Shown piece after piece: positions 1 to 64,000 of a stretch of 64,000 nt of DNA. The DNA comes from Proteobacteria bacterium UBA4457 (lineage in GTDB: Bacteria > Pseudomonadota > Gammaproteobacteria > Ga0077536). Numbering within the stretch: position 1 is the stretch's first letter; every line of letters begins with the position of its first letter. Position numbers and translations under genes: made by a program. The stretch spans positions 15,759-79,758 of the forward strand of contig DGOV01000074.1 of assembly GCA_002390205.1 (NCBI GenBank), given 5' to 3'. The notes beneath the pieces were generated by a model. It searched no databases. It saw only the letters and a list, made by a program, of their open reading frames with translations, and had not been told where the DNA came from.

Positions 1-205
1 ACAACGAAGGAACAATATACGTCCATCAGCCTCGGCCTGACTTCCCGCTAGCTTTTCTTTATGTATTGTACAACATACAAGGAGAAGGGGAGACTCCCAT
101 CCTTAGGTGGGTTCCTGTTAATATGCCCAAGCTAGGTAAAATAAATACAATTTCTGGCTCTAATTGGAAAAACCGAAAAGGATTCAAACTGGGCGAGCCC
201 TTCTA

Positions 206-214
206 GGTAAACTA
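206..214 (+). promoter_or_regulatory. Extended -10-like box GGTAAACTA upstream of the 1505-aa gene
   Basis: The exact 9-mer recurs at 31027, 52065 and 54292. All copies are on the + strand, intergenic, and 8-62 nt upstream of a start codon. It contains the TAnnnT hexamer TAAACT. Confidence 0.45.
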
Positions 215-234
215 TCGCAGTTGTTTACAGGCTG

Positions 235-3200
235 ATGACAGGCCAGAGGTGCAGTCAGCCTTTCGATTGCGGTAGTCAATTTAAATGTTTCAGGGGTTTT
301 TGTATTCCTGTGCCTGAATGCCCGGGAGATGACAATGGATGTACCGCGCCTGGTAGCGAGTGCTTAGAGGCCAGTCAGCCAGAGCCCTTACCAGATCCAG
401 ACACTCCTAACTGCGGGTTAGGTGATCCGAACACGGACCCTTATGTAAGGAAAGATTGCGTTTCTGACTGTAGTATTTTTTGTGATGAATGGAGTAAGAT
501 CACTGCAAATCTAACGCCTGACAGTGATCTTAAGGGTTGCAGTGTAGATGACGCTTGTAGTGTTTGTAGGGCTTGTAACGAAACAGAGGAAGCTAATGAA
601 GACGCCGTCCAGGCTGCATCCGACTACTATGATTTACTTATTGATGAAGTAGAAACGCAGAAGCAATTTAAAATAGACGAGTACGAAGAAGGTTTAGACG
701 AACTGACTGATGTGTACAATCAAACTTATGGCGAACTATATGATACTTACCAGTTATTGCAAGCAGAAAGAAACGAACTGATAAGCCAGCATGACGAATA
801 CTTGGATGAACTAGCCCAACTGATAGCCGAAAGAGACTCATTAACAGATCCAGCTGAAATTGCAGACAAGGATGTTGAAATTGCAGATAAGCAAGCTCAA
901 ATTACAGCCATAGAAGATGAAATAGACGTCAAAAACGATCAAATAAGCGAGAACACGGAGGCCAGAACAGACCTCACTCAGGAGTACTTGGACAACAAAG
1001 AGGAGAGAAAAGATCAACATGAAGAACAAATTAAAATTACAGATGACTACCTCTATCAACTTAGCAAAGAAAAGGCGGATAAGCTGACGTTTTTGAGTAG
1101 AACTAGAGGCATTTGTGGTGACATAAAGCTTCCGAACAGGGCTTGCTATTGCCCGGCTTATATAGACAAAGACAATGGTAGAGTCGTTGATGATTCAGAT
1201 GGCCGTGAATGTTATCTCTGTAACGTTGACAGCGGACACTGGGAATATGAGCCAGAGCTTTGCAGTGTTACCTGCGATCAATGTGTTATTTGCGACAATG
1301 GAGATCAGGCGTGTGCTAGTGTTACCAAAAATCCGAGCGAACCAGGCGACCCGTGTGAATTAGCTAGAAAAAAAGCTGTGACAAAATGCTCGGAGGTGCA
1401 GACTGTAATAGATTGTGCTTATCCGCGGCAAATTTGCGAAGTAAAGGGTCCTCTTTCTAGTGCTTCTTTATCTTGGGAAGAAAAGGACTGGCGAGATTTT
1501 CAAGTGCTACGTATTCTTCAGACAGGCGGAGATTCAGCAGTCGAAGCTAATGGAGTAACAGCTAAGCTTCGTTTAATAGCTGAATCCGTTTCGGATAACA
1601 CTCAGTTTCTAGTTAAAGTTAACAGAGAGGGAACCAGAGTAAATGGAACCGACAGGACAGAATTCGCAACAGTCGACGGGTTGATTACAATAAACACTGA
1701 AGACGTATTAAGTATTGACGGCAAACCAAAAGTCGAGCTAACCGACAATTCAGATATCAAAAGAGTTGGTAGTACGGTTGAGATTAATGTCGATGATGTG
1801 ACTACCCAAGTTCCTTTTCCTAGTTATGAGTACACTTGGTACGCCGATAATAAACAGCTTTATTTGGACGGAGATGGGGAGATTGCTTTGTCAAATATCG
1901 GAGAAGATGGCGAGCCTCTTGGATATGTACACATCGTTACTCTAAGTTCTGTACTTGAGCTTGAAGAAATCTTGGTGGGTATGAATTTGCAAGGAGCGAT
2001 AAGATTGGTAGATCCTTCTCAAGCAGAAGAAGAAAGACCCACTAACGAGGATTGGGTTAAGTCCGATCCTTTTGGTCCAATCATTTACGGCAATCGCGAA
2101 GAGATTGATGCAGAAATTTTCATAAGTGCGGATAGCTCTTATAGTACCTACAATGCTATTGTCGTAGACATTAGTTCACTAAATGAGTACAGACCAGAAA
2201 TTGAACCTATAGCAATCAGCTGGGTTGATGCAACTACAGGTGAAAATGTTGGATCAGGTGATTACTTGTACCTTGCAAATTGGGCTCTCCAAAAGCAGTA
2301 CTACCCAATAGCAACTTTCATAAATTTAAATGGAGAACAACAAACTATTACTGGGCCTGTGTCACCTGTTATAGGCCTTACTTCTCCTCCAAGCTTGGAT
2401 GATTTAAGTGAGGATCCCCAGGTTTCTTCATTAGAGCTTTCGAGCTTAAGTCCGAAACAATATGATACTTTAGAAATTTATGGTAATTACAACACTCCAA
2501 ACGGCAAAAGCGCAGGGCCTTTTTACAGTTGGAAAAGTAACGGCGATTTTATCTTTAATCAAGTGTCATCAAGTCTAGACATAACGCAAGAAATGGTAGA
2601 TACCTACTTGTCAGTTGAAGTGACTTATTTCGATAACTACGGAGTCCCAATCACTCTGTATCCAGACGGTACAGAACTAGTGATAAACGTCCAAGATGAT
2701 CCCACAGGCTGGGTCTGGATCCTTGGAGAACCTCAGGAAGGGAGTAAGCTAACTGCTATTGATAATATAGAAGATAAGGACGGAATTCGCGACCAGAAGT
2801 ACATTTGGTTGCTAGATGGTATAGCAATTGATGAGTCGCAATATGATTTTCTTTTTGAAGGCAGTAAAAACGAAACACTGTTAATTGGCCCTATCCTTAA
2901 CAGTGTTGACAGAAAAATCTCAGTAGCAACAACTTGGACTGACTATCACAAAAACGAGAACGGAGAAGTTAACGAGCATCAAATATTTTCGGACGAAACA
3001 TTCCCTGTAAAAAAAGGGCCTGTAGAGGGCAATTTAACCCTTATCGTTGAAAGCAAGGAGTACGTTATTCCTGATCAGTTTTTCGAGCTTGACCTGTCGG
3101 TAGCGTCCATAACAGAAGATGAAGAGCCTTTACAGATTACTTCAATCCTGTGGGAGATTGAAATTGAAAGGCTTAGAGGTGACGGGACCGGATCAAGCGA

Positions 3201-4752
3201 ATTAAGATTTACAGCTGGGGAGTACCGGGAGAGTCAGTCAGAACAAGGCGATTATGATGGAGGTATGTGGCCTTACTTTGAAGAGGAAGAGCCTGTCATC
3301 GAGGGTCCGCTGGTTGAAGACGACTGGAACGGCCAGGCCGAAATAGATTGTCCTGATTGTTGGGATTGCTTCGAAAGGTCTACCTACAAAGGCAAAAAAG
3401 CGCCACTTGGGTCAGCCTTTCATCAAAGATGCCCCTACCCAGGTTATCCAGAAGTTAGCTGTGAGGAATCTAAAGAAGATAAATGCAAGCAACTTTGCAT
3501 TGACTATTGTTGGCGATGGGAAACAACGGAATCCGATGGGGATCTTCCAAGAGCTCTTGACGAAAACAGCAAGATTGTTGAAAGTTGGGTATCTAAAGGA
3601 GTTCGTACATTTACAATTGAGACTTGTGTCGAACCCCCACCGGAACTGGACTGCCCTCCACGAGATGGTGGCGCGTATCAATATGCTGTTTATCGATTAG
3701 TGACCCCTACTTGGGATTATTACGAATGCACATGTTCTGTACCTGTCGGACCAAGGCAGACGATTCCAAGTAAGATTGAATACAGTCGGACCGGTCTATC
3801 TAAAGGGCCGTGGTTCCTGAACCCAGAAGAACGCGAGTTTCTTGGCTGGGGAGTTGACGAAATGGCTCAGGCGAATAACCTTAGCTGGAATGATCCTGGT
3901 TTCGACTATGGTGACCTTCCTTTTGCAAGTGCGTACTTCTGGCCTGACTTAGGCTGCCGTTGGCAAGAATATTTCGACAGCTTGCTCCCTATTGACTGCT
4001 ATCCACTACCAATAAGACAAGATTTATGTGGCGGGAATAGTAAGCCTAATCCAGTTCGAGCCTTTGTTGTCACAGATTCTTCGGAAGTCCCAATTAAACA
4101 GAATCTAATCCATGGATGGTCTGCATTTCCATTTCCTTATAATAGCAACCAATTTTGGATCAATCAAAATACAGACGATTACCTCATGCCGGAACAGCTT
4201 CCTCCGACATGTATTGGAGCGCCTGAGCTTGTAGGAGTTCTTGACCTTCGATCAGTGCCATATAGCTTTTACTCTTCAGACGAGGTCTACCAAGAATTGC
4301 TGGCCATGACAAGTCCCGAGGGCTCTCCCGATATAAGTGAGCAGTTCTATGGCGGATACAGCGAATTTGACTGGATTAATAGTGCAATCCACGTTGGTGA
4401 CCTTAGGCCGGGAGACATAGCTCATCCACCAAGGCCAGAACGCAAAAAGAAAAATACGCCAATTCCTGTCATTGTAGGTCCGAGACTTATCTTGCATGAC
4501 ATATCAGTCGGGACACGGCTAGGTGAAATGCAATCAATTATCCCTCACCTTAGCGGAGTTAAGCCAGAGAGCTGGAGGTTCACAGCGAACAAAGGAGCAC
4601 TGAGTCCTGATAATGTTTTTAAAATTAACTCAGATGGAGTAATCAGTCTAGCGAATCAATCACCTGATCCTGGAAGTTATCAGTTTGAAGTTCAAGCTAG
4701 ATGGAAAGATGTTTGGTCTAAAAGTTTTGCCGTTGGCATTGACCTTTTTTAA
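235..4752 (+). CDS. Giant (1505 aa) Cys-rich, coiled-coil virion fibre/adhesin-like protein with a C-terminal cadherin/Ig-like module
   Basis: Uninterrupted 4.5-kb ORF. About 15 Cys in the first 115 aa. Acidic heptad-like segment at aa ~130-290. Further Cys clusters at aa ~290-400 and ~1080-1230. The C-terminus has 'FKINSDGVISL...GSYQFEVQA'. It heads the fibre gene block. Confidence 0.6.
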   Translation: MTGQRCSQPFDCGSQFKCFRGFCIPVPECPGDDNGCTAPGSECLEASQPEPLPDPDTPNCGLGDPNTDPYVRKDCVSDCSIFCDEWSKITANLTPDSDLKGCSVDDACSVCRACNETEEANEDAVQAASDYYDLLIDEVETQKQFKIDEYEEGLDELTDVYNQTYGELYDTYQLLQAERNELISQHDEYLDELAQLIAERDSLTDPAEIADKDVEIADKQAQITAIEDEIDVKNDQISENTEARTDLTQEYLDNKEERKDQHEEQIKITDDYLYQLSKEKADKLTFLSRTRGICGDIKLPNRACYCPAYIDKDNGRVVDDSDGRECYLCNVDSGHWEYEPELCSVTCDQCVICDNGDQACASVTKNPSEPGDPCELARKKAVTKCSEVQTVIDCAYPRQICEVKGPLSSASLSWEEKDWRDFQVLRILQTGGDSAVEANGVTAKLRLIAESVSDNTQFLVKVNREGTRVNGTDRTEFATVDGLITINTEDVLSIDGKPKVELTDNSDIKRVGSTVEINVDDVTTQVPFPSYEYTWYADNKQLYLDGDGEIALSNIGEDGEPLGYVHIVTLSSVLELEEILVGMNLQGAIRLVDPSQAEEERPTNEDWVKSDPFGPIIYGNREEIDAEIFISADSSYSTYNAIVVDISSLNEYRPEIEPIAISWVDATTGENVGSGDYLYLANWALQKQYYPIATFINLNGEQQTITGPVSPVIGLTSPPSLDDLSEDPQVSSLELSSLSPKQYDTLEIYGNYNTPNGKSAGPFYSWKSNGDFIFNQVSSSLDITQEMVDTYLSVEVTYFDNYGVPITLYPDGTELVINVQDDPTGWVWILGEPQEGSKLTAIDNIEDKDGIRDQKYIWLLDGIAIDESQYDFLFEGSKNETLLIGPILNSVDRKISVATTWTDYHKNENGEVNEHQIFSDETFPVKKGPVEGNLTLIVESKEYVIPDQFFELDLSVASITEDEEPLQITSILWEIEIERLRGDGTGSSELRFTAGEYRESQSEQGDYDGGMWPYFEEEEPVIEGPLVEDDWNGQAEIDCPDCWDCFERSTYKGKKAPLGSAFHQRCPYPGYPEVSCEESKEDKCKQLCIDYCWRWETTESDGDLPRALDENSKIVESWVSKGVRTFTIETCVEPPPELDCPPRDGGAYQYAVYRLVTPTWDYYECTCSVPVGPRQTIPSKIEYSRTGLSKGPWFLNPEEREFLGWGVDEMAQANNLSWNDPGFDYGDLPFASAYFWPDLGCRWQEYFDSLLPIDCYPLPIRQDLCGGNSKPNPVRAFVVTDSSEVPIKQNLIHGWSAFPFPYNSNQFWINQNTDDYLMPEQLPPTCIGAPELVGVLDLRSVPYSFYSSDEVYQELLAMTSPEGSPDISEQFYGGYSEFDWINSAIHVGDLRPGDIAHPPRPERKKKNTPIPVIVGPRLILHDISVGTRLGEMQSIIPHLSGVKPESWRFTANKGALSPDNVFKINSDGVISLANQSPDPGSYQFEVQARWKDVWSKSFAVGIDLF

Positions 4753-4811
4753 TAACGTTGTTACTCTTAACTAGCCCCTGGAACCCTATCGTGACAAGAG
4801 TCTAGCTCGAC

Positions 4812-7688
4812 GTGGCACTTTTTTCTGATAACATCACAATTAAGTACGGGTCCGATATGTCGGAGCTGGAGTTCCTAGGCTTATTAGGAAGTCCCCTAAA
4901 TTCGCTATTCAGAGGAGAGCTAGCTTTACGCGACGATACTGACGGCATCTTTTTGTATGGAATTAATACTGATGGAGATATAGCTCGAATTGTTCCTGAG
5001 TTGTCGGACTTACCTAGTATTGATATATCTAATCCTCAGCTTGGTAACGCAATAGTATATAATTCGGATAATGGCGCCACTGACCGCCCCCCTGAATACC
5101 CAGGGAGGCCTTTAAATAAATGGATTAATGTACCAGCACCAAAACCTAATCTTTACGCTAATTCTTTAACAGAGCTAGGAGATGTAGACGTATATAACGC
5201 GTATGAAGGCCATACTCTTGTTTGGGACTCTTCAGCATCCGAGTGGCGGGAAGGGATTAGTGTTGAGATAGCAACGCTAGGAGATTTTCGCGATACCTCT
5301 ATTGATTTTGTCCCTATCCAAGGTCAGACTCTTTTATGGAATGCAACGCTTGGAAAATGGGAAAACGGATTCTTCCCAGATAATCTGAATTCGTTGTCTG
5401 ATGTTGATGTAAGTACATCTCTTCCTTTAGACGGCGACGTCTTGCTTTACGATGGACTTCAAGGTTTGTGGGTACCCGGAGTAGTTTCCGGAGGAAATGC
5501 TAACGTTTTAATCCTCGACGATACTGAGGCATTGCCCGTAGCTGAACTGACCACTCTCGGAGTAAGTCAGCCAGAAGGTGAATTTTACTGGATAGAAGAA
5601 GACAATACTAATAACTGGGCAAAAGCTATAACCGCAGGTGAGGTTTCTTTTGACGACTTCAAAGATGTAGACCTATCGTCTATTCAAGATGGACAAACTC
5701 TTCGATGGACCTTTATCGATGGTCAATGGAAATTCATTCCATCAGATTATCTGCCAGGAGCTTTTGTTGCATCTTTCAGGGATCTGCATCCATCAGATTT
5801 TAGTGAGTTTGCCCTTGGAACATGCGGTATTGAACGCGGACGATATTTTGCTACTACTAACACTACTGGCCTAGGAATGTATGGCACTTCAGCTGTCGAC
5901 GGAGGTATTCATGTCTCTTATGACCTCAGGGATGAAGACAGGACTGTAGATAGTTTCTTTTATGGTTTGTTAAAGTTTCCGTCAGACCTCGAAGATGATG
6001 AAATCACAGGCCTCCGAGGCATTCGCCCTCTCACTGCAAACAGTTCCATTCCTTTTGCTTTAGCGGGAGAGACAGGCTGGAAAGTTGAATTTTGGATAAA
6101 CGTTTCTGATGTCAATCAATCTTCTGAAATACTAGATTATGGTACGATTAAGGTCGAGCTAGAAAACCAAAACATAAAAACAACTTTCTTGTCTGGAGGA
6201 GTGACTTACACTAATTCATGGATTTTCCCTGATGGTTTAGAAGCAGGCTTGTCTTATTTTGTAGAATTTGGTGTTAGGCCTATTAGCGATTATCCCTCGT
6301 GGTACGACGGACCGACTATTAACTGCAAAAAAGTTTTCATCAATGGTATTGAGTGCTATAATGAAAATGGCGAACTAGGTAGTGAAACTGCAATAAGTTC
6401 GGTTGACACTCCACTGGATACACCAGATACAGCAGCTCAAGCATTGCCCGTTATTGGTCGAACCTTTGCCGGCTATCTTGCCAACTTGGCAATGCAGAAT
6501 AACAGCTTAGCTGTCTCCGATTTTTCTTTTACAAATAAGCTAGCAAACTGGGGCACTAGACCTATTGGGATGGTCCCCGGTCAGATGGTAATAATGGAGG
6601 GCACTGAGGAGAGCGACCCTAATCGTGACAAATGTTTATGTACAAAAGGATACAATCCTGAAAAATGGGCAACAGACGAAGAGTATTATTCATTTACTAG
6701 ATTTGGCGATAGTCTAAGGCTTTTGGACCTAGCGGACGTAGATGAAGAAGCTTTTTCCCAGGAAAGCGGATATTTATATTACGATGCAGCAACCCAAAAG
6801 ATTACAAAAGCGTCAGAGAGTCCAACAGACGCAAAGAACTATCGTCTTAGAAACGCAGAAGACGTTAGTTATCGGGATGACAGCAACAATTACATACAAA
6901 ACAACGCGGTTCTGGCTTGGAGTACGGAGAGAAACTTATTCCGACCAGTCCCAACCAACTTAAGTTTTAGAATCAATGATGCTGAAGATGTAAATACGGA
7001 ATCAGGCCTCACCGAAGGATCTACGCTGCACTGGAATCAATCGGCTGAAGAATGGCAAGTAGCGCCCAATCTTAACGCTGTTGCGGGTGATTTAAACTCT
7101 CTGACTGATGTCGAGGCCCTCTTATCGTTTGAGAATTATACCCTTTTATATAGCGAAGCAAATGGAAAGTGGGTGACAGGCCCGGCCCCCGCCCAAGGAG
7201 TCGAAAAGCTAAGAGACATGGTCGATGTCGACGCTGATGACATAGAAGACGGGCAAATACTTGCATATAATTTTTTAACAAACAAGTGGTCTTCTGCTCC
7301 TAAACCCTACCCTAAAGAGTTAAACGACATTGTTAATGTAGACACAGTTTCTCGTCCTCCTCGCGATGGGCAGGCGCTTACCTGGGATGGAGAACGGTGG
7401 TTCCCCGGAGACTTTGCAAAAGGTGGATCGTCTAGTGTCGAGGGGCTTTATGACGTACAGGTCAAGGAAGCTAGGGAGGGGCAAGTTTTAACCTGGGACG
7501 GTACTTACTGGGCAAACAAAGAAGCGCACTCTGGTCGAGGGGATGGTGGCGACTTCGATACGGGCCAGATAAGAGTTAGCTTTACTTCTGGAGTGTGGGG
7601 AGGTGGCGACTTTGACTTAGACTCATCAGATCGACCCATGGAAATGCTTGGATTCGGAATCTTTAATGGTGGCGGCGACTTCGACTAG
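4812..7688 (+). CDS. Fibre protein (958 aa) with ~11 LxDV...GQxLxW...W shaft repeats, one LamG-like module and a C-terminal GGDFD repeat tail
   Basis: GTG start (alternative ATG at 4857). Repeats include 'LSDVDVSTSLPLDGDVLLYDGLQGLWVPG' and 'LNDIVNVDTVSRPPRDGQALTWDGERWFPG'. LamG-like motifs are 'GWKVEFWINV...KKVFINGIEC...PVIGRTFAGYLANL'. The protein ends 'GDGGDFD...GGGDFD...GGGDFD'. Confidence 0.7.
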   Translation: MALFSDNITIKYGSDMSELEFLGLLGSPLNSLFRGELALRDDTDGIFLYGINTDGDIARIVPELSDLPSIDISNPQLGNAIVYNSDNGATDRPPEYPGRPLNKWINVPAPKPNLYANSLTELGDVDVYNAYEGHTLVWDSSASEWREGISVEIATLGDFRDTSIDFVPIQGQTLLWNATLGKWENGFFPDNLNSLSDVDVSTSLPLDGDVLLYDGLQGLWVPGVVSGGNANVLILDDTEALPVAELTTLGVSQPEGEFYWIEEDNTNNWAKAITAGEVSFDDFKDVDLSSIQDGQTLRWTFIDGQWKFIPSDYLPGAFVASFRDLHPSDFSEFALGTCGIERGRYFATTNTTGLGMYGTSAVDGGIHVSYDLRDEDRTVDSFFYGLLKFPSDLEDDEITGLRGIRPLTANSSIPFALAGETGWKVEFWINVSDVNQSSEILDYGTIKVELENQNIKTTFLSGGVTYTNSWIFPDGLEAGLSYFVEFGVRPISDYPSWYDGPTINCKKVFINGIECYNENGELGSETAISSVDTPLDTPDTAAQALPVIGRTFAGYLANLAMQNNSLAVSDFSFTNKLANWGTRPIGMVPGQMVIMEGTEESDPNRDKCLCTKGYNPEKWATDEEYYSFTRFGDSLRLLDLADVDEEAFSQESGYLYYDAATQKITKASESPTDAKNYRLRNAEDVSYRDDSNNYIQNNAVLAWSTERNLFRPVPTNLSFRINDAEDVNTESGLTEGSTLHWNQSAEEWQVAPNLNAVAGDLNSLTDVEALLSFENYTLLYSEANGKWVTGPAPAQGVEKLRDMVDVDADDIEDGQILAYNFLTNKWSSAPKPYPKELNDIVNVDTVSRPPRDGQALTWDGERWFPGDFAKGGSSSVEGLYDVQVKEAREGQVLTWDGTYWANKEAHSGRGDGGDFDTGQIRVSFTSGVWGGGDFDLDSSDRPMEMLGFGIFNGGGDFD

Positions 7689-7717
7689 AGTTCGGGATCC
7701 TAGTAAAACGTTAAGGC

Positions 7718-10700
7718 TTGAACGTGGCTTTATTTCCAAAAAACCTGGTATGGAGACACTCGGGAAATTCTTTAGAAGGAATAAGAAGATATATGGCATC
7801 ATTCCCGGACTCTCAGGTCCGGCCAGGCGAATTGATAGTTCTGGATGGCCCGGACGCTTACGGGGATCCTCGTGTCTCTCTTATGACGCTAGACCCGTTT
7901 CACAATGAGTTAGCAAGCGTTTTCGGCACGATCGATCAGTTAGCGGATGTGCCATTCCCCTCGAGATTTGCGCTTGATAGAGGAAATTGGCCTCATGGAA
8001 GTTGCTTGGTGTGGTATGAAGTCAGGATGGATGTCCACCCAGACGACCTGTACGGCCCATTAGTCAATTATGGACCGGGTTGGCAGGTTAGACGTGCTTT
8101 CCCCTATGACATCTCTGAAAACTCCGTCGAGGAGTTTTATGATGTAGACTCTGTTTCACTTCCCGAGAAAATCGAAGGAGACTCATTCGTCTACTCTGTA
8201 GCTAACAGTCGGTATGAGTCAGCTCCGGGTTTTGGCGACCCGTCAAAAAATATTGATCCTTCGGCAGACCTTGATGATTTAGTCGACATAGTCTATACTG
8301 AACCAGTTGAGGGGAATAGTCTTATAAAATGGGATCAAGTTGCAGGAGAATGGAAAAATGTGTATCTAGAGCCTTTCCTATCTACGAGAAGCGATGTAAA
8401 TTTCAATAATATTAATCCAGAGGACCAGCAAGCCTTAGTATATGGTGCTTTCGAGGAAAAGTGGCAAGCGCAAGACATAAGTACAGAAGGGGCTGTAGTT
8501 ATTCCTGATGGCCGACGAAGCAGAAATAAAGAACTCGAGTATTTAGTGCTTCCAGGAACTCATGAAAGCCTGAATGGCAAAATTCTTGATTTTGGGCTAG
8601 GCGTCACAAGTGAGCCGACTCCTTCTCAGCCCCATGGTCATGACTATGTACTAAATGCAGCCTCTGAGATCCGAGCTGAAGGGGTGACATCAGAATTCTG
8701 GGAGCGCTTTCCGAAAGGATCTTTTTATTTTGAGGCTCCTCCTGGGCTCGACTATGGCTTTTTACCTTATTATGAAAGAACAGGCTTAGCTAGAGAACGG
8801 TATGACCACAAAGAAGTACAAGGGCTATCAAAGGAGTCTCGCTTCCAAGATATTAGTGTCTCCTCTAATATAACCCCTATACCGGGATTGCTTAATCCTT
8901 CTGGGCAATATTATGGCGACTATACTATTCAGTTTTGGTTTCGCATGGCGACCGATGCTGTTGAAGGCATTGACGACCGAACACTGTTTTCCTTATACGC
9001 CTACGGGCTAGGTGGTGGAGGCGATGAACTAAGCGTTGTAATCACAAAGAAGGGTGGTGAGCGATACATTAATAGCCCTCCCCATGCTATGTCACTAGTA
9101 GTAAGATATCCTCGCTCTGGAGTTTTTCCTTGGATTACTGAGCGGGACCTTCTATTTAATATTTATCCTGATATCGATTACCATGTAGCTGTCCAATGGG
9201 ACGCAGAAGCACAAAGGCTCAAGACTTGGGTGGATGGTTCATTAAGGCTAGCCTTTGAAACTCCTGACTTAGATAGCTTTAAGTACATCGATCTTGAGAG
9301 CCTCTTCATAGGTCGAAACATGAGAGGGTATATTGCTGATTTCAATATAACGTTAACTACTGAGTACAATGAAGACTATGTCGAGCGACTCGCTTACTCA
9401 AAGGATTTCAATCCTCCCGGTCACTGGGGCAGAAAACTAGTAGAAGGACCCAAGGCGTCGTTAAAAACATTAGGGTTAACTAGAACGGGCCTCTTTAGCT
9501 GGATTTCACAGGAACAGCCATATGCTTGGACTACTGCATTTGGCCGAAATCAATTTGATACAGTTAGTCAGTCTTTAGATATAAACTACGGGAGCCTTCT
9601 CTCTGGTAATATTTTGAGTTGGAACGCTGCTGAAGGGAAATTATCTTCAACCAAGTCGATACTAGCAGGAGATGATTCTGTTTCTAAGAATCCAGGAGAT
9701 CTCGCCGGCACGGCATTTAATTCAGTAATAGATGCTGCTTATTATAAGATTGGCCAAGGAACTCAAACAGGCAACATTAAGCCTATGGATTATCACAGGA
9801 AAGGAGATTTTCCTTACAATGATGCCGGAAGCAACTATTTTTGGGGGGGAGAATTAAGTTTTAAAGCCCCGGTCAATTTAGCAGGCCTCCCAAGCGTGGT
9901 TTCCCTTCCATCAGGAAAAGCTTGGCAGATTCCTCACGATAGAAAATACAGCGATTTATTTGAGAATCAGACTAGCTCTTATTTAAGTCTAAACAGAGAG
10001 AGGGACACTGAAATTGAGGATTGGAGACAGGGGTTACCCTCTGAACAAAACTCTTTCCTTTCTTGGGGCTTTAGATTTAAGCTAAACGAAGCGATAAGTG
10101 ATTATGGATCGACGACAATCGCCCAGGGTGGTGATGTTTCATTAAGAGTAGAAGGAGGTTTCTTCACAATAGATGTTAGCCTCCGGATTAGCTCTGGATA
10201 CTTTCCTGACGGGTTTACATTAACTAATGAATGGATATATGAAAACGGGTTCTTTGAAAATGCAACAATAACTCTTCCGGGCGAAAATGTTGTTGCTGAT
10301 CGTGATTATGAAATCTCGATCTTAGCAGACTCGATAGAAGGGAAGTTCAGCGTGTACTTAAATGGCAGGCGTCAATACATAATTGTACAGGCCCCATTTC
10401 CTTCTCCGGGATCCACATCAACTTCAGTTGAAGTGTTTTCCCAAGAGAGTAATGCAGGATTGCCTCAATACCTTGCTATCGGAAATTATTCTAGAGACAT
10501 TGATCATGCTCTATCGCCTACTTTATTTTCCGGCGGAACTGCTTGCCTTTACGGTGCTTTTTTTAGTTTTGATCGCAGAGAAGACTTTAAGCATCAGCGC
10601 TACTATGATTTCAGTGCTTTCTATGATGCCAGGATTAGTCAGCCCGGGGTATCTTTATTCACCGGAGCTAGATCTCAAAGTCCGGGATTTTCTGACTATT

Positions 10701-13700
10701 TTAGTTTAAACTATCTTTTCGATAATATTGCTGATCAATTCCTTCAGTCTTCAAGTGAGCTAACCAGAAAAAACGAACGATTATGTCAGCTTGACGGAGA
10801 GTGGATCGGTTCCAGTCAAAATCTTTATAAACGCAACTCTCCGTATTTTAGTACCAGAACTTCAGAATCCGCCTTCTTATATCAGAGTAAAGACTCAAAT
10901 TTCGGTGCGTCCGGCTCTTTCAGGACTTTTTCCTCAGATTACTACATTGCTCAAGGCGTCAATAACTACAATGCTTTCCAAGATGTACTTGCGTACGATA
11001 TAAGACTTGCTGATGGAGAAGTCTTGGTATACAATTCTGGATACTGGACAAACAGTTTAATTGATGATTTTTCTCCTATTCGTGTAAGCGACAAAGAACC
11101 AATGGGTGTACTCCAGGATGGTGACACTTTATACTGGAGTGTAGCAAGAAATGGATACATCAATGATCAGCCTCGCAGTTACATTCAATATGGATTAAAA
11201 GATATAACAAATGTTGAAATAGCTGGACGCTTAAAAAGCAATGATATGTTGATTTATAATTACCCTGAACGAAAATTCGAAAGCAAACCTGTTGATTATT
11301 TTAGCCGCATAAATAGTCTTCTTGATGTCAGTCTTACGGAAGGTATAGACGAAGGAGACGTTCTTTCATGGAATTCTAAAAGCAACTCTTTTTCTCCAGA
11401 AGACCCTGACCCTCAGATAATTACGCCGCATTCTCTCCTTGACGTCGATCTGCTTGCAGAGCCACGCTCTCCGGGATCGCATCTCAACCATTACAATTAC
11501 CCCACTAGTGACGTAATAATTTTAGTCTGGGATGGAAGAAAGCAGCTCTGGGTAAAAGGAGAAACTTACGGTTATTCGTATTCAGGGTCTTATACAAACA
11601 GAATCGTTGAAGGAGAGCATCAGACTCATGGTCTCCGCGACTTTTACATTCGGCGCCATGCTAACAGGATGTTAGGGATAAGTGAACGATGGTATAAAGG
11701 ACCGTGGGACGCTCAAAAAGGTGCTTGGTATGACGAAAGTGGAGATATTCCTATTGACTATGTAAATTCAGCTCAGCCTTGTTCTAACTCTCAAAGAGGA
11801 GATGGCGGCGACTTTAATTATGCAGAGACGAGTACTGGAATGGCTTTAGGTATATTGGGTGGAGGCGACTTTGAGAACGGAGTAGAAGATCCTCCTGTCG
11901 AAATGATTATAGGTCAAGATGGTGGGGAATTTGTCGAAGCGATCGAACCTGTTGGGCTACCGCCAAGAAACAACGATCCTGTGTTTAGCAATACAGCTTA
12001 TATCCTCGACTTCGAGGGAGACCATCCGTTTAAGAATAAATCTCTCAGAGGTAGCATTACGCCTGGTGGTATTAGAGGCAACGCAACGTTAGTATCGAGC
12101 GGAGGCGCCTTTGACGGAAGGCATGTAAAGATTACTGACTGGGTGAGCAGCGAAGAACATGAAGAAGACGATAGTTGCGTATTCTTTTACCCTGAGGGCT
12201 ACTTTGATGTAACAGAATATAACTGGAGTATTAGTTTTTACTTTAAGACCGAAGAAACTGCAGAAAATCGTAATGAATATCTGTTCTCCCAGGGTGATTT
12301 ATTTATCGGTCAAAATCAGATTCCAAAACCGACGCATCTTGTCCTTGAGCATAGATTTTTAGAAAACGGGGACACAAGCTCAAGCTTGAAATTTCGTTGG
12401 CACGACAGCCGCAATGAAGACTATTACAGCAGCCCCTGGGAATTCGAAATGCAGATTTCAGATAATACTATAAACTATGGCGAATGGGAACATTTTGTCA
12501 TTGCGTATGATGCAGAAGCTAGCCTTTTGTCGGCTTTTTACGCAGGAAGCCGGATAAGTCACCTCGATTTAAATTCTTTGGAGGGCATGATTAGTGATGG
12601 GATGGGAGAAGGAATTTGGAGTGGCATGTATGTAAATACACATTATCAACAAGGGTTCTGCCTCGGAGGAAGGAATGCAGTAAATGCTACATTTGCTGGA
12701 ATCGGGCCACTGATTGGAGCTGTAGACGATTTCAAGCTGACTACACTTAGCTGTGAATATGATCCAGCTCTTGAGTCTATCCCTGTTCCAGGATCGCTAG
12801 TTCTAGAAGAGTTTCCTCCTACTTTTGACTACGAAACGCTTTTACCATTAAATCCAAGAATTGTTAGTATTTTAGGATTCACGGGAATGCCTGAAGCATA
12901 TCCCTACGCAGACTCGTTATGGGACGTTACTTATGACAGCGTCGGTTTTGTCTGGGGAGATCACTCTAGCTTCGTTGACGTAGCGGAAGGAGATACGCGC
13001 CTAGAACCTGTTCGGCTTCCTGTTTTCACAAGGCCTGAGGCCCCTCTCAGGAGAGACGTAAGCGTAAATTACGAGGCAGACCCCAAAATAGCTTCCATGA
13101 CAACAGCTTCCATGATACATGGATTAGCCACAATTAATAACCAGAGTGACTATCAATTAAGCATTGAAACGGAACGAATGGGAGGTCAAGGCCTTTTGAC
13201 GCGCTTGACTGATGATTTGGCGATGAATTACGAAGATTTTACTTTTGAAGCTATCTACACAAGGAACCCACCGAGAGAAACCGCTACCATTCGTAATACT
13301 CCTATAGAGACTTTTAACATAAAGAAAGGTATGGCTCTTGTCGTTGTTGCAGCAGAGGAAGACTTGTCCGATCCTACTGCCGGCGACTCTTGGGGAATTA
13401 GACTACTAACCTCTGTTGAAAAAAGGTCGGAGCTAGTGGCGCATGAAGTGTATCCCGAAGGCGTTCGTTTTGAATGGTGGACCCAAGACAACGAATATCA
13501 TCATCTTGATTTTCTTTATGGCCCAGATGCTCTTGACGGAACACCCAAAGATCGTCCTTATGATTTCTCTGTAAACGAAAATCAGGAACCGGGCGAAGAT
13601 ATGTATGTAGAGGACACTAGTTACAATCCATTACGATTGCAACCCGGGAATTACAATCATACTGTTATTCAACGTAGCCTTCGGAAGAGTTCCATAACAG

Positions 13701-13927
13701 TATTTCACAATAATTCAAGAAAGGAGCTATTCCATCCACGATTAGCAGAACCTTTCCGAGATATCTCAGCCTTACCTGATCCTCGAATAGGTATAGGGAT
13801 AGACCCTCGCGTAACTTTTGAATCGACTAACGACTTTAGTGGTAGAATAGCTGCTACTCGCATGACGAGGGGAATTTGTCTTTACGGCTCAGAAGCTAGG
13901 TTCCCTGATAAACATTTTAGTCTTTAG
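7718..13927 (+). CDS. Giant (2069 aa) multi-LamG (concanavalin-like) fibre/adhesin protein
   Basis: 6.2-kb ORF. The track start is TTG; ATG at 7793 (MASFPDSQ) is more likely. At least three LamG-type modules: 'YTIQFWFRM...YHVAVQWD...TWVDGSL...FIGRNMRGYIADFNIT', 'LSWGFRFKL...FSVYLNGRR...LAIGNYS' and 'WSISFYFKT...WEHFVIAYD...FYAGSRI...GAVDDFKLT'. Also internal LxDV repeats and GGDF motifs. Confidence 0.7.
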   Translation: MNVALFPKNLVWRHSGNSLEGIRRYMASFPDSQVRPGELIVLDGPDAYGDPRVSLMTLDPFHNELASVFGTIDQLADVPFPSRFALDRGNWPHGSCLVWYEVRMDVHPDDLYGPLVNYGPGWQVRRAFPYDISENSVEEFYDVDSVSLPEKIEGDSFVYSVANSRYESAPGFGDPSKNIDPSADLDDLVDIVYTEPVEGNSLIKWDQVAGEWKNVYLEPFLSTRSDVNFNNINPEDQQALVYGAFEEKWQAQDISTEGAVVIPDGRRSRNKELEYLVLPGTHESLNGKILDFGLGVTSEPTPSQPHGHDYVLNAASEIRAEGVTSEFWERFPKGSFYFEAPPGLDYGFLPYYERTGLARERYDHKEVQGLSKESRFQDISVSSNITPIPGLLNPSGQYYGDYTIQFWFRMATDAVEGIDDRTLFSLYAYGLGGGGDELSVVITKKGGERYINSPPHAMSLVVRYPRSGVFPWITERDLLFNIYPDIDYHVAVQWDAEAQRLKTWVDGSLRLAFETPDLDSFKYIDLESLFIGRNMRGYIADFNITLTTEYNEDYVERLAYSKDFNPPGHWGRKLVEGPKASLKTLGLTRTGLFSWISQEQPYAWTTAFGRNQFDTVSQSLDINYGSLLSGNILSWNAAEGKLSSTKSILAGDDSVSKNPGDLAGTAFNSVIDAAYYKIGQGTQTGNIKPMDYHRKGDFPYNDAGSNYFWGGELSFKAPVNLAGLPSVVSLPSGKAWQIPHDRKYSDLFENQTSSYLSLNRERDTEIEDWRQGLPSEQNSFLSWGFRFKLNEAISDYGSTTIAQGGDVSLRVEGGFFTIDVSLRISSGYFPDGFTLTNEWIYENGFFENATITLPGENVVADRDYEISILADSIEGKFSVYLNGRRQYIIVQAPFPSPGSTSTSVEVFSQESNAGLPQYLAIGNYSRDIDHALSPTLFSGGTACLYGAFFSFDRREDFKHQRYYDFSAFYDARISQPGVSLFTGARSQSPGFSDYFSLNYLFDNIADQFLQSSSELTRKNERLCQLDGEWIGSSQNLYKRNSPYFSTRTSESAFLYQSKDSNFGASGSFRTFSSDYYIAQGVNNYNAFQDVLAYDIRLADGEVLVYNSGYWTNSLIDDFSPIRVSDKEPMGVLQDGDTLYWSVARNGYINDQPRSYIQYGLKDITNVEIAGRLKSNDMLIYNYPERKFESKPVDYFSRINSLLDVSLTEGIDEGDVLSWNSKSNSFSPEDPDPQIITPHSLLDVDLLAEPRSPGSHLNHYNYPTSDVIILVWDGRKQLWVKGETYGYSYSGSYTNRIVEGEHQTHGLRDFYIRRHANRMLGISERWYKGPWDAQKGAWYDESGDIPIDYVNSAQPCSNSQRGDGGDFNYAETSTGMALGILGGGDFENGVEDPPVEMIIGQDGGEFVEAIEPVGLPPRNNDPVFSNTAYILDFEGDHPFKNKSLRGSITPGGIRGNATLVSSGGAFDGRHVKITDWVSSEEHEEDDSCVFFYPEGYFDVTEYNWSISFYFKTEETAENRNEYLFSQGDLFIGQNQIPKPTHLVLEHRFLENGDTSSSLKFRWHDSRNEDYYSSPWEFEMQISDNTINYGEWEHFVIAYDAEASLLSAFYAGSRISHLDLNSLEGMISDGMGEGIWSGMYVNTHYQQGFCLGGRNAVNATFAGIGPLIGAVDDFKLTTLSCEYDPALESIPVPGSLVLEEFPPTFDYETLLPLNPRIVSILGFTGMPEAYPYADSLWDVTYDSVGFVWGDHSSFVDVAEGDTRLEPVRLPVFTRPEAPLRRDVSVNYEADPKIASMTTASMIHGLATINNQSDYQLSIETERMGGQGLLTRLTDDLAMNYEDFTFEAIYTRNPPRETATIRNTPIETFNIKKGMALVVVAAEEDLSDPTAGDSWGIRLLTSVEKRSELVAHEVYPEGVRFEWWTQDNEYHHLDFLYGPDALDGTPKDRPYDFSVNENQEPGEDMYVEDTSYNPLRLQPGNYNHTVIQRSLRKSSITVFHNNSRKELFHPRLAEPFRDISALPDPRIGIGIDPRVTFESTNDFSGRIAATRMTRGICLYGSEARFPDKHFSL

Positions 13928-13956
13928 GCAACCTAAACGGATTCGCAACAAGGTTA

Positions 13957-16410
13957 GTGCCTACGCCTACAAACAGAGTTCCTGTAAGAGTAGCGCGTGG
14001 TTACTTCTCTACTCTAAGTGCTTCCATCTCGGACTTGTATGAGGGGGAGATTGTATACGCTTTAGATCAGCAAGCTCTCTATGCTGTAGAAGCTCAGCAG
14101 TTAATCCCTGTAGCCGGCACCAGTATCACTAGCGTAAATGGTGCTACAGGTAGTGTCCTTCTTGGCATAGAAGAATTAGAGGATACCACTATAAATTCAT
14201 TGCTTGACGGGGATACGCTCGTTTATTCTAACGGAGAATGGATTAATTCGCCTGCGACGGCTGGAGGCACTGTTCTCAGTATTGATTTAAATGGCAGTGG
14301 AGGTATTGAGACTTCAGGAGGGCCGGTCACCTCAAGTGGGGTAATCGAAGTATCCTTGAGCAGCACTGGCGTTACCGCAGGCGAGTATACTTTTCCTACT
14401 TTAACTGTTGACGAGAAAGGACGCATTACGGCTATCCTCTCTAACGCTGCTCCAGATCAAAGTCTGAATGATCTTAGTGATGTAAACTCTCCTTTGCCAG
14501 GTATAGGCGATGGGTTGATTTGGGATGGAGTTAACTGGGTCAATACTCCAGATGTTGGAGGTGGAGCTGAATCACTAGATGAATTAAGCGACGTAGATGT
14601 CACTACTCAACTTCCCACGGAAGGTCAGGTTCTTCTCTGGGATAACACGCAAGCGACCTGGAAACCAGGAACTGTCGAAATTCCCCCCTCGGCTTCTATT
14701 CCTCTCAATGAATTAGTAGACGTTGAGATCCCTAATCCAACTGATAAGGATTTAATTGGCTACAATTCTGACACCGGATTGTGGTCAAATGGGTCCTTGC
14801 AATCCATTCTCTTAGCAGACCCTTCTGAGCTTGAAAACGGAGACGGGCTAATTTGGGACGAATGGAATAGCTCTTGGTACTCCGGTGTGCCTGGAAGCGC
14901 AGGGAAAATTGAATATCAAACGTATACTACCACCCAAGAGCAGTCTCCACTTATTGGTGGTAGCTCCTTACTGATAGACGAACCTGCTTGGGAAGATCTA
15001 GGCTTTACTTTGTGTGAAGAATTTGACAATAGCACGCGTTGGGTTGAGGGAGTTCAACAGTTCGTTTTAGACCTTTCGTCAGTTGGGAGCGCCGATACTT
15101 TTGCGTTTCATGAGGTGGTGCCCTATGGAGGCCAGGTTGCAAATTGGAGACCTCTTTCTGCTGATGTTTTCATTACTATCAAAAGAGAAACTTTTGAAAT
15201 TTTAGAGGAAAATAGAACAGTTAACACTACTGATCCTACTCCTACTGGAGATCCCTTTAGTTTCCCCGACGACGCCGACCCAAATATTGCATTTGAATGC
15301 AGCATCTTTCCTCAGGATGCAAAGGATTTGGATATGCTTGTCTATAGAGCAGGCGTAATTCCTTCCTATACAGACGATGTTGGCGAACGATGGACAATCT
15401 TCCGGAGAGAATTAATACAAAAAAATTATTTCTTTAATAACTGGGCAACTGAACTTTGGATCTCTAGTAAAGGCGCAGTTATTGTTAAACAAGGAAATCC
15501 TTCTTGGGAATATTCATGGGGAGCCAATACTGGTGGTCATGGCACTCTTCATAATTGGTACTTTGATCCAGTGCTTGGACCAAGCAATTACGGCGATGGG
15601 ACCTGGGCGGACCTGCCAGTAAGTGGCAGCTACGTTGCCTTTGCTGGGCATCGTCTACTTAACCCAGAAAAAGAAGAGATATCCCTTGAGGATTTGAATG
15701 ATGTAGATACCTTTGGAGTGCAGGTCAATCAATCATTGCATTGGTCTGGGACAGAATGGACCCCTAGTTTTATTAGTATCGATGAACTGTCTGATGTTGA
15801 CACCACTACAAGCCCACCAGCGACAGGGCAAATGCTTCAATGGGACGGTAACAACTGGGTTCCCATAAATATTCCTATCTCTGGCGCGACTAGCCTTGAC
15901 GAGCTTTCGGATGTAAGAACAACTGAGCCAACTCCTCAGGATACTAATGTTTTAGCCTATAACGATACAGAAAACCGATGGTTGCCAGCAAAACCTAGGG
16001 CTACCCCTGGAGCTCCTTTAAGCCTTTCTTCCCCTGGATTGCCGGGAGAGATGCGTTTTAACGATAATTATTTTTACATTTGTATTGGCTTAAACCACTG
16101 GAAGCAGGTTGGTCTTGTTGACCTTACAATTGATCCAAGCATTCAAGAAGTTGCCGATGGTGGTAACTGGGCTGACGGCTCAGGCGGAAGTATTGACACC
16201 ACTTTGGATGGAGGGGACTGGGGAGAAGGAACAACCAATGATGCACAAGGCGCTATTGTTGATGGCGGAATATTTGCTTCGACTATTGATGGCGGCAACT
16301 TTACAGATGGAACAAGTGGTGGGTATAATGTTTCATCTGACGGAGGTAACTTTACGACCGGAGCTCCTGGGGTTGACAGGACTAGTGATGGGGGCGTATT
16401 TACGCCATAA
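13957..16410 (+). CDS. Tail fibre paralogue 1 (817 aa) with the shared N-terminal anchor domain
   Basis: GTG start giving 'MPTPTNRVPVRVARGYFSTL...GEIVYALDQQALY', which aligns with the N-termini of the genes at 16488, 18576 and 24904. Fibre motif 'TFPTLTVDEKGRITAI'. About 8 LxDV...W repeats. C-terminal run of DGG(N/D)(W/F) motifs. Confidence 0.8.
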   Translation: MPTPTNRVPVRVARGYFSTLSASISDLYEGEIVYALDQQALYAVEAQQLIPVAGTSITSVNGATGSVLLGIEELEDTTINSLLDGDTLVYSNGEWINSPATAGGTVLSIDLNGSGGIETSGGPVTSSGVIEVSLSSTGVTAGEYTFPTLTVDEKGRITAILSNAAPDQSLNDLSDVNSPLPGIGDGLIWDGVNWVNTPDVGGGAESLDELSDVDVTTQLPTEGQVLLWDNTQATWKPGTVEIPPSASIPLNELVDVEIPNPTDKDLIGYNSDTGLWSNGSLQSILLADPSELENGDGLIWDEWNSSWYSGVPGSAGKIEYQTYTTTQEQSPLIGGSSLLIDEPAWEDLGFTLCEEFDNSTRWVEGVQQFVLDLSSVGSADTFAFHEVVPYGGQVANWRPLSADVFITIKRETFEILEENRTVNTTDPTPTGDPFSFPDDADPNIAFECSIFPQDAKDLDMLVYRAGVIPSYTDDVGERWTIFRRELIQKNYFFNNWATELWISSKGAVIVKQGNPSWEYSWGANTGGHGTLHNWYFDPVLGPSNYGDGTWADLPVSGSYVAFAGHRLLNPEKEEISLEDLNDVDTFGVQVNQSLHWSGTEWTPSFISIDELSDVDTTTSPPATGQMLQWDGNNWVPINIPISGATSLDELSDVRTTEPTPQDTNVLAYNDTENRWLPAKPRATPGAPLSLSSPGLPGEMRFNDNYFYICIGLNHWKQVGLVDLTIDPSIQEVADGGNWADGSGGSIDTTLDGGDWGEGTTNDAQGAIVDGGIFASTIDGGNFTDGTSGGYNVSSDGGNFTTGAPGVDRTSDGGVFTP

Positions 16411-16487
16411 AGTTTAAGCTTAAAGTCTATATTATTACCAGTTAAGTCTCATGGGTATACTAGCTGGAGTTTCAGGAAAACAGTCTC

Positions 16488-18500
16488 ATGCCAGTTCCAA
16501 GTCCCAGAAGCAAGTTGCTGCCAGCCCGTGGTAATTACTCGGACTTGGAGCAAAACGTCGGCGATCTTCTAGATGGCGAGATTTGCTATGCTATTGACCA
16601 AGACCAGTACTATCAGAAAGAAGGCGCAGGGCTTGTTGCTGTAGGCGCGACCAAGGCGCAAGGAGCTTTGGCTGACTCGGCTTTACAAGATGCCCCTTCT
16701 AATGGCTATCAATACGCTCGCCAAGACGGCTCTTGGTCAATTGTAACTGGAGGAGGAAGTGGCGGAGGAAGTTCTGCTTATCCGGAAACAACCTTCACTA
16801 TTGATGCCGATTCCACCCCTAACTATTTATTTTCAGGTGCTGGTTTTACGACTGCTACGGCGAATCCCGACTTGGTTTTGATTCGTGGACAAAAGTATTC
16901 TTTCGATAATACGAGTGGTGCTCATCCTTTCCAAATCCAAACATCTGACGGTAGTGCTTATGACGAAGGAGTTATCGACAACGATACCATCGGTCTGGTG
17001 CAGTTTACTGTCCCATTCGATGCTCCAGCCGAGTTAAGGTATCAGTGTACAGTTCATCCATCCTCGATGGTCGGTGCAATTGCCGTCTTAGATTCTGACT
17101 TGTCTTCTTTAGTTGATGTAGACCTTTCTGTCGCTCCTGCTAATGGCGAAGGACTGATTTACGATTCTACTTCAGGAAAATGGAAGCCGAAAGTTCCTGA
17201 TCCGATCGCGGAGGAGACTTTCATTGAAGCTCAGTACATTGCAATCGCTCAGGACTTTGAGGATTCCGGCTCTCATTCAGGTGAGAAGAATGCTGATCTT
17301 TGGAATGGATCGGGAACCGAGCAAGACGGAGGTGAGATGCCGGTATCAGGTCCTGCCACTCAACCACCAGGCATGCACGGTACTAAATATATAGATTATA
17401 CAGAATTTACGAACTACAGTTTCCCGGGTACCAATGATGAAGGTATGCAGGGGCCCTGGGTAGGCATTGGCAACCAAGCCGTGTACATCGAGTTTTGGTT
17501 TCGGCATGACCCCATCACGTCTTCCACACCGGTTGGTGATCAATTCGTATTTGGACAAGGTTCAGCTTCTCAAGCCGGTGACATCAACAATGGCCATGGA
17601 GGGCTTGTTATTAAGCACATCATAGACGTGGATCTTTCTACCACGACGGCACTTGACCCTACATTTAATCCTGACACAACGTATAGCGGGTTTGAGCCTG
17701 AATTTGGCTATATCTACACTAACACAAGTGCTCTTATCCTCCAAGACGGATTAGATAGTGATGGCTATTTCCTTGTTGGAACAAAGGAAATGAATATTGC
17801 GGATGGTGTCTGGCATCATGTTGTCTTCATGCAAGAACCCACCGCGGACCCTCAGCCAGGGGGTGCGGCAAGTGGAGTATATTCCTGCTTTATTGACGGA
17901 AAACTTCGAGACAGGTGGGATGCTAATCAAAATCCTGGCACCACCCCTGTTGATACCAACGCTGGGGATTGGGACACTTATTATTTTGGCTGCCTGAAGG
18001 ATGGAACAGGCCACATGAGGGCCGCTATTGATAACTTTGTCGTTTACGGCACAACAGAAAAGTTTCCCTATCCTGCAGGAGTCGATTCTGTAGAGGTTTA
18101 CAAGGGGCCAGTAAATGTAGATCGTACATTCAAGATTCAGACAAAAGGTTCTCCTTCATCGTCCTTGAGTGATTTCTCTTCATTACAACCAAAAATAGGC
18201 GAAGCCCCTGTATTTGATCAGTTTGGCAGCTACACACCTACTCCCGTACTTTCCATTCACGCTGTGTCTAATACAGCAAATGCCGGCGAAGGAACTAGCG
18301 GTACGCCATTCCCTGCAGATCGCGAAGATCTCATTTATTCGGATACAGAAGACGGTCGATACAGGTACCCGCTAGCTGTAGGCACCTGCTTGATTGATGC
18401 CGCAAACAACACCTTATTTATCTGGTCAGGTCCTTACGACGAAGCGGGATACAGCGCCACTACTGGAGGATGGAAAAAGATTGCTCTATTGGATATTTAA
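16488..18500 (+). CDS. Tail fibre paralogue 2 (670 aa): anchor domain + cupredoxin-like module + LamG-like module
   Basis: N-terminus 'MPVPSPRSKLLPARGNYSDL...GEICYAIDQDQYY'. aa 101-201 contain 'GAHPFQI...YQCTVHPSSMVGAIAV' (His...Cys-x2-His-x3-Met). LamG-like motifs are 'VYIEFWFRHD...WHHVVFMQ...CFIDGKLR...IDNFVVYG'. Confidence 0.8.
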   Translation: MPVPSPRSKLLPARGNYSDLEQNVGDLLDGEICYAIDQDQYYQKEGAGLVAVGATKAQGALADSALQDAPSNGYQYARQDGSWSIVTGGGSGGGSSAYPETTFTIDADSTPNYLFSGAGFTTATANPDLVLIRGQKYSFDNTSGAHPFQIQTSDGSAYDEGVIDNDTIGLVQFTVPFDAPAELRYQCTVHPSSMVGAIAVLDSDLSSLVDVDLSVAPANGEGLIYDSTSGKWKPKVPDPIAEETFIEAQYIAIAQDFEDSGSHSGEKNADLWNGSGTEQDGGEMPVSGPATQPPGMHGTKYIDYTEFTNYSFPGTNDEGMQGPWVGIGNQAVYIEFWFRHDPITSSTPVGDQFVFGQGSASQAGDINNGHGGLVIKHIIDVDLSTTTALDPTFNPDTTYSGFEPEFGYIYTNTSALILQDGLDSDGYFLVGTKEMNIADGVWHHVVFMQEPTADPQPGGAASGVYSCFIDGKLRDRWDANQNPGTTPVDTNAGDWDTYYFGCLKDGTGHMRAAIDNFVVYGTTEKFPYPAGVDSVEVYKGPVNVDRTFKIQTKGSPSSSLSDFSSLQPKIGEAPVFDQFGSYTPTPVLSIHAVSNTANAGEGTSGTPFPADREDLIYSDTEDGRYRYPLAVGTCLIDAANNTLFIWSGPYDEAGYSATTGGWKKIALLDI

Positions 18501-18511
18501 CTAGAGTTATT

Positions 18512-18527
18512 AGCCCCTACTGGGGCT
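18512..18527 (+). other. GC hairpin AGCCCC-tact-GGGGCT between fibre genes (no T-tract)
   Basis: Perfect 6-bp stem read directly from the sequence. It is followed by TAAAAA rather than a U-run, so termination is uncertain. Confidence 0.3.
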
Positions 18528-18575
18528 TAAAAATTGAGTGGGTATCCTAAGCCAGATTTTGCAAGCGCTAGAAAA

Positions 18576-20252
18576 ATGCCAGCTCCTTCGAATCGGATTC
18601 CAGTTAGACCGGCTCGCGGAAGTCGCACAGTTCTCACTGACTCTTTAGACAGTATTCAGGAAGGTGAAATTGTATATGCTCGAGACGAGGACTCGCTATT
18701 TATAAAAGAAAACGGACAGTTGGTTAACGTCGCCATAGGAATAGGCCTTGACGCTCAAAAAATCAGCGCAGAAATCACTTGGACTATCGCAACTTCCGCA
18801 GCTGAAGATGCCTATCTTTTTAGTGGTCAGGGCTTTGCTTCTCAGATAGAAAATCCTACTATATATGTAATTAGAGGGCAGAAGTATGCCTTTGATCATC
18901 AGCTCGGCACAGATCCCTTTCAGATTACTACACCAGATGGAACGCCTTATACCGTAGGTCAAACAAATACTCCAGCTGACGGATCAATCCTAAGATGGGA
19001 GGTCTCAATGCAAGCCCCCAAAATCCTGAGATACGTCTCAACAGAGGATAGCAATAAGAGTGGAGAAATTATCGCTATTTCTGATAGCTTTTCTTTAGGT
19101 CTTGAAGATCTCACAAATGTAGGCGACGCCGTTCCCGCGGACGGGCAAGTTATGATCTACAGTTCGTCTCAAGGGTTATGGCAGGCTGCTGATTTGGCCA
19201 CTGGTGGTGTCACTTCCTTGAATGGATTAACGGATGTAGACACTTCATCGGCACTTGAAAGTGATGTATTGAAATTTAACGGAACATATTGGGAAGCTTT
19301 GCCGGAAGCTACGGATGTAGGGACCCCAGGCCGTAAAGTCACAATGAGTATAGACAGCACTCGTCGTGGACAGATGTTGGGGACCGAATTTATTTTGGAC
19401 TCGACAGCCGACTGGGAAGGTATGGGCTTTACGGTTCTTTCTACTGACAACAATGAAACAGACTCTTGGGTCTACTTCCAGTTTGACAGCTTCGATTTAA
19501 ATAAGTGGGTTCCTCTGGGAAGAAATGACTCAATTCCGTATAACAGTGATGGAGAGGATAGTCCAACATTCGCATTTGACGGAAGTGGCCGTCTTGTTTC
19601 TTGGACCAACTCGCCATTCGACGTCAGCCCCATCGCATCTACAAAAAATTTATCAGCTCCCCAGAACTGTGCGTTCTGCTTTACGGCTTTCCTTGAATCA
19701 TCCAATTGCACTGTCTACAGAGCTGGGTACAAAGGAGCCTTGGAGTACGAAGGCGCCACTTGGAGTGTCTTGCGTGTTGAATATGCTAAATTTGACACTT
19801 TACTAGCAGTAGAATATTGGCTGGGCCACGACGGAGACGTCAAAATGTTGTATGGTCGGCCTGATGGAAGTTTTAATCTAAATGTTGATACTAACGGCAA
19901 CGGCTTTACTTTTGGTGGTCGAACTAACGACCCAACACTAGGAAATGCTAATTATAATCTTCCTGGTTTGACTCAAGATGCAGGCTATGGAATTGAGTTA
20001 TGGTATAACGGTAGTGGCTACAACATTGACGACCTATCCAATGTAAGTCATTCTGGTGATTCCCCTCCTACTGATAACTTTCCTTTAGTGTGGTCCAACG
20101 GGTCTTGGGGCCCAGGAAGCATCGTCAGAGAAGGCTCTCAGGCGTCTACTTCCGGGGGAGAAGTAGGCATTTTTGCTGTTGATTCAGTCTATCTTTACGT
20201 CTGTGTCGGAAAGAATGACTGGAAAAGAATAGCATTGGAAACCTTCGTCTGA
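18576..20252 (+). CDS. Tail fibre paralogue 3 (558 aa) with the anchor domain and a ligand-less cupredoxin-like module
   Basis: The ATG at 18576 gives 'MPAPSNRIPVRPARGS...GEIVYARDEDSLF', matching the paralogues. The track's TTG at 18534 is probably too far upstream. The module 'GTDPFQI...LRYVSTEDSNKSGEIIAI' is homologous to the one at 16788-17090 but lacks the His/Cys/His/Met residues. Confidence 0.75.
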   Translation: MPAPSNRIPVRPARGSRTVLTDSLDSIQEGEIVYARDEDSLFIKENGQLVNVAIGIGLDAQKISAEITWTIATSAAEDAYLFSGQGFASQIENPTIYVIRGQKYAFDHQLGTDPFQITTPDGTPYTVGQTNTPADGSILRWEVSMQAPKILRYVSTEDSNKSGEIIAISDSFSLGLEDLTNVGDAVPADGQVMIYSSSQGLWQAADLATGGVTSLNGLTDVDTSSALESDVLKFNGTYWEALPEATDVGTPGRKVTMSIDSTRRGQMLGTEFILDSTADWEGMGFTVLSTDNNETDSWVYFQFDSFDLNKWVPLGRNDSIPYNSDGEDSPTFAFDGSGRLVSWTNSPFDVSPIASTKNLSAPQNCAFCFTAFLESSNCTVYRAGYKGALEYEGATWSVLRVEYAKFDTLLAVEYWLGHDGDVKMLYGRPDGSFNLNVDTNGNGFTFGGRTNDPTLGNANYNLPGLTQDAGYGIELWYNGSGYNIDDLSNVSHSGDSPPTDNFPLVWSNGSWGPGSIVREGSQASTSGGEVGIFAVDSVYLYVCVGKNDWKRIALETFV

Positions 20253-20266
20253 TTCAAGCAAAAAAA

Positions 20267-20653
20267 ATGGCCAACTCTTCTGAAGAATCATATGCGGAGC
20301 AATTCCGCTCATCAGGCAAATTGCCAAAAGGGCCAGTTTCACCTTGGCCTCGTGGTCGCGAAATTCGAACTTTAAACTCTTACGTTAACAAGGCCGATGT
20401 GAGAAACGAGAACGAAATCAAGCCAACTCTTAAGGAAATGGCTGCAGGCATGCTGAGAACAGGAGGGCAGGCTCTTCATCATGGAAAATGTTCTACAGAA
20501 GTCAGGACCGAGAGGATGGAAACGTGTATGAGTTGCGAACATTTTCTTCCTGCCGAACAAAGATGCAGTCTATGTGGTTGCTATATGAAGGCTAAGACCT
20601 GGGTCGGCGGCGACCCTAAAAGATTGTGCCCAGCTAAAAAGTGGCTTAGGTAA
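20267..20653 (+). CDS. Small Cys4 (zinc-ribbon-like) protein
   Basis: C-terminal 'CMSCEHF...RCSLCGCYMKAKTW...LCPAKKW'. Lies between the fibre genes and the scaffold gene. Confidence 0.55.
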   Translation: MANSSEESYAEQFRSSGKLPKGPVSPWPRGREIRTLNSYVNKADVRNENEIKPTLKEMAAGMLRTGGQALHHGKCSTEVRTERMETCMSCEHFLPAEQRCSLCGCYMKAKTWVGGDPKRLCPAKKWLR

Positions 20654-20681
20654 CATATCGACATAACATTCGTCCGACGAG

Positions 20682-21434
20682 ATGTCGGTCTTTTATATGC
20701 CAGAAGAGAATCTTTCAGCTGTAGAGAATACGGCCTCTGATGTCTCGCCAGCTGAGCCCGCTCCACAGAGAGATGATATGATGCCTCGTGCAGAGGCCGA
20801 GAATCTCCTCAAAGCGCTTAAAGCAGAGAGAGAAGCGCGTAAACAGTATGAGCGTGATCTAAAGGAGTCAAGAACTCAATTGGAGAAGTTCGCCGAGATC
20901 AACCCGGATGAATACCTTCAACTGCAAGAAGAAGCAGCGGAAGCAGCGAGACTCCAGGCTCAATGGGGCGAAGTGCGCGACGCAATGGAGTCAAAATACT
21001 CTACTCAAGCACAAGATGCTCTTCAGAGAGCTGAGGCTGCAGACAACCTGTTAGCCACATACAAGAAAAAGTACGCTCTTGAAAAGGTCTTCAATAGTGC
21101 TGGTGGTCGCATCGATTCTGTTGATGGTGTCTCTTTCTTTGATTTACTTTCAGAGCAAGTGGGGAATTCGTTCAGACAGGAGAGCAATGGCACTCTAACA
21201 GTTGTCGATTCGTCTGGTGATCCAGTGATGGACAAGGAGACTGGTTTGCGAATTACCCCTGAAGATCATATGGCTAGCTTCAAGCGCCATCCTGTATTTG
21301 GAACATTTTTCCAGGGAGTCAAAGGAGCAGGTGCTGGAATTGGCTATGGCGGCACTGATGCTAATGGAGCGACAATTGAAGATCTCTCTTCTTTAAGCAG
21401 TGAGGAAATGTTCCGTCGTGCTTTTGGCTCCTAA
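20682..21434 (+). CDS. Putative scaffolding protein
   Basis: 250 aa, acidic and helical/coiled-coil ('EAENLLKALKAEREARKQYERDLKESRTQLEKF'). Directly upstream of the major capsid gene. Confidence 0.6.
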   Translation: MSVFYMPEENLSAVENTASDVSPAEPAPQRDDMMPRAEAENLLKALKAEREARKQYERDLKESRTQLEKFAEINPDEYLQLQEEAAEAARLQAQWGEVRDAMESKYSTQAQDALQRAEAADNLLATYKKKYALEKVFNSAGGRIDSVDGVSFFDLLSEQVGNSFRQESNGTLTVVDSSGDPVMDKETGLRITPEDHMASFKRHPVFGTFFQGVKGAGAGIGYGGTDANGATIEDLSSLSSEEMFRRAFGS

Positions 21435-21501
21435 AGAATCAAAATAGCTGCTCCTTACTAGGAAAAACAAGCTAACATATAAAACCAAAATCAAATCGTT
21501 A

Positions 21502-21513
21502 GGTAGAATATAG
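21502..21513 (+). promoter_or_regulatory. Promoter-like box GGTAGAATATAG ~120 nt upstream of the capsid gene
   Basis: A variant of the GGTAATATAG box. It contains the -10-like TAGAAT and lies in the 196-nt scaffold-capsid spacer. Confidence 0.35.
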
Positions 21514-21630
21514 TTAGCAGCCCTGTAGGGAAACTCTGAGACGGAGTGGACTGTAAGGGTGCGACTGCTGATTTTGTTGTGACAACAAACGACGCTCTAA
21601 CACCCAATCTTTGTTCACTCTTTAATTATC

Positions 21631-22527
21631 ATGGCATTTACGCTATTAGAAGCACAGAAACACGCCAAAACTCCTCAGGAATTGGCTGTAGTAACAGAAC
21701 TGGCCGCCGGTCAGCTTATGTCCGTTCTTCCTTTCCGCAATATTGAAGGCAACGGCCTTTTCTGGAAGAGAGAAGAAAGCCTGCCTGACGTAGGCTTCCG
21801 CAATTACAATGGCTCTTTGGCCGAAAGCTATGCTGAGGTCTCTCAGCAATCTGAGAGCTTGAAGCTTTTTGGTGGCGACATCAAAGTAGACCGTGCCATT
21901 GTGGACCTTGAGGGCGCCGAGGCTAAAGCTTATCAAGTTCAATCTCGTGTCCGCGCTATGCGGATGGCTTGGGAGTCTCTCTTCATTAATGGCGATTCGA
22001 ATCTCGCCCCTTCCGAATTTGACGGACTGGCGAAGCGCATCACCTCTGGCTCCTCTCAGTATTTTGAAAATGCTGGCAGCGCCGCTGCTCTTAGCCTTTC
22101 CAAGCTTGACGAGCTGATTGATAACGTTGACGCACAAGGTGGTCAGAAGTATCTCATCATGTCAAAGTCAACTCGTCGTCATCTGAGTGCTCATGCTCGC
22201 GCCAATGGCCAGATTGAGATTACTCGCAACGAGTTTGGTTATCAGCAGATGGCCTATTCTGGCGTTCCCGTTCTTGAATTGGACCGCGATAACAAGAACG
22301 TTGCGATTCTTGATAGCAATCCTGCCGATCAAGACGTGTATTGCGTTTCTTTCGGAGCAGATCACCTTACTGGAATCCAGAATGGTGGTGTAGGCGTACG
22401 TGAGCTAGGAGAAAGCCACGATCAACCACAATTGATCACTAGAGTTGAATGGTACTGCGGACTTGCCCTCATCAATGGACGCGCAGCCGCTCGCTTGACA
22501 AACGTTGACGCAACCGCATCCGTCTGA
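21631..22527 (+). CDS. Major capsid protein (HK97-fold type)
   Basis: 298 aa. Follows the scaffold gene and is followed by a strong terminator. Capsid-family-like segments include 'LPFRNIEGNGLFWKREESLPDVGFRNYN', 'SLFINGDS...EFDGLAKRI' and 'TRVEWYCGLALINGRAAARL'. Confidence 0.85.
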   Translation: MAFTLLEAQKHAKTPQELAVVTELAAGQLMSVLPFRNIEGNGLFWKREESLPDVGFRNYNGSLAESYAEVSQQSESLKLFGGDIKVDRAIVDLEGAEAKAYQVQSRVRAMRMAWESLFINGDSNLAPSEFDGLAKRITSGSSQYFENAGSAAALSLSKLDELIDNVDAQGGQKYLIMSKSTRRHLSAHARANGQIEITRNEFGYQQMAYSGVPVLELDRDNKNVAILDSNPADQDVYCVSFGADHLTGIQNGGVGVRELGESHDQPQLITRVEWYCGLALINGRAAARLTNVDATASV

Positions 22528-22547
22528 TCAAGTCTATTCCGGACTCA

Positions 22548-22568
22548 GGGGGCTTTGCCCCCTTTTTT
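22548..22568 (+). terminator. Rho-independent terminator after the capsid gene
   Basis: GGGGGC-ttt-GCCCCC stem followed by TTTTTT. Confidence 0.85.
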
Positions 22569-22626
22569 AATGCAATCGGGTATTTCAAAGGAAGACTAAA
22601 TAGTATAAACGTCGCAGGAGGACGCA

Positions 22627-22812
22627 ATGTCTACCACTCTGGCTACACGCGGTTTAAATATTCCCGCATACGACTATGTGTCCAATACCTATACAGGTGA
22701 CAACTTAACACAAACTGTCTACCGTCGCAACGGATCTTCCGGGCCAATCGTTGCTACCTTAGACTACACTTATGACGGGAACAATAACGTCGTAACTATT
22801 ACTAAAACCTAA
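22627..22812 (+). CDS. Small (61 aa) head-module protein with YD-repeat-like motifs
   Basis: RBS 'aggagg' upstream. Contains 'YDYVSNTYTGDNLTQTVYRRNG...LDYTYDGNNNVVTI'. Confidence 0.5.
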   Translation: MSTTLATRGLNIPAYDYVSNTYTGDNLTQTVYRRNGSSGPIVATLDYTYDGNNNVVTITKT

Positions 22813-22822
22813 GGACTAAATT

Positions 22823-23143
22823 ATGCCATATTCATTTGATCCTTTAACAGGTTCTGTCAGTAAAAGCGGCAGTGGCCTGAGCAGTATTGGGGGAGCTATG
22901 ACTAGCGCTATAATCCCTGATACTAACGATGCCTATGACATAGGTAGCGCTGAATACAAGATTCGCGATCTTTATGTCAGTGACACTACGATTTACACTG
23001 ATAGCGGCACCTTGAGTGTTGGCACGGCTGGAGTACCTGGTTCCGGCGATACGATCGTCAACGGCTCCGAATTGAAGGCTATCCTTGCTGATTGCTCGGA
23101 TTTTGCTGAATTCAAGGCCAGGATCGCAGCGGCAGCTTTCTGA
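22823..23143 (+). CDS. Small structural protein (106 aa)
   Basis: Contains 'IIPDTNDAYDIGSAEYKIRDLYVS', a motif I recall from phage fibre/appendage proteins. Lies in the head module. Confidence 0.5.
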   Translation: MPYSFDPLTGSVSKSGSGLSSIGGAMTSAIIPDTNDAYDIGSAEYKIRDLYVSDTTIYTDSGTLSVGTAGVPGSGDTIVNGSELKAILADCSDFAEFKARIAAAAF

Positions 23144-23145
23144 TC

Positions 23146-23155
23146 GGTAATATAG
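23146..23155 (+). promoter_or_regulatory. Promoter-like box GGTAATATAG
   Basis: An identical 10-mer occurs at 60317-60326, and GGTAATATAA occurs on the minus strand at 33609-33618. All three are intergenic and 22-80 nt upstream of a start codon. Confidence 0.4.
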
Positions 23156-23221
23156 TATGTAACAGGTCTCGCTCTGGTAAGATCTTTACAATTCTCTATC
23201 TCTACATTCTAGGAGTTTAAC

Positions 23222-23560
23222 ATGGCCGCAAGAAGTACTGGTATTTTCCCAAGGGAGAATTTCAATCTTGACGCTGAACTGGAAATCACAACTTCCACTA
23301 CAGCTGCCGCAGTAACACTGGCTAACGCCAAAACTATTCGCGTAATTGTCCTTGGCTTGTCAGGCGGTGACGCGACCGTAACCATTGGTGGCGAATCTCT
23401 GGTTATTGCCGAAGCTACAGATCTAGACAAGAATGGCGTGGGTATCGCTCATGTCCGTGGTGCGCTTTGTGACGCTGACAACAACGTGTCTTATGCCTTG
23501 AGCGCTGGAACCGTAGGCGGTGTCTTTTATGAGCTCGTCGACGGCCCTAGCCGAGGCTGA
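23222..23560 (+). CDS. Small structural protein (112 aa)
   Basis: RBS 'aggag' upstream. Gly/Ala/Val-rich, beta-type composition. Followed by a terminator. Confidence 0.5.
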   Translation: MAARSTGIFPRENFNLDAELEITTSTTAAAVTLANAKTIRVIVLGLSGGDATVTIGGESLVIAEATDLDKNGVGIAHVRGALCDADNNVSYALSAGTVGGVFYELVDGPSRG

Positions 23561-23585
23561 TTAGCTTAAACAAGTGAATACAAGA

Positions 23586-23609
23586 AGCCCCCCTTTAGGG
23601 GCTTTTTTT
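23586..23609 (+). terminator. Rho-independent terminator
   Basis: AGCCCC-cctta-GGGGCT stem followed by TTTTTTT. Confidence 0.8.
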
Positions 23610-23644
23610 ATACTATCGGCATCCTAGCTGGAGACAGAAATACT

Positions 23645-24874
23645 ATGATCCTATCATCCACTGACATTGTACGCATTCTAAAGGGAAGCGCGATTATCAG
23701 TGGATCTGCGCGGATCACTATAGTCGAGAAAAAACCTATTTTCAGTGGGGCAGAAGGGCTTTTTCTTTATGTGGAAGAGTTCCCCGCCTTAGAAGAGTTT
23801 GAAGCAACCTGGAAGATTTGGATAGAATCAGACGGAAGCGAGTTAGATGATTTAGTTATCAAAGAGATGGGAGAGTTGCTCCCTAACTTTAGGGTAAAGC
23901 CAGGACTTATACTAGAGGCTTGCGTAACCGATTTTAGATCTAATGAGACTGTTGCTAGGCCATTGCCTTCGACCGATCTCGTCTCGATACCTGAATCAGT
24001 GTGGACTGAAAAATCTGAGCAGCGTTTTGCTGAATTGGCCCAAGACATTCAAGACAGGATGTTGCTCGTCAATTCAGGTAGGGCTGGATCCAACGGAGCT
24101 GATGGTAAGGATGGAGTGCCGGGTCCCCCCGGGGCTGCTGGCCGTGATGGCAAGGATCTACTTGCCAGTAATGCCGTTCTCGATAATCTCAAAGATGTTA
24201 AGATTGCGGACAGAATACCGCTCAAGAAAAGCCAAGTACTTACATACGACGGTTCTCAATGGACTAACTTATATATCCCTCAATTAACCTCTTCCTCCGG
24301 AGGTGGCGGGTCTTCTACCGTAGTCACTGGTGGGAGCGGCACAACGATTTCTTGGATCGAGCACGGCGAGACAGGAGAACCTCATGATCGCAAATTCCAT
24401 GTAAACAATACCGACATAGCGCTGGTCACTCAGTTTCATGTTAGCAAAGCGAATGAAGCTGGAAATGACGTCGAATTACTCCTCGAAGCGATACTACCTA
24501 TAAGTGGGCAAATTTACTTAACGCAAGCTAGTGATTCCTCTCAGGCCCATTTATTCTCAATTACTAGCTATTCTGAGACCACCGATGGTTTTCTTCTCGT
24601 TGTCGCTCATGTCGAAACTCCCGGGCCTGAAACGCAGTTAGCAGAAAATCAAGCGTATAACTTTCTTTTTCTTTCCTCTTCAAGCGTATCAGGAGGTATC
24701 CCCGAAGCCCCTCAAGACGGTGGTTATTATGTTCGGAGAAATGGGGCATGGGTTAATCTTAGTGTCGCGCTGGGCGCATTTGACAACCGCGACTTCGATG
24801 GAGGTGACCTGGCCGCCGGTACATCTGACTCGATTGATAATGCACCATTGGATGGCGGAAACTTTACGACCTAA
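23645..24874 (+). CDS. Collagen-like-repeat fibre protein (409 aa)
   Basis: Nine G-x-y triplets 'GRAGSNGADGKDGVPGPPGAAGRDGKD' (nt 24077-24157). One LxDV...W repeat ('LKDVKIADRIPLKKSQVLTYDGSQWTNL'). GGGGS linker. C-terminal 'FDGGDL...LDGGNFTT'. Confidence 0.7.
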   Translation: MILSSTDIVRILKGSAIISGSARITIVEKKPIFSGAEGLFLYVEEFPALEEFEATWKIWIESDGSELDDLVIKEMGELLPNFRVKPGLILEACVTDFRSNETVARPLPSTDLVSIPESVWTEKSEQRFAELAQDIQDRMLLVNSGRAGSNGADGKDGVPGPPGAAGRDGKDLLASNAVLDNLKDVKIADRIPLKKSQVLTYDGSQWTNLYIPQLTSSSGGGGSSTVVTGGSGTTISWIEHGETGEPHDRKFHVNNTDIALVTQFHVSKANEAGNDVELLLEAILPISGQIYLTQASDSSQAHLFSITSYSETTDGFLLVVAHVETPGPETQLAENQAYNFLFLSSSSVSGGIPEAPQDGGYYVRRNGAWVNLSVALGAFDNRDFDGGDLAAGTSDSIDNAPLDGGNFTT

Positions 24875-24903
24875 GGAATACTAATGAGATCAACGGAGTA
24901 GTC

Positions 24904-26511
24904 ATGCCAGTCCCTTCACCCAGGAATGCAGTAAAACCGGCAAGGGGCAATTACAGTGACCTGCTGACTAATGTTTCGTCTTTAAAAGATGGAGAGATTT
25001 GTTACGCAGTCGATCAGGATCAACTATATGTAAACGAAAGTGGAACACTCGTTCCGGCTGGTGTCACCGTAGGAGGCGTTCAAACTGTTACTGGCAATAA
25101 AACCTTTTCGGGCGATGTAGACTTAACTGGAACTTTCAAGATAGATTCTACAGCTGTTACTGCTACAGCTTCTGAGTTGAACTATACTGGTGACCTCGGA
25201 ACTTTTACGGGTTCTACTATCGCTGATAATTCTGATGTAAAAGTTGCTTTACAGTCGATAGAAACAGCGGTCGAAAGTGGTGGTGGTGGTAGTGGTGGTG
25301 GATCTTTGACCGCCGACGATGCCGGGACAGCTAACTATTCGTCTGGGACAATTAATATACTAGGCGACACTGGCCTGAGTACTACAGCTAGCGGCAATAC
25401 CCTAAATATTGACCTTGATGACACGGCTGTTACGGCGGCTCCTTATGGAGCGGCTGGAGCGGTTGCGACTTTCACCGTAGATGCCCAGGGGCGATTAACT
25501 GCTGCTTCTGATACTGCAATCAGTGTTACGCACGATCAAGTCTCCGACTTTGACTCCGGGGTTCAGGATAATCGGCTAGATCAGATGGCAGCCCCTACGG
25601 GCGCTGTAGGCATGAACGGTCAAAAAATAACTGGCTTAGCGGATCCGACATCTGATCAAGATGCGGCGACGAAGTCCTACGCAGATGCCCTTGTTTCAGG
25701 GCTTGATATCAAGAAATCAACAAGGGTTGCTACTACAACTAATATTGCATTAAGCAACACTCAGACTGTTGATAACATATCTTTGGTTGCTGGTGATAGA
25801 GTTTTAGTTAAGGATCAGACAGACGAGTCTGAAAATGGTATTTATGACGTAGTTTCAGCAGGAAATTGGACTCGTTCTTCTGATGCAGACAATACTCCTT
25901 CGGGAGAAGTGACGTCCGGCATGTTTACATTCGTAGAAGACGGCGACACTAGCGCTGGAATTGGCTATGTGTTGGTCACGCCTGATCCTATAATCCTTGG
26001 AACAACCGACCTCGCTTTTACTCAGTTCTCTGAGATTGGTGCCGTAACGGCAGGAAACGGCCTTACTAAAACAGGCCAAACCTTAGATGTAGGCACTGCT
26101 GACAGTGGGCGAATCGTAGTCAATGCTGACAATATAGATCTTGCGGTTAGCGGCGTAAATTCTGGAACCTATAACGGCCTCACCGTTGATACCTATGGTC
26201 GAACCACTGGCTTCTCTCAGCCCACTACGCTTGCTGGATACAGCATCACAGATGCTCAGAGCCTGGACGCTACCTTAACCGCACTGGCTGGAGTGACTGT
26301 AGCGGCAGATGAGCTAATTTACGCTACAGGCGAAGACGCTTTCTCGACTACTAGCCTGACCACTTTTGGTCGTAGTCTGTTAGACGACGCAACTGCTTCT
26401 GATGCTCGTACTACCCTAGGGCTAGGAAGTATTGCGACCCAGGAGGCCTCTGACGTAGCAATTACCGGAGGATCAATTGACAACATTACAATAGATGGTG
26501 GAACTTATTGA
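24904..26511 (+). CDS. Tail fibre paralogue 4 (535 aa) with the anchor domain and classic long-tail-fibre motifs
   Basis: N-terminus 'MPVPSPRNAVKPARGNYSDL...GEICYAVDQDQLY'. Motifs 'TFTVDAQGRLTAAS', 'GLTVDTYGRTTG' and 'TTLAGYSITDAQ' resemble the P2 H / lambda Stf-type 'LAGYGITDA' motif. Confidence 0.85.
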   Translation: MPVPSPRNAVKPARGNYSDLLTNVSSLKDGEICYAVDQDQLYVNESGTLVPAGVTVGGVQTVTGNKTFSGDVDLTGTFKIDSTAVTATASELNYTGDLGTFTGSTIADNSDVKVALQSIETAVESGGGGSGGGSLTADDAGTANYSSGTINILGDTGLSTTASGNTLNIDLDDTAVTAAPYGAAGAVATFTVDAQGRLTAASDTAISVTHDQVSDFDSGVQDNRLDQMAAPTGAVGMNGQKITGLADPTSDQDAATKSYADALVSGLDIKKSTRVATTTNIALSNTQTVDNISLVAGDRVLVKDQTDESENGIYDVVSAGNWTRSSDADNTPSGEVTSGMFTFVEDGDTSAGIGYVLVTPDPIILGTTDLAFTQFSEIGAVTAGNGLTKTGQTLDVGTADSGRIVVNADNIDLAVSGVNSGTYNGLTVDTYGRTTGFSQPTTLAGYSITDAQSLDATLTALAGVTVAADELIYATGEDAFSTTSLTTFGRSLLDDATASDARTTLGLGSIATQEASDVAITGGSIDNITIDGGTY

Positions 26512-26559
26512 TTAGGAAGACTAGCGGGATCGCCTAGATAGGCACGACAGGATCGCCAC

Positions 26560-29331
26560 ATGGCAAACACCGTTAAGTTGAAGCGTTCAGCAGTACAAGG
26601 CAACGCTCCGTCTACAACAGATTTAGCGCTAGGAGAGCTTGGCCTGAATACCTATGACGGTAAGCTTTTCATGAAGAAAGACGATGGCACAGAGGCCATT
26701 GTGGAGATTGGAGCTGGTGGCACAGAACTGGCTTCGGACACTTCGCCTCAGCTAGGAGGTGACTTGGACATGAATTCCAATTTTATCTCCAGTGGTATTC
26801 TTGGTGTCAAAAACGAGGGGACTCAGTCAGAAATTCGCCTCTATTGTGAATCAAGCAATGCACATTATGCTGCTATCAAAGCTCCTCTTCATAGCAACTT
26901 TAGTGGCGATATTACCTTTACGATGCCTGCAACGGATGGCAGTGCAAATCAAGTCCTCAAGACTGACGGTAGCGGAAACCTTGGTTGGGTAAGTCAAAGT
27001 GGTGGTGGTGGGGGTGGTGCTGCTAGCTCTGTTAGCAATGACACTGGACATCTTTATATCGTTAATGCCACTGGAAACGACGACAGTAATATTTATATTC
27101 AGGCGGTGTCTGGTGAAAACTCTATTGTTTGTCTTGATGATAGTTCTGTAAGGCTTTATTATGATAATGCTTTAAAACTAGAGACAACTTCTACTGGTTT
27201 TAGTGTTACAGGAACAGCATTGGGAAATTTCAAAGTAAATGATGACAATTTTCTAACAGCAGGAACTGGAAATGATTTCCAAATTTATCATGATGGCACT
27301 GCAACTTATCTAGAGAATAATACAGGAAATGTTTATATTAGAAACAATGTAGACGACGTGGATGGTGGCAATATTTATATTCAGGCGGTGTCGGGTGAAA
27401 ACTCTATTGTTTGTTTTGACAACAGTAGTGTAAGGCTTTATTATGATAATGCTTTAAAATTAGAAACAACGTCGTCTGGGTTTAATGTCACGGGAACTGG
27501 GGTAGGAAACTTTAAGGCAGATGATAATGAGTTTCTAACAGCAGGAACTGGTGATGATTTCCAGATCTATCATGATGGCACTGCAACTTATCTAGATAAT
27601 GATACAGGACATATTTACATTAGAAACAATGTAGACGACGGCGATGGCGGTAATATTTACATCCAGGCATTGTCTGGCGAGAATTCTATTATTTGTTACG
27701 ATGATAGTTCTGTAAGGCTTTATTATGATAATGCTTTGAAATTAGAAACAACGTCGTCTGGAGTTAATATTCCAGGAACCTTAACTGTTGGCGTTCTTAA
27801 TTTTCCAGATGGTAATGAGTTAACTTTTGGGGCTAGTAATGATTTTCAGATTTACCATGATGGTGGAACAGGAACCGAGACCAATGATACTTTCCTGGAT
27901 AACAATACAGGTGACCTTTGGATTAGAAATAATGTAGACGACGATGATGGCGGTAATATCTACATTCAGGCCAAAGCTGGTGAATATTCTATTGTTTGTC
28001 ACGATGATGGCGCTGTAAGGTTTTATTATGATAATGGTTTAAAACTAGAGACAACATCGTCTGGATTCAATGTTGCAGGAACCGGTGTTGGCAATTTCAA
28101 GGCAGATGACAACGAATTTTTAACAGCAGGAACCGGGGATGATCTTCAAATCTATCATGATGGAACTGATACTTTCTTAGATAATGACACAGGTCGACTT
28201 TACATCAGAAACAACGTAGCAGCAGATGTAGGTGGAGATATTAGTATTCAAGCTAAATCTGGTGAAAACTCTATATTCTGTTCAGATGATGGCGCTGTAA
28301 GTCTTTATCACGATGCCTCTTTAAAACTTCAAACATCATCTAGTGGTTTCAATGTTACAGGAACTGGTTTTGGTAATTTTAAAGCAGATGATAATGAATT
28401 TTTAACCGCAGGAACTGGTGATGACTTTCAGATTTATCACAATGAGACTAACACTTTCTTAGATAATGATACAGGACATATTTACATTAGAAACAACGTA
28501 GCAGCAGATGTAGGTGGTAATATTTACATCCAGGCTAAGTCCGGTGAAAACTCTATTTCTTGTTTTGACGACGCTGGAGTAACTCTTTATTATGATAATG
28601 CTACAAAATTAGCGACAACTTCTGATGGAGTTACTGTTACTGGAAATCTTGATATGTCTGGTGACAATCAAAAGATATTACTTGGAACTGATAATGACTT
28701 TGAAGCCTATCACGATGGGACCAATACCTACTTAGACAATGATACCGGTGATCTTTTTATCAGGAACAACGTTGCTGCAGATGTAAGCGGAGATATTCAT
28801 ATTCAAGCTAAGTCTGGTGAAGAGAGTATTGTTTGTAATGATGATAGTAGTGTACAACTTTATAACAATAATGTTCTAAGGTTAAATACGTCAACAAGTG
28901 GAGTTACTGTTGCTGGAACAGTAAGTGCTACTGGGTTAGACCTTTCTGGGATGTTGTCTGAGGGGGCTAATATAACTGCAGGAAAGTTAAGTGCTAATAC
29001 TAACATTGATCTTGAGAATGGAATGGTTCATTTGTTCACTACGACAGAAACTGCAACCTCAACACCAAATATAAGATTTAGTTCTAGTTCTTCTCTTAAT
29101 AGTAGTATGGCGATCGGCGATGCAGTTACTGTTGCCTTGATATCAAAAACAGCGGCTGCAGGGTACTCTGCTCAATTGCAAATTGATGGTACCAGCGTAA
29201 CTGAAGAATGGTTAGGTGGATCTGCTCCAAGTACTGGTGGATCAGGTGGGTATGATGTTTATACATATAATATAATCAAAACAGCCGATGCAACTTTCCT
29301 TGTATTGGCAAACTTAGTAAACTTTGCTTAG
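26560..29331 (+). CDS. Repeat-shaft tail fibre (923 aa) with an Mtd_N-like N-terminus
   Basis: The N-terminus 'VKLKRSAVQGNAPSTTDLALGELGLNTYDGKLFMKKDDG' resembles the fibre / major-tropism-determinant N-terminal domain. It is followed by seven ~94-aa tandem repeats. Confidence 0.85.
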   Translation: MANTVKLKRSAVQGNAPSTTDLALGELGLNTYDGKLFMKKDDGTEAIVEIGAGGTELASDTSPQLGGDLDMNSNFISSGILGVKNEGTQSEIRLYCESSNAHYAAIKAPLHSNFSGDITFTMPATDGSANQVLKTDGSGNLGWVSQSGGGGGGAASSVSNDTGHLYIVNATGNDDSNIYIQAVSGENSIVCLDDSSVRLYYDNALKLETTSTGFSVTGTALGNFKVNDDNFLTAGTGNDFQIYHDGTATYLENNTGNVYIRNNVDDVDGGNIYIQAVSGENSIVCFDNSSVRLYYDNALKLETTSSGFNVTGTGVGNFKADDNEFLTAGTGDDFQIYHDGTATYLDNDTGHIYIRNNVDDGDGGNIYIQALSGENSIICYDDSSVRLYYDNALKLETTSSGVNIPGTLTVGVLNFPDGNELTFGASNDFQIYHDGGTGTETNDTFLDNNTGDLWIRNNVDDDDGGNIYIQAKAGEYSIVCHDDGAVRFYYDNGLKLETTSSGFNVAGTGVGNFKADDNEFLTAGTGDDLQIYHDGTDTFLDNDTGRLYIRNNVAADVGGDISIQAKSGENSIFCSDDGAVSLYHDASLKLQTSSSGFNVTGTGFGNFKADDNEFLTAGTGDDFQIYHNETNTFLDNDTGHIYIRNNVAADVGGNIYIQAKSGENSISCFDDAGVTLYYDNATKLATTSDGVTVTGNLDMSGDNQKILLGTDNDFEAYHDGTNTYLDNDTGDLFIRNNVAADVSGDIHIQAKSGEESIVCNDDSSVQLYNNNVLRLNTSTSGVTVAGTVSATGLDLSGMLSEGANITAGKLSANTNIDLENGMVHLFTTTETATSTPNIRFSSSSSLNSSMAIGDAVTVALISKTAAAGYSAQLQIDGTSVTEEWLGGSAPSTGGSGGYDVYTYNIIKTADATFLVLANLVNFA
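27030..28930 (+). repeat. In-frame tandem coding repeat, 7 units of ~282 bp (94 aa)
   Basis: Unit starts (codon N/D of 'NIYIQA') are at 27088, 27370, 27652, 27955, 28237, 28519 and 28792. Spacings are 282, 282, 303, 282, 282 and 273 nt. Units 1 and 2 are close to identical at the DNA level. Confidence 0.9.
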
Positions 29332-29339
29332 AGGTAACC

Positions 29340-29993
29340 ATGTCACCACCGCTTACAATGCTAGGGATGTCTGGCCCCGTCAGTACGCTCTCTTCCGCAG
29401 TAGCCGAAGCAGGAGGGACTGGAACAGCTCAGGTCAGTTTTAAATATCACATGTACGGTGCCGACATGGGTACTGTTTACCTCTACTGGGAAAGCGGTAG
29501 TACATATACATTGCTTTGGTCGAAGGCCGGTCAACAGCATACGGGGCACACTTACCCCTGGACCGTAGGAAATAGCAGCACTACCTTAAACGGAAAGGCG
29601 GGAGAAACGGGAAAACTTGTTTTGGTCTATTTTAAGGGTGCGAATAAAGGGTATAGAGGTGATGCAGCTTTTTGCGAAATCGAGCTATCAAGAAGCACTG
29701 GTTCCACGGTTGGCCTTAGTGGCGCTCCTCTTTGGAAAACCACTGCTTCGAATTCATCGGTATCGAGCTTGACTTCCGCTAGATCCAGGAGTGCCACAAG
29801 TACAGTCTCAGCTAACTCCAATAGTACTTGGTCTTATGATGCCGGCGGACCTACTCCAAGTGCTAACACTGGACCAGATAAACATCACAACAATCTTGAT
29901 TACTGGGATTACATTTATTTTGAAGCCTCAGGCACCACGAGTAGTGCTGATAGGTACTATACGATGAGAACTGCGAACTCTTACACTCTTTAG
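29340..29993 (+). CDS. MAM-like domain protein (217 aa), apparently circularly permuted
   Basis: 'VSFKYHMYGADMGTVYLY...LLWSKAGQQ...GYRGDAAFCEIEL' matches the C-terminal half of a MAM domain. It precedes 'WSYDAGGPTPSANTGPDKHH...YIYFEASG', which matches the N-terminal half. Confidence 0.6.
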   Translation: MSPPLTMLGMSGPVSTLSSAVAEAGGTGTAQVSFKYHMYGADMGTVYLYWESGSTYTLLWSKAGQQHTGHTYPWTVGNSSTTLNGKAGETGKLVLVYFKGANKGYRGDAAFCEIELSRSTGSTVGLSGAPLWKTTASNSSVSSLTSARSRSATSTVSANSNSTWSYDAGGPTPSANTGPDKHHNNLDYWDYIYFEASGTTSSADRYYTMRTANSYTL

Positions 29994-29997
29994 GAAT

Positions 29998-30168
29998 ATG
30001 TCATTCGATACTCTATTCAACCTAAATCATCAGCTGGGTGATGAAAACCCACAAGATGATTTTGAAGTCATTCAGTCAATGACAAAAGAAGAATCGCTTG
30101 CCTATATTGATGCAGAAGGAACAATCACAACAGAGGAGATCCTTGCTCTAGCGGATCAATTGAGGTAA
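29998..30168 (+). CDS. Hypothetical acidic protein (56 aa)
   Basis: ATG lies 5 nt after the upstream stop. Translates as MSFDTLFNLNHQLGDENPQDDFEV... It is below the ORF-track length cut-off. Confidence 0.4.
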   Translation: MSFDTLFNLNHQLGDENPQDDFEVIQSMTKEESLAYIDAEGTITTEEILALADQLR

Positions 30169-30232
30169 TACGGAAAAGCTACTTCGGAATCCTAAGAAGC
30201 GATTGAATCAGCTCTTTCTTCTACTAAGTATC

Positions 30233-30586
30233 ATGGCACATTTAAAGAAACTTCCTACATACTTTGTCAAAGGCGATCAGCGTAGGTCCGCTTATTTTAC
30301 AGTTCAGGCCTCCGAGCTTTTAGCAAAAGGGTTCGTCGAAGAAGGCGAGAAAGCTGCTACAGCGAAACCTATTGAAAGACAGCCTGAAATTATTGTCGAA
30401 GCAGGCTCTACAGCTTACGACACAACTGACGCTCTTCAGGAGCCCCAGTCGGACGGCGAAACACTGGAAGAAATGACCAAAGCAGAACTATTGGATTGGG
30501 CTTTAGATAACGGAGAAGATTTAAAAAATAACCAACCAAAATCTGAAATCTTTGCTAGATGTAAGGAGATCGAAAATAATCAGTAA
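30233..30586 (+). CDS. Hypothetical protein
   Basis: ORF in the track from TTG 30203. ATG 30233 (MAHLKKLPTYF) is preferred. No recognisable motif. Confidence 0.5.
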   Translation: MAHLKKLPTYFVKGDQRRSAYFTVQASELLAKGFVEEGEKAATAKPIERQPEIIVEAGSTAYDTTDALQEPQSDGETLEEMTKAELLDWALDNGEDLKNNQPKSEIFARCKEIENNQ

Positions 30587-30616
30587 GTTTTATTAAAAAT
30601 ACAGCAAAGGAAAAAA

Positions 30617-30802
30617 ATGAGCCACTTCTCTATTGAGCACAGCATTGGACCTCGATATATTGATGGAGTTAACATCGATGCAGACGTTAATGCTACCGTC
30701 GATATTAAGGTAACAGAGCTGGAGGTATCGGCTGCTGTGACAGGTTTATTCGGGAAGGGATACGAACCAGGTCAGAAAAATAAAGACGGAGGAGACCTAT
30801 GA
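30617..30802 (+). CDS. Hypothetical protein (61 aa)
   Basis: RBS 'aaagga' upstream. Its stop overlaps the next start (ATGA). Confidence 0.45.
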   Translation: MSHFSIEHSIGPRYIDGVNIDADVNATVDIKVTELEVSAAVTGLFGKGYEPGQKNKDGGDL

Positions 30803-30999
30803 TTTCCGCTACCTGTCATGAATCAAAATGCAAAAAGATACAAAAGGAGGTCCGAGCGCAACTCCTGATTTTTGCAACAGTGAATTACTTATTAGGCTTT
30901 GGAACATTTTTTCTCTTGTTTTACAGTGAGCCGCATCCTTCTTCTGATCTTTTCAAAAACGGGGCAATCCATCCTGTTCTCTTAGTCAAAAGCAAATGA
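30799..30999 (+). CDS. Small membrane protein (66 aa, one TM); holin-like candidate
   Basis: Hydrophobic helix 'LLIFATVNYLLGFGTFFLLFY'. ATGA-coupled to the upstream gene. Confidence 0.4.
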   Translation: MISATCHESKCKKIQKEVRAQLLIFATVNYLLGFGTFFLLFYSEPHPSSDLFKNGAIHPVLLVKSK

Positions 31000-31026
31000 G
31001 CAAGATTACTCTTATTGTTTTTTCAA

Positions 31027-31035
31027 GGTAAACTA
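31027..31035 (+). promoter_or_regulatory. GGTAAACTA box 8 nt upstream of ATG 31044
   Basis: Exact copy of the 9-mer at 206, 52065 and 54292. Confidence 0.4.
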
Positions 31036-31043
31036 GTAGTGTA

Positions 31044-31361
31044 ATGACTTTTTTGCTGATGCCTGAGTACGTCCTTAGCGCTATGATAGCTGGGCTTCTT
31101 GGCTGGGGCGGATTTACCTGGAGAAAAGCTGAATCTGCAATCCTGGAGGCTCGGTCTGCGACAGATAAAACTGACAGACTTGAACTAAAGGTTGCTGAAA
31201 ACTACCTAACAAAAAAAGAGTTTGAGCACTCTATGGATCGTTTATTCAAAACACTCGCAAGATTCGAAGAGAAGCTCGACTATCATGTATACGAGCAGGA
31301 TCAAACCATTAATCGTCTGCGTTCTCAGCTTTCTAAGAATAACGACGGAAACCTATTTTGA
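31044..31361 (+). CDS. N-terminal-TM + coiled-coil protein (105 aa); i-spanin-like candidate
   Basis: TM helix 'VLSAMIAGLLGWGGFTW' followed by a helical charged region. Confidence 0.4.
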   Translation: MTFLLMPEYVLSAMIAGLLGWGGFTWRKAESAILEARSATDKTDRLELKVAENYLTKKEFEHSMDRLFKTLARFEEKLDYHVYEQDQTINRLRSQLSKNNDGNLF

Positions 31362-31382
31362 ATTGCTTCGCGTAACTTTCCT

Positions 31383-31703
31383 ATGGCTGCAAAGAAAAGG
31401 AAAACAGCGGACTTTTATAAGTCCAACCCAGAGTCATACAAGAAAAAGCTTGCCTATGACGCAAAGTATAACTCTTCATTATCTAAGAAAAAATATCGAG
31501 CTGAACTAGCTAAAGAGCGAAGAGCTCGCGGCATTATGGGAAAAGGAGGTCCTGATGTTTCTCATGCTAAAGGCGGTAAATTCAAGCTTGAAAATCCTTC
31601 AGCGAATCGCGCTCGAAATGGTCACGGCAAAAACAAACGATTAGCCGAAGGAGGGACTAGACGCAAGTCAAAGCCTGGATATAAGCCTCGGGGTAAAAAA
31701 TAA
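31383..31703 (+). CDS. Highly basic small protein A (106 aa)
   Basis: Lys/Arg-rich ('MAAKKRKTADFYKSNPESYKKKLAYDAKYN...RKSKPGYKPRGKK'). First of five consecutive basic proteins. Confidence 0.6.
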   Translation: MAAKKRKTADFYKSNPESYKKKLAYDAKYNSSLSKKKYRAELAKERRARGIMGKGGPDVSHAKGGKFKLENPSANRARNGHGKNKRLAEGGTRRKSKPGYKPRGKK

Positions 31704-32086
31704 TGACTACTTCAAAGAAGACAAAGCCCGAACTGTGGTCCAGGAAAGTTTCTGCGGCTAAAAATAAATTTGGCAAATGGTCCGCTCGCGCTGCTCAGTG
31801 GGCCACCAAAGAGTATAAGAAGGCTGGAGGTAGATACAAAGGAGTCAAGTCTTCAGGTAATTCTTTAAGTAAATGGACGAAACAAAAATGGCGCACTCGC
31901 GATGGTAAACCTGCTAAAAGGAGTGGAGGCACAGCTCGTTATCTACCCGATAAAGCCTGGAAGGGTTTAAGTAAATCCGAAGCAAGAGCTACTGATGCCA
32001 AAAAGCGTCAAGGTGGTCGCAAAGGTAAGGGAACAGTCTCCAACACTCGGAAAGCTATGAAAGCCAGTAAACGCGCAAGGAACTAG
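31703..32086 (+). CDS. Highly basic small protein B (127 aa)
   Basis: TAATG overlap with protein A. Contains 'KWSARAAQWATKEYKKAGGRYKG...RYLPDKAWKGLSKSE...KKRQGGRKGKG'. Confidence 0.6.
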   Translation: MTTSKKTKPELWSRKVSAAKNKFGKWSARAAQWATKEYKKAGGRYKGVKSSGNSLSKWTKQKWRTRDGKPAKRSGGTARYLPDKAWKGLSKSEARATDAKKRQGGRKGKGTVSNTRKAMKASKRARN

Positions 32087-32090
32087 TCTT

Positions 32091-32210
32091 ATGCCTCTGA
32101 TCAACGGTAAAGAGTTTCCCTACACTAAGAAGGGCAAAGCCGCAGCCAAGAAAGCCGCGGCAAAAAAAGCCACAGCTAAAAAGACTTCAACAAAGAAAGG
32201 GGGGAAATGA
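32091..32210 (+). CDS. Highly basic peptide C (39 aa), H1-like AKK repeats
   Basis: Sequence MPLINGKEFPYTKKGKAAAKKAAAKKATAKKTSTKKGGK. ATGA overlap with the next gene. Below the ORF-track cut-off. Confidence 0.5.
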   Translation: MPLINGKEFPYTKKGKAAAKKAAAKKATAKKTSTKKGGK

Positions 32211-32503
32211 TGGCTGGTAACAAAAAAGACTCTAGGCTTGCTAAGAATAACTTGTCTGGTTTCAATAAGCCGAAAAGAACTCCAGGCCATCCAAAAAAAA
32301 GTCACGTCGTTCTTGCAAAAGAAGGCAGCCGAATCAAGCTAATTCGTTTCGGAGAACAAGGAGCCAAGACAGCAGGCAAGCCAAAGAAAGGAGAATCTGC
32401 TAGGATGAAAGCTAAAAGAAAAAGCTTTAAAGCTCGTCATGGGAAAAATATAGCTAAAGGTAAAATGAGTGCAGCCTACTGGGCTAATAAATCTAAATGG
32501 TAA
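32207..32503 (+). CDS. Highly basic small protein D (98 aa)
   Basis: Contains 'IKLIRFGEQGAKTAGKPKK...RKSFKARHGKNIAKGKMSAAYWANKSKW'. I recall this pattern from small conserved phage and giant-virus proteins, but I have not verified that. Confidence 0.6.
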   Translation: MMAGNKKDSRLAKNNLSGFNKPKRTPGHPKKSHVVLAKEGSRIKLIRFGEQGAKTAGKPKKGESARMKAKRKSFKARHGKNIAKGKMSAAYWANKSKW

Positions 32504-32522
32504 CACTTCAAAAAGGAACACT

Positions 32523-32738
32523 ATGCCGTTAACATCTATCACCTCAAAAGCTACCATGTACAACAGCAAAAAAGACGCTACCAAGGGAAGCACTGCAAAA
32601 AAAAGCACCGCTAAAGGCAAACGAGTCTTGAAAAACGCTCCAAAAAGAGGTTCCGCAAAAAAGCGTAGTCCTGAATTCTTGAAAGGTATAGAAGAACTTA
32701 AGAAGCGGGCTGCGAGTCTAAAAGCTAAGAGCAAGTGA
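32523..32738 (+). CDS. Highly basic small protein E (71 aa)
   Basis: ATG at 32523 with RBS 'aaagga' (the track starts earlier, at 32469). Sequence 'MPLTSITSK...KKSTAKGKRVLKNAPKRGSAKKRS...'. Confidence 0.55.
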   Translation: MPLTSITSKATMYNSKKDATKGSTAKKSTAKGKRVLKNAPKRGSAKKRSPEFLKGIEELKKRAASLKAKSK

Positions 32739-32965
32739 CAACTAGGCCTCCTTATCAGAAGCAAAGCATAGCATTTGTTCTACTTGGCGTTTTAATGGTA
32801 TTTCACCTTGGTTTTTTGGGGCTTACGGCTAAATACTGCGGGAGCACCTTGGCTGATAAGGAGCCTTCAGAGCAATGCAGTCGCTCAACCGAAAGCTTTC
32901 AGAGGGCTTCGGAGACTTATGTAGCCATCCTTTTAGCCCTCATGGCTCCCACACCCGGCCAATAG
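32735..32965 (+). CDS. Small membrane protein (76 aa, 2 TM)
   Basis: GTG start overlapping the upstream stop. Helices 'IAFVLLGVLMVFHLGFLGL' and 'YVAILLALMAP'. Confidence 0.4.
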   Translation: MTTRPPYQKQSIAFVLLGVLMVFHLGFLGLTAKYCGSTLADKEPSEQCSRSTESFQRASETYVAILLALMAPTPGQ

Positions 32966-32969
32966 CCAT

Positions 32970-33167
32970 TCAAGCCCAAGGCCATCCCAGTTCGACGTCT
33001 CCTTTCCATAGCTCTGGGTCAACAGGGTTGACTGCTACAAATTCACGAAAAATTCGCTGCATTTCTTCTAGAGAAATCTCCAATTGATTTGCCATAAGCT
33101 TGACATTGCTTTGTCCCTTGAATAAGACCTGACATGCTTCAAGGTTCGTGATCTTCGGTAAGCTCAT
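32970..33167 (-). CDS. Hypothetical protein (65 aa), last gene of the minus-strand cassette
   Basis: ORF in the track. Overlaps the upstream minus-strand gene by 29 nt. Confidence 0.45.
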   Translation of the reverse strand: MSLPKITNLEACQVLFKGQSNVKLMANQLEISLEEMQRIFREFVAVNPVDPELWKGDVELGWPWA

Positions 33168-33447
33168 AGGTTAAACCCATCACTCCGCCGAGCGGAGTTT
33201 CTCCTTGTTCCTGTTCCCAGTATACTGGGCTGACCATTTCGACTGGCTTCGAATTCAACTCTTTGATCTGCCGATCAACCTCATTCATGGTTGATTGCGT
33301 ACGGAACTCAACCCAAACGTCAAACCATCTATCATGGATTTTCCTCAGCCAGGTATTTGTTCGGTAAAGGCCCCGGTCCCAAAAGCGACGAATCACTTCT
33401 ACCACTAGGGCCATCGTGACCTTTTCGAGGGTCATTCTTTTATTCAT
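33139..33447 (-). CDS. Hypothetical protein (102 aa), minus-strand cassette
   Basis: ORF in the track. Trp/Arg-rich N-terminal half. No recognisable motif. Confidence 0.5.
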   Translation of the reverse strand: MNKRMTLEKVTMALVVEVIRRFWDRGLYRTNTWLRKIHDRWFDVWVEFRTQSTMNEVDRQIKELNSKPVEMVSPVYWEQEQGETPLGGVMGLTYELTEDHEP

Positions 33448-33586
33448 CTTTTTCTGGACTGCGAGGAAAGACTTCCCTCAGAACTTCGATAATCTCCTGA
33501 ACCACTCCATTCCCTTTCAAGGGAGTGTAGGGAAGAATTTCAGAAAGAACAAGCAATAGCAATGCGGCAGCGGCTGTGAATTCCAT
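33440..33586 (-). CDS. Small membrane peptide (48 aa), first gene of the minus-strand cassette
   Basis: Sequence MEFTAAAALLLLVLSEILPYTPLKG... Its stop overlaps ATG 33447 of the next gene. A promoter-like box lies 22 nt upstream. Confidence 0.4.
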   Translation of the reverse strand: MEFTAAAALLLLVLSEILPYTPLKGNGVVQEIIEVLREVFPRSPEKDE

Positions 33587-33608
33587 GGCTTTACTCCGAT
33601 GTACTCAA

Positions 33609-33618
33609 TTATATTACC
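33609..33618 (-). promoter_or_regulatory. Promoter-like box GGTAATATAA (minus strand) for the three-gene cassette
   Basis: The reverse complement of TTATATTACC, preceded by T (TGGTAATAT, i.e. extended -10). The same core occurs at 23146 and 60317. Confidence 0.4.
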
Positions 33619-33672
33619 ATCTAACACGATAAGATTGAATAGGCAGCCTACATCATTCTTTTCAGGGATTAG

Positions 33673-34836
33673 ATGAAAACCTCCGACACAGGCCTTTCTC
33701 TTATAAAGGAATTCGAAGGACTTCGTTTAACTTCGTATTATTGTTCAAGTGAAGAATTGACTGTGGGATATGGCAAAACAGGGCCTGAGGTCTACGAGGG
33801 AATGACTATAACAAAATCTCAGGCTGAAACTTTTCTCCTCGAAGATGTTACTTATTTCGAAAAAGCTGTTAACGATCTGGTCGACGTCGACTTAACTCAA
33901 AACGAGTTTGATTCTCTGGTCTCATTTTCTTTCAACTGCGGAGTGTCTTCTTTGAAGGAGTCTACTTTGTTGCGTAGATTAAACGCTAATGAAGAAAAAA
34001 ATTGCGTTTTTCGCGAGGAACTCCCTAAGTGGATTAATGGCAATGATGGACCCGTTCCTGGTTTAATAAGAAGAAGGGCTGCCGAATTGGAGCTAGCCAT
34101 CACCGAACAAGGAGATCTTGACTCTACGTTTATTGAAAATGCTATAAAATACTATCAGGGGCTCAGCCATCAGACTAAAGCTTTTGTTGATTTATGGGAG
34201 GCGTCTTCAGAAGAGGACCGGAATGTTTTCGTCAAGACTTACCGTGATCAACCTAAAGGGAAGCCTGCCTTAATAGCGAAGCAGTCTAAAAAGCTTTTTC
34301 CTTTGGGTGTGCCCTATTTCTATCAGCATGACTCCGAGACAGCTAATGGTGGACGAATGTGCTTTACATCATCAATGGCGATGGCCCTGGACTATATTGA
34401 CCCCGAAAAAATAGACGGAGATGATGACTGGTATTTGAGCATAGTATTATACTATGGAGATACAGTATCTAGTGAGGCACAAATCAAGGCAGCTAAATCG
34501 CTGGGTTTTGATGCTAAGTTTAAAATGGATGGAAGGGAAGAAGACCTTTGCGATTTGCTTGACAATGGAATTCCTGTTCCTATTGGCATCTTGCATCATA
34601 GTCATATTGACTCTGGCCCAAGCGGTGGAGGACATTGGATCTGTCTTATAGGTTACGATGAAACATATTTTTACGTGCATGATCCGGCGGGAGAACTTGA
34701 CTTAATAAATGGAGGCTACAGTTCTTCTTTTTCTTCAGGCAAAAACTTGCGCTATACTAGGAAAAATTTAATGAAAAGATGGTTGATCTCCAATAATCAC
34801 GACGGATGGTACGTTGATCTTTCTTATTTTAGGTAG
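33673..34836 (+). CDS. Bifunctional endolysin: GH24 lysozyme + C39-like cysteine peptidase domain
   Basis: N-terminus 'GLSLIKEFEGLRLTSYYCSSEELTVGYG...NEFDSLVSFSFNCG...GLIRRRAAE' is T4/P22-type lysozyme. C-terminus 'GGRMCFTSSMAMAL...GGGHWICLIGYDETYFYVHDP' gives a Cys/His/Asp papain-like set. Confidence 0.85.
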   Translation: MKTSDTGLSLIKEFEGLRLTSYYCSSEELTVGYGKTGPEVYEGMTITKSQAETFLLEDVTYFEKAVNDLVDVDLTQNEFDSLVSFSFNCGVSSLKESTLLRRLNANEEKNCVFREELPKWINGNDGPVPGLIRRRAAELELAITEQGDLDSTFIENAIKYYQGLSHQTKAFVDLWEASSEEDRNVFVKTYRDQPKGKPALIAKQSKKLFPLGVPYFYQHDSETANGGRMCFTSSMAMALDYIDPEKIDGDDDWYLSIVLYYGDTVSSEAQIKAAKSLGFDAKFKMDGREEDLCDLLDNGIPVPIGILHHSHIDSGPSGGGHWICLIGYDETYFYVHDPAGELDLINGGYSSSFSSGKNLRYTRKNLMKRWLISNNHDGWYVDLSYFR

Positions 34837-34859
34837 CCTTTTTCGATTCTTTCATTTCC

Positions 34860-35075
34860 ATGCAACAAGTCGTTTTAAGCTATCTACCTGGATACATGTG
34901 GTCGCACGGGACTCTTCTGTCTACGGGAGCAGCTATTCCGCCTACTCAACACATGGACAAGAAAACTGGGGATATTAAGTTCTACGTTCGTCCTTTGTTT
35001 CCTTGTGGCTCTAGCATTGGAATGTTCATTTCAAAAAAAGGAATCATCAGTGCTATTAAACGAGGGCAAGTCTAA
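34860..35075 (+). CDS. Hypothetical protein (71 aa)
   Basis: ORF in the track. Last + strand gene before the minus-strand replication block. Confidence 0.35.
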   Translation: MQQVVLSYLPGYMWSHGTLLSTGAAIPPTQHMDKKTGDIKFYVRPLFPCGSSIGMFISKKGIISAIKRGQV

Positions 35076-35489
35076 CTATTCTTCGTACTCTAGTCCTTCT
35101 ATTGATTCGACAAGAGGTTTAAAGTACGAATGAACTGAGACCGAATCCCACTGACATTCTTCGATCAAGCGAACACCTACCATATTCAAGGCTTCTGAAT
35201 GATCATCTGTCCAGCTATCATCTGCTTCTGCGCTTTCTTTGATTCGAATAGCTGCTTGCATTAAAGCTAGCTCTAGCTGAACCTTCAGATGTTCTGTTTC
35301 GGACTGCTCTTCCTTTACTCTGTTCCCATCTACTCGCTTCAGTAGCCACATGCATAGATGAGCATAAGTTACTTTATTGAAAGTAAAAACTTTTACAGTT
35401 AAGAAAATGAGCAGATTTGCGACAAAGTCAGTAACGCCTGCAAATGCAATACAGCTATGAGCTATAAGGTCATAAAGGTAGGTTTTCAT
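35076..35489 (-). CDS. Hypothetical protein (137 aa) with a hydrophobic N-terminus
   Basis: ORF in the track, downstream of the helicase on the minus strand. Confidence 0.45.
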   Translation of the reverse strand: MKTYLYDLIAHSCIAFAGVTDFVANLLIFLTVKVFTFNKVTYAHLCMWLLKRVDGNRVKEEQSETEHLKVQLELALMQAAIRIKESAEADDSWTDDHSEALNMVGVRLIEECQWDSVSVHSYFKPLVESIEGLEYEE

Positions 35490-35513
35490 TGTCTTGATCT
35501 TTCTATAATCAGT

Positions 35514-37199
35514 TTACCAGTTTGAAGGGCTGTCCGCTGTTTGATTAGTAAAATCCTGCTTGACAGAGCTGAACTTGTAATCCATAGACAGGATCGACTT
35601 GTCGACAAAAGTCTTCAGGCCTGTGATTTTATTACCACGCCACAATGCTTGTCGCCCCCTGGTCTTACAGTGCCAAAACTCAAGATTGCCGGTCCAATGA
35701 CGATCGTCCCCACTTCCTTCCATTTCCTTTCTAACGATCCATACTGCATGACTAACATGAGACAAGGCATCAGTTCCTCTAATCTGATCCAACTTTGGAG
35801 TTTCTTTCTGGCTTAGAGAGTCCATTCCCACACGATTCATCTGAGCTAAAACTATTAAGTCAACTTCTAGCTCTTTAGCGGCATTCATTAATTTGTAAGC
35901 ACGATCTTCAAGCATACCAGCTTCATTGCTAGGAGCGCCTTTATGGCGAGACAGTACGTGAAAATGATCTATTACAACGCAGCGAAGATCAGGGTTTTTT
36001 GCTTTCATAGATCGCATTGAATTGATAACTGAATCAACACAAGCCCCCCAAGGGTCTTCTATTAGTATCTTCCCCCCAGCTTCTTGGATGGCTGCAGCGG
36101 CCATCATTAGATTAGCGCTTACCTTCTCGCGATTACCTGAGGGTGAATCTATGTCACCGACTTCAGCCCAATGAGTATTTGGGTTGCATTGATGAGTGGC
36201 AGCGGACCAAAGACGTGCATAAATGGCTGCTTTGTCAAGCTCTGCAGAGATAAAGCCGACAGTTAGTCCCTCTTTTGCAAGGTTGACTGCAGCGAAAACG
36301 CCCAAAATAGTCTTTCCTACACCAGTACGAGCGGCCAAAGAGAAAAGGCGACCACCCGCTGACTGTCCAGGAACACGAACGCCTCCCTCCATGTCGATAT
36401 CCATAGCAGTCATTCCGGTGCTGATAGGTTTAGCCTGCTCCCGAGCGTTCATTATCTGATCGATCAGTGAGACTCGGCCATCCTTAGGACTAACAAGGTC
36501 TTCTACTGCATCGACAGCATTCCCTTGACTCCCTACCGAGCCTCGAAGCATTCCCAGGCAGGTCATTAGCTCCTGTTGTTGGGCTTCAATAGCTTTTTCC
36601 AGCTTAGTATCCGATTTTATTGCCTGGCCTCCAATATGTTGAGCATCTTTAAATGTTGCTCGTGCTCTCGCTTGACGAAGGAGATCTATAGCAACAGCCC
36701 ACTCCGACTCAGCATCCCCATAAGTACGCATCGTTTCGCGTTGACTTAAGTTGGCAACTGTCTGATTAAAACTTAAAGCTGAGATCGTCGGATTACGAGT
36801 AAATGACTCAATCAACGTTTGAGGATTTATTATTGATGCTCCGTCAGCAGTACCATTGTAAATCATGTCGATTTGAGTGCCAATAGCGCAAAAAGCCTCC
36901 GACGACCAAAGCTGTGTAGGGAGTTCTTGGCCATGTCCAATACCTACGCCACAACGGAGGTCTGCCCATAGCTCTCTTGCCTTTCCTGAAGGGCTAGTCA
37001 ATATACGGCAAAGCACGATGGCTTCTTGATCTTGAGTATTGTCTTTCTCTGCCATCGTTGATGGTTGAATCTTCTCGATAATTCGACTAAGGCCTAAGAC
37101 TGTTTCAACTTCGTCCTTTTGGCAGCCAACAATTCGTCCGTCTTCGGCCTCAAGTAGTCCAAGGTCAACAGCTTTCTGTATGTAGAAAGGGAAGGTCAT
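35514..37199 (-). CDS. dnaB: DnaB-type replicative helicase
   Basis: RecA-type core with Walker A 'ARTGVGKT' and Walker B 'RCVVIDHFHVL', plus 'LIVLAQMNR'. 561 aa with an N-terminal accessory region. Confidence 0.8.
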   Translation of the reverse strand: MTFPFYIQKAVDLGLLEAEDGRIVGCQKDEVETVLGLSRIIEKIQPSTMAEKDNTQDQEAIVLCRILTSPSGKARELWADLRCGVGIGHGQELPTQLWSSEAFCAIGTQIDMIYNGTADGASIINPQTLIESFTRNPTISALSFNQTVANLSQRETMRTYGDAESEWAVAIDLLRQARARATFKDAQHIGGQAIKSDTKLEKAIEAQQQELMTCLGMLRGSVGSQGNAVDAVEDLVSPKDGRVSLIDQIMNAREQAKPISTGMTAMDIDMEGGVRVPGQSAGGRLFSLAARTGVGKTILGVFAAVNLAKEGLTVGFISAELDKAAIYARLWSAATHQCNPNTHWAEVGDIDSPSGNREKVSANLMMAAAAIQEAGGKILIEDPWGACVDSVINSMRSMKAKNPDLRCVVIDHFHVLSRHKGAPSNEAGMLEDRAYKLMNAAKELEVDLIVLAQMNRVGMDSLSQKETPKLDQIRGTDALSHVSHAVWIVRKEMEGSGDDRHWTGNLEFWHCKTRGRQALWRGNKITGLKTFVDKSILSMDYKFSSVKQDFTNQTADSPSNW

Positions 37200-37209
37200 A
37201 TAAAAAATG

Positions 37210-38139
37210 TCAAGGGAGATAGTAAAGAGCTTTTTGGTTCATCTTCCCGGACCAAAAAACGGGTTTGCCGTCTGCATAATAAACGCGAGCCGTCGTCCTG
37301 TCAACTTTTTCAGATTTTCTTAGAATCGCCTGCTCTTTTTCTTGACCTTCATTCCAGTCAGAAACTTCATGAACTTCAATATTTTGAACGGGAAAGCCTT
37401 TAGCAGTGTACCAGTCCAGAAAATCTGCTTCTTTCCCAGCAAAAGCAGCACTTTTTGCTTCTTTAGTCTGTCCTTGCTTGTAGAGCTTTTCTACACTTTG
37501 GAACTTTTTATCTTCGATCTCTGCCGAATAGCCAAAGATGTTTGAAACTTTAAAAGTTTTAGAAGACCACCAGGTGTCAGCCTTCAAGCCGCGGCAAATA
37601 GCCTTAACGAAGTCTTCGTAACATTCTCGCCCAATCTTCAATCGTTTGGCTTGAATTTCTACGGCAATCCATGTAGCGGGATTCATAGCGCTGCGTTCTT
37701 CTACGTAGCTTTCAGGTTTAAAGCTGTTCCAAGTCTTAACAAAAACGGCCTTAGCTTCTTTTTCGTTGACTTGATTGACCCGACGAGGCTCAGCCTTCAT
37801 CTCATCTGCGATTGTTTGCTCCTTCTTTTCAGCGACCTTCGGTAGCGTCTTCTTGGATATTGGTTCAGACGGAACAACCAAGTGAAGGTCGTCATCTCGC
37901 TTAATAAGTAGTCCAGCCTCTTTCAGATCCTTCATTACTCGAAAAAGAGCCGAGCGATTATAGCCTAGGGTCTCAGCTATCGTCTCTATATTTCTATAGC
38001 TTCGAGAGTACTCTCCATGATCCAAGCTAGCCAACCTAATCCACGCTCTTTCCATCGCTGGACTTAGATTCGCAGCAAAAACAGCATTTGGAACCCTTGT
38101 AAAGCTTTCGGAGGCACTGTCCAGTCGGACTACTCTCAT
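37210..38139 (-). CDS. Winged-helix DNA-binding protein; replication initiator / helicase-loader candidate
   Basis: wHTH 'SYRNIETIAETLGYNRSALFRVMKDLKEAGLL'. Immediately upstream of the helicase and faces the divergent control region. Confidence 0.5.
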   Translation of the reverse strand: MRVVRLDSASESFTRVPNAVFAANLSPAMERAWIRLASLDHGEYSRSYRNIETIAETLGYNRSALFRVMKDLKEAGLLIKRDDDLHLVVPSEPISKKTLPKVAEKKEQTIADEMKAEPRRVNQVNEKEAKAVFVKTWNSFKPESYVEERSAMNPATWIAVEIQAKRLKIGRECYEDFVKAICRGLKADTWWSSKTFKVSNIFGYSAEIEDKKFQSVEKLYKQGQTKEAKSAAFAGKEADFLDWYTAKGFPVQNIEVHEVSDWNEGQEKEQAILRKSEKVDRTTARVYYADGKPVFWSGKMNQKALYYLP

Positions 38140-38380
38140 AAAGGTCTAGGTTGAAGTCTTTTCACTCTAGCAGAAGAGTCTCAGAATTGCAACGCTTTTG
38201 TTGCAGTAACGAGAGTCCCAATAACGAGACTATTTTGGTGCTGTTTCTGGACTTTCTTAGTCGCAGTTTCAGGACTCCTCTTATATCTAATACTTAAAAA
38301 GATCCATTAAGCCTTTGGAACGAATTTCAAGAATCAAAAAAGACCAAGCTAGAGTGGCTTACGCTGAAGGAGGTAGAGCC
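38140..38380. promoter_or_regulatory. Divergent control region (candidate promoters, operators or origin)
   Basis: 241-bp spacer between divergent gene blocks. Hairpin TGCAAC-gctttt-GTTGCA at 38188-38205. Direct repeat TAACGAGA at 38207 and 38222. Repeated GAGTC/GACTC-type pentamers. Confidence 0.45.
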
Positions 38381-38635
38381 ATGGGGCGGCAAATTCTTTA
38401 CGACCCATTAGCCGAAAGCCGACTCTGGAAAATGGTTGGCAGCTTGAAGCTGTGGCCTAGGTGGTACCTAAAAGCTTTCGCTCGACTCTATGCCGAAGAA
38501 AATCCTTCAGAATATGAACGAATCAGAAAGAGAAAATACCGTCAGCATAAAACGAAAGAGACGGGCCTCAAGAGGCTGAATGAAACCAGGGAACAAGCGA
38601 TCCAGGACTTAGGTCAACCATCTCGCGATCAGTGA
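38381..38635 (+). CDS. Hypothetical basic protein (84 aa)
   Basis: ATG 38381 has a strong RBS 'gaaggagg'. The track's TTG 38315 has none. Confidence 0.5.
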   Translation: MGRQILYDPLAESRLWKMVGSLKLWPRWYLKAFARLYAEENPSEYERIRKRKYRQHKTKETGLKRLNETREQAIQDLGQPSRDQ

Positions 38636-38676
38636 GCTGCTAGACTGAAAAGGCAAACCTCTAGAAGGAACCGAAA

Positions 38677-39375
38677 TTGGCTGAATTCCCTAATCTCGCT
38701 GGAGTGGTCACAAAAGATCTTGTTGAGTCGATTGGGACAGGTAAGTATTCTGCCAGTTACGTCAACTGGTCAAGAACACATCAACTCCTGCGCCAACACG
38801 CTCCTGGCTGGTCCGTCGAAGTTAAAGAGCATAGTCCGACCGGCGAAATCTTATTCCGTGCCCCAGTGGGAGGTTATTTGCAGCTCAGAGTCAGCCATGT
38901 CGATGGCACTGTGGGTCCCTGGGTGCCACAAGCTGTTATGGATAATCGCAACAAAGATATCCCTATTGATAGGATTGGAGCTCGAGACATTACGGACACT
39001 CACAGGCGAGGCTCTTGCATGTGCCTGGCTTATTCTTTCGGCCTAGCAGGTGAGTTGTGGGCAAAAATGAAGCTCGAAGCCGGCTGGGGTCTCGACCAAG
39101 GAGAAACATCTGAACCTCTTAAGTCCTCAACCCAAGGACAACCAAAGTCGCAGCCTGCTCCTATCTCGAATCCTAGCGTCAGTCCAACCTGCACAGAGGA
39201 GTCCTTTCGCGAGGCCCTTCTCTCGAAGGGCGTCAATACAACCGCTATCGATGCATGCGTCGAAATCGTTATCAACAAGCTCAACGGAGATTTCGGACAA
39301 GGAATCCGTCAGGTCGGAACAAAGTCAACAGAAGAGCTTAACGAAAAATACGGATCCCAGCCAAAGACTTGGTGA
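38677..39375 (+). CDS. Single-strand annealing protein (Rad52/Sak-like, DUF1071-type)
   Basis: TTG start with RBS 'gaagga'. Motifs 'YSASYVNWSRTHQLLRQHAPGW', 'PQAVMDNRNKDI' and 'RRGSCMCLAYSFGLAGELWAK'. Confidence 0.6.
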   Translation: MAEFPNLAGVVTKDLVESIGTGKYSASYVNWSRTHQLLRQHAPGWSVEVKEHSPTGEILFRAPVGGYLQLRVSHVDGTVGPWVPQAVMDNRNKDIPIDRIGARDITDTHRRGSCMCLAYSFGLAGELWAKMKLEAGWGLDQGETSEPLKSSTQGQPKSQPAPISNPSVSPTCTEESFREALLSKGVNTTAIDACVEIVINKLNGDFGQGIRQVGTKSTEELNEKYGSQPKTW

Positions 39376-39485
39376 CATAGAAAGAGCTTGTCAATCGTTG
39401 GCCGGCTTTTTTCGTGGAACCATTATTTGAAGCCAAGAGCAGTATTTTGTGGTATTATTTATCTGTACCTTCGAAAGGAACCGCA

Positions 39486-40298
39486 ATGGCTGACTCGTCC
39501 TCATCAGGCTCCATCGCCACCTGGCTCGATGGAGCTGGTCGTCGCAAAACTCGAAACAAAAGCGATACTTTGGAAATTTGCGCTAGAATGTCCAAGCTTA
39601 AGCCCGGGAGCAAGCTTTACGTTAAATATCTAAACAAAGCTTGTGAAATGAATCTTTTACTAGTAGCCAATGCCGTACGTCTTTTTATCCGCAAAAGATC
39701 GTCAGTGAATTGGCGCGACACCCATACAGAGGACCTTCTTCAACAAGGATATTTTGGGCTAAGACGCGCTGTCGAAAAATTCGATCCGAGCTTGGGATAT
39801 GCTTTCAGTACTTACGCTATGCCGTGGATCCGACAAGCAATTAGCCGTTACCATAACAGCAAAGCTTCTATGATCTACATCCCAGAAGGCGTCTCTCAGC
39901 AGGTTTTTTATATTGCCAAGCACGGCAAGAAGAAGATAAACGGATCAGGATTGGCCACCAATGATCGTTTGCTAGATGCGGCTCGTTACGCTATGAGGCC
40001 TCTTTGTCTTGATGCTCCTTGTGATAGAAAAGAGAACTCACGGCCTTTGCACGAAACTGTTCCCTACGTTACCCCCGAGCCAACTTACACTGAAGAAGAA
40101 CCAAACTGGGCTACTCAGATGCTTGGTGAGGCTATTGACACCGCAGGGTTGAGCGGCCTGGAAGCCAGCTTAATTCGTTCCTACGCCCACGCCGGTCGCA
40201 TTTCTTCCGCGGCTCGTAGTTGTGGATTGTCAGAGCACAAGGCTAGGCCAATTATCCGAAATGCTGTCGAAAAGATTAAAGCTGCTCACCATTCGTGA
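39486..40298 (+). CDS. Sigma-70 family sigma factor (regions 2 and 4 present)
   Basis: Region 2 'QQGYFGLRRAVEKFDPSLGYAFSTYAMPWIRQAISRY'. C-terminal HTH 'ISSAARSCGLSEHKARPIIRNAVEKIK'. ATG 39486 is preferred over the track's GTG 39414. Confidence 0.8.
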   Translation: MADSSSSGSIATWLDGAGRRKTRNKSDTLEICARMSKLKPGSKLYVKYLNKACEMNLLLVANAVRLFIRKRSSVNWRDTHTEDLLQQGYFGLRRAVEKFDPSLGYAFSTYAMPWIRQAISRYHNSKASMIYIPEGVSQQVFYIAKHGKKKINGSGLATNDRLLDAARYAMRPLCLDAPCDRKENSRPLHETVPYVTPEPTYTEEEPNWATQMLGEAIDTAGLSGLEASLIRSYAHAGRISSAARSCGLSEHKARPIIRNAVEKIKAAHHS

Positions 40299-40335
40299 TA
40301 CACTGGAACCAACCCAACCTTATTGAGGAAACGAA

Positions 40336-40710
40336 ATGACATCAGTCTCCCTGGCAGGAAAAGTAACAGGGAAGGAAGAAGAGCCTCCCGTTACTGTTCG
40401 CGAATTTGGGAATGGAGGCAAAATCGCAAGGTTCTCTGTGCTTGACAATGAGTATTTTTACGTCAAACAGACAGATGACCGCAAGCTTCAATTCTATACT
40501 GTCGAGGTATCCGGAAAACAAGCTGAAATTGTAGCTGAGCGATTAGCCCGAGGAGATCAAGTTGGTGTTCATGGCCAGCTTATACAGCGAGACTGGAATG
40601 GCAAAACCTTTCTTGACGTTAAAAACGCTCGAATCACATTCCTTACACCTCGACCAGAAGCAGACGTAACGCCTGGTTCTGTTGCTGATGAAGATTCTGC
40701 TTTGTTTTGA
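40336..40710 (+). CDS. ssb: Single-stranded DNA-binding protein
   Basis: OB-fold-like 124 aa ('FYTVEVSGKQAEIVAERLARGDQVGVHGQL') with an acidic C-terminal tail 'ADEDSALF'. Confidence 0.75.
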   Translation: MTSVSLAGKVTGKEEEPPVTVREFGNGGKIARFSVLDNEYFYVKQTDDRKLQFYTVEVSGKQAEIVAERLARGDQVGVHGQLIQRDWNGKTFLDVKNARITFLTPRPEADVTPGSVADEDSALF

Positions 40711-40712
40711 TA

Positions 40713-40732
40713 GGTAGCCTAGTCTGGCTACC
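40713..40732 (+). other. Hairpin GGTAGCC-tagtct-GGCTACC directly after ssb
   Basis: Perfect 7-bp stem with a weak T-tract. A stronger terminator follows at 40774. Confidence 0.4.
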
Positions 40733-40773
40733 CCTTATTTATCGTCTCCGCGACGCTTAATAAAAACTACATC

Positions 40774-40802
40774 CCTACTGGCAAAAACCAGTAGGTTTTT
40801 TT
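40774..40802 (+). terminator. Rho-independent terminator
   Basis: CCTACTGG-caaaaa-CCAGTAGG stem followed by TTTTTTT. Confidence 0.85.
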
Positions 40803-40834
40803 GTGCTAAAATAGTCATTCCAAGAGGTAGTACC

Positions 40835-41263
40835 ATGAATCACAGCTTTAATTTCTCTATAGAAGAGTCGGAGGTTTGCCCAGGGACCGTGGGCCTTTTA
40901 ATAGAAGATCAGCCTAAGCTTACGACAGCGCATGTCCGCCCCTTCGTTTGGTCCATCCTTTTGTTTCGCGGTGGCGTTCATAGCTGGGAAGTGGTCAGTG
41001 TTTTAAGTAGCGTGTGCAGCGTAGAAGATATGAAGATTAATGATGAAGATGATGACGACAGGAATTGGGCCGAAATTTGTGTTGATAACGTTTTAGCCGA
41101 AATGGTCATCGAAGGCTTGCTTGAGTACAACCAAGAAAAAGATATCTGGGTTTTGCGTTATACTCCAAAAGCAGTACCTGTTGTAATAAAAGCTGTCTCA
41201 GGTGTTAATGGATCGATACCAAAGCATTTCATCCTAGAAATGAGTAAGGGAGGCTTCAATTGA
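40835..41263 (+). CDS. Hypothetical protein (142 aa), possible winged-helix
   Basis: ORF with RBS 'agaggtag'. 'VLAEMVIEGLLEYNQEKDIWVL' is wHTH-like (weak). Confidence 0.45.
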   Translation: MNHSFNFSIEESEVCPGTVGLLIEDQPKLTTAHVRPFVWSILLFRGGVHSWEVVSVLSSVCSVEDMKINDEDDDDRNWAEICVDNVLAEMVIEGLLEYNQEKDIWVLRYTPKAVPVVIKAVSGVNGSIPKHFILEMSKGGFN

Positions 41264-41285
41264 AGCCAACAGAGGAAGCGTTTTA

Positions 41286-41552
41286 ATGGGACGTCTAAAC
41301 AAAGAGACTGGAGAGTTTAAACCAAAGCCTTCAGTCAATAGTCGAACAGTTTTCATGCAACAACGACCTCAGCCACTTAGGTCTTGCGCCAAGGGCACAG
41401 ATGTCTACGTGCGAATGGGAGCTGGTTGGTCTAAAGGTACTGTGTTAAGCTGGTCAAGGAGATCTATCTGCTGCTATTGCCCTCAACTAAAAAAACAAGT
41501 TAGCGTTTACGACAACCGATCAATTCGCCTACCTGGCGACCCTAAATTCTAA
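41286..41552 (+). CDS. Hypothetical protein (88 aa)
   Basis: ORF in the track. Basic, with a possible SH3/KOW-like 'KGTDVYVRMGAGWSKGTVLSW'. Confidence 0.45.
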   Translation: MGRLNKETGEFKPKPSVNSRTVFMQQRPQPLRSCAKGTDVYVRMGAGWSKGTVLSWSRRSICCYCPQLKKQVSVYDNRSIRLPGDPKF

Positions 41553-41566
41553 AAGGACTGCATTGC

Positions 41567-42205
41567 ATGAACACACAAAACGAAATCTGCAAAGTTTGCG
41601 ACGAGATCAAGGCGCTCCTGCTTGAGAAAAACCTTAAGTATGGTGACTCTGCTATCAATCCTCAGAGGGTTTTCAGTAGAGCTAGCTCTGTCGAGCAATT
41701 GAACGTCAGGATTGACGATAAGCTGTCCCGCATCAAGGAGTCAGGTACGATAAGCGTAGACGAAGACACCTTGCAAGACCTAATAGGATATCTAGTGCTT
41801 TTGAGGATTGCTACGTCACAGAGAGAAAAGCTAATCCCTTTTGCCACTACTTACGAAGATTTCCTTGAGGATCGGATTCTGTCCGCTATGGTGGATGATG
41901 ATTTTGTTGATGGACATTCTTGGGATTATGATTGGACGTCTGACGAGGACATCGAGACACCTTGGGATACACTCTCGCCTAATGAGAATCCTCCTGAAGG
42001 GCGTTCAACCTTTAGCAAGGACAAATCCCCATGGGACCCCAATCTAGGTCCTACGGAGCCTCTATTAGAGGACTCAGAAGTGTCTGAAGCTATCGATCTA
42101 AAGCCTCTAAGCTTTTACACTGAAAACGAAATAGTCTCTATCATCGCTAAAGGAGAATCCGTAATTGGTATCAAAAAAGACGGTTCAACTTTTCTTCTTA
42201 ATTAA
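41567..42205 (+). CDS. DUF1599/MazG-like all-alpha NTP-pyrophosphohydrolase-fold protein with an acidic C-terminal extension
   Basis: N-terminus 'LLEKNLKYGDSAINPQRVF...LNVRIDDKLSRIK...LQDLIGYLVLLRI'. Confidence 0.5.
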   Translation: MNTQNEICKVCDEIKALLLEKNLKYGDSAINPQRVFSRASSVEQLNVRIDDKLSRIKESGTISVDEDTLQDLIGYLVLLRIATSQREKLIPFATTYEDFLEDRILSAMVDDDFVDGHSWDYDWTSDEDIETPWDTLSPNENPPEGRSTFSKDKSPWDPNLGPTEPLLEDSEVSEAIDLKPLSFYTENEIVSIIAKGESVIGIKKDGSTFLLN

Positions 42206-42598
42206 ATGACGAAACCTTTAGCAGAAATTGCTATTCAAATGCCTCTTTTCTCGAAGGCTCGACCAAGAGTCACCTCAAGAGGAACCTTCATGCCAAAGGA
42301 GTACAAGCAAAAGCAAAAAGAAATGCGTCGTCAGATTCAAGAGCAGTATTCTGGCGAGCCCTTCTCGGGACCCTTGAAGCTTGAAATTGAATTAAGAGGT
42401 GAAGGCCGTGGAGACATCGACAATATGATTGGAGCTTTTTTCGATACAGCGAATAAGATTTTGTGGACTGACGATCGAGTCTCAATAATTCCTGAAGTTT
42501 GTGTCTCGTGGTCAAGAGCTAAAAAGAATGAATCTTCATGGCTTATTAAGATTTACGAATCCAACGATAAAGATATATACAGATTGCCCTTGTCCTGA
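42206..42598 (+). CDS. rusA: RusA-type Holliday junction resolvase
   Basis: 130 aa with 'GDIDNMIGAFFDTANKILWTDDRVS'. Confidence 0.75.
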   Translation: MTKPLAEIAIQMPLFSKARPRVTSRGTFMPKEYKQKQKEMRRQIQEQYSGEPFSGPLKLEIELRGEGRGDIDNMIGAFFDTANKILWTDDRVSIIPEVCVSWSRAKKNESSWLIKIYESNDKDIYRLPLS

Positions 42599-42626
42599 TA
42601 CACTGAAAAGGGTCAGAGCATAACCT

Positions 42627-43466
42627 ATGGCAGAAGTCGTCTACAATCAAAACGAGTTTGACTATCGCCGAGAAGAAGGCGTGAATCAGTCTAGTCTCAA
42701 AAAAATCCTAGACAGCCCGGCACATTTCCAAGCCGCCTTGAAGTCTCGAATAATCCCTACTCCTGCGATGGAGATGGGAACGGCTCTTCACTGTTTATCT
42801 CTTGACGGAGAAGACGCTTTCAATGCTCAATACATAAAGAAGCCTGATGGCATAAAGCTAAACACCAAAGAAGGCAGGGAATGGAAAGAAGGGGTGGGCC
42901 GCAAGAAAATTCTTGCAGTAGGGGGCAAAGATGATCCGTGGGGGAGCGTCCAAGGGATGGCTAGTTCTCTTTCTCGTCTTGAGTACTACAACAACACTGG
43001 TCCTGAATATATCAAGCGGAATGAGGTGTCGATTTACTGGGAATGGGAAGGTGTCAAGTGTAAAGCTCGCCTAGATAGCGTACTAGTAGACGAAGGCATT
43101 GTTATCGACCTAAAGACTACCGACAGTGTAGACGTTGACCTGTTTACTAAAAAAGTCTTGGGGCTTGGATACGACTTTCAGGCTGCTTACTATGCCAAAG
43201 CAGCTCAAATGGCTTACGGAAGATCATTCAAGTTTATTTTCGCTTGCATAGAGCGGAGAGATCCCTTTTCTGTTGACCTGTTCGAGGTGGACGAGGAGAT
43301 GATGGCAGAGGCTACTGCAAAATGCATAGCTGCGTTGCGCCTTTACAAGACTTGCTCCTCTTTGGGAAATTGGTCCAATAGAGAGCCCAGGATGTACAGT
43401 CTTTCCTATCCTTCCTGGTACAAGCCTTACGGCTCACAGGAAGAACCTGTAGAAGACGTGTTTTAA
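42627..43466 (+). CDS. PD-(D/E)XK recombination exonuclease (RecE/exonuclease VIII-like)
   Basis: Motif 'RLDSVLVDEGIVIDLKTT' (D...D/ExK) and 'YDFQAAYY'. Confidence 0.7.
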   Translation: MAEVVYNQNEFDYRREEGVNQSSLKKILDSPAHFQAALKSRIIPTPAMEMGTALHCLSLDGEDAFNAQYIKKPDGIKLNTKEGREWKEGVGRKKILAVGGKDDPWGSVQGMASSLSRLEYYNNTGPEYIKRNEVSIYWEWEGVKCKARLDSVLVDEGIVIDLKTTDSVDVDLFTKKVLGLGYDFQAAYYAKAAQMAYGRSFKFIFACIERRDPFSVDLFEVDEEMMAEATAKCIAALRLYKTCSSLGNWSNREPRMYSLSYPSWYKPYGSQEEPVEDVF

Positions 43467-43509
43467 TTAAGATGCTAGTGCTAAAATCAAAATCATCATT
43501 CCTGGATTC

Positions 43510-44238
43510 ATGAACGCAGAGACTCATTCCGTCAAGCTGATCAGCGTGTCACGCCTTGCTGATCACGATTTAATCGACCTTTTAGAGAACGCTCGATGTC
43601 ATTACAAAGAAGACGTTGAAGAGCTAGCTGAGTCCGAGTTCATTACAACCTATTGTGCTCGTGTCTCTAATCCTAAAAATCAAGAAAACACGAAAACAGC
43701 TCCTCGGCTCTTGCGTTATCTGATGAAGCACAAACATTGGTCGCCTTTTGAAATGGCTAATATGGTTGTGGAAATCGATACGACTAGGGCAATTGCAGCT
43801 CAGATATTGCGTCACAGGAGCTTTTCATTCCAAGAATTCAGTCAGCGTTACAGCGATGTCTCTGACTTGCCATCCATAGGACTTCCTCTTCTCCGCACTC
43901 AAGACGCAAAGAACAAACAAGCAAGTCACGATGATTTGTCCCCAGAGCTGAAAGCTCGCTATGAAGGATACATTCAAGATCTTTATGCTGGAGCGACGGA
44001 TCTTTATCACAACATGCTTAGCAATGGTGTCGCAAAAGAATGTGCAAGATCAATCCTACCTCTTGGCACGCCTACTCGATTGCTAATGAATGGAACACTC
44101 CGCAGTTGGCTGCATTTTATACAAATCAGAAGCGGAGAGGAGACTCAATTGGAACATCGGATGATAGCTTTAGAGATTAAGGAAATCTTTAGAAAAGAGT
44201 TTCCAGTGATATATGAGGCAGCTTTTCCGGTATACTGA
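43510..44238 (+). CDS. thyX: Flavin-dependent thymidylate synthase
   Basis: ThyX signature 'RHRSFSFQEFSQRY' (RHRxxSxxxxSxRY). Confidence 0.95.
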   Translation: MNAETHSVKLISVSRLADHDLIDLLENARCHYKEDVEELAESEFITTYCARVSNPKNQENTKTAPRLLRYLMKHKHWSPFEMANMVVEIDTTRAIAAQILRHRSFSFQEFSQRYSDVSDLPSIGLPLLRTQDAKNKQASHDDLSPELKARYEGYIQDLYAGATDLYHNMLSNGVAKECARSILPLGTPTRLLMNGTLRSWLHFIQIRSGEETQLEHRMIALEIKEIFRKEFPVIYEAAFPVY

Positions 44239-44303
44239 TTACTGGGTGTTTCGTAATCAACACTTTGCGACTTCACTCTTGACGTTCTTTTCTTGAAAAT
44301 TAC

Positions 44304-44660
44304 ATGAAATCGATTATCGCTGCAAGCGCTCTTCTCGCTTCTGGCTCAGCTGCTCTTGCCGGCCCTTATGTTAGAGGGGAGGTAGAATTTAGAGGTATTG
44401 ACAACGATTATGGCAGTACAAAGACCCAGGCTCGTGTAGGCTACGAATACGACAAATCGAGCAAAGTGGCTCCTTACGTTGAGATCGGTGGAGGTGTCAT
44501 TGCGCCTGACAGAGAAAGTAGCCAAGGTCTTTTTGCTGTTGAAACCGGTCTAAAAGTAAACTTGACAGACAAGCTTACTGCCAAGGCTTCTGCTGAAAAT
44601 CTACGCTATGATGACAGCAATAGGTGGAAGGTGAAACTCGGGGCTAAATACGCATTTTAA
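44304..44660 (+). CDS. Secreted small beta-barrel outer-membrane-protein-like protein (118 aa)
   Basis: Signal peptide 'MKSIIAASALLASGSAALA|GPY'. Six amphipathic alternating beta-strand segments. C-terminal 'GAKYAF' resembles an OMP/BAM signature ending in Phe. Confidence 0.55.
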   Translation: MKSIIAASALLASGSAALAGPYVRGEVEFRGIDNDYGSTKTQARVGYEYDKSSKVAPYVEIGGGVIAPDRESSQGLFAVETGLKVNLTDKLTAKASAENLRYDDSNRWKVKLGAKYAF

Positions 44661-44767
44661 AAGCTGAATAGATCAAGGCGGGTGCAATTCCCGCTACAGC
44701 TATTAGACAGCCAAGTCTTAAAACTGGTCTTATTTAATCGCTTCAAAAAACATGCATTTTTACTCTC

Positions 44768-45847
44768 ATGATCGCTTCATCTCAGTTACAACAACAAAAG
44801 GCAGGCTGGCAGCAGTTCTGTGAGTGGGTCACCTCCACTAACAATCGTCTTTATGTCGGTTGGTTCGGTGTGTTGATGATCCCCACACTGCTTGCCGCTA
44901 CCACTTGCTTCATCGTTGCTTTTATCGCCGCACCTCCGGTTGATATCGACGGCATCCGCGAACCTGTTGCAGGAGCTTTACTCTATGGAAACAACATCAT
45001 CTCAGGTGCGGTCGTACCTAGCAGCAATGCAATTGGTCTACATCTCTACCCCATCTGGGAGGCAGCAAGCCTCGATGAGTGGCTCTACAACGGGGGACCT
45101 TTCCAGCTTATTGTCTTCCATTTCCTTATCGGTATCTGGTCTTACATGGGACGAGAATGGGAACTTAGTTATCGACTAGGTATGCGCCCTTGGATCTGTG
45201 TCGCTTATTCAGCGCCAGTGGCTGCAGCTTCTGCAGTATTTCTCGTCTATCCCTTCGGGCAAGGTTCATTCTCTGATGCAATGCCACTCGGAATCAGCGG
45301 AACATTCAACTACATGCTTGTTTTCCAAGCAGAGCATAATATCCTCATGCACCCGTTTCATATGCTGGGTGTCGCCGGTATCTTTGGCGGTAGTCTTTTT
45401 TCTGCTATGCACGGAAGCTTGGTTACAAGCTCACTCGTTCGCGAGACAACCGAAACAGTATCTCAAAACTATGGCTACAAGTTTGGCCAAGAGGAAGAAA
45501 CGTATAACATTGTGGCTGCTCATGGCTACTTTGGTCGCCTTATCTTTCAGTACGCTTCCTTTAATAATAGCCGTAGCCTGCACTTCTTTCTCGCTGCCTG
45601 GCCTGTGGTTGGTATCTGGTTTACTGCTTTAGGTGTCAGTACAATGGCCTTTAATCTCAATGGATTCAACTTCAACCAATCGATCGTCGGCTCTCAAGGA
45701 CGTGTCATCAACACCTGGGCGGACGTCCTTAACCGAGCAGGACTCGGAATGGAGGTCATGCACGAAAGGAATGCACACAACTTCCCACTCGATCTTGCGT
45801 CATCTAGCACCACACCTGTGGCCTTAACCGCGCCTTTAATCGGATGA
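44768..45847 (+). CDS. psbA: Photosystem II reaction-centre protein D1
   Basis: Full-length, uninterrupted D1 ('[37 protein letters not shown]', '[13 protein letters not shown]' plus a 15-aa C-terminal extension). Glu at position 130 (D1:2-like). 'RETTETVSQ' fits the viral R/KETTxxxSQ/H pattern. Confidence 0.99.
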
Positions 45848-46062
45848 CTATTGTCAAAGAAGATGGTGGAAGGTTAAACACTTACGCTGTCGAACCTATC
45901 ATGTATTATGACCAAGCAACCAAGGACGAACTTATGAGCGACAACTACGAAAGCCACAACACCAAAGCAGAACGCCTTAACGGTCGACTAGCTATGCTGG
46001 GATTCATTGCAGCCATCGGAGCTTATGCCCTCACTGGCCAAATTATTCCAGGAGTCTTCTAA
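45844..46062 (+). CDS. hli: High-light-inducible protein (one-helix CAB family)
   Basis: '[23 protein letters not shown]'. Its ATG overlaps the psbA stop (ATGA). Confidence 0.9.
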
Positions 46063-46072
46063 GGCATGTAGT

Positions 46073-46112
46073 CAATAACTCCGAATTCCCTATAAGAACT
46101 TTGGAGTTATTG
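46073..46112 (+). other. 10-bp inverted repeat CAATAACTCC ... GGAGTTATTG closing the psbA-hli cassette
   Basis: Perfect 10-bp stem with a 20-nt loop, 11 nt after the hli stop. No U-run follows. Confidence 0.4.
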
Positions 46113-46196
46113 GCTACCGACTTACCCGCTAATTGTCTCCTAATTATCTCTTGATTGGGAGACATAAACAAGTTAACCCACATGAGGTCTTTTTTT

Positions 46197-46862
46197 ATGG
46201 CTCGGCATACTACAGCGACGAGATGTCAGGCCATGACTGCAGAGTTTAAGGAAGCGAAGCCTCCATACAATCCAGGTCCTATTTGGACTTTTCAACGAGG
46301 TTATAAGGTTAACGAAGCTGGCCGACACGAAAACGAAGAGCAATATAGAGCTTTTCAGTTTTACCTCAACAGTGGAGGAAGTCGCACCTTAGAAAGTACT
46401 GCTGAGTTTTCTAGCCGTCAAGCCGAGACTGTTTCAGCTTGGGGTAAAAAATACAAATGGGACAGGCGGTGTGCAGCATATGACAGAAAGCAAATGGCAA
46501 TAACATTTAAAGAAGCTAATAAGATAGAGCGAGGTCAGCAACGAAAAGCTATCCAAGAATTTAGAGTTGCTAATGAAGAGCAAGCCCGTCAGATGATGGA
46601 TGTATCCTCGGACTTAATGGCAATTATCCAGTCACGTATAGCTAAAGCACAAGCAGAAGGAGAAGACATTCCGATGGCCCTAGTTTCTGGCCTGATCAGG
46701 GCTGCAGCAAACATTTCCGACTCTGGTCGTCAATCTTGGGCCACTTCTCTTGGTATCAGTCAGCTGATGGAGGTTGTAGATCAAGAGCTAGAGGAAGTCC
46801 AAGTCGAAATCCTTGAAGACTCAAAAGATGAAGCTTACGAAATCCCACTGGATGAAGACTGA
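46197..46862 (+). CDS. terS: Terminase small subunit (candidate)
   Basis: Stop overlaps the terL ATG. HTH-like 'RTLESTAEFSSRQAETVSAWGKKYKW' followed by a helical region. ATG 46197 has RBS 'gagg' (the track's TTG is at 46155). Confidence 0.55.
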   Translation: MARHTTATRCQAMTAEFKEAKPPYNPGPIWTFQRGYKVNEAGRHENEEQYRAFQFYLNSGGSRTLESTAEFSSRQAETVSAWGKKYKWDRRCAAYDRKQMAITFKEANKIERGQQRKAIQEFRVANEEQARQMMDVSSDLMAIIQSRIAKAQAEGEDIPMALVSGLIRAAANISDSGRQSWATSLGISQLMEVVDQELEEVQVEILEDSKDEAYEIPLDED

Positions 46863-48379
46863 TGTCAAGTAAATTAGGCAACGACTTTCTTGATTACGCT
46901 GCTTCTGATCAAGACCTGATTAAAGAAGTTAAGCGTAAAAAATCAACAAAATCAGCCGATCGAGTCATTTTGTGGAAGTTCATCCGCAAAGTGCTTCCTC
47001 AATACAAATTTTACAAATTTCATGCTAAAGTCATTGAACAGCTCCAAAGAGTTATTGATGGACAATGCAATCGACTCATACTTCAAGTCCCGCCGCGACA
47101 TGGAAAGAGCCTCCTTGCATCGCAACTACTTCCTGCTGCTTACCTTCTTGCTCATCCCGACCGTTATGTGGGTATCAGTTCTTACTCCTCAGAGCTTGCC
47201 GAAGGGTTCTCCCGCAAGGCAAGGGGGTATTTCAAGGAAGGTGGAGGATTACTGAGTGAAGACAGTAAGGCCGTCAATGCTTGGGGGACACAAGGAGGAG
47301 GAGGCCTTTGGGCTGCAGGCGTCGGAGGCGCTGTAACTGGCCGTTCTGGGCATCTTCTCATTGTAGATGATCCAGTAAAAAACAGAGAGGATGCTGAATC
47401 TTCCAGGATAATGGAAAAGTTAAACGATTGGTACACCTCAACACTTTATACTCGCCTTGAGCCTAAAGTGGGCGCTATCGTGGTAATTCAAACTCGTTGG
47501 TCTGAGAATGATATGATTGGGAGACTTTTAGAGAATGAGCAAAATGTTTCAGAAAAAGGTCGTGAGAACTGGACGATTGTAGATTTGCCGGCAATTTTTG
47601 AAGAAGCCGGCGATCGTCCCAAGCTTCCTGAGCATTGCAAGGTAGTAGAAGATTGGAGAGAGGAAATTGGTTCTGCCTTGTGCCCTCAAAGGTACGGGAA
47701 GGAGGATTTAGAAAGAATTAGAGAAGCAATTGGATCAAGAGATTTTGCATCTTTGTATCAACAAAGACCAGCTCCAGAGAGTGGCAACATGTTTGCTCCA
47801 AATTGGTGGCAATTTTACGGGATGGACACCCCCCTTCCTGATTTTTCTAGAGTAATGCTGTCGGTTGACTGTACTTTTACAGACGCAAAGAAAAGCGATT
47901 ACGTAGTAGGGGTTGTTGTAGCTCAAGCCGGTTCACAATTTTATGTCATGGATTTAGTTAGAGAGAAGTTAGACGTAATAGGCACTATGGCTATGATTGC
48001 CAGACTTTATAAACGACATCAACTACAAGGCACAGTAATAGAGCTTGCGGCATCTGGTTATGCTGTCTATCAAATGCTAAGCAAAAAAGTCCCGGGACTG
48101 ATTGGCGTGAAGCCCGAAAAATCCAAAATAGCCCGAGCTTCAGCTATAGTGCCAATGATAGAAGCTGGTAACGTATATCTGCCGGCCTCAGCTCCTTGGC
48201 TCGACTCCTTCATCTCTGAGTTTAGTTTATTTCCCGCATCCAAAAATGATGATCAAGTTGACGCTTTAACACAAGCGATTACGTATATGGCTCAACGTTC
48301 TATTCCGCAGATGACAGAAGTTACGTGGGGAAGAGGAGATAAGATTCTACCAGCGAGCTCTAGATACAATGCATGGTAG
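46862..48379 (+). CDS. terL: Terminase large subunit
   Basis: Walker A-like 'VPPRHGKS', Walker B 'HLLIVDDP', 'VIQTRWSENDMIGRL', and nuclease-domain 'KNDDQVDALTQAI'. Confidence 0.9.
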   Translation: MSSKLGNDFLDYAASDQDLIKEVKRKKSTKSADRVILWKFIRKVLPQYKFYKFHAKVIEQLQRVIDGQCNRLILQVPPRHGKSLLASQLLPAAYLLAHPDRYVGISSYSSELAEGFSRKARGYFKEGGGLLSEDSKAVNAWGTQGGGGLWAAGVGGAVTGRSGHLLIVDDPVKNREDAESSRIMEKLNDWYTSTLYTRLEPKVGAIVVIQTRWSENDMIGRLLENEQNVSEKGRENWTIVDLPAIFEEAGDRPKLPEHCKVVEDWREEIGSALCPQRYGKEDLERIREAIGSRDFASLYQQRPAPESGNMFAPNWWQFYGMDTPLPDFSRVMLSVDCTFTDAKKSDYVVGVVVAQAGSQFYVMDLVREKLDVIGTMAMIARLYKRHQLQGTVIELAASGYAVYQMLSKKVPGLIGVKPEKSKIARASAIVPMIEAGNVYLPASAPWLDSFISEFSLFPASKNDDQVDALTQAITYMAQRSIPQMTEVTWGRGDKILPASSRYNAW

Positions 48380-48406
48380 ACTGTAAGTACTTTGACTGTA
48401 TAGGTT

Positions 48407-49141
48407 TTGGCTAGAAAACCAGCAAAATTTAAACTGTCAAAAGAGCAACAGTTACTTGCGTCGAATAACTTAAATCTTGCCCGAAAGGAAGCCTGGCGTC
48501 TTCAACGCACGACTGGTATCGAGTATTCAACACTAGAATCTGTCGCTTTTGAAGGTTTATGCAAAGCTGCGTACAGATATGATCCGTCTCGACCTCATCC
48601 AGTCACAGGAGAAAGTATGAGATTTAGCTCATTAGCTACTCCCACTATCCGAGGAGAGTTGTTGCATTGGATTAGGGATAAGACATATTCTGTGCGCTTA
48701 AGTCATAAAATGAGGGAAAACTGGATCAAGGGGCGCAAGCTTCTTTATAAAGGCTCAACCGACCTAGAAATCGCAAAAGAACTAGGCCTTCAGACATTCG
48801 AATGGCTAGAGGTCAGGAAGGTTTGCTCTGGTCCTCCTTTAGAGTTAAAAGACCAGGCTCAGCCCACAGAACCTCTGGAGCCTGTTGAAATGTCCTTTGA
48901 TCTTTATTACCTTGAGGTTGTGGATGAAGCCTTGCTGAGGTTGAAAGAGTGCGAGGCTGACCACGTCAATAGCTTGGAAGTTTACTTGAATGGCCTGGGC
49001 AGGAAGATCCCGGTCAAGGCAGCCACTGTGTTCACTGACTTATGCGGCTGCGATACCGCCAACTGGGAGGATGAGCTTAGTGACGAACTCATGGGGAATC
49101 AAGACTTAGGCAATGAGCGGTATCAGTCGTCTCTTTTCTGA
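48407..49141 (+). CDS. Second sigma-70-like protein (region 2 + one HTH, no clear region 4, acidic tail)
   Basis: TTG start. Region 2-like 'AFEGLCKAAYRYDPS...RFSSLATPTIRGELLHWIRD'. HTH 'STDLEIAKELGLQTFEWLEVRK'. The C-terminal ~100 aa are acidic and unassigned. Confidence 0.6.
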   Translation: MARKPAKFKLSKEQQLLASNNLNLARKEAWRLQRTTGIEYSTLESVAFEGLCKAAYRYDPSRPHPVTGESMRFSSLATPTIRGELLHWIRDKTYSVRLSHKMRENWIKGRKLLYKGSTDLEIAKELGLQTFEWLEVRKVCSGPPLELKDQAQPTEPLEPVEMSFDLYYLEVVDEALLRLKECEADHVNSLEVYLNGLGRKIPVKAATVFTDLCGCDTANWEDELSDELMGNQDLGNERYQSSLF

Positions 49142-49174
49142 TATACTGCACTGAGTTTTAGTAAGGGAAAACCT

Positions 49175-50758
49175 ATGGGTATCAAGCCGCAAACGCTTGA
49201 AAGAATCAAGGAAGGGTCTCTGTCTAAGATAATAGAAGCGACAGGAGGAGGCCTCAAGAAAGTCGGTTATGAATTCGTTACGTCTTGCCCCTGGCACGAC
49301 GACACTAACCCTTCCCTGACTATTAGCGACCGTAAAGGCTTTTGTTTCTGTCACGTCTGCCGAGAGGGTGGCGATGCTATTGACTATATTCAGAAGAAAA
49401 AGGGATTGACATGGAGAGAAGCTTGCGAATTAGCCGCTGGCATATTAGGCGTCCAAATAGAAACAGACGACGCGAACCCAGAAGAAGTTGCTCGTCAGAG
49501 GGAACTTCGTAAGAAAAATATACAAAAGCTTAATCTAGAAAATAAACAATACGTGCATAATTTACATTATGATAGTAAAACAGAATCAATTCGTCAGATA
49601 CTTAAAGATCGAGGGATCACGAAAGAGTCAGCCACTGAATTTGAATTGGGATTTGCTCCTACAGGCTTTTTCTCTGACAGGATAACAATTCCAATTTACA
49701 ATCATTTAAATCAACTTGTGGGATGGACCGGGCGAGCATGTAGAGACCAGCCAGGTAAATATAAAAATACAGCAGACAGCGATATATTTCACAAAAAACA
49801 GCTTGTCTTTAACGAGTATCGAGCAGTAAATGCAGCCAAAGAAGCCGGCGGACTTATTTTTGTGGAAGGTCACTTAGACGTCGTTACCATGTGGCAGCAC
49901 GGCATACGCAATGTCGTGGCCATGCAAGGAACGGCTGCCCCGGATCCGCTTGTGTTACAGCGATTGTCTCGTAATATTAAGAACTTTATATTATGTTATG
50001 ACGGCGACGCTGGCGGACGGAAAGCGGTTGAGCAGTTCTTGTCAGTAGCTCAAGGATTAGCTCTTAAAGGTGAAGTCAATATCAATGTAGCAACGCTTCC
50101 TCCCGGCCAAGATCCAGACGAAATTCTTAGGAGTGGATCTGACCTTTATCAATACATCGCTGGTGCTCCTTCCTGGTTAGATTGGGTCATAGACGAATGG
50201 GTTGAACATATGGACATTAACGACACTTCTATGGTTATCAACGTAGAGCAAAAGTTAAAAGCTTTAATCAATAGTTTACGGTCAAAAGCTTTAAGGGCTC
50301 ATTATATTGGCCGTGCGGCTCAGGTGTTGTCTTCTACTGAAAAAGAAGCTGAAAAGCTTTCCAAGGGATGGGAGACTACAGGCTTTGAACCATTGACTGA
50401 ATCGGTCTGGGTGCCGCGCAGTCCTCATGAAGCAAGGTTCGCAGTCGAGCGCCGAATGGTGCGTATTTTTGTACACTGCCCCGAAAGGAGGGAAGAGTTG
50501 CTTCCTATGTTCGAGAAAGTTACAAGTCCAGCGGTTAAATGGTTGTGCCAAAGGCTTATAGAACTTGAATCTTTTTGCAGTACGGACTTAACTCCTCACA
50601 GCGTCATGGCTATTGTCGCTACGGCAGAGCCTCATTATATGTCTCAGCTTCGTACCCTCATCCGTCCTAACGTGATTATTGATGACAGGCCAGGAGTCCT
50701 GAAGCACTTGCATGATACACTGATGTCAGACTCTTTATCCTTCGAATCAATTTTCTGA
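49175..50758 (+). CDS. dnaG: DnaG-type DNA primase
   Basis: CHC2 zinc finger 'CPWHDDTNPSLTI...CFCHVCREGGDAIDYI'. TOPRIM 'FVEGHLDVVTM' and 'CYDGDAGGRKA'. Confidence 0.9.
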   Translation: MGIKPQTLERIKEGSLSKIIEATGGGLKKVGYEFVTSCPWHDDTNPSLTISDRKGFCFCHVCREGGDAIDYIQKKKGLTWREACELAAGILGVQIETDDANPEEVARQRELRKKNIQKLNLENKQYVHNLHYDSKTESIRQILKDRGITKESATEFELGFAPTGFFSDRITIPIYNHLNQLVGWTGRACRDQPGKYKNTADSDIFHKKQLVFNEYRAVNAAKEAGGLIFVEGHLDVVTMWQHGIRNVVAMQGTAAPDPLVLQRLSRNIKNFILCYDGDAGGRKAVEQFLSVAQGLALKGEVNINVATLPPGQDPDEILRSGSDLYQYIAGAPSWLDWVIDEWVEHMDINDTSMVINVEQKLKALINSLRSKALRAHYIGRAAQVLSSTEKEAEKLSKGWETTGFEPLTESVWVPRSPHEARFAVERRMVRIFVHCPERREELLPMFEKVTSPAVKWLCQRLIELESFCSTDLTPHSVMAIVATAEPHYMSQLRTLIRPNVIIDDRPGVLKHLHDTLMSDSLSFESIF

Positions 50759-52029
50759 TGTCCCTAACTCCTATCAGCCACTTAAGGGGCGAAGTCCTGG
50801 CTCTCTATGAAAAACATGGCTCATATCTCGGTACGGCCACTGCTTTATTTGAGGCTCATCCTTATCTTGCTAAGCCAAACCAATTGAGAGGATACGTTAA
50901 GTCAGAGATAACAATGCTTGAACCGGACGTTGAAATAATAAGCGAAACAGTCCGACTCGCCAAAGGGAATCAAAAGCTTCAAGATCTTCAAAGAGTTGAA
51001 CGAAAAGCGTTTCGAGAACATGCGCGTATAGAGAACGCTGTCGCAGAATACAGTAAAGCTATAGTTGAAGAATTGGAAAGGCATGGCTCTTCTTTGGTGG
51101 ATTGTCCCAAAAGGACGGAACCATTGAACCCAGAGGCAGCTGTGTTGGTTGTTCATCTCAGCGATAACCATTGGAACGAATTAGTTGATCTTCCTACTAA
51201 TCGATTCGATTTTGAGGTTGGAGCTAAAAGGCTGTCACTTTTTGCTCAAAAGATCAAACTTCTCAGCAAAGCTTGCGGAGCAGGTCGTGTTGTTGTGTTT
51301 TTCGGAGGAGATTTGATGAATAGTGATCGACGCCTTGATGAATTGCTTTCCATGAGCACTAATCGTGCTAAGGCTACTATCCTTACGGTCCATTTATTCA
51401 AGCAATTTTTATTGGATTTGCGAGCAAATTTTACTGTTGACTGTTTTGGTATAGCCGGAAATGAATCTCGAGCCAAAGACACTTTGGGCTGGGTTGACAT
51501 GGTGGCTACTGATAGCTATGACTTTACTATCTACTCAATGCTTCAAATTCTATTCAATACAACACAGGATGAAGGTATGCGTTTTCATGACTTTCAAGCC
51601 AACGAAGTCGTTTTTAAGATTCATAATGAAACTTTCCTAGGTCTACATGGTCATCAGGTCTCGGCTACTGACCAAAAGAAAGTACAAGCTATTATCGGGA
51701 AATACGCTGCGAAAGGAATTAATGTTACTCACATTCTTTGTGGTCATATCCACAGCACTATGGTCTCTGATTACATATCCCGTAACGCTAGTTTGGTGGG
51801 TAGTAATGCCTACTCTGAAGAAGCGCTCGGATTCGTTTCTCGTGCGGCTCAGAACTGCCACATCGTTACGAAACAAGGATTGGACGGGGTTAAATGTGAC
51901 CTTCAGAATGTCGATGGAGTGGAGGGCTATGAGATTATTTCAAAGCTTGCCGAGTATAATGCGAAGAGCGCTGATAAGGTTTATTTGGAAATGCGAGAAC
52001 CTCAAACGGTCATTCAAGTAGTAGTTTAA
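50758..52029 (+). CDS. Calcineurin-like metallophosphoesterase (possible Mre11/SbcD-type nuclease)
   Basis: Motifs 'VVHLSDNHWN', 'GGDLMNSDR', 'AGNESR', 'LHGH' and 'CGHIH'. ATGA-coupled to the primase gene. Confidence 0.7.
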   Translation: MSLTPISHLRGEVLALYEKHGSYLGTATALFEAHPYLAKPNQLRGYVKSEITMLEPDVEIISETVRLAKGNQKLQDLQRVERKAFREHARIENAVAEYSKAIVEELERHGSSLVDCPKRTEPLNPEAAVLVVHLSDNHWNELVDLPTNRFDFEVGAKRLSLFAQKIKLLSKACGAGRVVVFFGGDLMNSDRRLDELLSMSTNRAKATILTVHLFKQFLLDLRANFTVDCFGIAGNESRAKDTLGWVDMVATDSYDFTIYSMLQILFNTTQDEGMRFHDFQANEVVFKIHNETFLGLHGHQVSATDQKKVQAIIGKYAAKGINVTHILCGHIHSTMVSDYISRNASLVGSNAYSEEALGFVSRAAQNCHIVTKQGLDGVKCDLQNVDGVEGYEIISKLAEYNAKSADKVYLEMREPQTVIQVVV

Positions 52030-52064
52030 CCTTAGTGCTCAGGGTCCTGAATTGCTTGTAATGT

Positions 52065-52073
52065 GGTAAACTA
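52065..52073 (+). promoter_or_regulatory. GGTAAACTA box (TGGTAAACT extended -10) upstream of the glutaredoxin gene
   Basis: Exact 9-mer copy, intergenic, 62 nt upstream of ATG 52136. Confidence 0.45.
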
Positions 52074-52135
52074 CACTCATGTGAACCTGCGAGACCTATC
52101 CTGAGCAATCAATTCCTATCTATTCAGACTTTCAA

Positions 52136-52363
52136 ATGACCACACTTTTAGCTTTGGATGATTCCGTGTCCTATGCGGAGATATACACTTCAGAGTCTTG
52201 TCCTTGGTGTATCAAGGCTAAAATTCTTTTGGAACAGTTCGGCATTCCGTATGCTGAAAAAGAAGGTCCACATCCTTCTTATGCTACCGTTCCCTTTATC
52301 ATTATAAACGATAAAGCTATTGGCGGTTTCTTAGAATTACGCAGGTACCTATCTGAACTTTAA
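52136..52363 (+). CDS. Glutaredoxin
   Basis: 75 aa with 'CPWC' active site and 'VPFIIINDKAIGGF'. Confidence 0.8.
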   Translation: MTTLLALDDSVSYAEIYTSESCPWCIKAKILLEQFGIPYAEKEGPHPSYATVPFIIINDKAIGGFLELRRYLSEL

Positions 52364-52370
52364 AGTTTTT

Positions 52371-53081
52371 ATGATTTCTTTCTTAACTCAACAAAAGAAA
52401 CGCCTTACTGTTGTTGGTCTTCTTTTAACTACACTAAGCGGAAGCAGCTCAGCCGCACAAGATTACTGTATTCCTGCGGATGCCCCACTTTCGGCGCATT
52501 TAGCTGCTCTATCTAAGGTCAAAGAAGAGCCCAAAACCATTGCCCCTGTAGCTCCAGATATCCATCTACAATTAAAGCCACTGGCTGATCTCTTGGCTAG
52601 CGGAGAAGGTGATTACAACTCTGTCAACAGAGGATGGGCGGGAGATACCCCCCAAGGTATTAATGGACTCACTGGCATCTCTTTCTCGGACTACACGGTT
52701 CAGGAAGTTTTAAATATGCAAACGAGTTACATCTATGCTGTTGGCCGTTATCAGTTAATCCCTCGCACTCTTCGTTTTGCTGTAAATAGTTCGTCTGTTT
52801 CAGTTCAAGACAAATTCACGAACGAAGTCCAAGATCGTCTAATGGCGGCTTTGATCCTTTACAAGCGACCTCTCATTATCACTTACCTACAAGGAAGCCA
52901 TAACAACCTCAATGCAGCTCTAGGAGCGTTAGCAAGAGAATGGGCTTCTGTCGAGTATAGTAATGGCTATAGCTACTATTCACGCGTCGGTGGAAATCGA
53001 GCTAGTATTAGTCGGGAGCGAGTGTCTCGGGTATTACGAAATTTAAAGAAAACATGGCAAGCATCTGGCGCTTTACCATGA
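52371..53081 (+). CDS. Secreted/SAR lambda-R-like lytic transglycosylase (GH104-like)
   Basis: N-terminal signal/anchor 'RLTVVGLLLTTLSGSSSAA'. 'SGEGDYNSVN' can be compared with lambda R 'SEGT'. 'AVGRYQLIPRTL...QDKFTNEVQDRLMAALI' can be compared with lambda R 'GAGRYQLLSRWW...FSPKSQDAVAL'. Confidence 0.55.
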   Translation: MISFLTQQKKRLTVVGLLLTTLSGSSSAAQDYCIPADAPLSAHLAALSKVKEEPKTIAPVAPDIHLQLKPLADLLASGEGDYNSVNRGWAGDTPQGINGLTGISFSDYTVQEVLNMQTSYIYAVGRYQLIPRTLRFAVNSSSVSVQDKFTNEVQDRLMAALILYKRPLIITYLQGSHNNLNAALGALAREWASVEYSNGYSYYSRVGGNRASISRERVSRVLRNLKKTWQASGALP

Positions 53082-53386
53082 CCAAGCTATTCTGTAAACT
53101 TGATTGGTAATTTACATGCAAGGCACCTATCTACTTTGTTTGCTGCTTTTTCTCTCTTTTGCTTTTGAGCCTGAAGCGACAGCTCAAGTCTTAACAACAG
53201 TTAGCCTAAAGCTTCAAACGCTTTATATTAATTATAGATTGAAGTGGATGGCCTGGCGGATGTATCGTCAACTTTGCAGAATAACAAAAGAATCCGGAAT
53301 GCCTGGACCGGGTCCGTTTCGATTCATAAACATTTGGGATAGGGACTCCAATCCCTGATATACTGATTCTTGAATACTCATCCATT

Positions 53387-53521
53387 ATGTCTTTATACAC
53401 TAAAAGCAACACGAAGCAGCCTAGCCCCAAAAAGCGAACTTCAATCGGAAATGGCTTACGTAAGCTTGGCAGCTACAAAAACAAAACACAAAAGCCGTTA
53501 AGAGGCCAAGGAAAAAAATAA
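53387..53521 (+). CDS. Very basic peptide (44 aa), low confidence
   Basis: Sequence MSLYTKSNTKQPSPKKRTSIGNGLRKLGSYKNKTQKPLRGQGKK. The region also has competing ORFs on both strands (53104-53430). Confidence 0.3.
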   Translation: MSLYTKSNTKQPSPKKRTSIGNGLRKLGSYKNKTQKPLRGQGKK

Positions 53522-53560
53522 GTTAACTGGAAAATTATAGAAACAACTGTTCTACATGTT

Positions 53561-53707
53561 ATGGCTTTTGAATCGCCTAAAGAAGACTCTCGACGCATCA
53601 AAGTTTGTGATTATCTAGAAATCGACGATGATTTCTATTTTGAGTACGATTACAGCGCATTAGCGTCTGAAACAATTAGATTTTTCCGAAAGCAAGGTTA
53701 CAACTAA
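53561..53707 (+). CDS. Hypothetical acidic protein (48 aa)
   Basis: Sequence MAFESPKEDSRRIKVCDYLEIDDDFYFEYDY...RFFRKQGYN. TAATG overlap with the next gene. Confidence 0.35.
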   Translation: MAFESPKEDSRRIKVCDYLEIDDDFYFEYDYSALASETIRFFRKQGYN

Positions 53708-53904
53708 TGTTTAATTTTTTCCGAAAGCAGGTTCAGGTGAGTTACGAAGTAATCTATTGTTACGGCAGTAGACCTTTTATTTCTCGCACAACTGTTGAGG
53801 CTGCAGATTTAGTTGAAGCTCATCGTAAGTTTGATGCTGATCCGAAATTTGAGAAGTGTACTCGAATTTCTGACGCAATCATGCTTAGTAGTCCTCTTGA
53901 GTAA
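53707..53904 (+). CDS. Hypothetical protein (65 aa)
   Basis: ORF in the track. Its N-terminal 'FFRKQ' is encoded by a copy of the 18-nt repeat found at the end of the upstream gene. Confidence 0.45.
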   Translation: MFNFFRKQVQVSYEVIYCYGSRPFISRTTVEAADLVEAHRKFDADPKFEKCTRISDAIMLSSPLE

Positions 53905-54009
53905 AAAAGGACCTTAACTGCTCGTGTTTGGGCTTCCGTTGCACGATTTTACATGATTTGACAACGTGCTCGTATTGATGCATGATGGAGAAGTCAAAAG
54001 AAAACTATC

Positions 54010-54243
54010 ATGACCAACGCTTGCCACACTCAAACTCCTGGCTCAATGAACTTTGAGATAGGAGTTCAGTTCCACCTTCTTACGGATGACCTTCATTGGA
54101 TCCCTAATGGATTCGAGACGGTCACTCTGGTAGTCGACAAGCAAGACTTGGAAGATGACAAGTACGATGCTTTGAGCTGTGCCGCCGAAGCGTGGTGCGA
54201 CTCAAGAGGACACTCCTTCTTTCAGTTGATTGAAGAGCCATAA
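54010..54243 (+). CDS. Hypothetical acidic protein (77 aa)
   Basis: ORF in the track, followed by a terminator. Confidence 0.5.
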   Translation: MTNACHTQTPGSMNFEIGVQFHLLTDDLHWIPNGFETVTLVVDKQDLEDDKYDALSCAAEAWCDSRGHSFFQLIEEP

Positions 54244-54253
54244 TCGACTGTCC

Positions 54254-54276
54254 AGGCCCCTTTTGGGGGGCTTTTT
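54254..54276 (+). terminator. Rho-independent terminator
   Basis: GCCCC-tttt(gg)-GGGGC stem followed by TTTTT. Confidence 0.75.
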
Positions 54277-54291
54277 AGTATATGATTTCCT

Positions 54292-54300
54292 GGTAAACTA
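54292..54300 (+). promoter_or_regulatory. GGTAAACTA box (TGGTAAACT) upstream of the RNR gene
   Basis: Exact 9-mer copy, 21 nt upstream of ATG 54322 and directly after a terminator. Confidence 0.5.
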
Positions 54301-54321
54301 CTTTCACGCAAAAAACAACAA

Positions 54322-56625
54322 ATGTCAGATTTCCGACCAGACGCCCCATCAGCAGAAACCGTTTTCTACCGCACTTATTCGAGACGCAAAGAGAATGGTG
54401 CTCGTGAAAACTTTGAAGAAGCGATGCTGCGAACCATTAATGGTATTGCAGAGATAGGAGAGTATACTCAAGAAGAGTATCACTTAGTTCGAGAGCAAGC
54501 GTTGGCTCAGCATGCATTTCCTTCAGGTCGTGCTTTCTGGGTAGCTGGTACTGATTGGAGCAAAAAGCCAGAAAATTTTAGCGGCTACTACAATTGCACA
54601 AGTACTCATATTGAAGACCTAGAAGCTTTTGGCTTGCTTGTTGATTTAGCCATGCAAGGATCTGGTACTGGAGCTGTCTTAGAGGAAGGAGTTGTTTCGA
54701 AATTACCTCCAATCCTACGGACATTGCACCTTGAGAATGTCTCAAAGTTAGGGACTGGACTTGGGTTGGAAGAGACTAAAATCATCTGGGATAATAAAAA
54801 TGTTCATATTCGGGTGGGAGATTCTCGCAAAGGGTGGAAAGACGCATACATGGCTGTTCTCTTTCAATCTACTCGGAATTTAGCTGATAAAGAGTGTCAC
54901 GTTTATGTAGACTTGGGACAGGTTAGACCTAGCGGCAGAAAACTAAAAGGATTTGGAGGAACGTCTAATCCAGTGAAGCTTCCTGGCTTGTTTGGTAAGA
55001 TTATTGACATTCTAAATGGAGCCACTGGTCGTAAGCTAACGACTGTAGAGGCCTGTCTTTTGATTGATGAAGCGGCTACTTGCGTTGTAGCTGGGAATAT
55101 TCGCAGGTCTGCCGGGATGCGTCAATTCTCTCAATCCGATACAGAGGCAGCTTCGTCGAAACTTGGGTTGTACACTCAAGATTCCGAGGGCAACTGGAAG
55201 GTTGATCCTAGGAAAGAAGCTCTCCGGATGGCAAATCACACTCTTTGTTATCACAACAAGCCGTCCTATTCAGAAGTAGAAAATGCAGTTCGCTTGCAAT
55301 TCCAGTCTGGCGAAGGAGCCATTCAATATGTGCCTGAAGCCGTAGCTAGAGCCAATGCAGACATCTTAAATACAGCTATTCGGAAGAAAGCCTTCTTGAA
55401 GGCCTATGTTTTGGAATCAAATGGCCGCAGTTACGCTCTAAATGCACTTAAGGCGTTTGCTGCGATTGATGGTCTTGACATCTCGGATCGCGAATTCAAC
55501 CATCGCTTAGATCGCTATGGGCTCAACCCCTGCGGCGAGATTATTGGTCGCGATTTCCACTGCAACTTGGCAGAAGTTCACCTCAATACTATCGATCCTA
55601 ATGACTATGAAGCACAAGACGCCGCTTTTTACGCCGCTGGACTCCAGGTCGCTGCGTTATTACAGCATGAGTTCGTCCATGAAAGATATCGGTACAGTCG
55701 GGAGATCGATCCAATCGTTGGTGTTTCTTTCACTGGCTTTTTTGATTTCATGGTGCATTCTTGCGGCTACGATTGGCTAAAATGGATGATGGGAGGTCGT
55801 GAAGGTAAACGCGCAACGGACATGTACGAGTCCACTGAGCGTCATTTCCTGAAACGCTGGCGTAAAGCGGCCCACGAAGGAGTCCGTGACTATTGTGAAA
55901 AGCACAGCATCCGACTGCCTAACCGAATTACCACTGTACAACCTGCAGGTACCAAGAGTTTGATTACGGGTGCTAGTAGTGGCTGGCATCCCCCAAAGGC
56001 TCAAAGATTTATCCGTCGTATTACTTTGGGAGCCAAAGACCCGCTCGTTCCAGCTTTGATTGAAAAAGGATTTAGCATTATTCCAGCACAGTCGGCCCGA
56101 GACGAAGAAGGGAATCTTCTTGATGATATTACTGACCCTCGTGTGCAAGAGGTATTAGTAGAAATACCTACCGAGGTAAGCTGGGCAAATGTTCCAGGTT
56201 GTGACTCATTCGATTTAGCTCAATTGCCAGTAGAGGCTCAATACGGTCTCTATATGCAAGTACAGCGTCACTACACGGATCACAATACTTCTGCCACTAT
56301 CGAATTAAGGGAGAGCGAAATCGAGCCCTTAGCCAAACTCATCCATGACGATATCAAAAACGACAATGGTTACATTTCTGCTGCTCTTTTGGCAAGGTTT
56401 GACGTTGATGGAGGGACTTTCCCTAGGCTCCCCTTCGAGCCTATAGACAAAGAGACTTATCAGCGACTCGTCGCTATTCAGAAGGCAACAGAGTCTGATG
56501 AGCTCTTCCTTGACATACTAAACAGGTATGATTCAGAAGAATGGTCTATCGAATCAGTAGCTGGTTGTACTAACGCAAGCTGTATAGCTAAAGCAGAAGC
56601 AGAAGAAAGAGAGGGTAGGGCATGA
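54322..56625 (+). CDS. nrdJ: Ribonucleotide reductase, class II (B12-dependent) type
   Basis: 767 aa with 'FYRTYSRR', active-site 'NPCGEI' and 'TVQPAGTKS'. The single-chain architecture matches cyanobacterial and cyanophage RNRs. Confidence 0.85.
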   Translation: MSDFRPDAPSAETVFYRTYSRRKENGARENFEEAMLRTINGIAEIGEYTQEEYHLVREQALAQHAFPSGRAFWVAGTDWSKKPENFSGYYNCTSTHIEDLEAFGLLVDLAMQGSGTGAVLEEGVVSKLPPILRTLHLENVSKLGTGLGLEETKIIWDNKNVHIRVGDSRKGWKDAYMAVLFQSTRNLADKECHVYVDLGQVRPSGRKLKGFGGTSNPVKLPGLFGKIIDILNGATGRKLTTVEACLLIDEAATCVVAGNIRRSAGMRQFSQSDTEAASSKLGLYTQDSEGNWKVDPRKEALRMANHTLCYHNKPSYSEVENAVRLQFQSGEGAIQYVPEAVARANADILNTAIRKKAFLKAYVLESNGRSYALNALKAFAAIDGLDISDREFNHRLDRYGLNPCGEIIGRDFHCNLAEVHLNTIDPNDYEAQDAAFYAAGLQVAALLQHEFVHERYRYSREIDPIVGVSFTGFFDFMVHSCGYDWLKWMMGGREGKRATDMYESTERHFLKRWRKAAHEGVRDYCEKHSIRLPNRITTVQPAGTKSLITGASSGWHPPKAQRFIRRITLGAKDPLVPALIEKGFSIIPAQSARDEEGNLLDDITDPRVQEVLVEIPTEVSWANVPGCDSFDLAQLPVEAQYGLYMQVQRHYTDHNTSATIELRESEIEPLAKLIHDDIKNDNGYISAALLARFDVDGGTFPRLPFEPIDKETYQRLVAIQKATESDELFLDILNRYDSEEWSIESVAGCTNASCIAKAEAEEREGRA

Positions 56626-56831
56626 GCGACCAAGAGTTACTAGTGGAAAGCTTGACGGCTTTTCAAAACCTTTGGTCCCTTAGCTACCCAGAAAAAGGTG
56701 AGCGTCGACGGAGAGGCAGTACTGTAGACTTGTCAGGCCTTCAATCGGCCTGGAATGCCTATGTCCGCCTAAACGCTGAGTATCACGGAGCGTACGTTCC
56801 AGCATCTGATCTTAATTTTCTTAAACGCTAA
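56622..56831 (+). CDS. Hypothetical protein (69 aa)
   Basis: ATGA-coupled to the RNR gene and TAATG-coupled to dcd. Confidence 0.5.
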   Translation: MSDQELLVESLTAFQNLWSLSYPEKGERRRRGSTVDLSGLQSAWNAYVRLNAEYHGAYVPASDLNFLKR

Positions 56832-57331
56832 TGTCTACTCTTGTTGATTTTCAAATCAGAGAACTTTGCCGATCTTCGGGTCTCGTAGAGCCTTTTGATC
56901 CAAAAATGATCAATCCTGCGTCAATTGACGTAACGCTTGGCCCTTTTATTAAAGTCGAGAATGACAATGGTTTCTTTACAACTTTTGACATTTCTCGAGA
57001 AGTATTCTGGATGCCTCCAAAAGCGTTCGTTCTCGCGGCTACTGCTGAATGGGTGCGAACTCCTGTAACACTAGAATCTACGTTTCTCCTTAAATCTTCC
57101 AGAGGTCGAGAAGGCTATGATCATGCACTTGCAACGTATATTGATCCAGGATTCCACGGCAGGATTACCCTTGAGCTGTCTAACCTCAGGCGGTTCAAAG
57201 AGCTCCCTCTTTCGGCTGGGATGCGAATTGGCCAGCTTCGATTTTCTCGTCTTGATGAAACACCGAATCGCCCTTATTTCATGACTGGCAGATATCATCG
57301 AGACGCCGGGGTTCAAGAATCCAAAGGGTGA
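56831..57331 (+). CDS. dcd: dCTP deaminase
   Basis: 'INPASIDVTLG', 'KSSRGREG' and 'YIDPGFHGRITLELSN'. Confidence 0.85.
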   Translation: MSTLVDFQIRELCRSSGLVEPFDPKMINPASIDVTLGPFIKVENDNGFFTTFDISREVFWMPPKAFVLAATAEWVRTPVTLESTFLLKSSRGREGYDHALATYIDPGFHGRITLELSNLRRFKELPLSAGMRIGQLRFSRLDETPNRPYFMTGRYHRDAGVQESKG

Positions 57332-57336
57332 CTTCA

Positions 57337-57358
57337 AGGGCTGACGCCCTTTTTTTTT
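57337..57358 (+). terminator. Rho-independent terminator
   Basis: AGGGC-tgac-GCCCT stem followed by T9. Confidence 0.85.
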
Positions 57359-57363
57359 GCACT

Positions 57364-57372
57364 GGCAAACTA
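57364..57372 (+). promoter_or_regulatory. GGCAAACTA box (one mismatch to GGTAAACTA) 5 nt upstream of ATG 57378
   Basis: TGGCAAACT lies directly after a terminator. The spacing would put the transcription start at or near the ATG, giving a possible leaderless mRNA. Confidence 0.35.
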
Positions 57373-57377
57373 TACAA

Positions 57378-58931
57378 ATGATTAGCGAGATGCTATCTAA
57401 CAAAAACACTCAGGGCGGGATGCCCCTTCATCGAGAGACTCTGATGCACGGAATTTCACATCCGATCAATGACCCAACACTGGTCAGTTTTCATCGACCA
57501 GAACTTGTGCGTATCTTGCCTCAACTTGAGCAAGCCTATGACTGCTGGACTCTCCTTAATGCTGACGGGCTAGGTTCGTCAAAGGAGAAGTATTTACACA
57601 AGGAATCTGGTGAGCCTTTGCCGGCGTACAAGGCCCGATTGGATCGCTCGACCTACACTCCTATATATCGCGAATCCATCAGGAGCTATGCCGGGCTTTT
57701 AAGTCGCTTCCAGATGATTGACCCACCCAAAAGCTTGAAGGATCTGAAGAACAATGTCGATCTGCAAGGCTCAACTATTCAGTCGTTCTTGACTCAAGTT
57801 GACGAGATGGCTCTCAGGGATGGAGGTACCTATGTCATGGTCGACATGATGCCTGATAATGGTAATAATAATTTTTTTGATCAACAGCATGATGGACGAC
57901 ATCCTTACTTGCTGAACATCAAGCGTCAGGACGTTATCAATTGGATGGTTAGTTGTGAGCAAGGTATTGAAAAGATTTCTCAGGTCACAGTGCGTCAACT
58001 GCGAACGATTCAGGACCCTGAGGCGAAGTTCGGGGCAAAGGTGGAAGCGGTCTATTACGTATTGAGTCCTGGAAAGGTTGAGCTATATCGAGTGAAGAAG
58101 AGTGGGACCTCTCGCTACGAGAATCAACTTGTAAGCGAAATCAAGACTTCAATGCCGACTGTACCTATCGTTTGGTACGGAGCCACTAGCTCTCGATTCG
58201 CTCAGGGCGACCTACCTATGGACGGACTGGCCGACCTAAGCATCCAGCATTTTCAGATGCGTTCTGACCTTGGGGAGCTTCTTCATAAGTGTGCTATGCC
58301 TGTACCTGTAAGAAAAGGCGCTCCAATTGGTCCTGATGGCCGCCCTCCGGCCCTAGTCTTGGGACCAAATACGGCTGTTGATCTTCCAGCAGAGGGAGGA
58401 GAATTCTCTTTTGCCGAACCCTCAGGGAAAAGTCTTGAGCGTCACCAGGGCGAAATTCGTCACGTAGAAGAGTTGATGGACAGAAGCTCTCTCAACTTCC
58501 TGTATGGGGCAAATGTTAAGACAGCTACCGAAGCGGCACTTCGTGCTTCTCAAGTTAGCTCAAGCGTCGCTTCTTTGGTGCGAAATAAATCCTCAATGTT
58601 TGGCACTGTAATGCGCTTGTGGGCTTGGTATACCGGTGAGCAATCTCAGATAACAGCCGAGTCTGGGATCGCAATGAATGACTCGTTGATTAACAAGCCT
58701 ATGGGAGCCAGTGAAATGGCACAGCTTGTGAATCTTTTCTCGAATAACCTGCTTTCAAAAAAAACAGTGTTAGATGAACTGCAAAGAGGAGGAGTTTTGG
58801 ACCCTGACCTTGTTATCGGTGAAGAAATTAGTCGAATCGAAAAGGAGAGGTCCGAGGGGGAGGAAGAAGAGCCTCAGGGCGTCCAAGGGGAGCCTGACCT
58901 TGGGATTGAGCCAACCTCTTTGCAGGCATGA
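57378..58931 (+). CDS. Portal protein (candidate)
   Basis: ~517 aa. The segment 'LPAYKARLDRSTYTPIYRESIRSYAGLLSRF' is one I associate with a portal family (DUF4055-type). Acidic C-terminus 'EKERSEGEEEEPQG'. The track's TTG 57357 is unlikely. Confidence 0.55.
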   Translation: MISEMLSNKNTQGGMPLHRETLMHGISHPINDPTLVSFHRPELVRILPQLEQAYDCWTLLNADGLGSSKEKYLHKESGEPLPAYKARLDRSTYTPIYRESIRSYAGLLSRFQMIDPPKSLKDLKNNVDLQGSTIQSFLTQVDEMALRDGGTYVMVDMMPDNGNNNFFDQQHDGRHPYLLNIKRQDVINWMVSCEQGIEKISQVTVRQLRTIQDPEAKFGAKVEAVYYVLSPGKVELYRVKKSGTSRYENQLVSEIKTSMPTVPIVWYGATSSRFAQGDLPMDGLADLSIQHFQMRSDLGELLHKCAMPVPVRKGAPIGPDGRPPALVLGPNTAVDLPAEGGEFSFAEPSGKSLERHQGEIRHVEELMDRSSLNFLYGANVKTATEAALRASQVSSSVASLVRNKSSMFGTVMRLWAWYTGEQSQITAESGIAMNDSLINKPMGASEMAQLVNLFSNNLLSKKTVLDELQRGGVLDPDLVIGEEISRIEKERSEGEEEEPQGVQGEPDLGIEPTSLQA

Positions 58932-58994
58932 TTGGCTTTTTCTTCTCTTTGTGCCTATACTGAGTGAGCACAAGCTCAAGTGAGGATTTTCTAG

Positions 58995-59198
58995 ATGTAC
59001 ACAGTTCGGTTCCAATTCTCGGCTAATCGAGCGCCTGACTTCCTTCTCGGCTCTCAAACGATTGCGGAGATGGAATTTGCGGAAATCTCGGAGATAGTTG
59101 CGCTCGTCCAAGAGTTTGCAGAATCACTTGAAGAAACCTTGATTTATTGCCAAGAAAGTGATAAAGTCTTAGGGTTGAGTGACTTTAAAATACAATGA
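58995..59198 (+). CDS. Hypothetical protein (67 aa)
   Basis: RBS 'gagga' upstream. ATGA-coupled to the next gene. Confidence 0.5.
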   Translation: MYTVRFQFSANRAPDFLLGSQTIAEMEFAEISEIVALVQEFAESLEETLIYCQESDKVLGLSDFKIQ

Positions 59199-59539
59199 TC
59201 AGCGCCGGCAAAAAAGTTGAATCTCACGGAGGCAGCTTTGTCTATGAAATCCAAGGGCCTCTCTGTTGCCTTTATGACCGAGAGGAGCTCCCATGGCCTT
59301 CTTGTTCCTTGAGATGGAAAGGGAAACAACCTTCTTGGAACAGACAAGGTCGGCGCTTTATCCCTGATCTTGCGGCTTCAAGGTGTCCAGCTTACGCTGT
59401 TAAAGCGACTGACTTGTGGGGATGTTGCTGGGAGCAAGTCTTAGTGATGTACGATCAGAGGTTAAGCCGCCAGGAGGAAAATTTCTGGTACTGGCGATAC
59501 AAACCAAATCAACAACCACCTGATGATGTCGAACTGTGA
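59195..59539 (+). CDS. Hypothetical Cys/Trp-rich protein (114 aa)
   Basis: ORF in the track. No recognisable motif. Confidence 0.45.
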   Translation: MISAGKKVESHGGSFVYEIQGPLCCLYDREELPWPSCSLRWKGKQPSWNRQGRRFIPDLAASRCPAYAVKATDLWGCCWEQVLVMYDQRLSRQEENFWYWRYKPNQQPPDDVEL

Positions 59540-59663
59540 CAAGCCCCTTAGAGGAATTGATTGGGCTGCTATCTTTAGAAAGAAGCCGAGCCTTGACCCT
59601 CCAGGCTACAACCAACTACTAAAACAAATCCGACAGGAGAACTCCAATGGAAAAGATGTCTAA
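59526..59663 (+). CDS. Hypothetical peptide (45 aa), low confidence
   Basis: Sequence MSNCDKPLRGIDWAAIFRKKPSLDPPGYNQLLKQIRQENSNGKDV. It bridges the two flanking genes with overlaps. Confidence 0.3.
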   Translation: MSNCDKPLRGIDWAAIFRKKPSLDPPGYNQLLKQIRQENSNGKDV

Positions 59664-59829
59664 CGCTTGCAGGTTTTTAGCTGACCACATTCAGAGACTC
59701 GAATTGCATGAAGATCTTTATAAAGAGCTAGAATTTCTTCGCAATGAATTGGTAGCAATGCTACGCGAAGAAGATAATCAGCAGGGACTTTTCCATGATT
59801 TCAATCAATCAAATGATTTTACTGCTTAA
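59647..59829 (+). CDS. Hypothetical protein (60 aa)
   Basis: RBS 'aggaga' upstream. Helical. Confidence 0.45.
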   Translation: MEKMSNACRFLADHIQRLELHEDLYKELEFLRNELVAMLREEDNQQGLFHDFNQSNDFTA

Positions 59830-59853
59830 TTAAAACTTTTTTCTATAATCAAG

Positions 59854-60303
59854 ATGACACGTTCCAATCGCAGCATCACTCAATTCGCAGTCAACAGGCT
59901 CGTCGATTTTATAAGCAATCCAAATCCTGAATTTCTCTCTGAAGCTCAAGGGAATACGACAGTTTCAGTACATTTGGATAAAATTTCCAATGAACTCACT
60001 TTTCAAGTTTTTCTTTTTGACACATCTGTATTTGAACTCGATGCAAGGTGTTTAATCGTCCGAAACGGAGGGTTCTTCGATTCAAAAGGTCGTCCATCTA
60101 AGACTACTAGGGAAAGGCTCAATGGCCTGCTTGATGCTTCAGGAGAGCTTGGATTAATTCCGAAAGGAGTTCGAGCTTTTCTAGGAAATAACGGCCAGAA
60201 AGAAACTTGCCTTGTCGGTAGGGGCGAAAACGTAGGACTACTGGATTCTGCATCAGCCGACCGAGTAATCGTTCGCGACTCAGACAAGTTATTGATCTTC
60301 TGA
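59854..60303 (+). CDS. Hypothetical protein (149 aa)
   Basis: ORF in the track. An antisense ORF at 60003-60308 is judged spurious. Confidence 0.55.
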   Translation: MTRSNRSITQFAVNRLVDFISNPNPEFLSEAQGNTTVSVHLDKISNELTFQVFLFDTSVFELDARCLIVRNGGFFDSKGRPSKTTRERLNGLLDASGELGLIPKGVRAFLGNNGQKETCLVGRGENVGLLDSASADRVIVRDSDKLLIF

Positions 60304-60316
60304 ATCAATTAAGTAT

Positions 60317-60326
60317 GGTAATATAG
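60317..60326 (+). promoter_or_regulatory. Promoter-like box GGTAATATAG (TGGTAATAT extended -10)
   Basis: Identical to the 10-mer at 23146-23155. Lies 80 nt upstream of ATG 60406. Confidence 0.4.
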
Positions 60327-60405
60327 GATGTAAGCGTCGACTCCACGGGAGTGCAGTACGATCCAGGTTAGACGACGGGAGCCTGGGCAATCATGGAGTA
60401 ACTTC

Positions 60406-60579
60406 ATGAATGTTTTACAGATGATTAAGAACCAAAGAGAAAGAAAGCAAAGACTTTCTCGGGCTCAGTTCCTTATGAGTAAGACTTATAGGGGTACTGA
60501 CTACACTTCGGCACATCAGGCGCCGGTAACAGACGACCATCCTCGTTTGGTATATCGAGGCCAAGAGCACGTCAAGTAA
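60406..60579 (+). CDS. DUF4278-like small cyanobacterial-type protein (57 aa)
   Basis: Two YRG motifs ('KTYRGTDY' and 'LVYRGQEH'), as in the cyanobacterial DUF4278 family. Has its own promoter-like box and terminator. Confidence 0.5.
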   Translation: MNVLQMIKNQRERKQRLSRAQFLMSKTYRGTDYTSAHQAPVTDDHPRLVYRGQEHVK

Positions 60580-60584
60580 TCATC

Positions 60585-60606
60585 AAGCCCTTCGGGGCTT
60601 TTTTTT
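60585..60606 (+). terminator. Rho-independent terminator
   Basis: AAGCCC-ttcg-GGGCTT stem followed by T7. Confidence 0.85.
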
Positions 60607-60663
60607 ATGGAGCTATCTGAATATCAAAACAAAGGCTAGGATATACGGGGAAAAGATGTCATT

Positions 60664-60828
60664 ATGAGTATAATAAAAAAGTATCGCTTGACTGTTGATG
60701 GCTATCGCCCTCCTTATGTCTTTTTTCATTATTGTGTTCATCTGGGGGAGTACCAAGTGAACGATCGACAGCCTGAATCACTGAATACATGGTACAGTAT
60801 GCTTGCCAGTCAAAAGGAGGCCTTATGA
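60664..60828 (+). CDS. Hypothetical protein (54 aa), low confidence
   Basis: Sequence MSIIKKYRLTVDGYRPPYVFFHYCVHLGEY... ATGA-coupled to the next gene. It competes with the minus-strand ORF at 60662-60844. Confidence 0.35.
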   Translation: MSIIKKYRLTVDGYRPPYVFFHYCVHLGEYQVNDRQPESLNTWYSMLASQKEAL

Positions 60829-61094
60829 ACAACTGCAGAGTCATCGTAGTAGCTTACGCTACTCCGCTTGTCGCTCTAGGCTTGTCTACTCTCGACCCAA
60901 AGCTAGATTCATCAGAATCCAATCGCCTGGAAAGCTTTGAAAGGCTATCTTTTCTTCGGCCCGACGTCCTTGAATGTACTCTTGACAATCTTGATTTTGG
61001 TCGATACGACTCAGAAGGAGTCAGCTACATCGCTGAATTGTTAGGTTGTGCTCTCGAAGACATCATCTCTACATCTTTTGAGGAAAACCAATGA
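60825..61094 (+). CDS. Hypothetical protein (89 aa)
   Basis: ATG 60825 has a strong RBS 'aaaggagg'. The track start at 60789 has none. Confidence 0.55.
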   Translation: MNNCRVIVVAYATPLVALGLSTLDPKLDSSESNRLESFERLSFLRPDVLECTLDNLDFGRYDSEGVSYIAELLGCALEDIISTSFEENQ

Positions 61095-61258
61095 GCAGTC
61101 CATACGAAGTTACATTTTTCTCTAAAGATGGAACAAAACACTCTGAGCACATTCTAGCTGTTGACGCTAAAGACGCTATCGATCAAGTAGCCAAACGCTC
61201 TACTGTTTTCTTTTCTCCAATCAAAGCCTCACTTACTTACGAGATTGACTATGAATAA
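61091..61258 (+). CDS. Small protein (55 aa), member of a three-copy 'YxVxF...G...A..DAI' family
   Basis: Sequence MSSPYEVTFFSKDGTKHSEHILAVDAKDAIDQVAKR... ATGA-coupled upstream. Confidence 0.4.
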   Translation: MSSPYEVTFFSKDGTKHSEHILAVDAKDAIDQVAKRSTVFFSPIKASLTYEIDYE

Positions 61259-61433
61259 TCAGACTGCAGGTTGGCTTACAGTTCTTGGTCATCGTGAGAT
61301 TGCATTGACAAAACTGCTGGGTTTTGATCATTCTGAGACCGTAGCAGTACGTCAAGAATTCTCTGAAGCGTACAAAACGATTCAAAGGATTCGAAATACT
61401 TACAACCGATCGCAACTCAATGTAAAAAACTAA
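61251..61433 (+). CDS. Hypothetical protein (60 aa)
   Basis: ORF in the track. ATG 61251 is preferred over TTG 61245. Confidence 0.45.
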   Translation: MNNQTAGWLTVLGHREIALTKLLGFDHSETVAVRQEFSEAYKTIQRIRNTYNRSQLNVKN

Positions 61434-61437
61434 AAAC

Positions 61438-61599
61438 ATGGATTTTAACTTAAGCATCGAAGACTTTACTATTATCTTAAATGCTCTTCATTATTACAAG
61501 AAAATAGAAAAAGTTGGTAACTTTGTAGTTTACGATGAAAAGCGTATTAACATGCTTCGAGATAAATTATCTCAACAATTAACGGAACAGCATCCATGA
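61438..61599 (+). CDS. Hypothetical protein (53 aa)
   Basis: Sequence MDFNLSIEDFTIILNALHYYKKIEK... ATGA-coupled to the next ORF. Confidence 0.4.
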   Translation: MDFNLSIEDFTIILNALHYYKKIEKVGNFVVYDEKRINMLRDKLSQQLTEQHP

Positions 61600-61745
61600 C
61601 CCTTTACGACTTCCTCTACTTCGGCTCACAGTGCTTTACCACCCTCTTTGCCCTTGGCGTCGCCTCGGTCATCCTAAAGCCTGTCGACGATGACGATGAC
61701 GATCAAGATGGTGGAACCCTTCAGCCTTGCTATGTAAAACGATGA
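61596..61745 (+). CDS. Small membrane protein (49 aa) with a poly-Asp tail
   Basis: Sequence MTLYDFLYFGSQCFTTLFALGVASVILKPVDDDDDDQDGG... Confidence 0.35.
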   Translation: MTLYDFLYFGSQCFTTLFALGVASVILKPVDDDDDDQDGGTLQPCYVKR

Positions 61746-61829
61746 CTGATCAGGGGACTCAACGCTTCTTAACTTGTCTTTCTCGCCTCTTTGGTGTACG
61801 ATACTCACATACCCCGGGAGGTTCCCGCT

Positions 61830-62111
61830 ATGACTACCAGCACCCAACTACTGAATCAAATCATCGAATCAGCAGGCTCTCAGCTCGTTAGTGTTTCTTT
61901 CATTAAGATTAATGGCGAGAAGCGTCAACTCACCTTCAACCCTAAGCAAGTTGGAGAGATCAAGGGCACAGGTACAAAATGCCAGAACTTGAACATTTTT
62001 CGAGTTATGGATATTAAGCTTGGCCAATGGAGAAGCTTTGACGCTCGTCGTTGTGTCTCCATTAAAGTCAGTGGTAAACTTATTCAACTCGCTAAAGAGG
62101 TAGAGCTATGA
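61830..62111 (+). CDS. Hypothetical protein (93 aa), SH3-like 'VSFIKINGEKRQLTF' motif
   Basis: ATG 61830 has RBS 'gggagg' (the track start is 61791). Confidence 0.5.
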   Translation: MTTSTQLLNQIIESAGSQLVSVSFIKINGEKRQLTFNPKQVGEIKGTGTKCQNLNIFRVMDIKLGQWRSFDARRCVSIKVSGKLIQLAKEVEL

Positions 62112-62311
62112 CTGAAAATAGTATTAGCAGTCTTGTTGTAAATCACAGGTACGAACACTTAAAAGAATGTATCTCTGATTACCTTGGAGATGAAGGAGAA
62201 GACAGCTCAGTCTTGATCGAAGATATCAAGCGAGCTTGCTCTGACCTTAAGTCTTATCACGCTGATCGACTTAAACATTACACATTAGTTCAAGAGGCTT
62301 TTCTTCGATGA
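62108..62311 (+). CDS. Hypothetical protein (67 aa)
   Basis: ATGA-coupled upstream. RBS 'aagagg'. A GGTAAACTT box lies at 62073-62081 inside the upstream gene. Confidence 0.5.
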   Translation: MTENSISSLVVNHRYEHLKECISDYLGDEGEDSSVLIEDIKRACSDLKSYHADRLKHYTLVQEAFLR

Positions 62312-62344
62312 TTCTGGTACTCTTATTGTTTAAAGGAGATTGTT

Positions 62345-62599
62345 TTGACATTATCTGAAGTCCTTGCTGCTAACAGCTGCTCTTTATTGCTAGATGAAAC
62401 TAGTGAAATAGAAATTAAAGATTTGGAGAAAGATCTACCTTCAGACCTTCATCTCGTGGTGACCGACAAAGGAGTCTATGGAGTCCGAGCCGCGAAAGCC
62501 TCAGACATTTTCGACTCTTTCTATGACGAAGGTCACGAAATAGCAGAAATCAAATCTGGCTATGGTCGCATCAAGCCTAAGCTTTTTCAGGAAAGTTGA
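62345..62599 (+). CDS. Hypothetical protein (84 aa)
   Basis: TTG start with RBS 'aaggag' 7 nt upstream. Confidence 0.5.
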   Translation: MTLSEVLAANSCSLLLDETSEIEIKDLEKDLPSDLHLVVTDKGVYGVRAAKASDIFDSFYDEGHEIAEIKSGYGRIKPKLFQES

Positions 62600-62664
62600 C
62601 TTTAACGGCTTTTTGGATTGGAGTTATTCTCTTTATCTACATTCTTTTCGCTTTGTATTGACTC

Positions 62665-62751
62665 ATGTATGAACTAACTCTAATTGGACCTTCAGTTTTG
62701 ATTGGTATTCTGTTTGTCGGGATCGTAGTAGGACTAAGTAATTGCAAATGA
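62665..62751 (+). CDS. Micro-membrane peptide (28 aa), low confidence
   Basis: Sequence MYELTLIGPSVLIGILFVGIVVGLSNCK. ATGA-coupled to the next gene. Confidence 0.3.
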   Translation: MYELTLIGPSVLIGILFVGIVVGLSNCK

Positions 62752-62969
62752 AAACGTTCTTGACAGCAGTTATGTGCTTCTTGGCAGTATCGGCCTCTAG
62801 CTCTCTTGCCTTTGACTATGACCCAGAGGGAAGACAAGAAACAAATTCTCGGAGGTACGAGATTTGCAGCGAAATTGCCCATGAATTGAATAACGCAGTT
62901 GCTAATGGGCAAATTAAGAGCTCGCAGGCTCAAGAAGTAATTAGTCGTTGTTTTCAGGAGTTTATCTAA
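62748..62969 (+). CDS. Small secreted protein (73 aa)
   Basis: Signal peptide 'MKTFLTAVMCFLAVSASSSLA'. ATG 62748 is preferred over TTG 62742. Confidence 0.5.
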   Translation: MKTFLTAVMCFLAVSASSSLAFDYDPEGRQETNSRRYEICSEIAHELNNAVANGQIKSSQAQEVISRCFQEFI

Positions 62970-63274
62970 TGAACCATAATCTTGATGATGCCGAGGTTCT
63001 AATGGATGAACTCATTGAGTCTGTGCAAATAGACGTCGCAGAGCATCTAGAAGAATGGGAAGATGAGCAATGCGTGTTGTTCGTTAGAGAATTCATGGAG
63101 CTCATGGAAAAATGGCAACCTCAGGCTGTCAACCTTAAAAAAGCTAACTTGGATACAGCTGCAAATGGACTCTACTTGACAGGACTATTTGCTCCAGCTT
63201 TTCGTAGGGCTTATCTCTTCTCTACTCAGTTCCTAGCGGCTAAAGAATCACTCGACAAACTTTTTAACCAATGA
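62969..63274 (+). CDS. Hypothetical acidic protein (101 aa)
   Basis: ATG 62969 (TAATG overlap) with RBS 'aggag'. The track's TTG is at 62948. Confidence 0.5.
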   Translation: MNHNLDDAEVLMDELIESVQIDVAEHLEEWEDEQCVLFVREFMELMEKWQPQAVNLKKANLDTAANGLYLTGLFAPAFRRAYLFSTQFLAAKESLDKLFNQ

Positions 63275-63705
63275 CTGATCATTACGAATGGTTTAGACGC
63301 ACAGTTGGTCAATGGACCTCCGAGCGTCGATATATCTTTAATTTAAAGACTAAAAAGCCAACAAACTTGACGACAGAATTCAGTATCCAGCCAATTACTG
63401 AAGGGGACTATGACTTCCAAGTCATCTGGACGGGCCAGACGAATGGCGCTATGTGTCTCAAGTTGTCTGGGAATGAGCTTCACAGAGACATTGGCTACTT
63501 TACAAGCGAACCGACAACATCTTTGCTTGAATTGATTGATCCTGATACTCTCTTGATGCATACCACCTACGATGGGTGCAGATTTCGAGAGGAAATTCGC
63601 CTTCTGGAGTGCGATAATATACGCTTGAGGCAAACGATAGGACACGACCTTGAAACTAATAAGGTCATCCTTGTTGGCCAGTACTTCGAGGAGCGCGTCT
63701 CATGA
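63271..63705 (+). CDS. CpcS/CpeS-family (S-type phycobilin lyase-like) protein
   Basis: 'YEWFRRTVGQWTSERRY' can be compared with CpcS 'EFFQLSAGKWRSQRSTHH'. 'LHRDIGYF...LLMHTTYDGCRFREEIRLLECDNIRLRQT' can be compared with 'LLRERGYA...LVLITEYETMSIQERFWFANPDLRLRTS'. It is shorter (144 aa) than host CpcS. Confidence 0.55.
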   Translation: MTDHYEWFRRTVGQWTSERRYIFNLKTKKPTNLTTEFSIQPITEGDYDFQVIWTGQTNGAMCLKLSGNELHRDIGYFTSEPTTSLLELIDPDTLLMHTTYDGCRFREEIRLLECDNIRLRQTIGHDLETNKVILVGQYFEERVS

Positions 63706-63863
63706 CCTCTTTTAGCGTCAAGTGGGCAGATCACGAAGGGTTGGAGCATCAACAGACCTTCAAAGCTAAAGGCCCTACAGAGGCCATCTCTTTGGCTTTA
63801 GAGGAGACCGAAATCCTTAGACTTTATCCCGACCTAATTATTCGAGTAACAAAAGAGGACTAA
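63702..63863 (+). CDS. Small protein (53 aa), member of the three-copy small-protein family
   Basis: Sequence MTSFSVKWADHEGLEHQQTFKAKGPTEAISLALEE... ATGA-coupled upstream. Confidence 0.4.
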   Translation: MTSFSVKWADHEGLEHQQTFKAKGPTEAISLALEETEILRLYPDLIIRVTKED

Positions 63864-63865
63864 GC

Positions 63866-64000
63866 TTGGAACTAAACTTAGATAGCGACGGTGGCTTCTT
63901 TAAATTAAGACAGCTTTCCTTTAGTTGGGGAAACTCTTTAGAAGATCTTGATCTCCCTGGATTCACATGCCTCTCTTGGGGGGTTTATTCTCTCGAGATG
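63866..64000 (+). CDS. Hypothetical protein, 5' fragment running off the window
   Basis: TTG start with RBS 'agagga'. The frame stays open to the window end. Confidence 0.35.
   Translation, partial: MELNLDSDGGFFKLRQLSFSWGNSLEDLDLPGFTCLSWGVYSLEM

What the first reader, a model, noticed from the sequence alone, without database searches (positions are those of the whole stretch)
16788..17090. Cupredoxin-like module with a complete type-1 copper ligand set inside a tail-fibre protein
aa 101-201 of the 670-aa fibre form a ~100-aa module, 'TFTIDA...NTSGAHPFQI...AELRYQCTVHPSSMVGAIAVLD'. The residues run His146, then 41 aa, then Cys187-x2-His190-x3-Met194, followed by G-x-I-x-V. This matches the blue-copper signature of small cupredoxins: amicyanin CTPHPFMRGKVVV, plastocyanin CSPHQGAGMVGKV, pseudoazurin CTPHYAMGM. 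The paralogous module in the next fibre gene (nt 18771-19082, 'GTDPFQI...LRYVSTEDSNKSGEIIAI') keeps the scaffold residues but has lost all four ligands. Ligand retention in this copy therefore looks selected rather than accidental. Cyanomyophages are known to carry free-standing plastocyanin (petE). I am not aware of a metal-competent cupredoxin fused to a virion receptor-binding protein.
Basis: partly seen in the sequence, partly recalled or inferred. Interest (0 to 1): 0.7.

Follow-up and report, generated by a model that had tools for sequence, protein, structure and literature searches.

The report
Cupredoxin module in cyanophage tail fibre
A tail-fibre gene of a marine Synechococcus siphovirus contains a ~100-residue domain that folds like a blue-copper protein and keeps the copper-binding residues; the same unstudied domain sits in tail and baseplate proteins of hundreds of marine cyanophages, which suggests that these virions carry a bound metal, probably copper.

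Summary
ORF 16488-18500 (670 aa) has His146, Cys187, His190 and Met194 in a module at aa 101-201. The next fibre gene carries a 42%-identical copy with Asp/Ser/Asp/Lys at those positions.

The module is a real cupredoxin-superfamily domain. AlphaFold2 gives pLDDT 94.6. All top 50 Foldseek PDB hits and all 15 profile hits to PDB sequences are copper cupredoxins. hhalign against classic cupredoxins gives E 1.2e-5.

It is not peculiar to this gene. There are 3129 representative clusters in metagenomes. Among 50,697 phage records, 337 match, and all are marine Synechococcus or Prochlorococcus phages or uncultured marine viruses (myo-, podo- and siphoviruses).

The four residues are kept in 187 of 227 copies and are lost together in at least 10 independent lineages. 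The Cys is the only Cys in 183 of 187 intact copies. This argues for a selected metal site.

Caveats:
- Copper binding is untested.
- I could not measure the geometry.
- The first His lies two residues upstream of the canonical position.
- All curated family scores are below threshold.
- Virion proteins fold in the cytoplasm.

The most likely role is a metal-stabilised spacer or adhesion domain. A redox or light sensor remains an open possibility. No paper in the searched library describes it.

The parts
16488..18500 (+). 670-aa tail-fibre gene that carries the module
   Evidence: ORF. PHROG 677 (tail) E 4e-28 and PHROG 25379 (tail). A 95%-identical metagenomic homologue P0001 (668 aa).
16488..16772 (+). 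N-terminal anchor (aa 1-~60) plus short fibre repeats and a Gly-rich linker (aa ~60-95)
   Evidence: aa 1-67 are 80.6% identical to the N-terminus of S-CRES1/2 gp108. The same N-terminus starts the fibre genes at 13957 and 18534 and at least 12 metagenomic fibres.
16788..17090 (+). Cupredoxin-like module, aa 101-201 (HMM envelope aa 96-205)
   Evidence: AF2 pLDDT 94.6, nine beta strands. Foldseek PDB and BFVD hits. Profile hits to PDB cupredoxins. hhalign.
16923..16925 (+). Codon of His146, the proposed N-terminal metal ligand, in the motif G-A-H-P-F-Q-I
   Evidence: Conserved in 93% of 227 copies. Never lost unless Cys187 and His190 are also lost. Lies two residues before strand 54-57 of the model.
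17046..17048 (+). Codon of Cys187, the proposed thiolate ligand
   Evidence: 89% conserved. The only Cys in 183 of 187 intact copies. Last residue of model strand 88-93.
17055..17057 (+). Codon of His190, the proposed second His ligand in the ligand loop
   Evidence: 86% conserved. Aligned to the C-terminal His ligand of plastocyanin, amicyanin and nitrite reductase.
17067..17069 (+). Codon of Met194, the proposed axial ligand, followed by x-G-x-I-x-V
   Evidence: 90% conserved. Replaced by Phe or Leu in some copies. The His-to-Met spacer is 3 residues here but 2 in 170 of 179 copies.
17103..18497 (+). C-terminal 465 aa: one fibre repeat, then an all-beta region with a probable ConA-like lectin domain (putative receptor-binding part)
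   Evidence: Weak Pfam Laminin_G_3 hit, E 0.008. AF2 reaches only pLDDT 59.8. Foldseek hits are all ConA-like lectin, botulinum-toxin Hc or trans-sialidase lectin domains, with low TM-scores. Eight metagenomic homologues.
18534..20252 (+). Adjacent paralogous fibre gene (572 aa)
   Evidence: ORF. PHROG 677 E 1.6e-20.
18768..19085 (+). Ligand-less copy of the module (aa 79-184; D, S, D, K at the ligand columns)
   Evidence: HMM E 6e-27. Ligand pattern DSDK. 42% identical to the intact copy and contains no Cys.

Best explanation
The module is a true but divergent member of the cupredoxin (blue-copper) superfamily. It has become a mobile building block of marine cyanophage tail fibres and baseplates.

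In this S-CBS2/S-CRES-like cyanosiphovirus it sits between the N-terminal anchor that docks the fibre to the tail and a distal lectin-like domain. It keeps a mononuclear His-Cys-His-Met site of type-1 copper composition, with an amicyanin-length ligand loop.

I propose that the site binds a metal ion in the virion, most probably copper. I propose that its main role is to lock and stabilise this Ig-like beta-sandwich as a rigid spacer or weak adhesion domain in seawater. I do not think it shuttles electrons as plastocyanin does.

Shown here: the fold, the homology, the family-wide conservation and coupled loss of the four residues, and the restriction to marine cyanophage tail proteins among sequenced phages.

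Inferred: that a metal is bound, that it is copper, when it is loaded (in the cytoplasm or after lysis), and that the role is structural.
For: Fold:
- AF2 pLDDT 94.6 and pTM 0.87, with the ligand regions in blocks of pLDDT 95-97.
- The 50 best Foldseek PDB hits are all cupredoxins: Hyphomicrobium nitrite reductase E 1.2e-5, purple cupredoxin 5fc9 TM 0.58/0.66, plastocyanin 2plt TM 0.55/0.62.

Sequence:
- The family profile hits only copper cupredoxins in the PDB (15 of 15, best E 0.002).
- hhalign against plastocyanin, amicyanin and pseudoazurin gives probability 81% and E 1.2e-5, with C, H, M and G-x-I-x-V aligned.
- The family HMM hits bona fide PF00127 domains fused to PQQ dehydrogenases at E 1e-7 and 5e-6.
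- All sub-threshold NCBIfam hits are blue-copper families.
- 32 of 62 members give sub-threshold Copper-bind hits.

Selection on the site:
- H 93%, C 89%, H 86% and M 90% in 227 copies. The full set is present in 187.
- All 12 copies lacking His146 also lack Cys187 and His190 (Fisher p 4e-16 and 1e-13).
- Losses occurred in at least 10 lineages. One copy with F, A, Q is 85% identical to its intact sister copy in the same protein.
- The Cys has no possible disulfide partner in 183 of 187 copies.
- Met-to-Phe/Leu variants mirror the known natural variation of type-1 sites.

Topology: Cys ends a strand, His and Met lie in the following loop, and Met precedes the last strand, as in cupredoxins.

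Context: virion tail and baseplate proteins in isolates of all three morphotypes keep HCHM (syn9, S-SSM4, P-SSM2, Sf-CH8, P-SCSP2).
Against: - No metal measurement exists. I could not obtain model coordinates, so convergence of the four side chains is untested.
- His146 aligns two residues upstream of the canonical ligand His. The family has H-P-F where cupredoxins have P-H-N, so the site geometry may differ from a classical type-1 site.
- Every curated model is below its cut-off for this copy: PF00127 14.2-14.4 bits against 21.2; halocyanin 16.3 against 93.8.
- TM-scores to solved cupredoxins are only 0.5-0.6.
- Neither this protein nor the small stand-alone relatives has a signal peptide. 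They therefore fold in the host cytoplasm. From general knowledge of bacterial metal homeostasis, cupredoxins are not normally loaded with copper there, and zinc could compete.
- Ligand-less copies persist as intact domains (the neighbouring gene). The fold and at least part of the function therefore do not need the metal.
Confidence: 0.55

Rival explanations
1. A relic scaffold. The domain descends from a cupredoxin but in the virion it binds no copper (empty, or occupied by zinc or another ion). The four residues would be kept for folding or packing reasons. The module would work purely as an Ig-like spacer or adhesion bead, like other beta-sandwich decorations of phage proteins.
For: Ligand-less copies are maintained, including the paralogue in the next gene. 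Tandem arrays of 2-10 copies resemble beads-on-a-string fibre domains. The proteins have no signal peptide and fold in the cytoplasm. The first His is shifted from its canonical position.
Against: A lone, nearly invariant Cys with no disulfide partner is hard to explain by packing. So is the all-or-none, repeated co-loss of four residues far apart in sequence, including a sister copy that is 85% identical outside the ligands. The Cys/His/His/Met combination is specific to copper sites in this fold.
Confidence: 0.2
2. A redox or light switch for adsorption. A type-1 copper centre on fibres and baseplates changes state (Cu(II)/Cu(I), His-ligand flip, or photoreduction through its ~600 nm band). 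This would gate fibre conformation or receptor binding and contribute to the light-dependent adsorption known for some cyanophages.
For: - Among 50,697 phage records the module occurs only in marine picocyanobacterial phages and three uncultured marine viruses (337 records).
- Light-dependent adsorption is reported only for cyanophages. It is independent of host photosynthesis and has been ascribed to light-sensitive receptors and/or tail fibres of unknown nature (PMC6628666).
- P-HM2 (no adsorption in the dark) and P-SSM2 (adsorption enhanced by light) carry the module. P-SSP7 (which the paper reports replicating in the dark) has none at E<=0.1.
Against: This rests on three phages and is confounded by morphotype. 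Other podoviruses (P-SCSP2, P-GSP1) carry the module. Nearly all T4-like cyanophages have it, but only some show light-dependent adsorption (my recollection of Jia et al. 2010, cited). No redox partner is identified. Copper binding itself is unproven.
Confidence: 0.1
3. Copper bait, or a copper pool. The virion displays protein-bound copper that is recognised by a host copper-uptake or cupredoxin-binding surface component (a copper analogue of the 'Ferrojan Horse' idea). Alternatively it delivers or sequesters copper.
For: The idea of metal-loaded tail fibres has been proposed for iron (papers listed; PMC11705849 listed). The module is exposed on fibres and baseplates of phages whose hosts need copper for plastocyanin and cytochrome oxidase (general knowledge).
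Against: No host receptor is known. The metal in a type-1 site is buried apart from one His edge. The same module occurs in Bacteroidota surface or fibre-like proteins with no link to cyanobacterial copper uptake.
Confidence: 0.05
4. An intracellular electron carrier related to the cyanophage petE auxiliary metabolic gene. It would be fused to, or misannotated as part of, a structural gene.
For: Some family members are labelled 'plastocyanin' (JGI: P0156, P0170) or 'PetE' (S-SCSM2R_202).
Against: The similarity to plastocyanin is only remote (hhalign probability 81%; TIGR02656 not reached). There is no transit or signal peptide for the thylakoid lumen. The module is embedded in fibre, baseplate and spike proteins, often in tandem. 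The labelled small proteins lie among structural genes.
Confidence: 0.03
5. A chance motif in an unrelated beta-rich segment.
For: Single-sequence searches are weak: Pfam E 0.05-0.06; phmmer against the PDB finds nothing relevant.
Against: The motif expectation is 0.01-0.06 per window. There are 3129 homologous clusters with the same four residues conserved. A confident cupredoxin fold is predicted.
Confidence: 0.01

Closest known systems
Small blue-copper proteins: plastocyanin, amicyanin, pseudoazurin, halocyanin (Pfam PF00127 Copper-bind; NCBIfam TIGR02656, TIGR02657, TIGR03102)
   Same: Greek-key beta-sandwich of ~100 residues. C-terminal Y-x-C-T-x-H-x(2-3)-M-x-G-x-I-x-V ligand loop, whose usual length (C-x2-H-x2-M) equals that of amicyanin. 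An upstream His after a G-rich turn. A single Cys.
   Different: Only remote similarity, with all curated scores below cut-off. The upstream His is in H-P-F, two residues before the canonical P-H-N His. No signal peptide. It is not a free soluble carrier but a domain inside large virion proteins, often in tandem.
Tethered cupredoxin domains of redox enzymes (extra cupredoxin domain of Hyphomicrobium denitrificans nitrite reductase, PDB 2dv6/6tfo; cupredoxin fused to PQQ dehydrogenases, loci L006/L010)
   Same: These are the best structural hits (2dv6, E 1.2e-5). They show that cupredoxins work as fused modules. The PQQ-dehydrogenase domains are hit directly by the family HMM.
   Different: Those domains pass PF00127 (E 1e-13) and sit next to a catalytic redox partner. 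The fibre has no recognisable redox partner domain.
Pfam PF25489, At5g54830-like domain (family named after a plant cytochrome b561/DOMON protein)
   Same: 20 of 62 family members give hits. One member (P0066) passes the gathering score, 34.8 against 27 bits. Hits cover the C-terminal two thirds of the profile.
   Different: The window's copy gives no hit at E<=1. I could not determine what PF25489 is thought to do or whether it is placed in the cupredoxin clan (one search found nothing useful).
PHROG 677, 'baseplate wedge tail fiber protein connector' (gp9/gp10-like protein of T4-like cyanophages)
   Same: The module corresponds to the last ~110 positions (302-411 of 412) of this PHROG, E 4e-28. 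In syn9 and S-SSM4 it is the C-terminal domain of that baseplate protein, with HCHM intact.
   Different: Only the module is shared. The rest of the 670-aa siphovirus fibre is unrelated to the myovirus baseplate protein. The PHROG and GenBank names say nothing about a cupredoxin or a metal.
Ig-like / FN3 / BIG2 accessory beta-sandwich domains on phage structural proteins
   Same: It works like them in placement: a ~100-aa beta-sandwich inserted in fibres, spikes and baseplate proteins, shuffled between unrelated phages, sometimes in tandem.
   Different: Those domains have no conserved metal-ligand set. This comparison rests on general knowledge, not on a test made here.
Metal sites in phage fibres and the 'Ferrojan Horse' hypothesis (iron bound by His pairs in T4-type long tail fibre tips)
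   Same: A conserved metal-ligand set in a host-recognition organelle of marine phages, with possible relevance to trace-metal cycling.
   Different: Different metal, ligand chemistry and fold. There the ions lie on the trimer axis of a fibre. Here the site lies within a monomeric globular domain.

Membership tests
Cupredoxin superfamily (fold level) | Greek-key beta-sandwich of 7-9 strands, structurally similar to solved cupredoxins | tested here: met
   AF2 pLDDT 94.6 with 9 strands. All 50 top Foldseek PDB hits are cupredoxins, probability 1.00, TM 0.45-0.66.
Cupredoxin superfamily (homology level) | Statistically supported sequence or profile relationship to known cupredoxins | tested here: met
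   hhalign E 1.2e-5, probability 81%. Profile against PDB: 15 of 15 hits are cupredoxins, best E 0.002. The family HMM hits PF00127-positive domains at E 1e-7.
Type-1 (blue) copper site | His, Cys, His and an axial Met (or Gln/Leu/Phe), with Cys-x(n)-His-x(n)-Met in the loop between the last two strands | tested here: met
   C187-x2-H190-x3-M194 lies between model strands 88-93 and 101-107. Conserved across the family.
Type-1 (blue) copper site | Upstream His at the canonical position (P-H-N at the start of strand 4) | tested here: not met
   Both the HMM and hhalign place the family His two residues upstream of the canonical His (H-P-F against P-H-N). Phe148 occupies the canonical column. An alternative one-gap alignment (H-x-hydrophobic-x-hydrophobic) is possible, but no tool supported it.
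Type-1 (blue) copper site | The four ligand side chains converge on one point (trigonal N2S plus an axial S) | not testable with these tools
   Structure prediction returns no coordinates. The only indirect support is the coupled evolutionary loss of the four residues.
Type-1 (blue) copper site | Binds copper: ~600 nm absorption, small parallel hyperfine splitting in EPR | not testable with these tools
   Requires experiment.
Pfam PF00127 Copper-bind / PF13473 Cupredoxin_1 | Score at or above the gathering threshold (21.2 / 27 bits) | tested here: not met
   14.2-14.4 bits, E 0.05-0.06, covering only the last 30 residues. The best relative (second P-SSM2 copy) reaches 21.0 bits.
Pfam PF25489 At5g54830-like domain | Score at or above the gathering threshold (27 bits) | tested here: not met
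   No hit for the window's copy. One relative passes (P0066, 34.8 bits) and several score 14-19 bits.
NCBIfam plastocyanin / amicyanin / halocyanin / rusticyanin | Score at or above the curated cut-off | tested here: not met
   Halocyanin 16.3 bits against 93.8. Nothing else for the window's copy.
Cyanophage petE (plastocyanin auxiliary metabolic gene) | Free-standing ~100-aa plastocyanin orthologue with a lumen-targeting signal | tested here: not met
   The domain is internal to a 670-aa fibre. TIGR02656 is not hit. Stand-alone relatives have no signal peptide.
PHROG 677 (cyanomyovirus gp9/gp10-like baseplate connector) | Match to the whole profile | tested here: not met
   Only profile positions 302-411 of 412 match, that is the module alone.
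Phage tail fibre / receptor-binding protein | Tail-associated homologues, position in the tail-fibre gene block, distal binding domain | tested here: inconclusive
   Supporting evidence: tail PHROGs; N-terminus shared with S-CRES1 gp108 and with neighbouring fibre genes; a lectin-like C-terminus supported only by a low-confidence model and a weak Pfam hit. There are no virion proteomics for this phage.

The most novel reading that the evidence does not exclude
Marine cyanophage virions, including the conserved baseplate protein of T4-like cyanomyoviruses, carry functional type-1 copper centres. These would act as redox- or light-responsive switches that gate adsorption, giving a molecular basis for the unexplained light-dependent adsorption of cyanophages. 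They would also make viral particles a distinct copper-binding pool in seawater.
Probability: 0.1. Interest if true: 0.9.

Novelty: new variant of a known kind. Interest (0 to 1): 0.62.

Why it matters
If the site binds copper, most marine cyanophage particles would be copper metalloprotein assemblies. Cyanophages are among the most abundant viruses in the ocean.

That would matter in three ways:
- A redox-active, coloured cofactor would sit at the host-recognition apparatus.
- It would give a concrete, mutable candidate for the long-unexplained light dependence of cyanophage adsorption.
- It would extend the idea of virions as trace-metal carriers from iron to copper.

There are practical consequences too. 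The family (at least 3129 clusters) has no dedicated Pfam model. It is currently annotated either as a generic 'baseplate wedge tail fiber connector' or wrongly as plastocyanin/PetE, which can inflate counts of photosynthesis auxiliary genes in viromes. The claim is cheap to test: colour, EPR and ICP-MS of one recombinant 110-residue domain.

Tried and rejected
- Word-indexed protein search with the single domain found nothing. The exhaustive HMMER search was needed.
- phmmer of the single domain against PDB sequences gave only irrelevant hits with E around 1.
- The search for related loci with the single domain returned only the window's own phage (L001) and one distant locus. I used a degenerate DNA pattern instead.
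- Megablast of 14000-22600 against phage records found no match.
- I looked for model coordinates in the sandbox so as to measure ligand distances. None are provided.
- The AF2 model of the C-terminal 465 aa reached only pLDDT 59.8. Its lectin-like Foldseek hits are suggestive, not firm. phmmer of that region against the PDB gave nothing.
- Literature searches found no description of this domain: cupredoxin + cyanophage; plastocyanin-like + phage + baseplate; cupredoxin + phage + tail; plastocyanin-like + cyanophage; cyanophage + tail fiber + copper. One search was badly framed and uninformative. S-CRES1 and At5g54830 searches gave nothing useful. The P-SCSP1u cryo-EM paper did not resolve the distal fibre.
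- I rejected a recent origin from phage or host petE, because the similarity is only remote.
- I rejected phage exclusivity. The module also occurs in proteins on cellular-looking contigs of marine Bacteroidota. Two of the nine 'genome' hits are misbinned cyanophage contigs.
Full report
OBSERVATION. ORF 16488..18500 on the + strand encodes 670 aa. Nt 16788-17090 corresponds to aa 101-201. The loose motif H-x(30-50)-C-x2-H-x(2-4)-M occurs once among the 48 long frames of the window. Shuffled frames give 0.06 per window, and 0.01 for the tighter C-x2-H-x(2-4)-M-x-G. A family HMM finds exactly two copies of the module in the window. One is this copy. The other is aa 79-184 of the next fibre gene (18534..20252). 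The two copies are 42% identical. The second has Asp, Ser, Asp and Lys at the four positions and contains no Cys at all.

WHAT THE MODULE IS. A single-sequence Pfam scan gives only a sub-threshold Copper-bind hit over the last 30 residues (14.2-14.4 bits against 21.2). Deeper evidence is consistent:
- An exhaustive HMMER search finds 3129 representative clusters at E<=1e-3 and 1439 at E<=1e-10, many with 2-10 tandem copies.
- A profile of 62 copies (A1) hits 15 PDB sequences. All are copper cupredoxins: nitrite reductases, plastocyanins, pseudoazurins and amicyanins (best E 0.002). Cys, His, Met and the G-x-I-x-V strand are aligned.
- Profile-profile comparison with plastocyanin, amicyanin and pseudoazurin gives probability 81% and E 1.2e-5.
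- AlphaFold2 on A1 gives pLDDT 94.6 and pTM 0.87, with nine strands.
- The 50 best Foldseek hits in the PDB are all cupredoxins, with TM 0.45-0.66. No solved phage structure appears among them.
- The family HMM also hits, at E 1e-7 and 5e-6, C-terminal domains of PQQ dehydrogenases. Those domains pass PF00127 at E 1e-13 and carry the amicyanin loop CTPHPFM.
- All sub-threshold NCBIfam hits are blue-copper families.

The module is therefore a divergent member of the cupredoxin superfamily. It is not a formal member of any curated family. One relative passes Pfam PF25489 (At5g54830-like domain), whose nature I could not establish.

IS THE LIGAND SET SELECTED? In 227 copies taken from the 150 best clusters plus the window:
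- The four columns are His 93%, Cys 89%, His 86% and Met 90%. All four are present in 187 copies.
- Among 214 full-length copies, every one of the 12 that lack His146 also lacks Cys187 and His190. All 17 that lack Cys187 also lack His190. Fisher p ranges from 1e-20 to 6e-8.
- These copies are not independent. However, the degenerate copies fall into at least ten separate groups. One copy with Phe, Ala and Gln is 85% identical to its intact sister copy in the same protein. Another, with Ser and Asp, is 76% identical to an intact copy. The window's own degenerate copy is closer to intact copies than to any other degenerate one.
- The ligand Cys is the only Cys in 183 of 187 intact copies. Copies that lost it have none, so it cannot be a disulfide partner.
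- Met is sometimes replaced by Phe or Leu. From general knowledge, these are the known natural axial variants of type-1 sites.
- Isolates of all three morphotypes keep the full set: syn9 and S-SSM4 gp10-like baseplate protein, P-SSM2 tail spike (two copies), Sf-CH8 tail fibre, and the podovirus P-SCSP2.

The support comes from the family, not from the single paralogue comparison.

HOW IT DIFFERS FROM CLASSICAL BLUE-COPPER PROTEINS.
(i) The upstream His lies in G-x-H-P-F-x-I. Both hmmsearch and hhalign align the Pro with the Pro of the canonical x-P-H-N motif. This puts the family His two residues upstream and Phe148 in the canonical His column. In the model, His146 lies two residues before strand 54-57. 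Cys187 ends strand 88-93, His190 is in the loop, and Met194 precedes strand 101-107. Whether His146 reaches the site cannot be measured, because no coordinates are returned. The coupled-loss pattern is the only evidence that it belongs to the site.
(ii) The usual loop is C-x2-H-x2-M, as in amicyanin (170 of 179 copies). The window's copy has a rarer three-residue spacer.
(iii) Neither the fibre nor the small stand-alone relatives (111-184 aa) has a signal peptide. They fold in the host cytoplasm. From general knowledge of bacterial metal homeostasis, cupredoxins are not normally metallated there. Copper would have to come from cytoplasmic chaperone pools, or be scavenged after lysis.

DISTRIBUTION AND CONTEXT.
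- The window comes from an S-CBS2/S-CRES1-3-like cyanosiphovirus. Its major capsid protein is 81-83% identical to theirs, and there is no nucleotide-level match.
- The fibre has a modular layout. An N-terminal anchor comes first. It is 80% identical to the N-terminus of S-CRES1 gp108 and is shared with the fibre genes at 13957 and 18534. Short repeats and a Gly-rich linker follow, then the cupredoxin module, and then 465 residues of beta structure. That last region has a weak Laminin_G_3 hit and lectin-like fold matches from a low-confidence model.
- tblastn of a family consensus against 50,697 phage records finds 337 records. All are Synechococcus or Prochlorococcus phages, records named 'Cyanophage', or three uncultured marine viruses. 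The hits are mostly the gp9/gp10-like 'baseplate wedge tail fiber connector'.
- BFVD structural matches with TM 0.85-0.91 are the same proteins. None is named as a copper protein.
- A degenerate DNA pattern for YYQCTxHxxMxG finds only nine loci in 185,579 species genomes. Two are misbinned T4-like cyanophage contigs. Two are the PQQ-dehydrogenase fusions. The rest are large surface or fibre-like proteins of marine Bacteroidota and a Planctomycetota MAG (collagen repeats plus Peptidase_S74; Flg_new_2 plus LRR), some with clearly cellular neighbours.
- Small stand-alone versions occur on cyanomyovirus-like contigs. They are sometimes labelled 'plastocyanin' or 'PetE'.

MECHANISM.
Best-supported reading (confidence 0.55): a cupredoxin-derived, metal-binding beta-sandwich serves as a rigid spacer or adhesion module between anchor and distal binding domain. 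The His-Cys-His-Met site holds a metal, most probably copper, that stabilises the domain outside the cell.
- Shown: fold, homology, selection on the four residues, and tail-protein context.
- Inferred: metal occupancy, identity of the metal, time of loading, and a structural rather than redox role.

Rivals:
- A metal-free or zinc-occupied relic scaffold (0.2).
- A redox or light switch for adsorption (0.1). Cyanophage adsorption can depend on light independently of host photosynthesis, and tail fibres have been suggested as the sensor (PMC6628666). P-HM2 and P-SSM2 carry the module and P-SSP7 does not. That is three phages, confounded by morphotype, and other podoviruses do carry it.
- A copper bait or copper pool analogous to the 'Ferrojan Horse' idea (0.05).
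- A petE-like electron carrier (0.03).
- Chance (0.01).

NOVELTY. The cupredoxin fold and the type-1 ligand set are textbook. The new points are:
- their systematic presence in virion tail and baseplate proteins of marine cyanophages;
- the shifted first His;
- the size of the family and the lack of a dedicated Pfam model for it.

Five literature searches of about 8 million full texts found no description. The library omits most subscription-journal papers. Automated annotations ('plastocyanin', 'PetE') show that pipelines have occasionally noticed the resemblance. I rate it a new variant of a known kind, with interest 0.62. It is surprising to a phage or metalloprotein specialist and directly testable, but copper binding is unproven and a purely structural role is the most likely outcome.

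Noticed in passing
window 21631-22527 (and the whole window): The window is an S-CBS2/S-CRES1-3-like cyanosiphovirus. Its major capsid protein is 81-83% identical at the protein level to those Synechococcus phages and 53% to Prochlorococcus phage PSS2. The fibre region 14000-22600 has no megablast match to any phage record.
   Followed up: partly
window 13957-14200, 16488-16770, 18576-18800: Three consecutive fibre genes begin with the same ~60-90-aa N-terminus (MPxPxxRxPxxxARG...GEIxYAxDQ). It is 80% identical to the N-terminus of S-CRES1/2 gp108 and is present in at least 12 metagenomic fibres. It looks like a shared tail-docking anchor with exchangeable distal parts.
   Followed up: partly
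window 4812-7688, 13957-16410, 17103-17190, 19100-19310: Repeats of ~25-30 aa of the type DVD..P..GQ.L.WDG..W.P recur in several fibre proteins (PHROG 9627 and the middle part of PHROG 677).
   Followed up: no
window 20267-20653: A 128-aa ORF between the fibre genes and the scaffold gene has a Cys-rich C-terminal half (CxxC...CxxCxC...C), reminiscent of a zinc-ribbon protein.
   Followed up: no
window 235-4752: A 1505-aa ORF starts with a very Cys-rich N-terminus (MTGQRCSQPFDCGSQFKCFRGFCIPVPECPGDDNGC...).
   Followed up: no
L020 2288-2794 (S-SCSM2R_202, PQ898602.1); proteins P0156, P0170: Members of this tail-module family are annotated 'PetE' in GenBank and 'plastocyanin' by JGI. They lie among structural genes and lack signal peptides. 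They are probably not photosynthetic plastocyanins and could inflate counts of auxiliary metabolic genes.
   Followed up: partly
L005 (NZVD01000020.1, Rhodopirellula MAG NAT69) and L008 (NZIN01000059.1, Rickettsiales MAG MED606): These contigs of GTDB species-representative MAGs encode T4-like baseplate proteins (gp8, PHROG 438 E 1e-229 and 2e-142) next to the module. They are cyanomyovirus contigs binned into bacterial genomes.
   Followed up: partly
L006 6073-7998 and L010 7156-7911 (Alphaproteobacteria MAGs): PQQ-dependent dehydrogenases with a C-terminal bona fide cupredoxin domain (PF00127 E 1e-13) carrying the amicyanin loop CTPHPFM. They appear to be dehydrogenases fused to their own electron acceptor.
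   Followed up: no
L009 3-2951, L013 1319-7999 (Bacteroidetes MAG RYN_284); L012 4010-6463 (Bacteroidetes SAG AG-894-L18): The module, with HCHM intact, also occurs in collagen-repeat plus Peptidase_S74 proteins and in a Flg_new_2/LRR surface protein. These lie on contigs with cellular neighbours (PhoD with a T9SS sorting domain, glycoside hydrolases). The family is therefore not strictly viral.
   Followed up: partly
proteins P0012, P0132 (copies with H, C, H, F): Five copies replace the axial Met by Phe. From general knowledge, this substitution is found in high-potential type-1 sites of fungal laccases.
   Followed up: no
BFVD hits A0A481YXP1, A0A481Z6J5 and others: The model also matches 'beta-sandwich proteins' of Marseillevirus- and Pithovirus-like metagenomic giant viruses (TM 0.63-0.66) and a 'blue type 1 copper protein' of Fadolivirus.
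   Followed up: no
L022 46777-49998 and 2-9679 (P-HM2 PHM2_106 and gp7 PHM2_086); L021 (P-SSP7 genome): P-HM2, which does not adsorb in the dark, carries the module in two structural proteins. P-SSP7, which replicates in the dark, has none at E<=0.1. This is anecdotal.
   Followed up: partly
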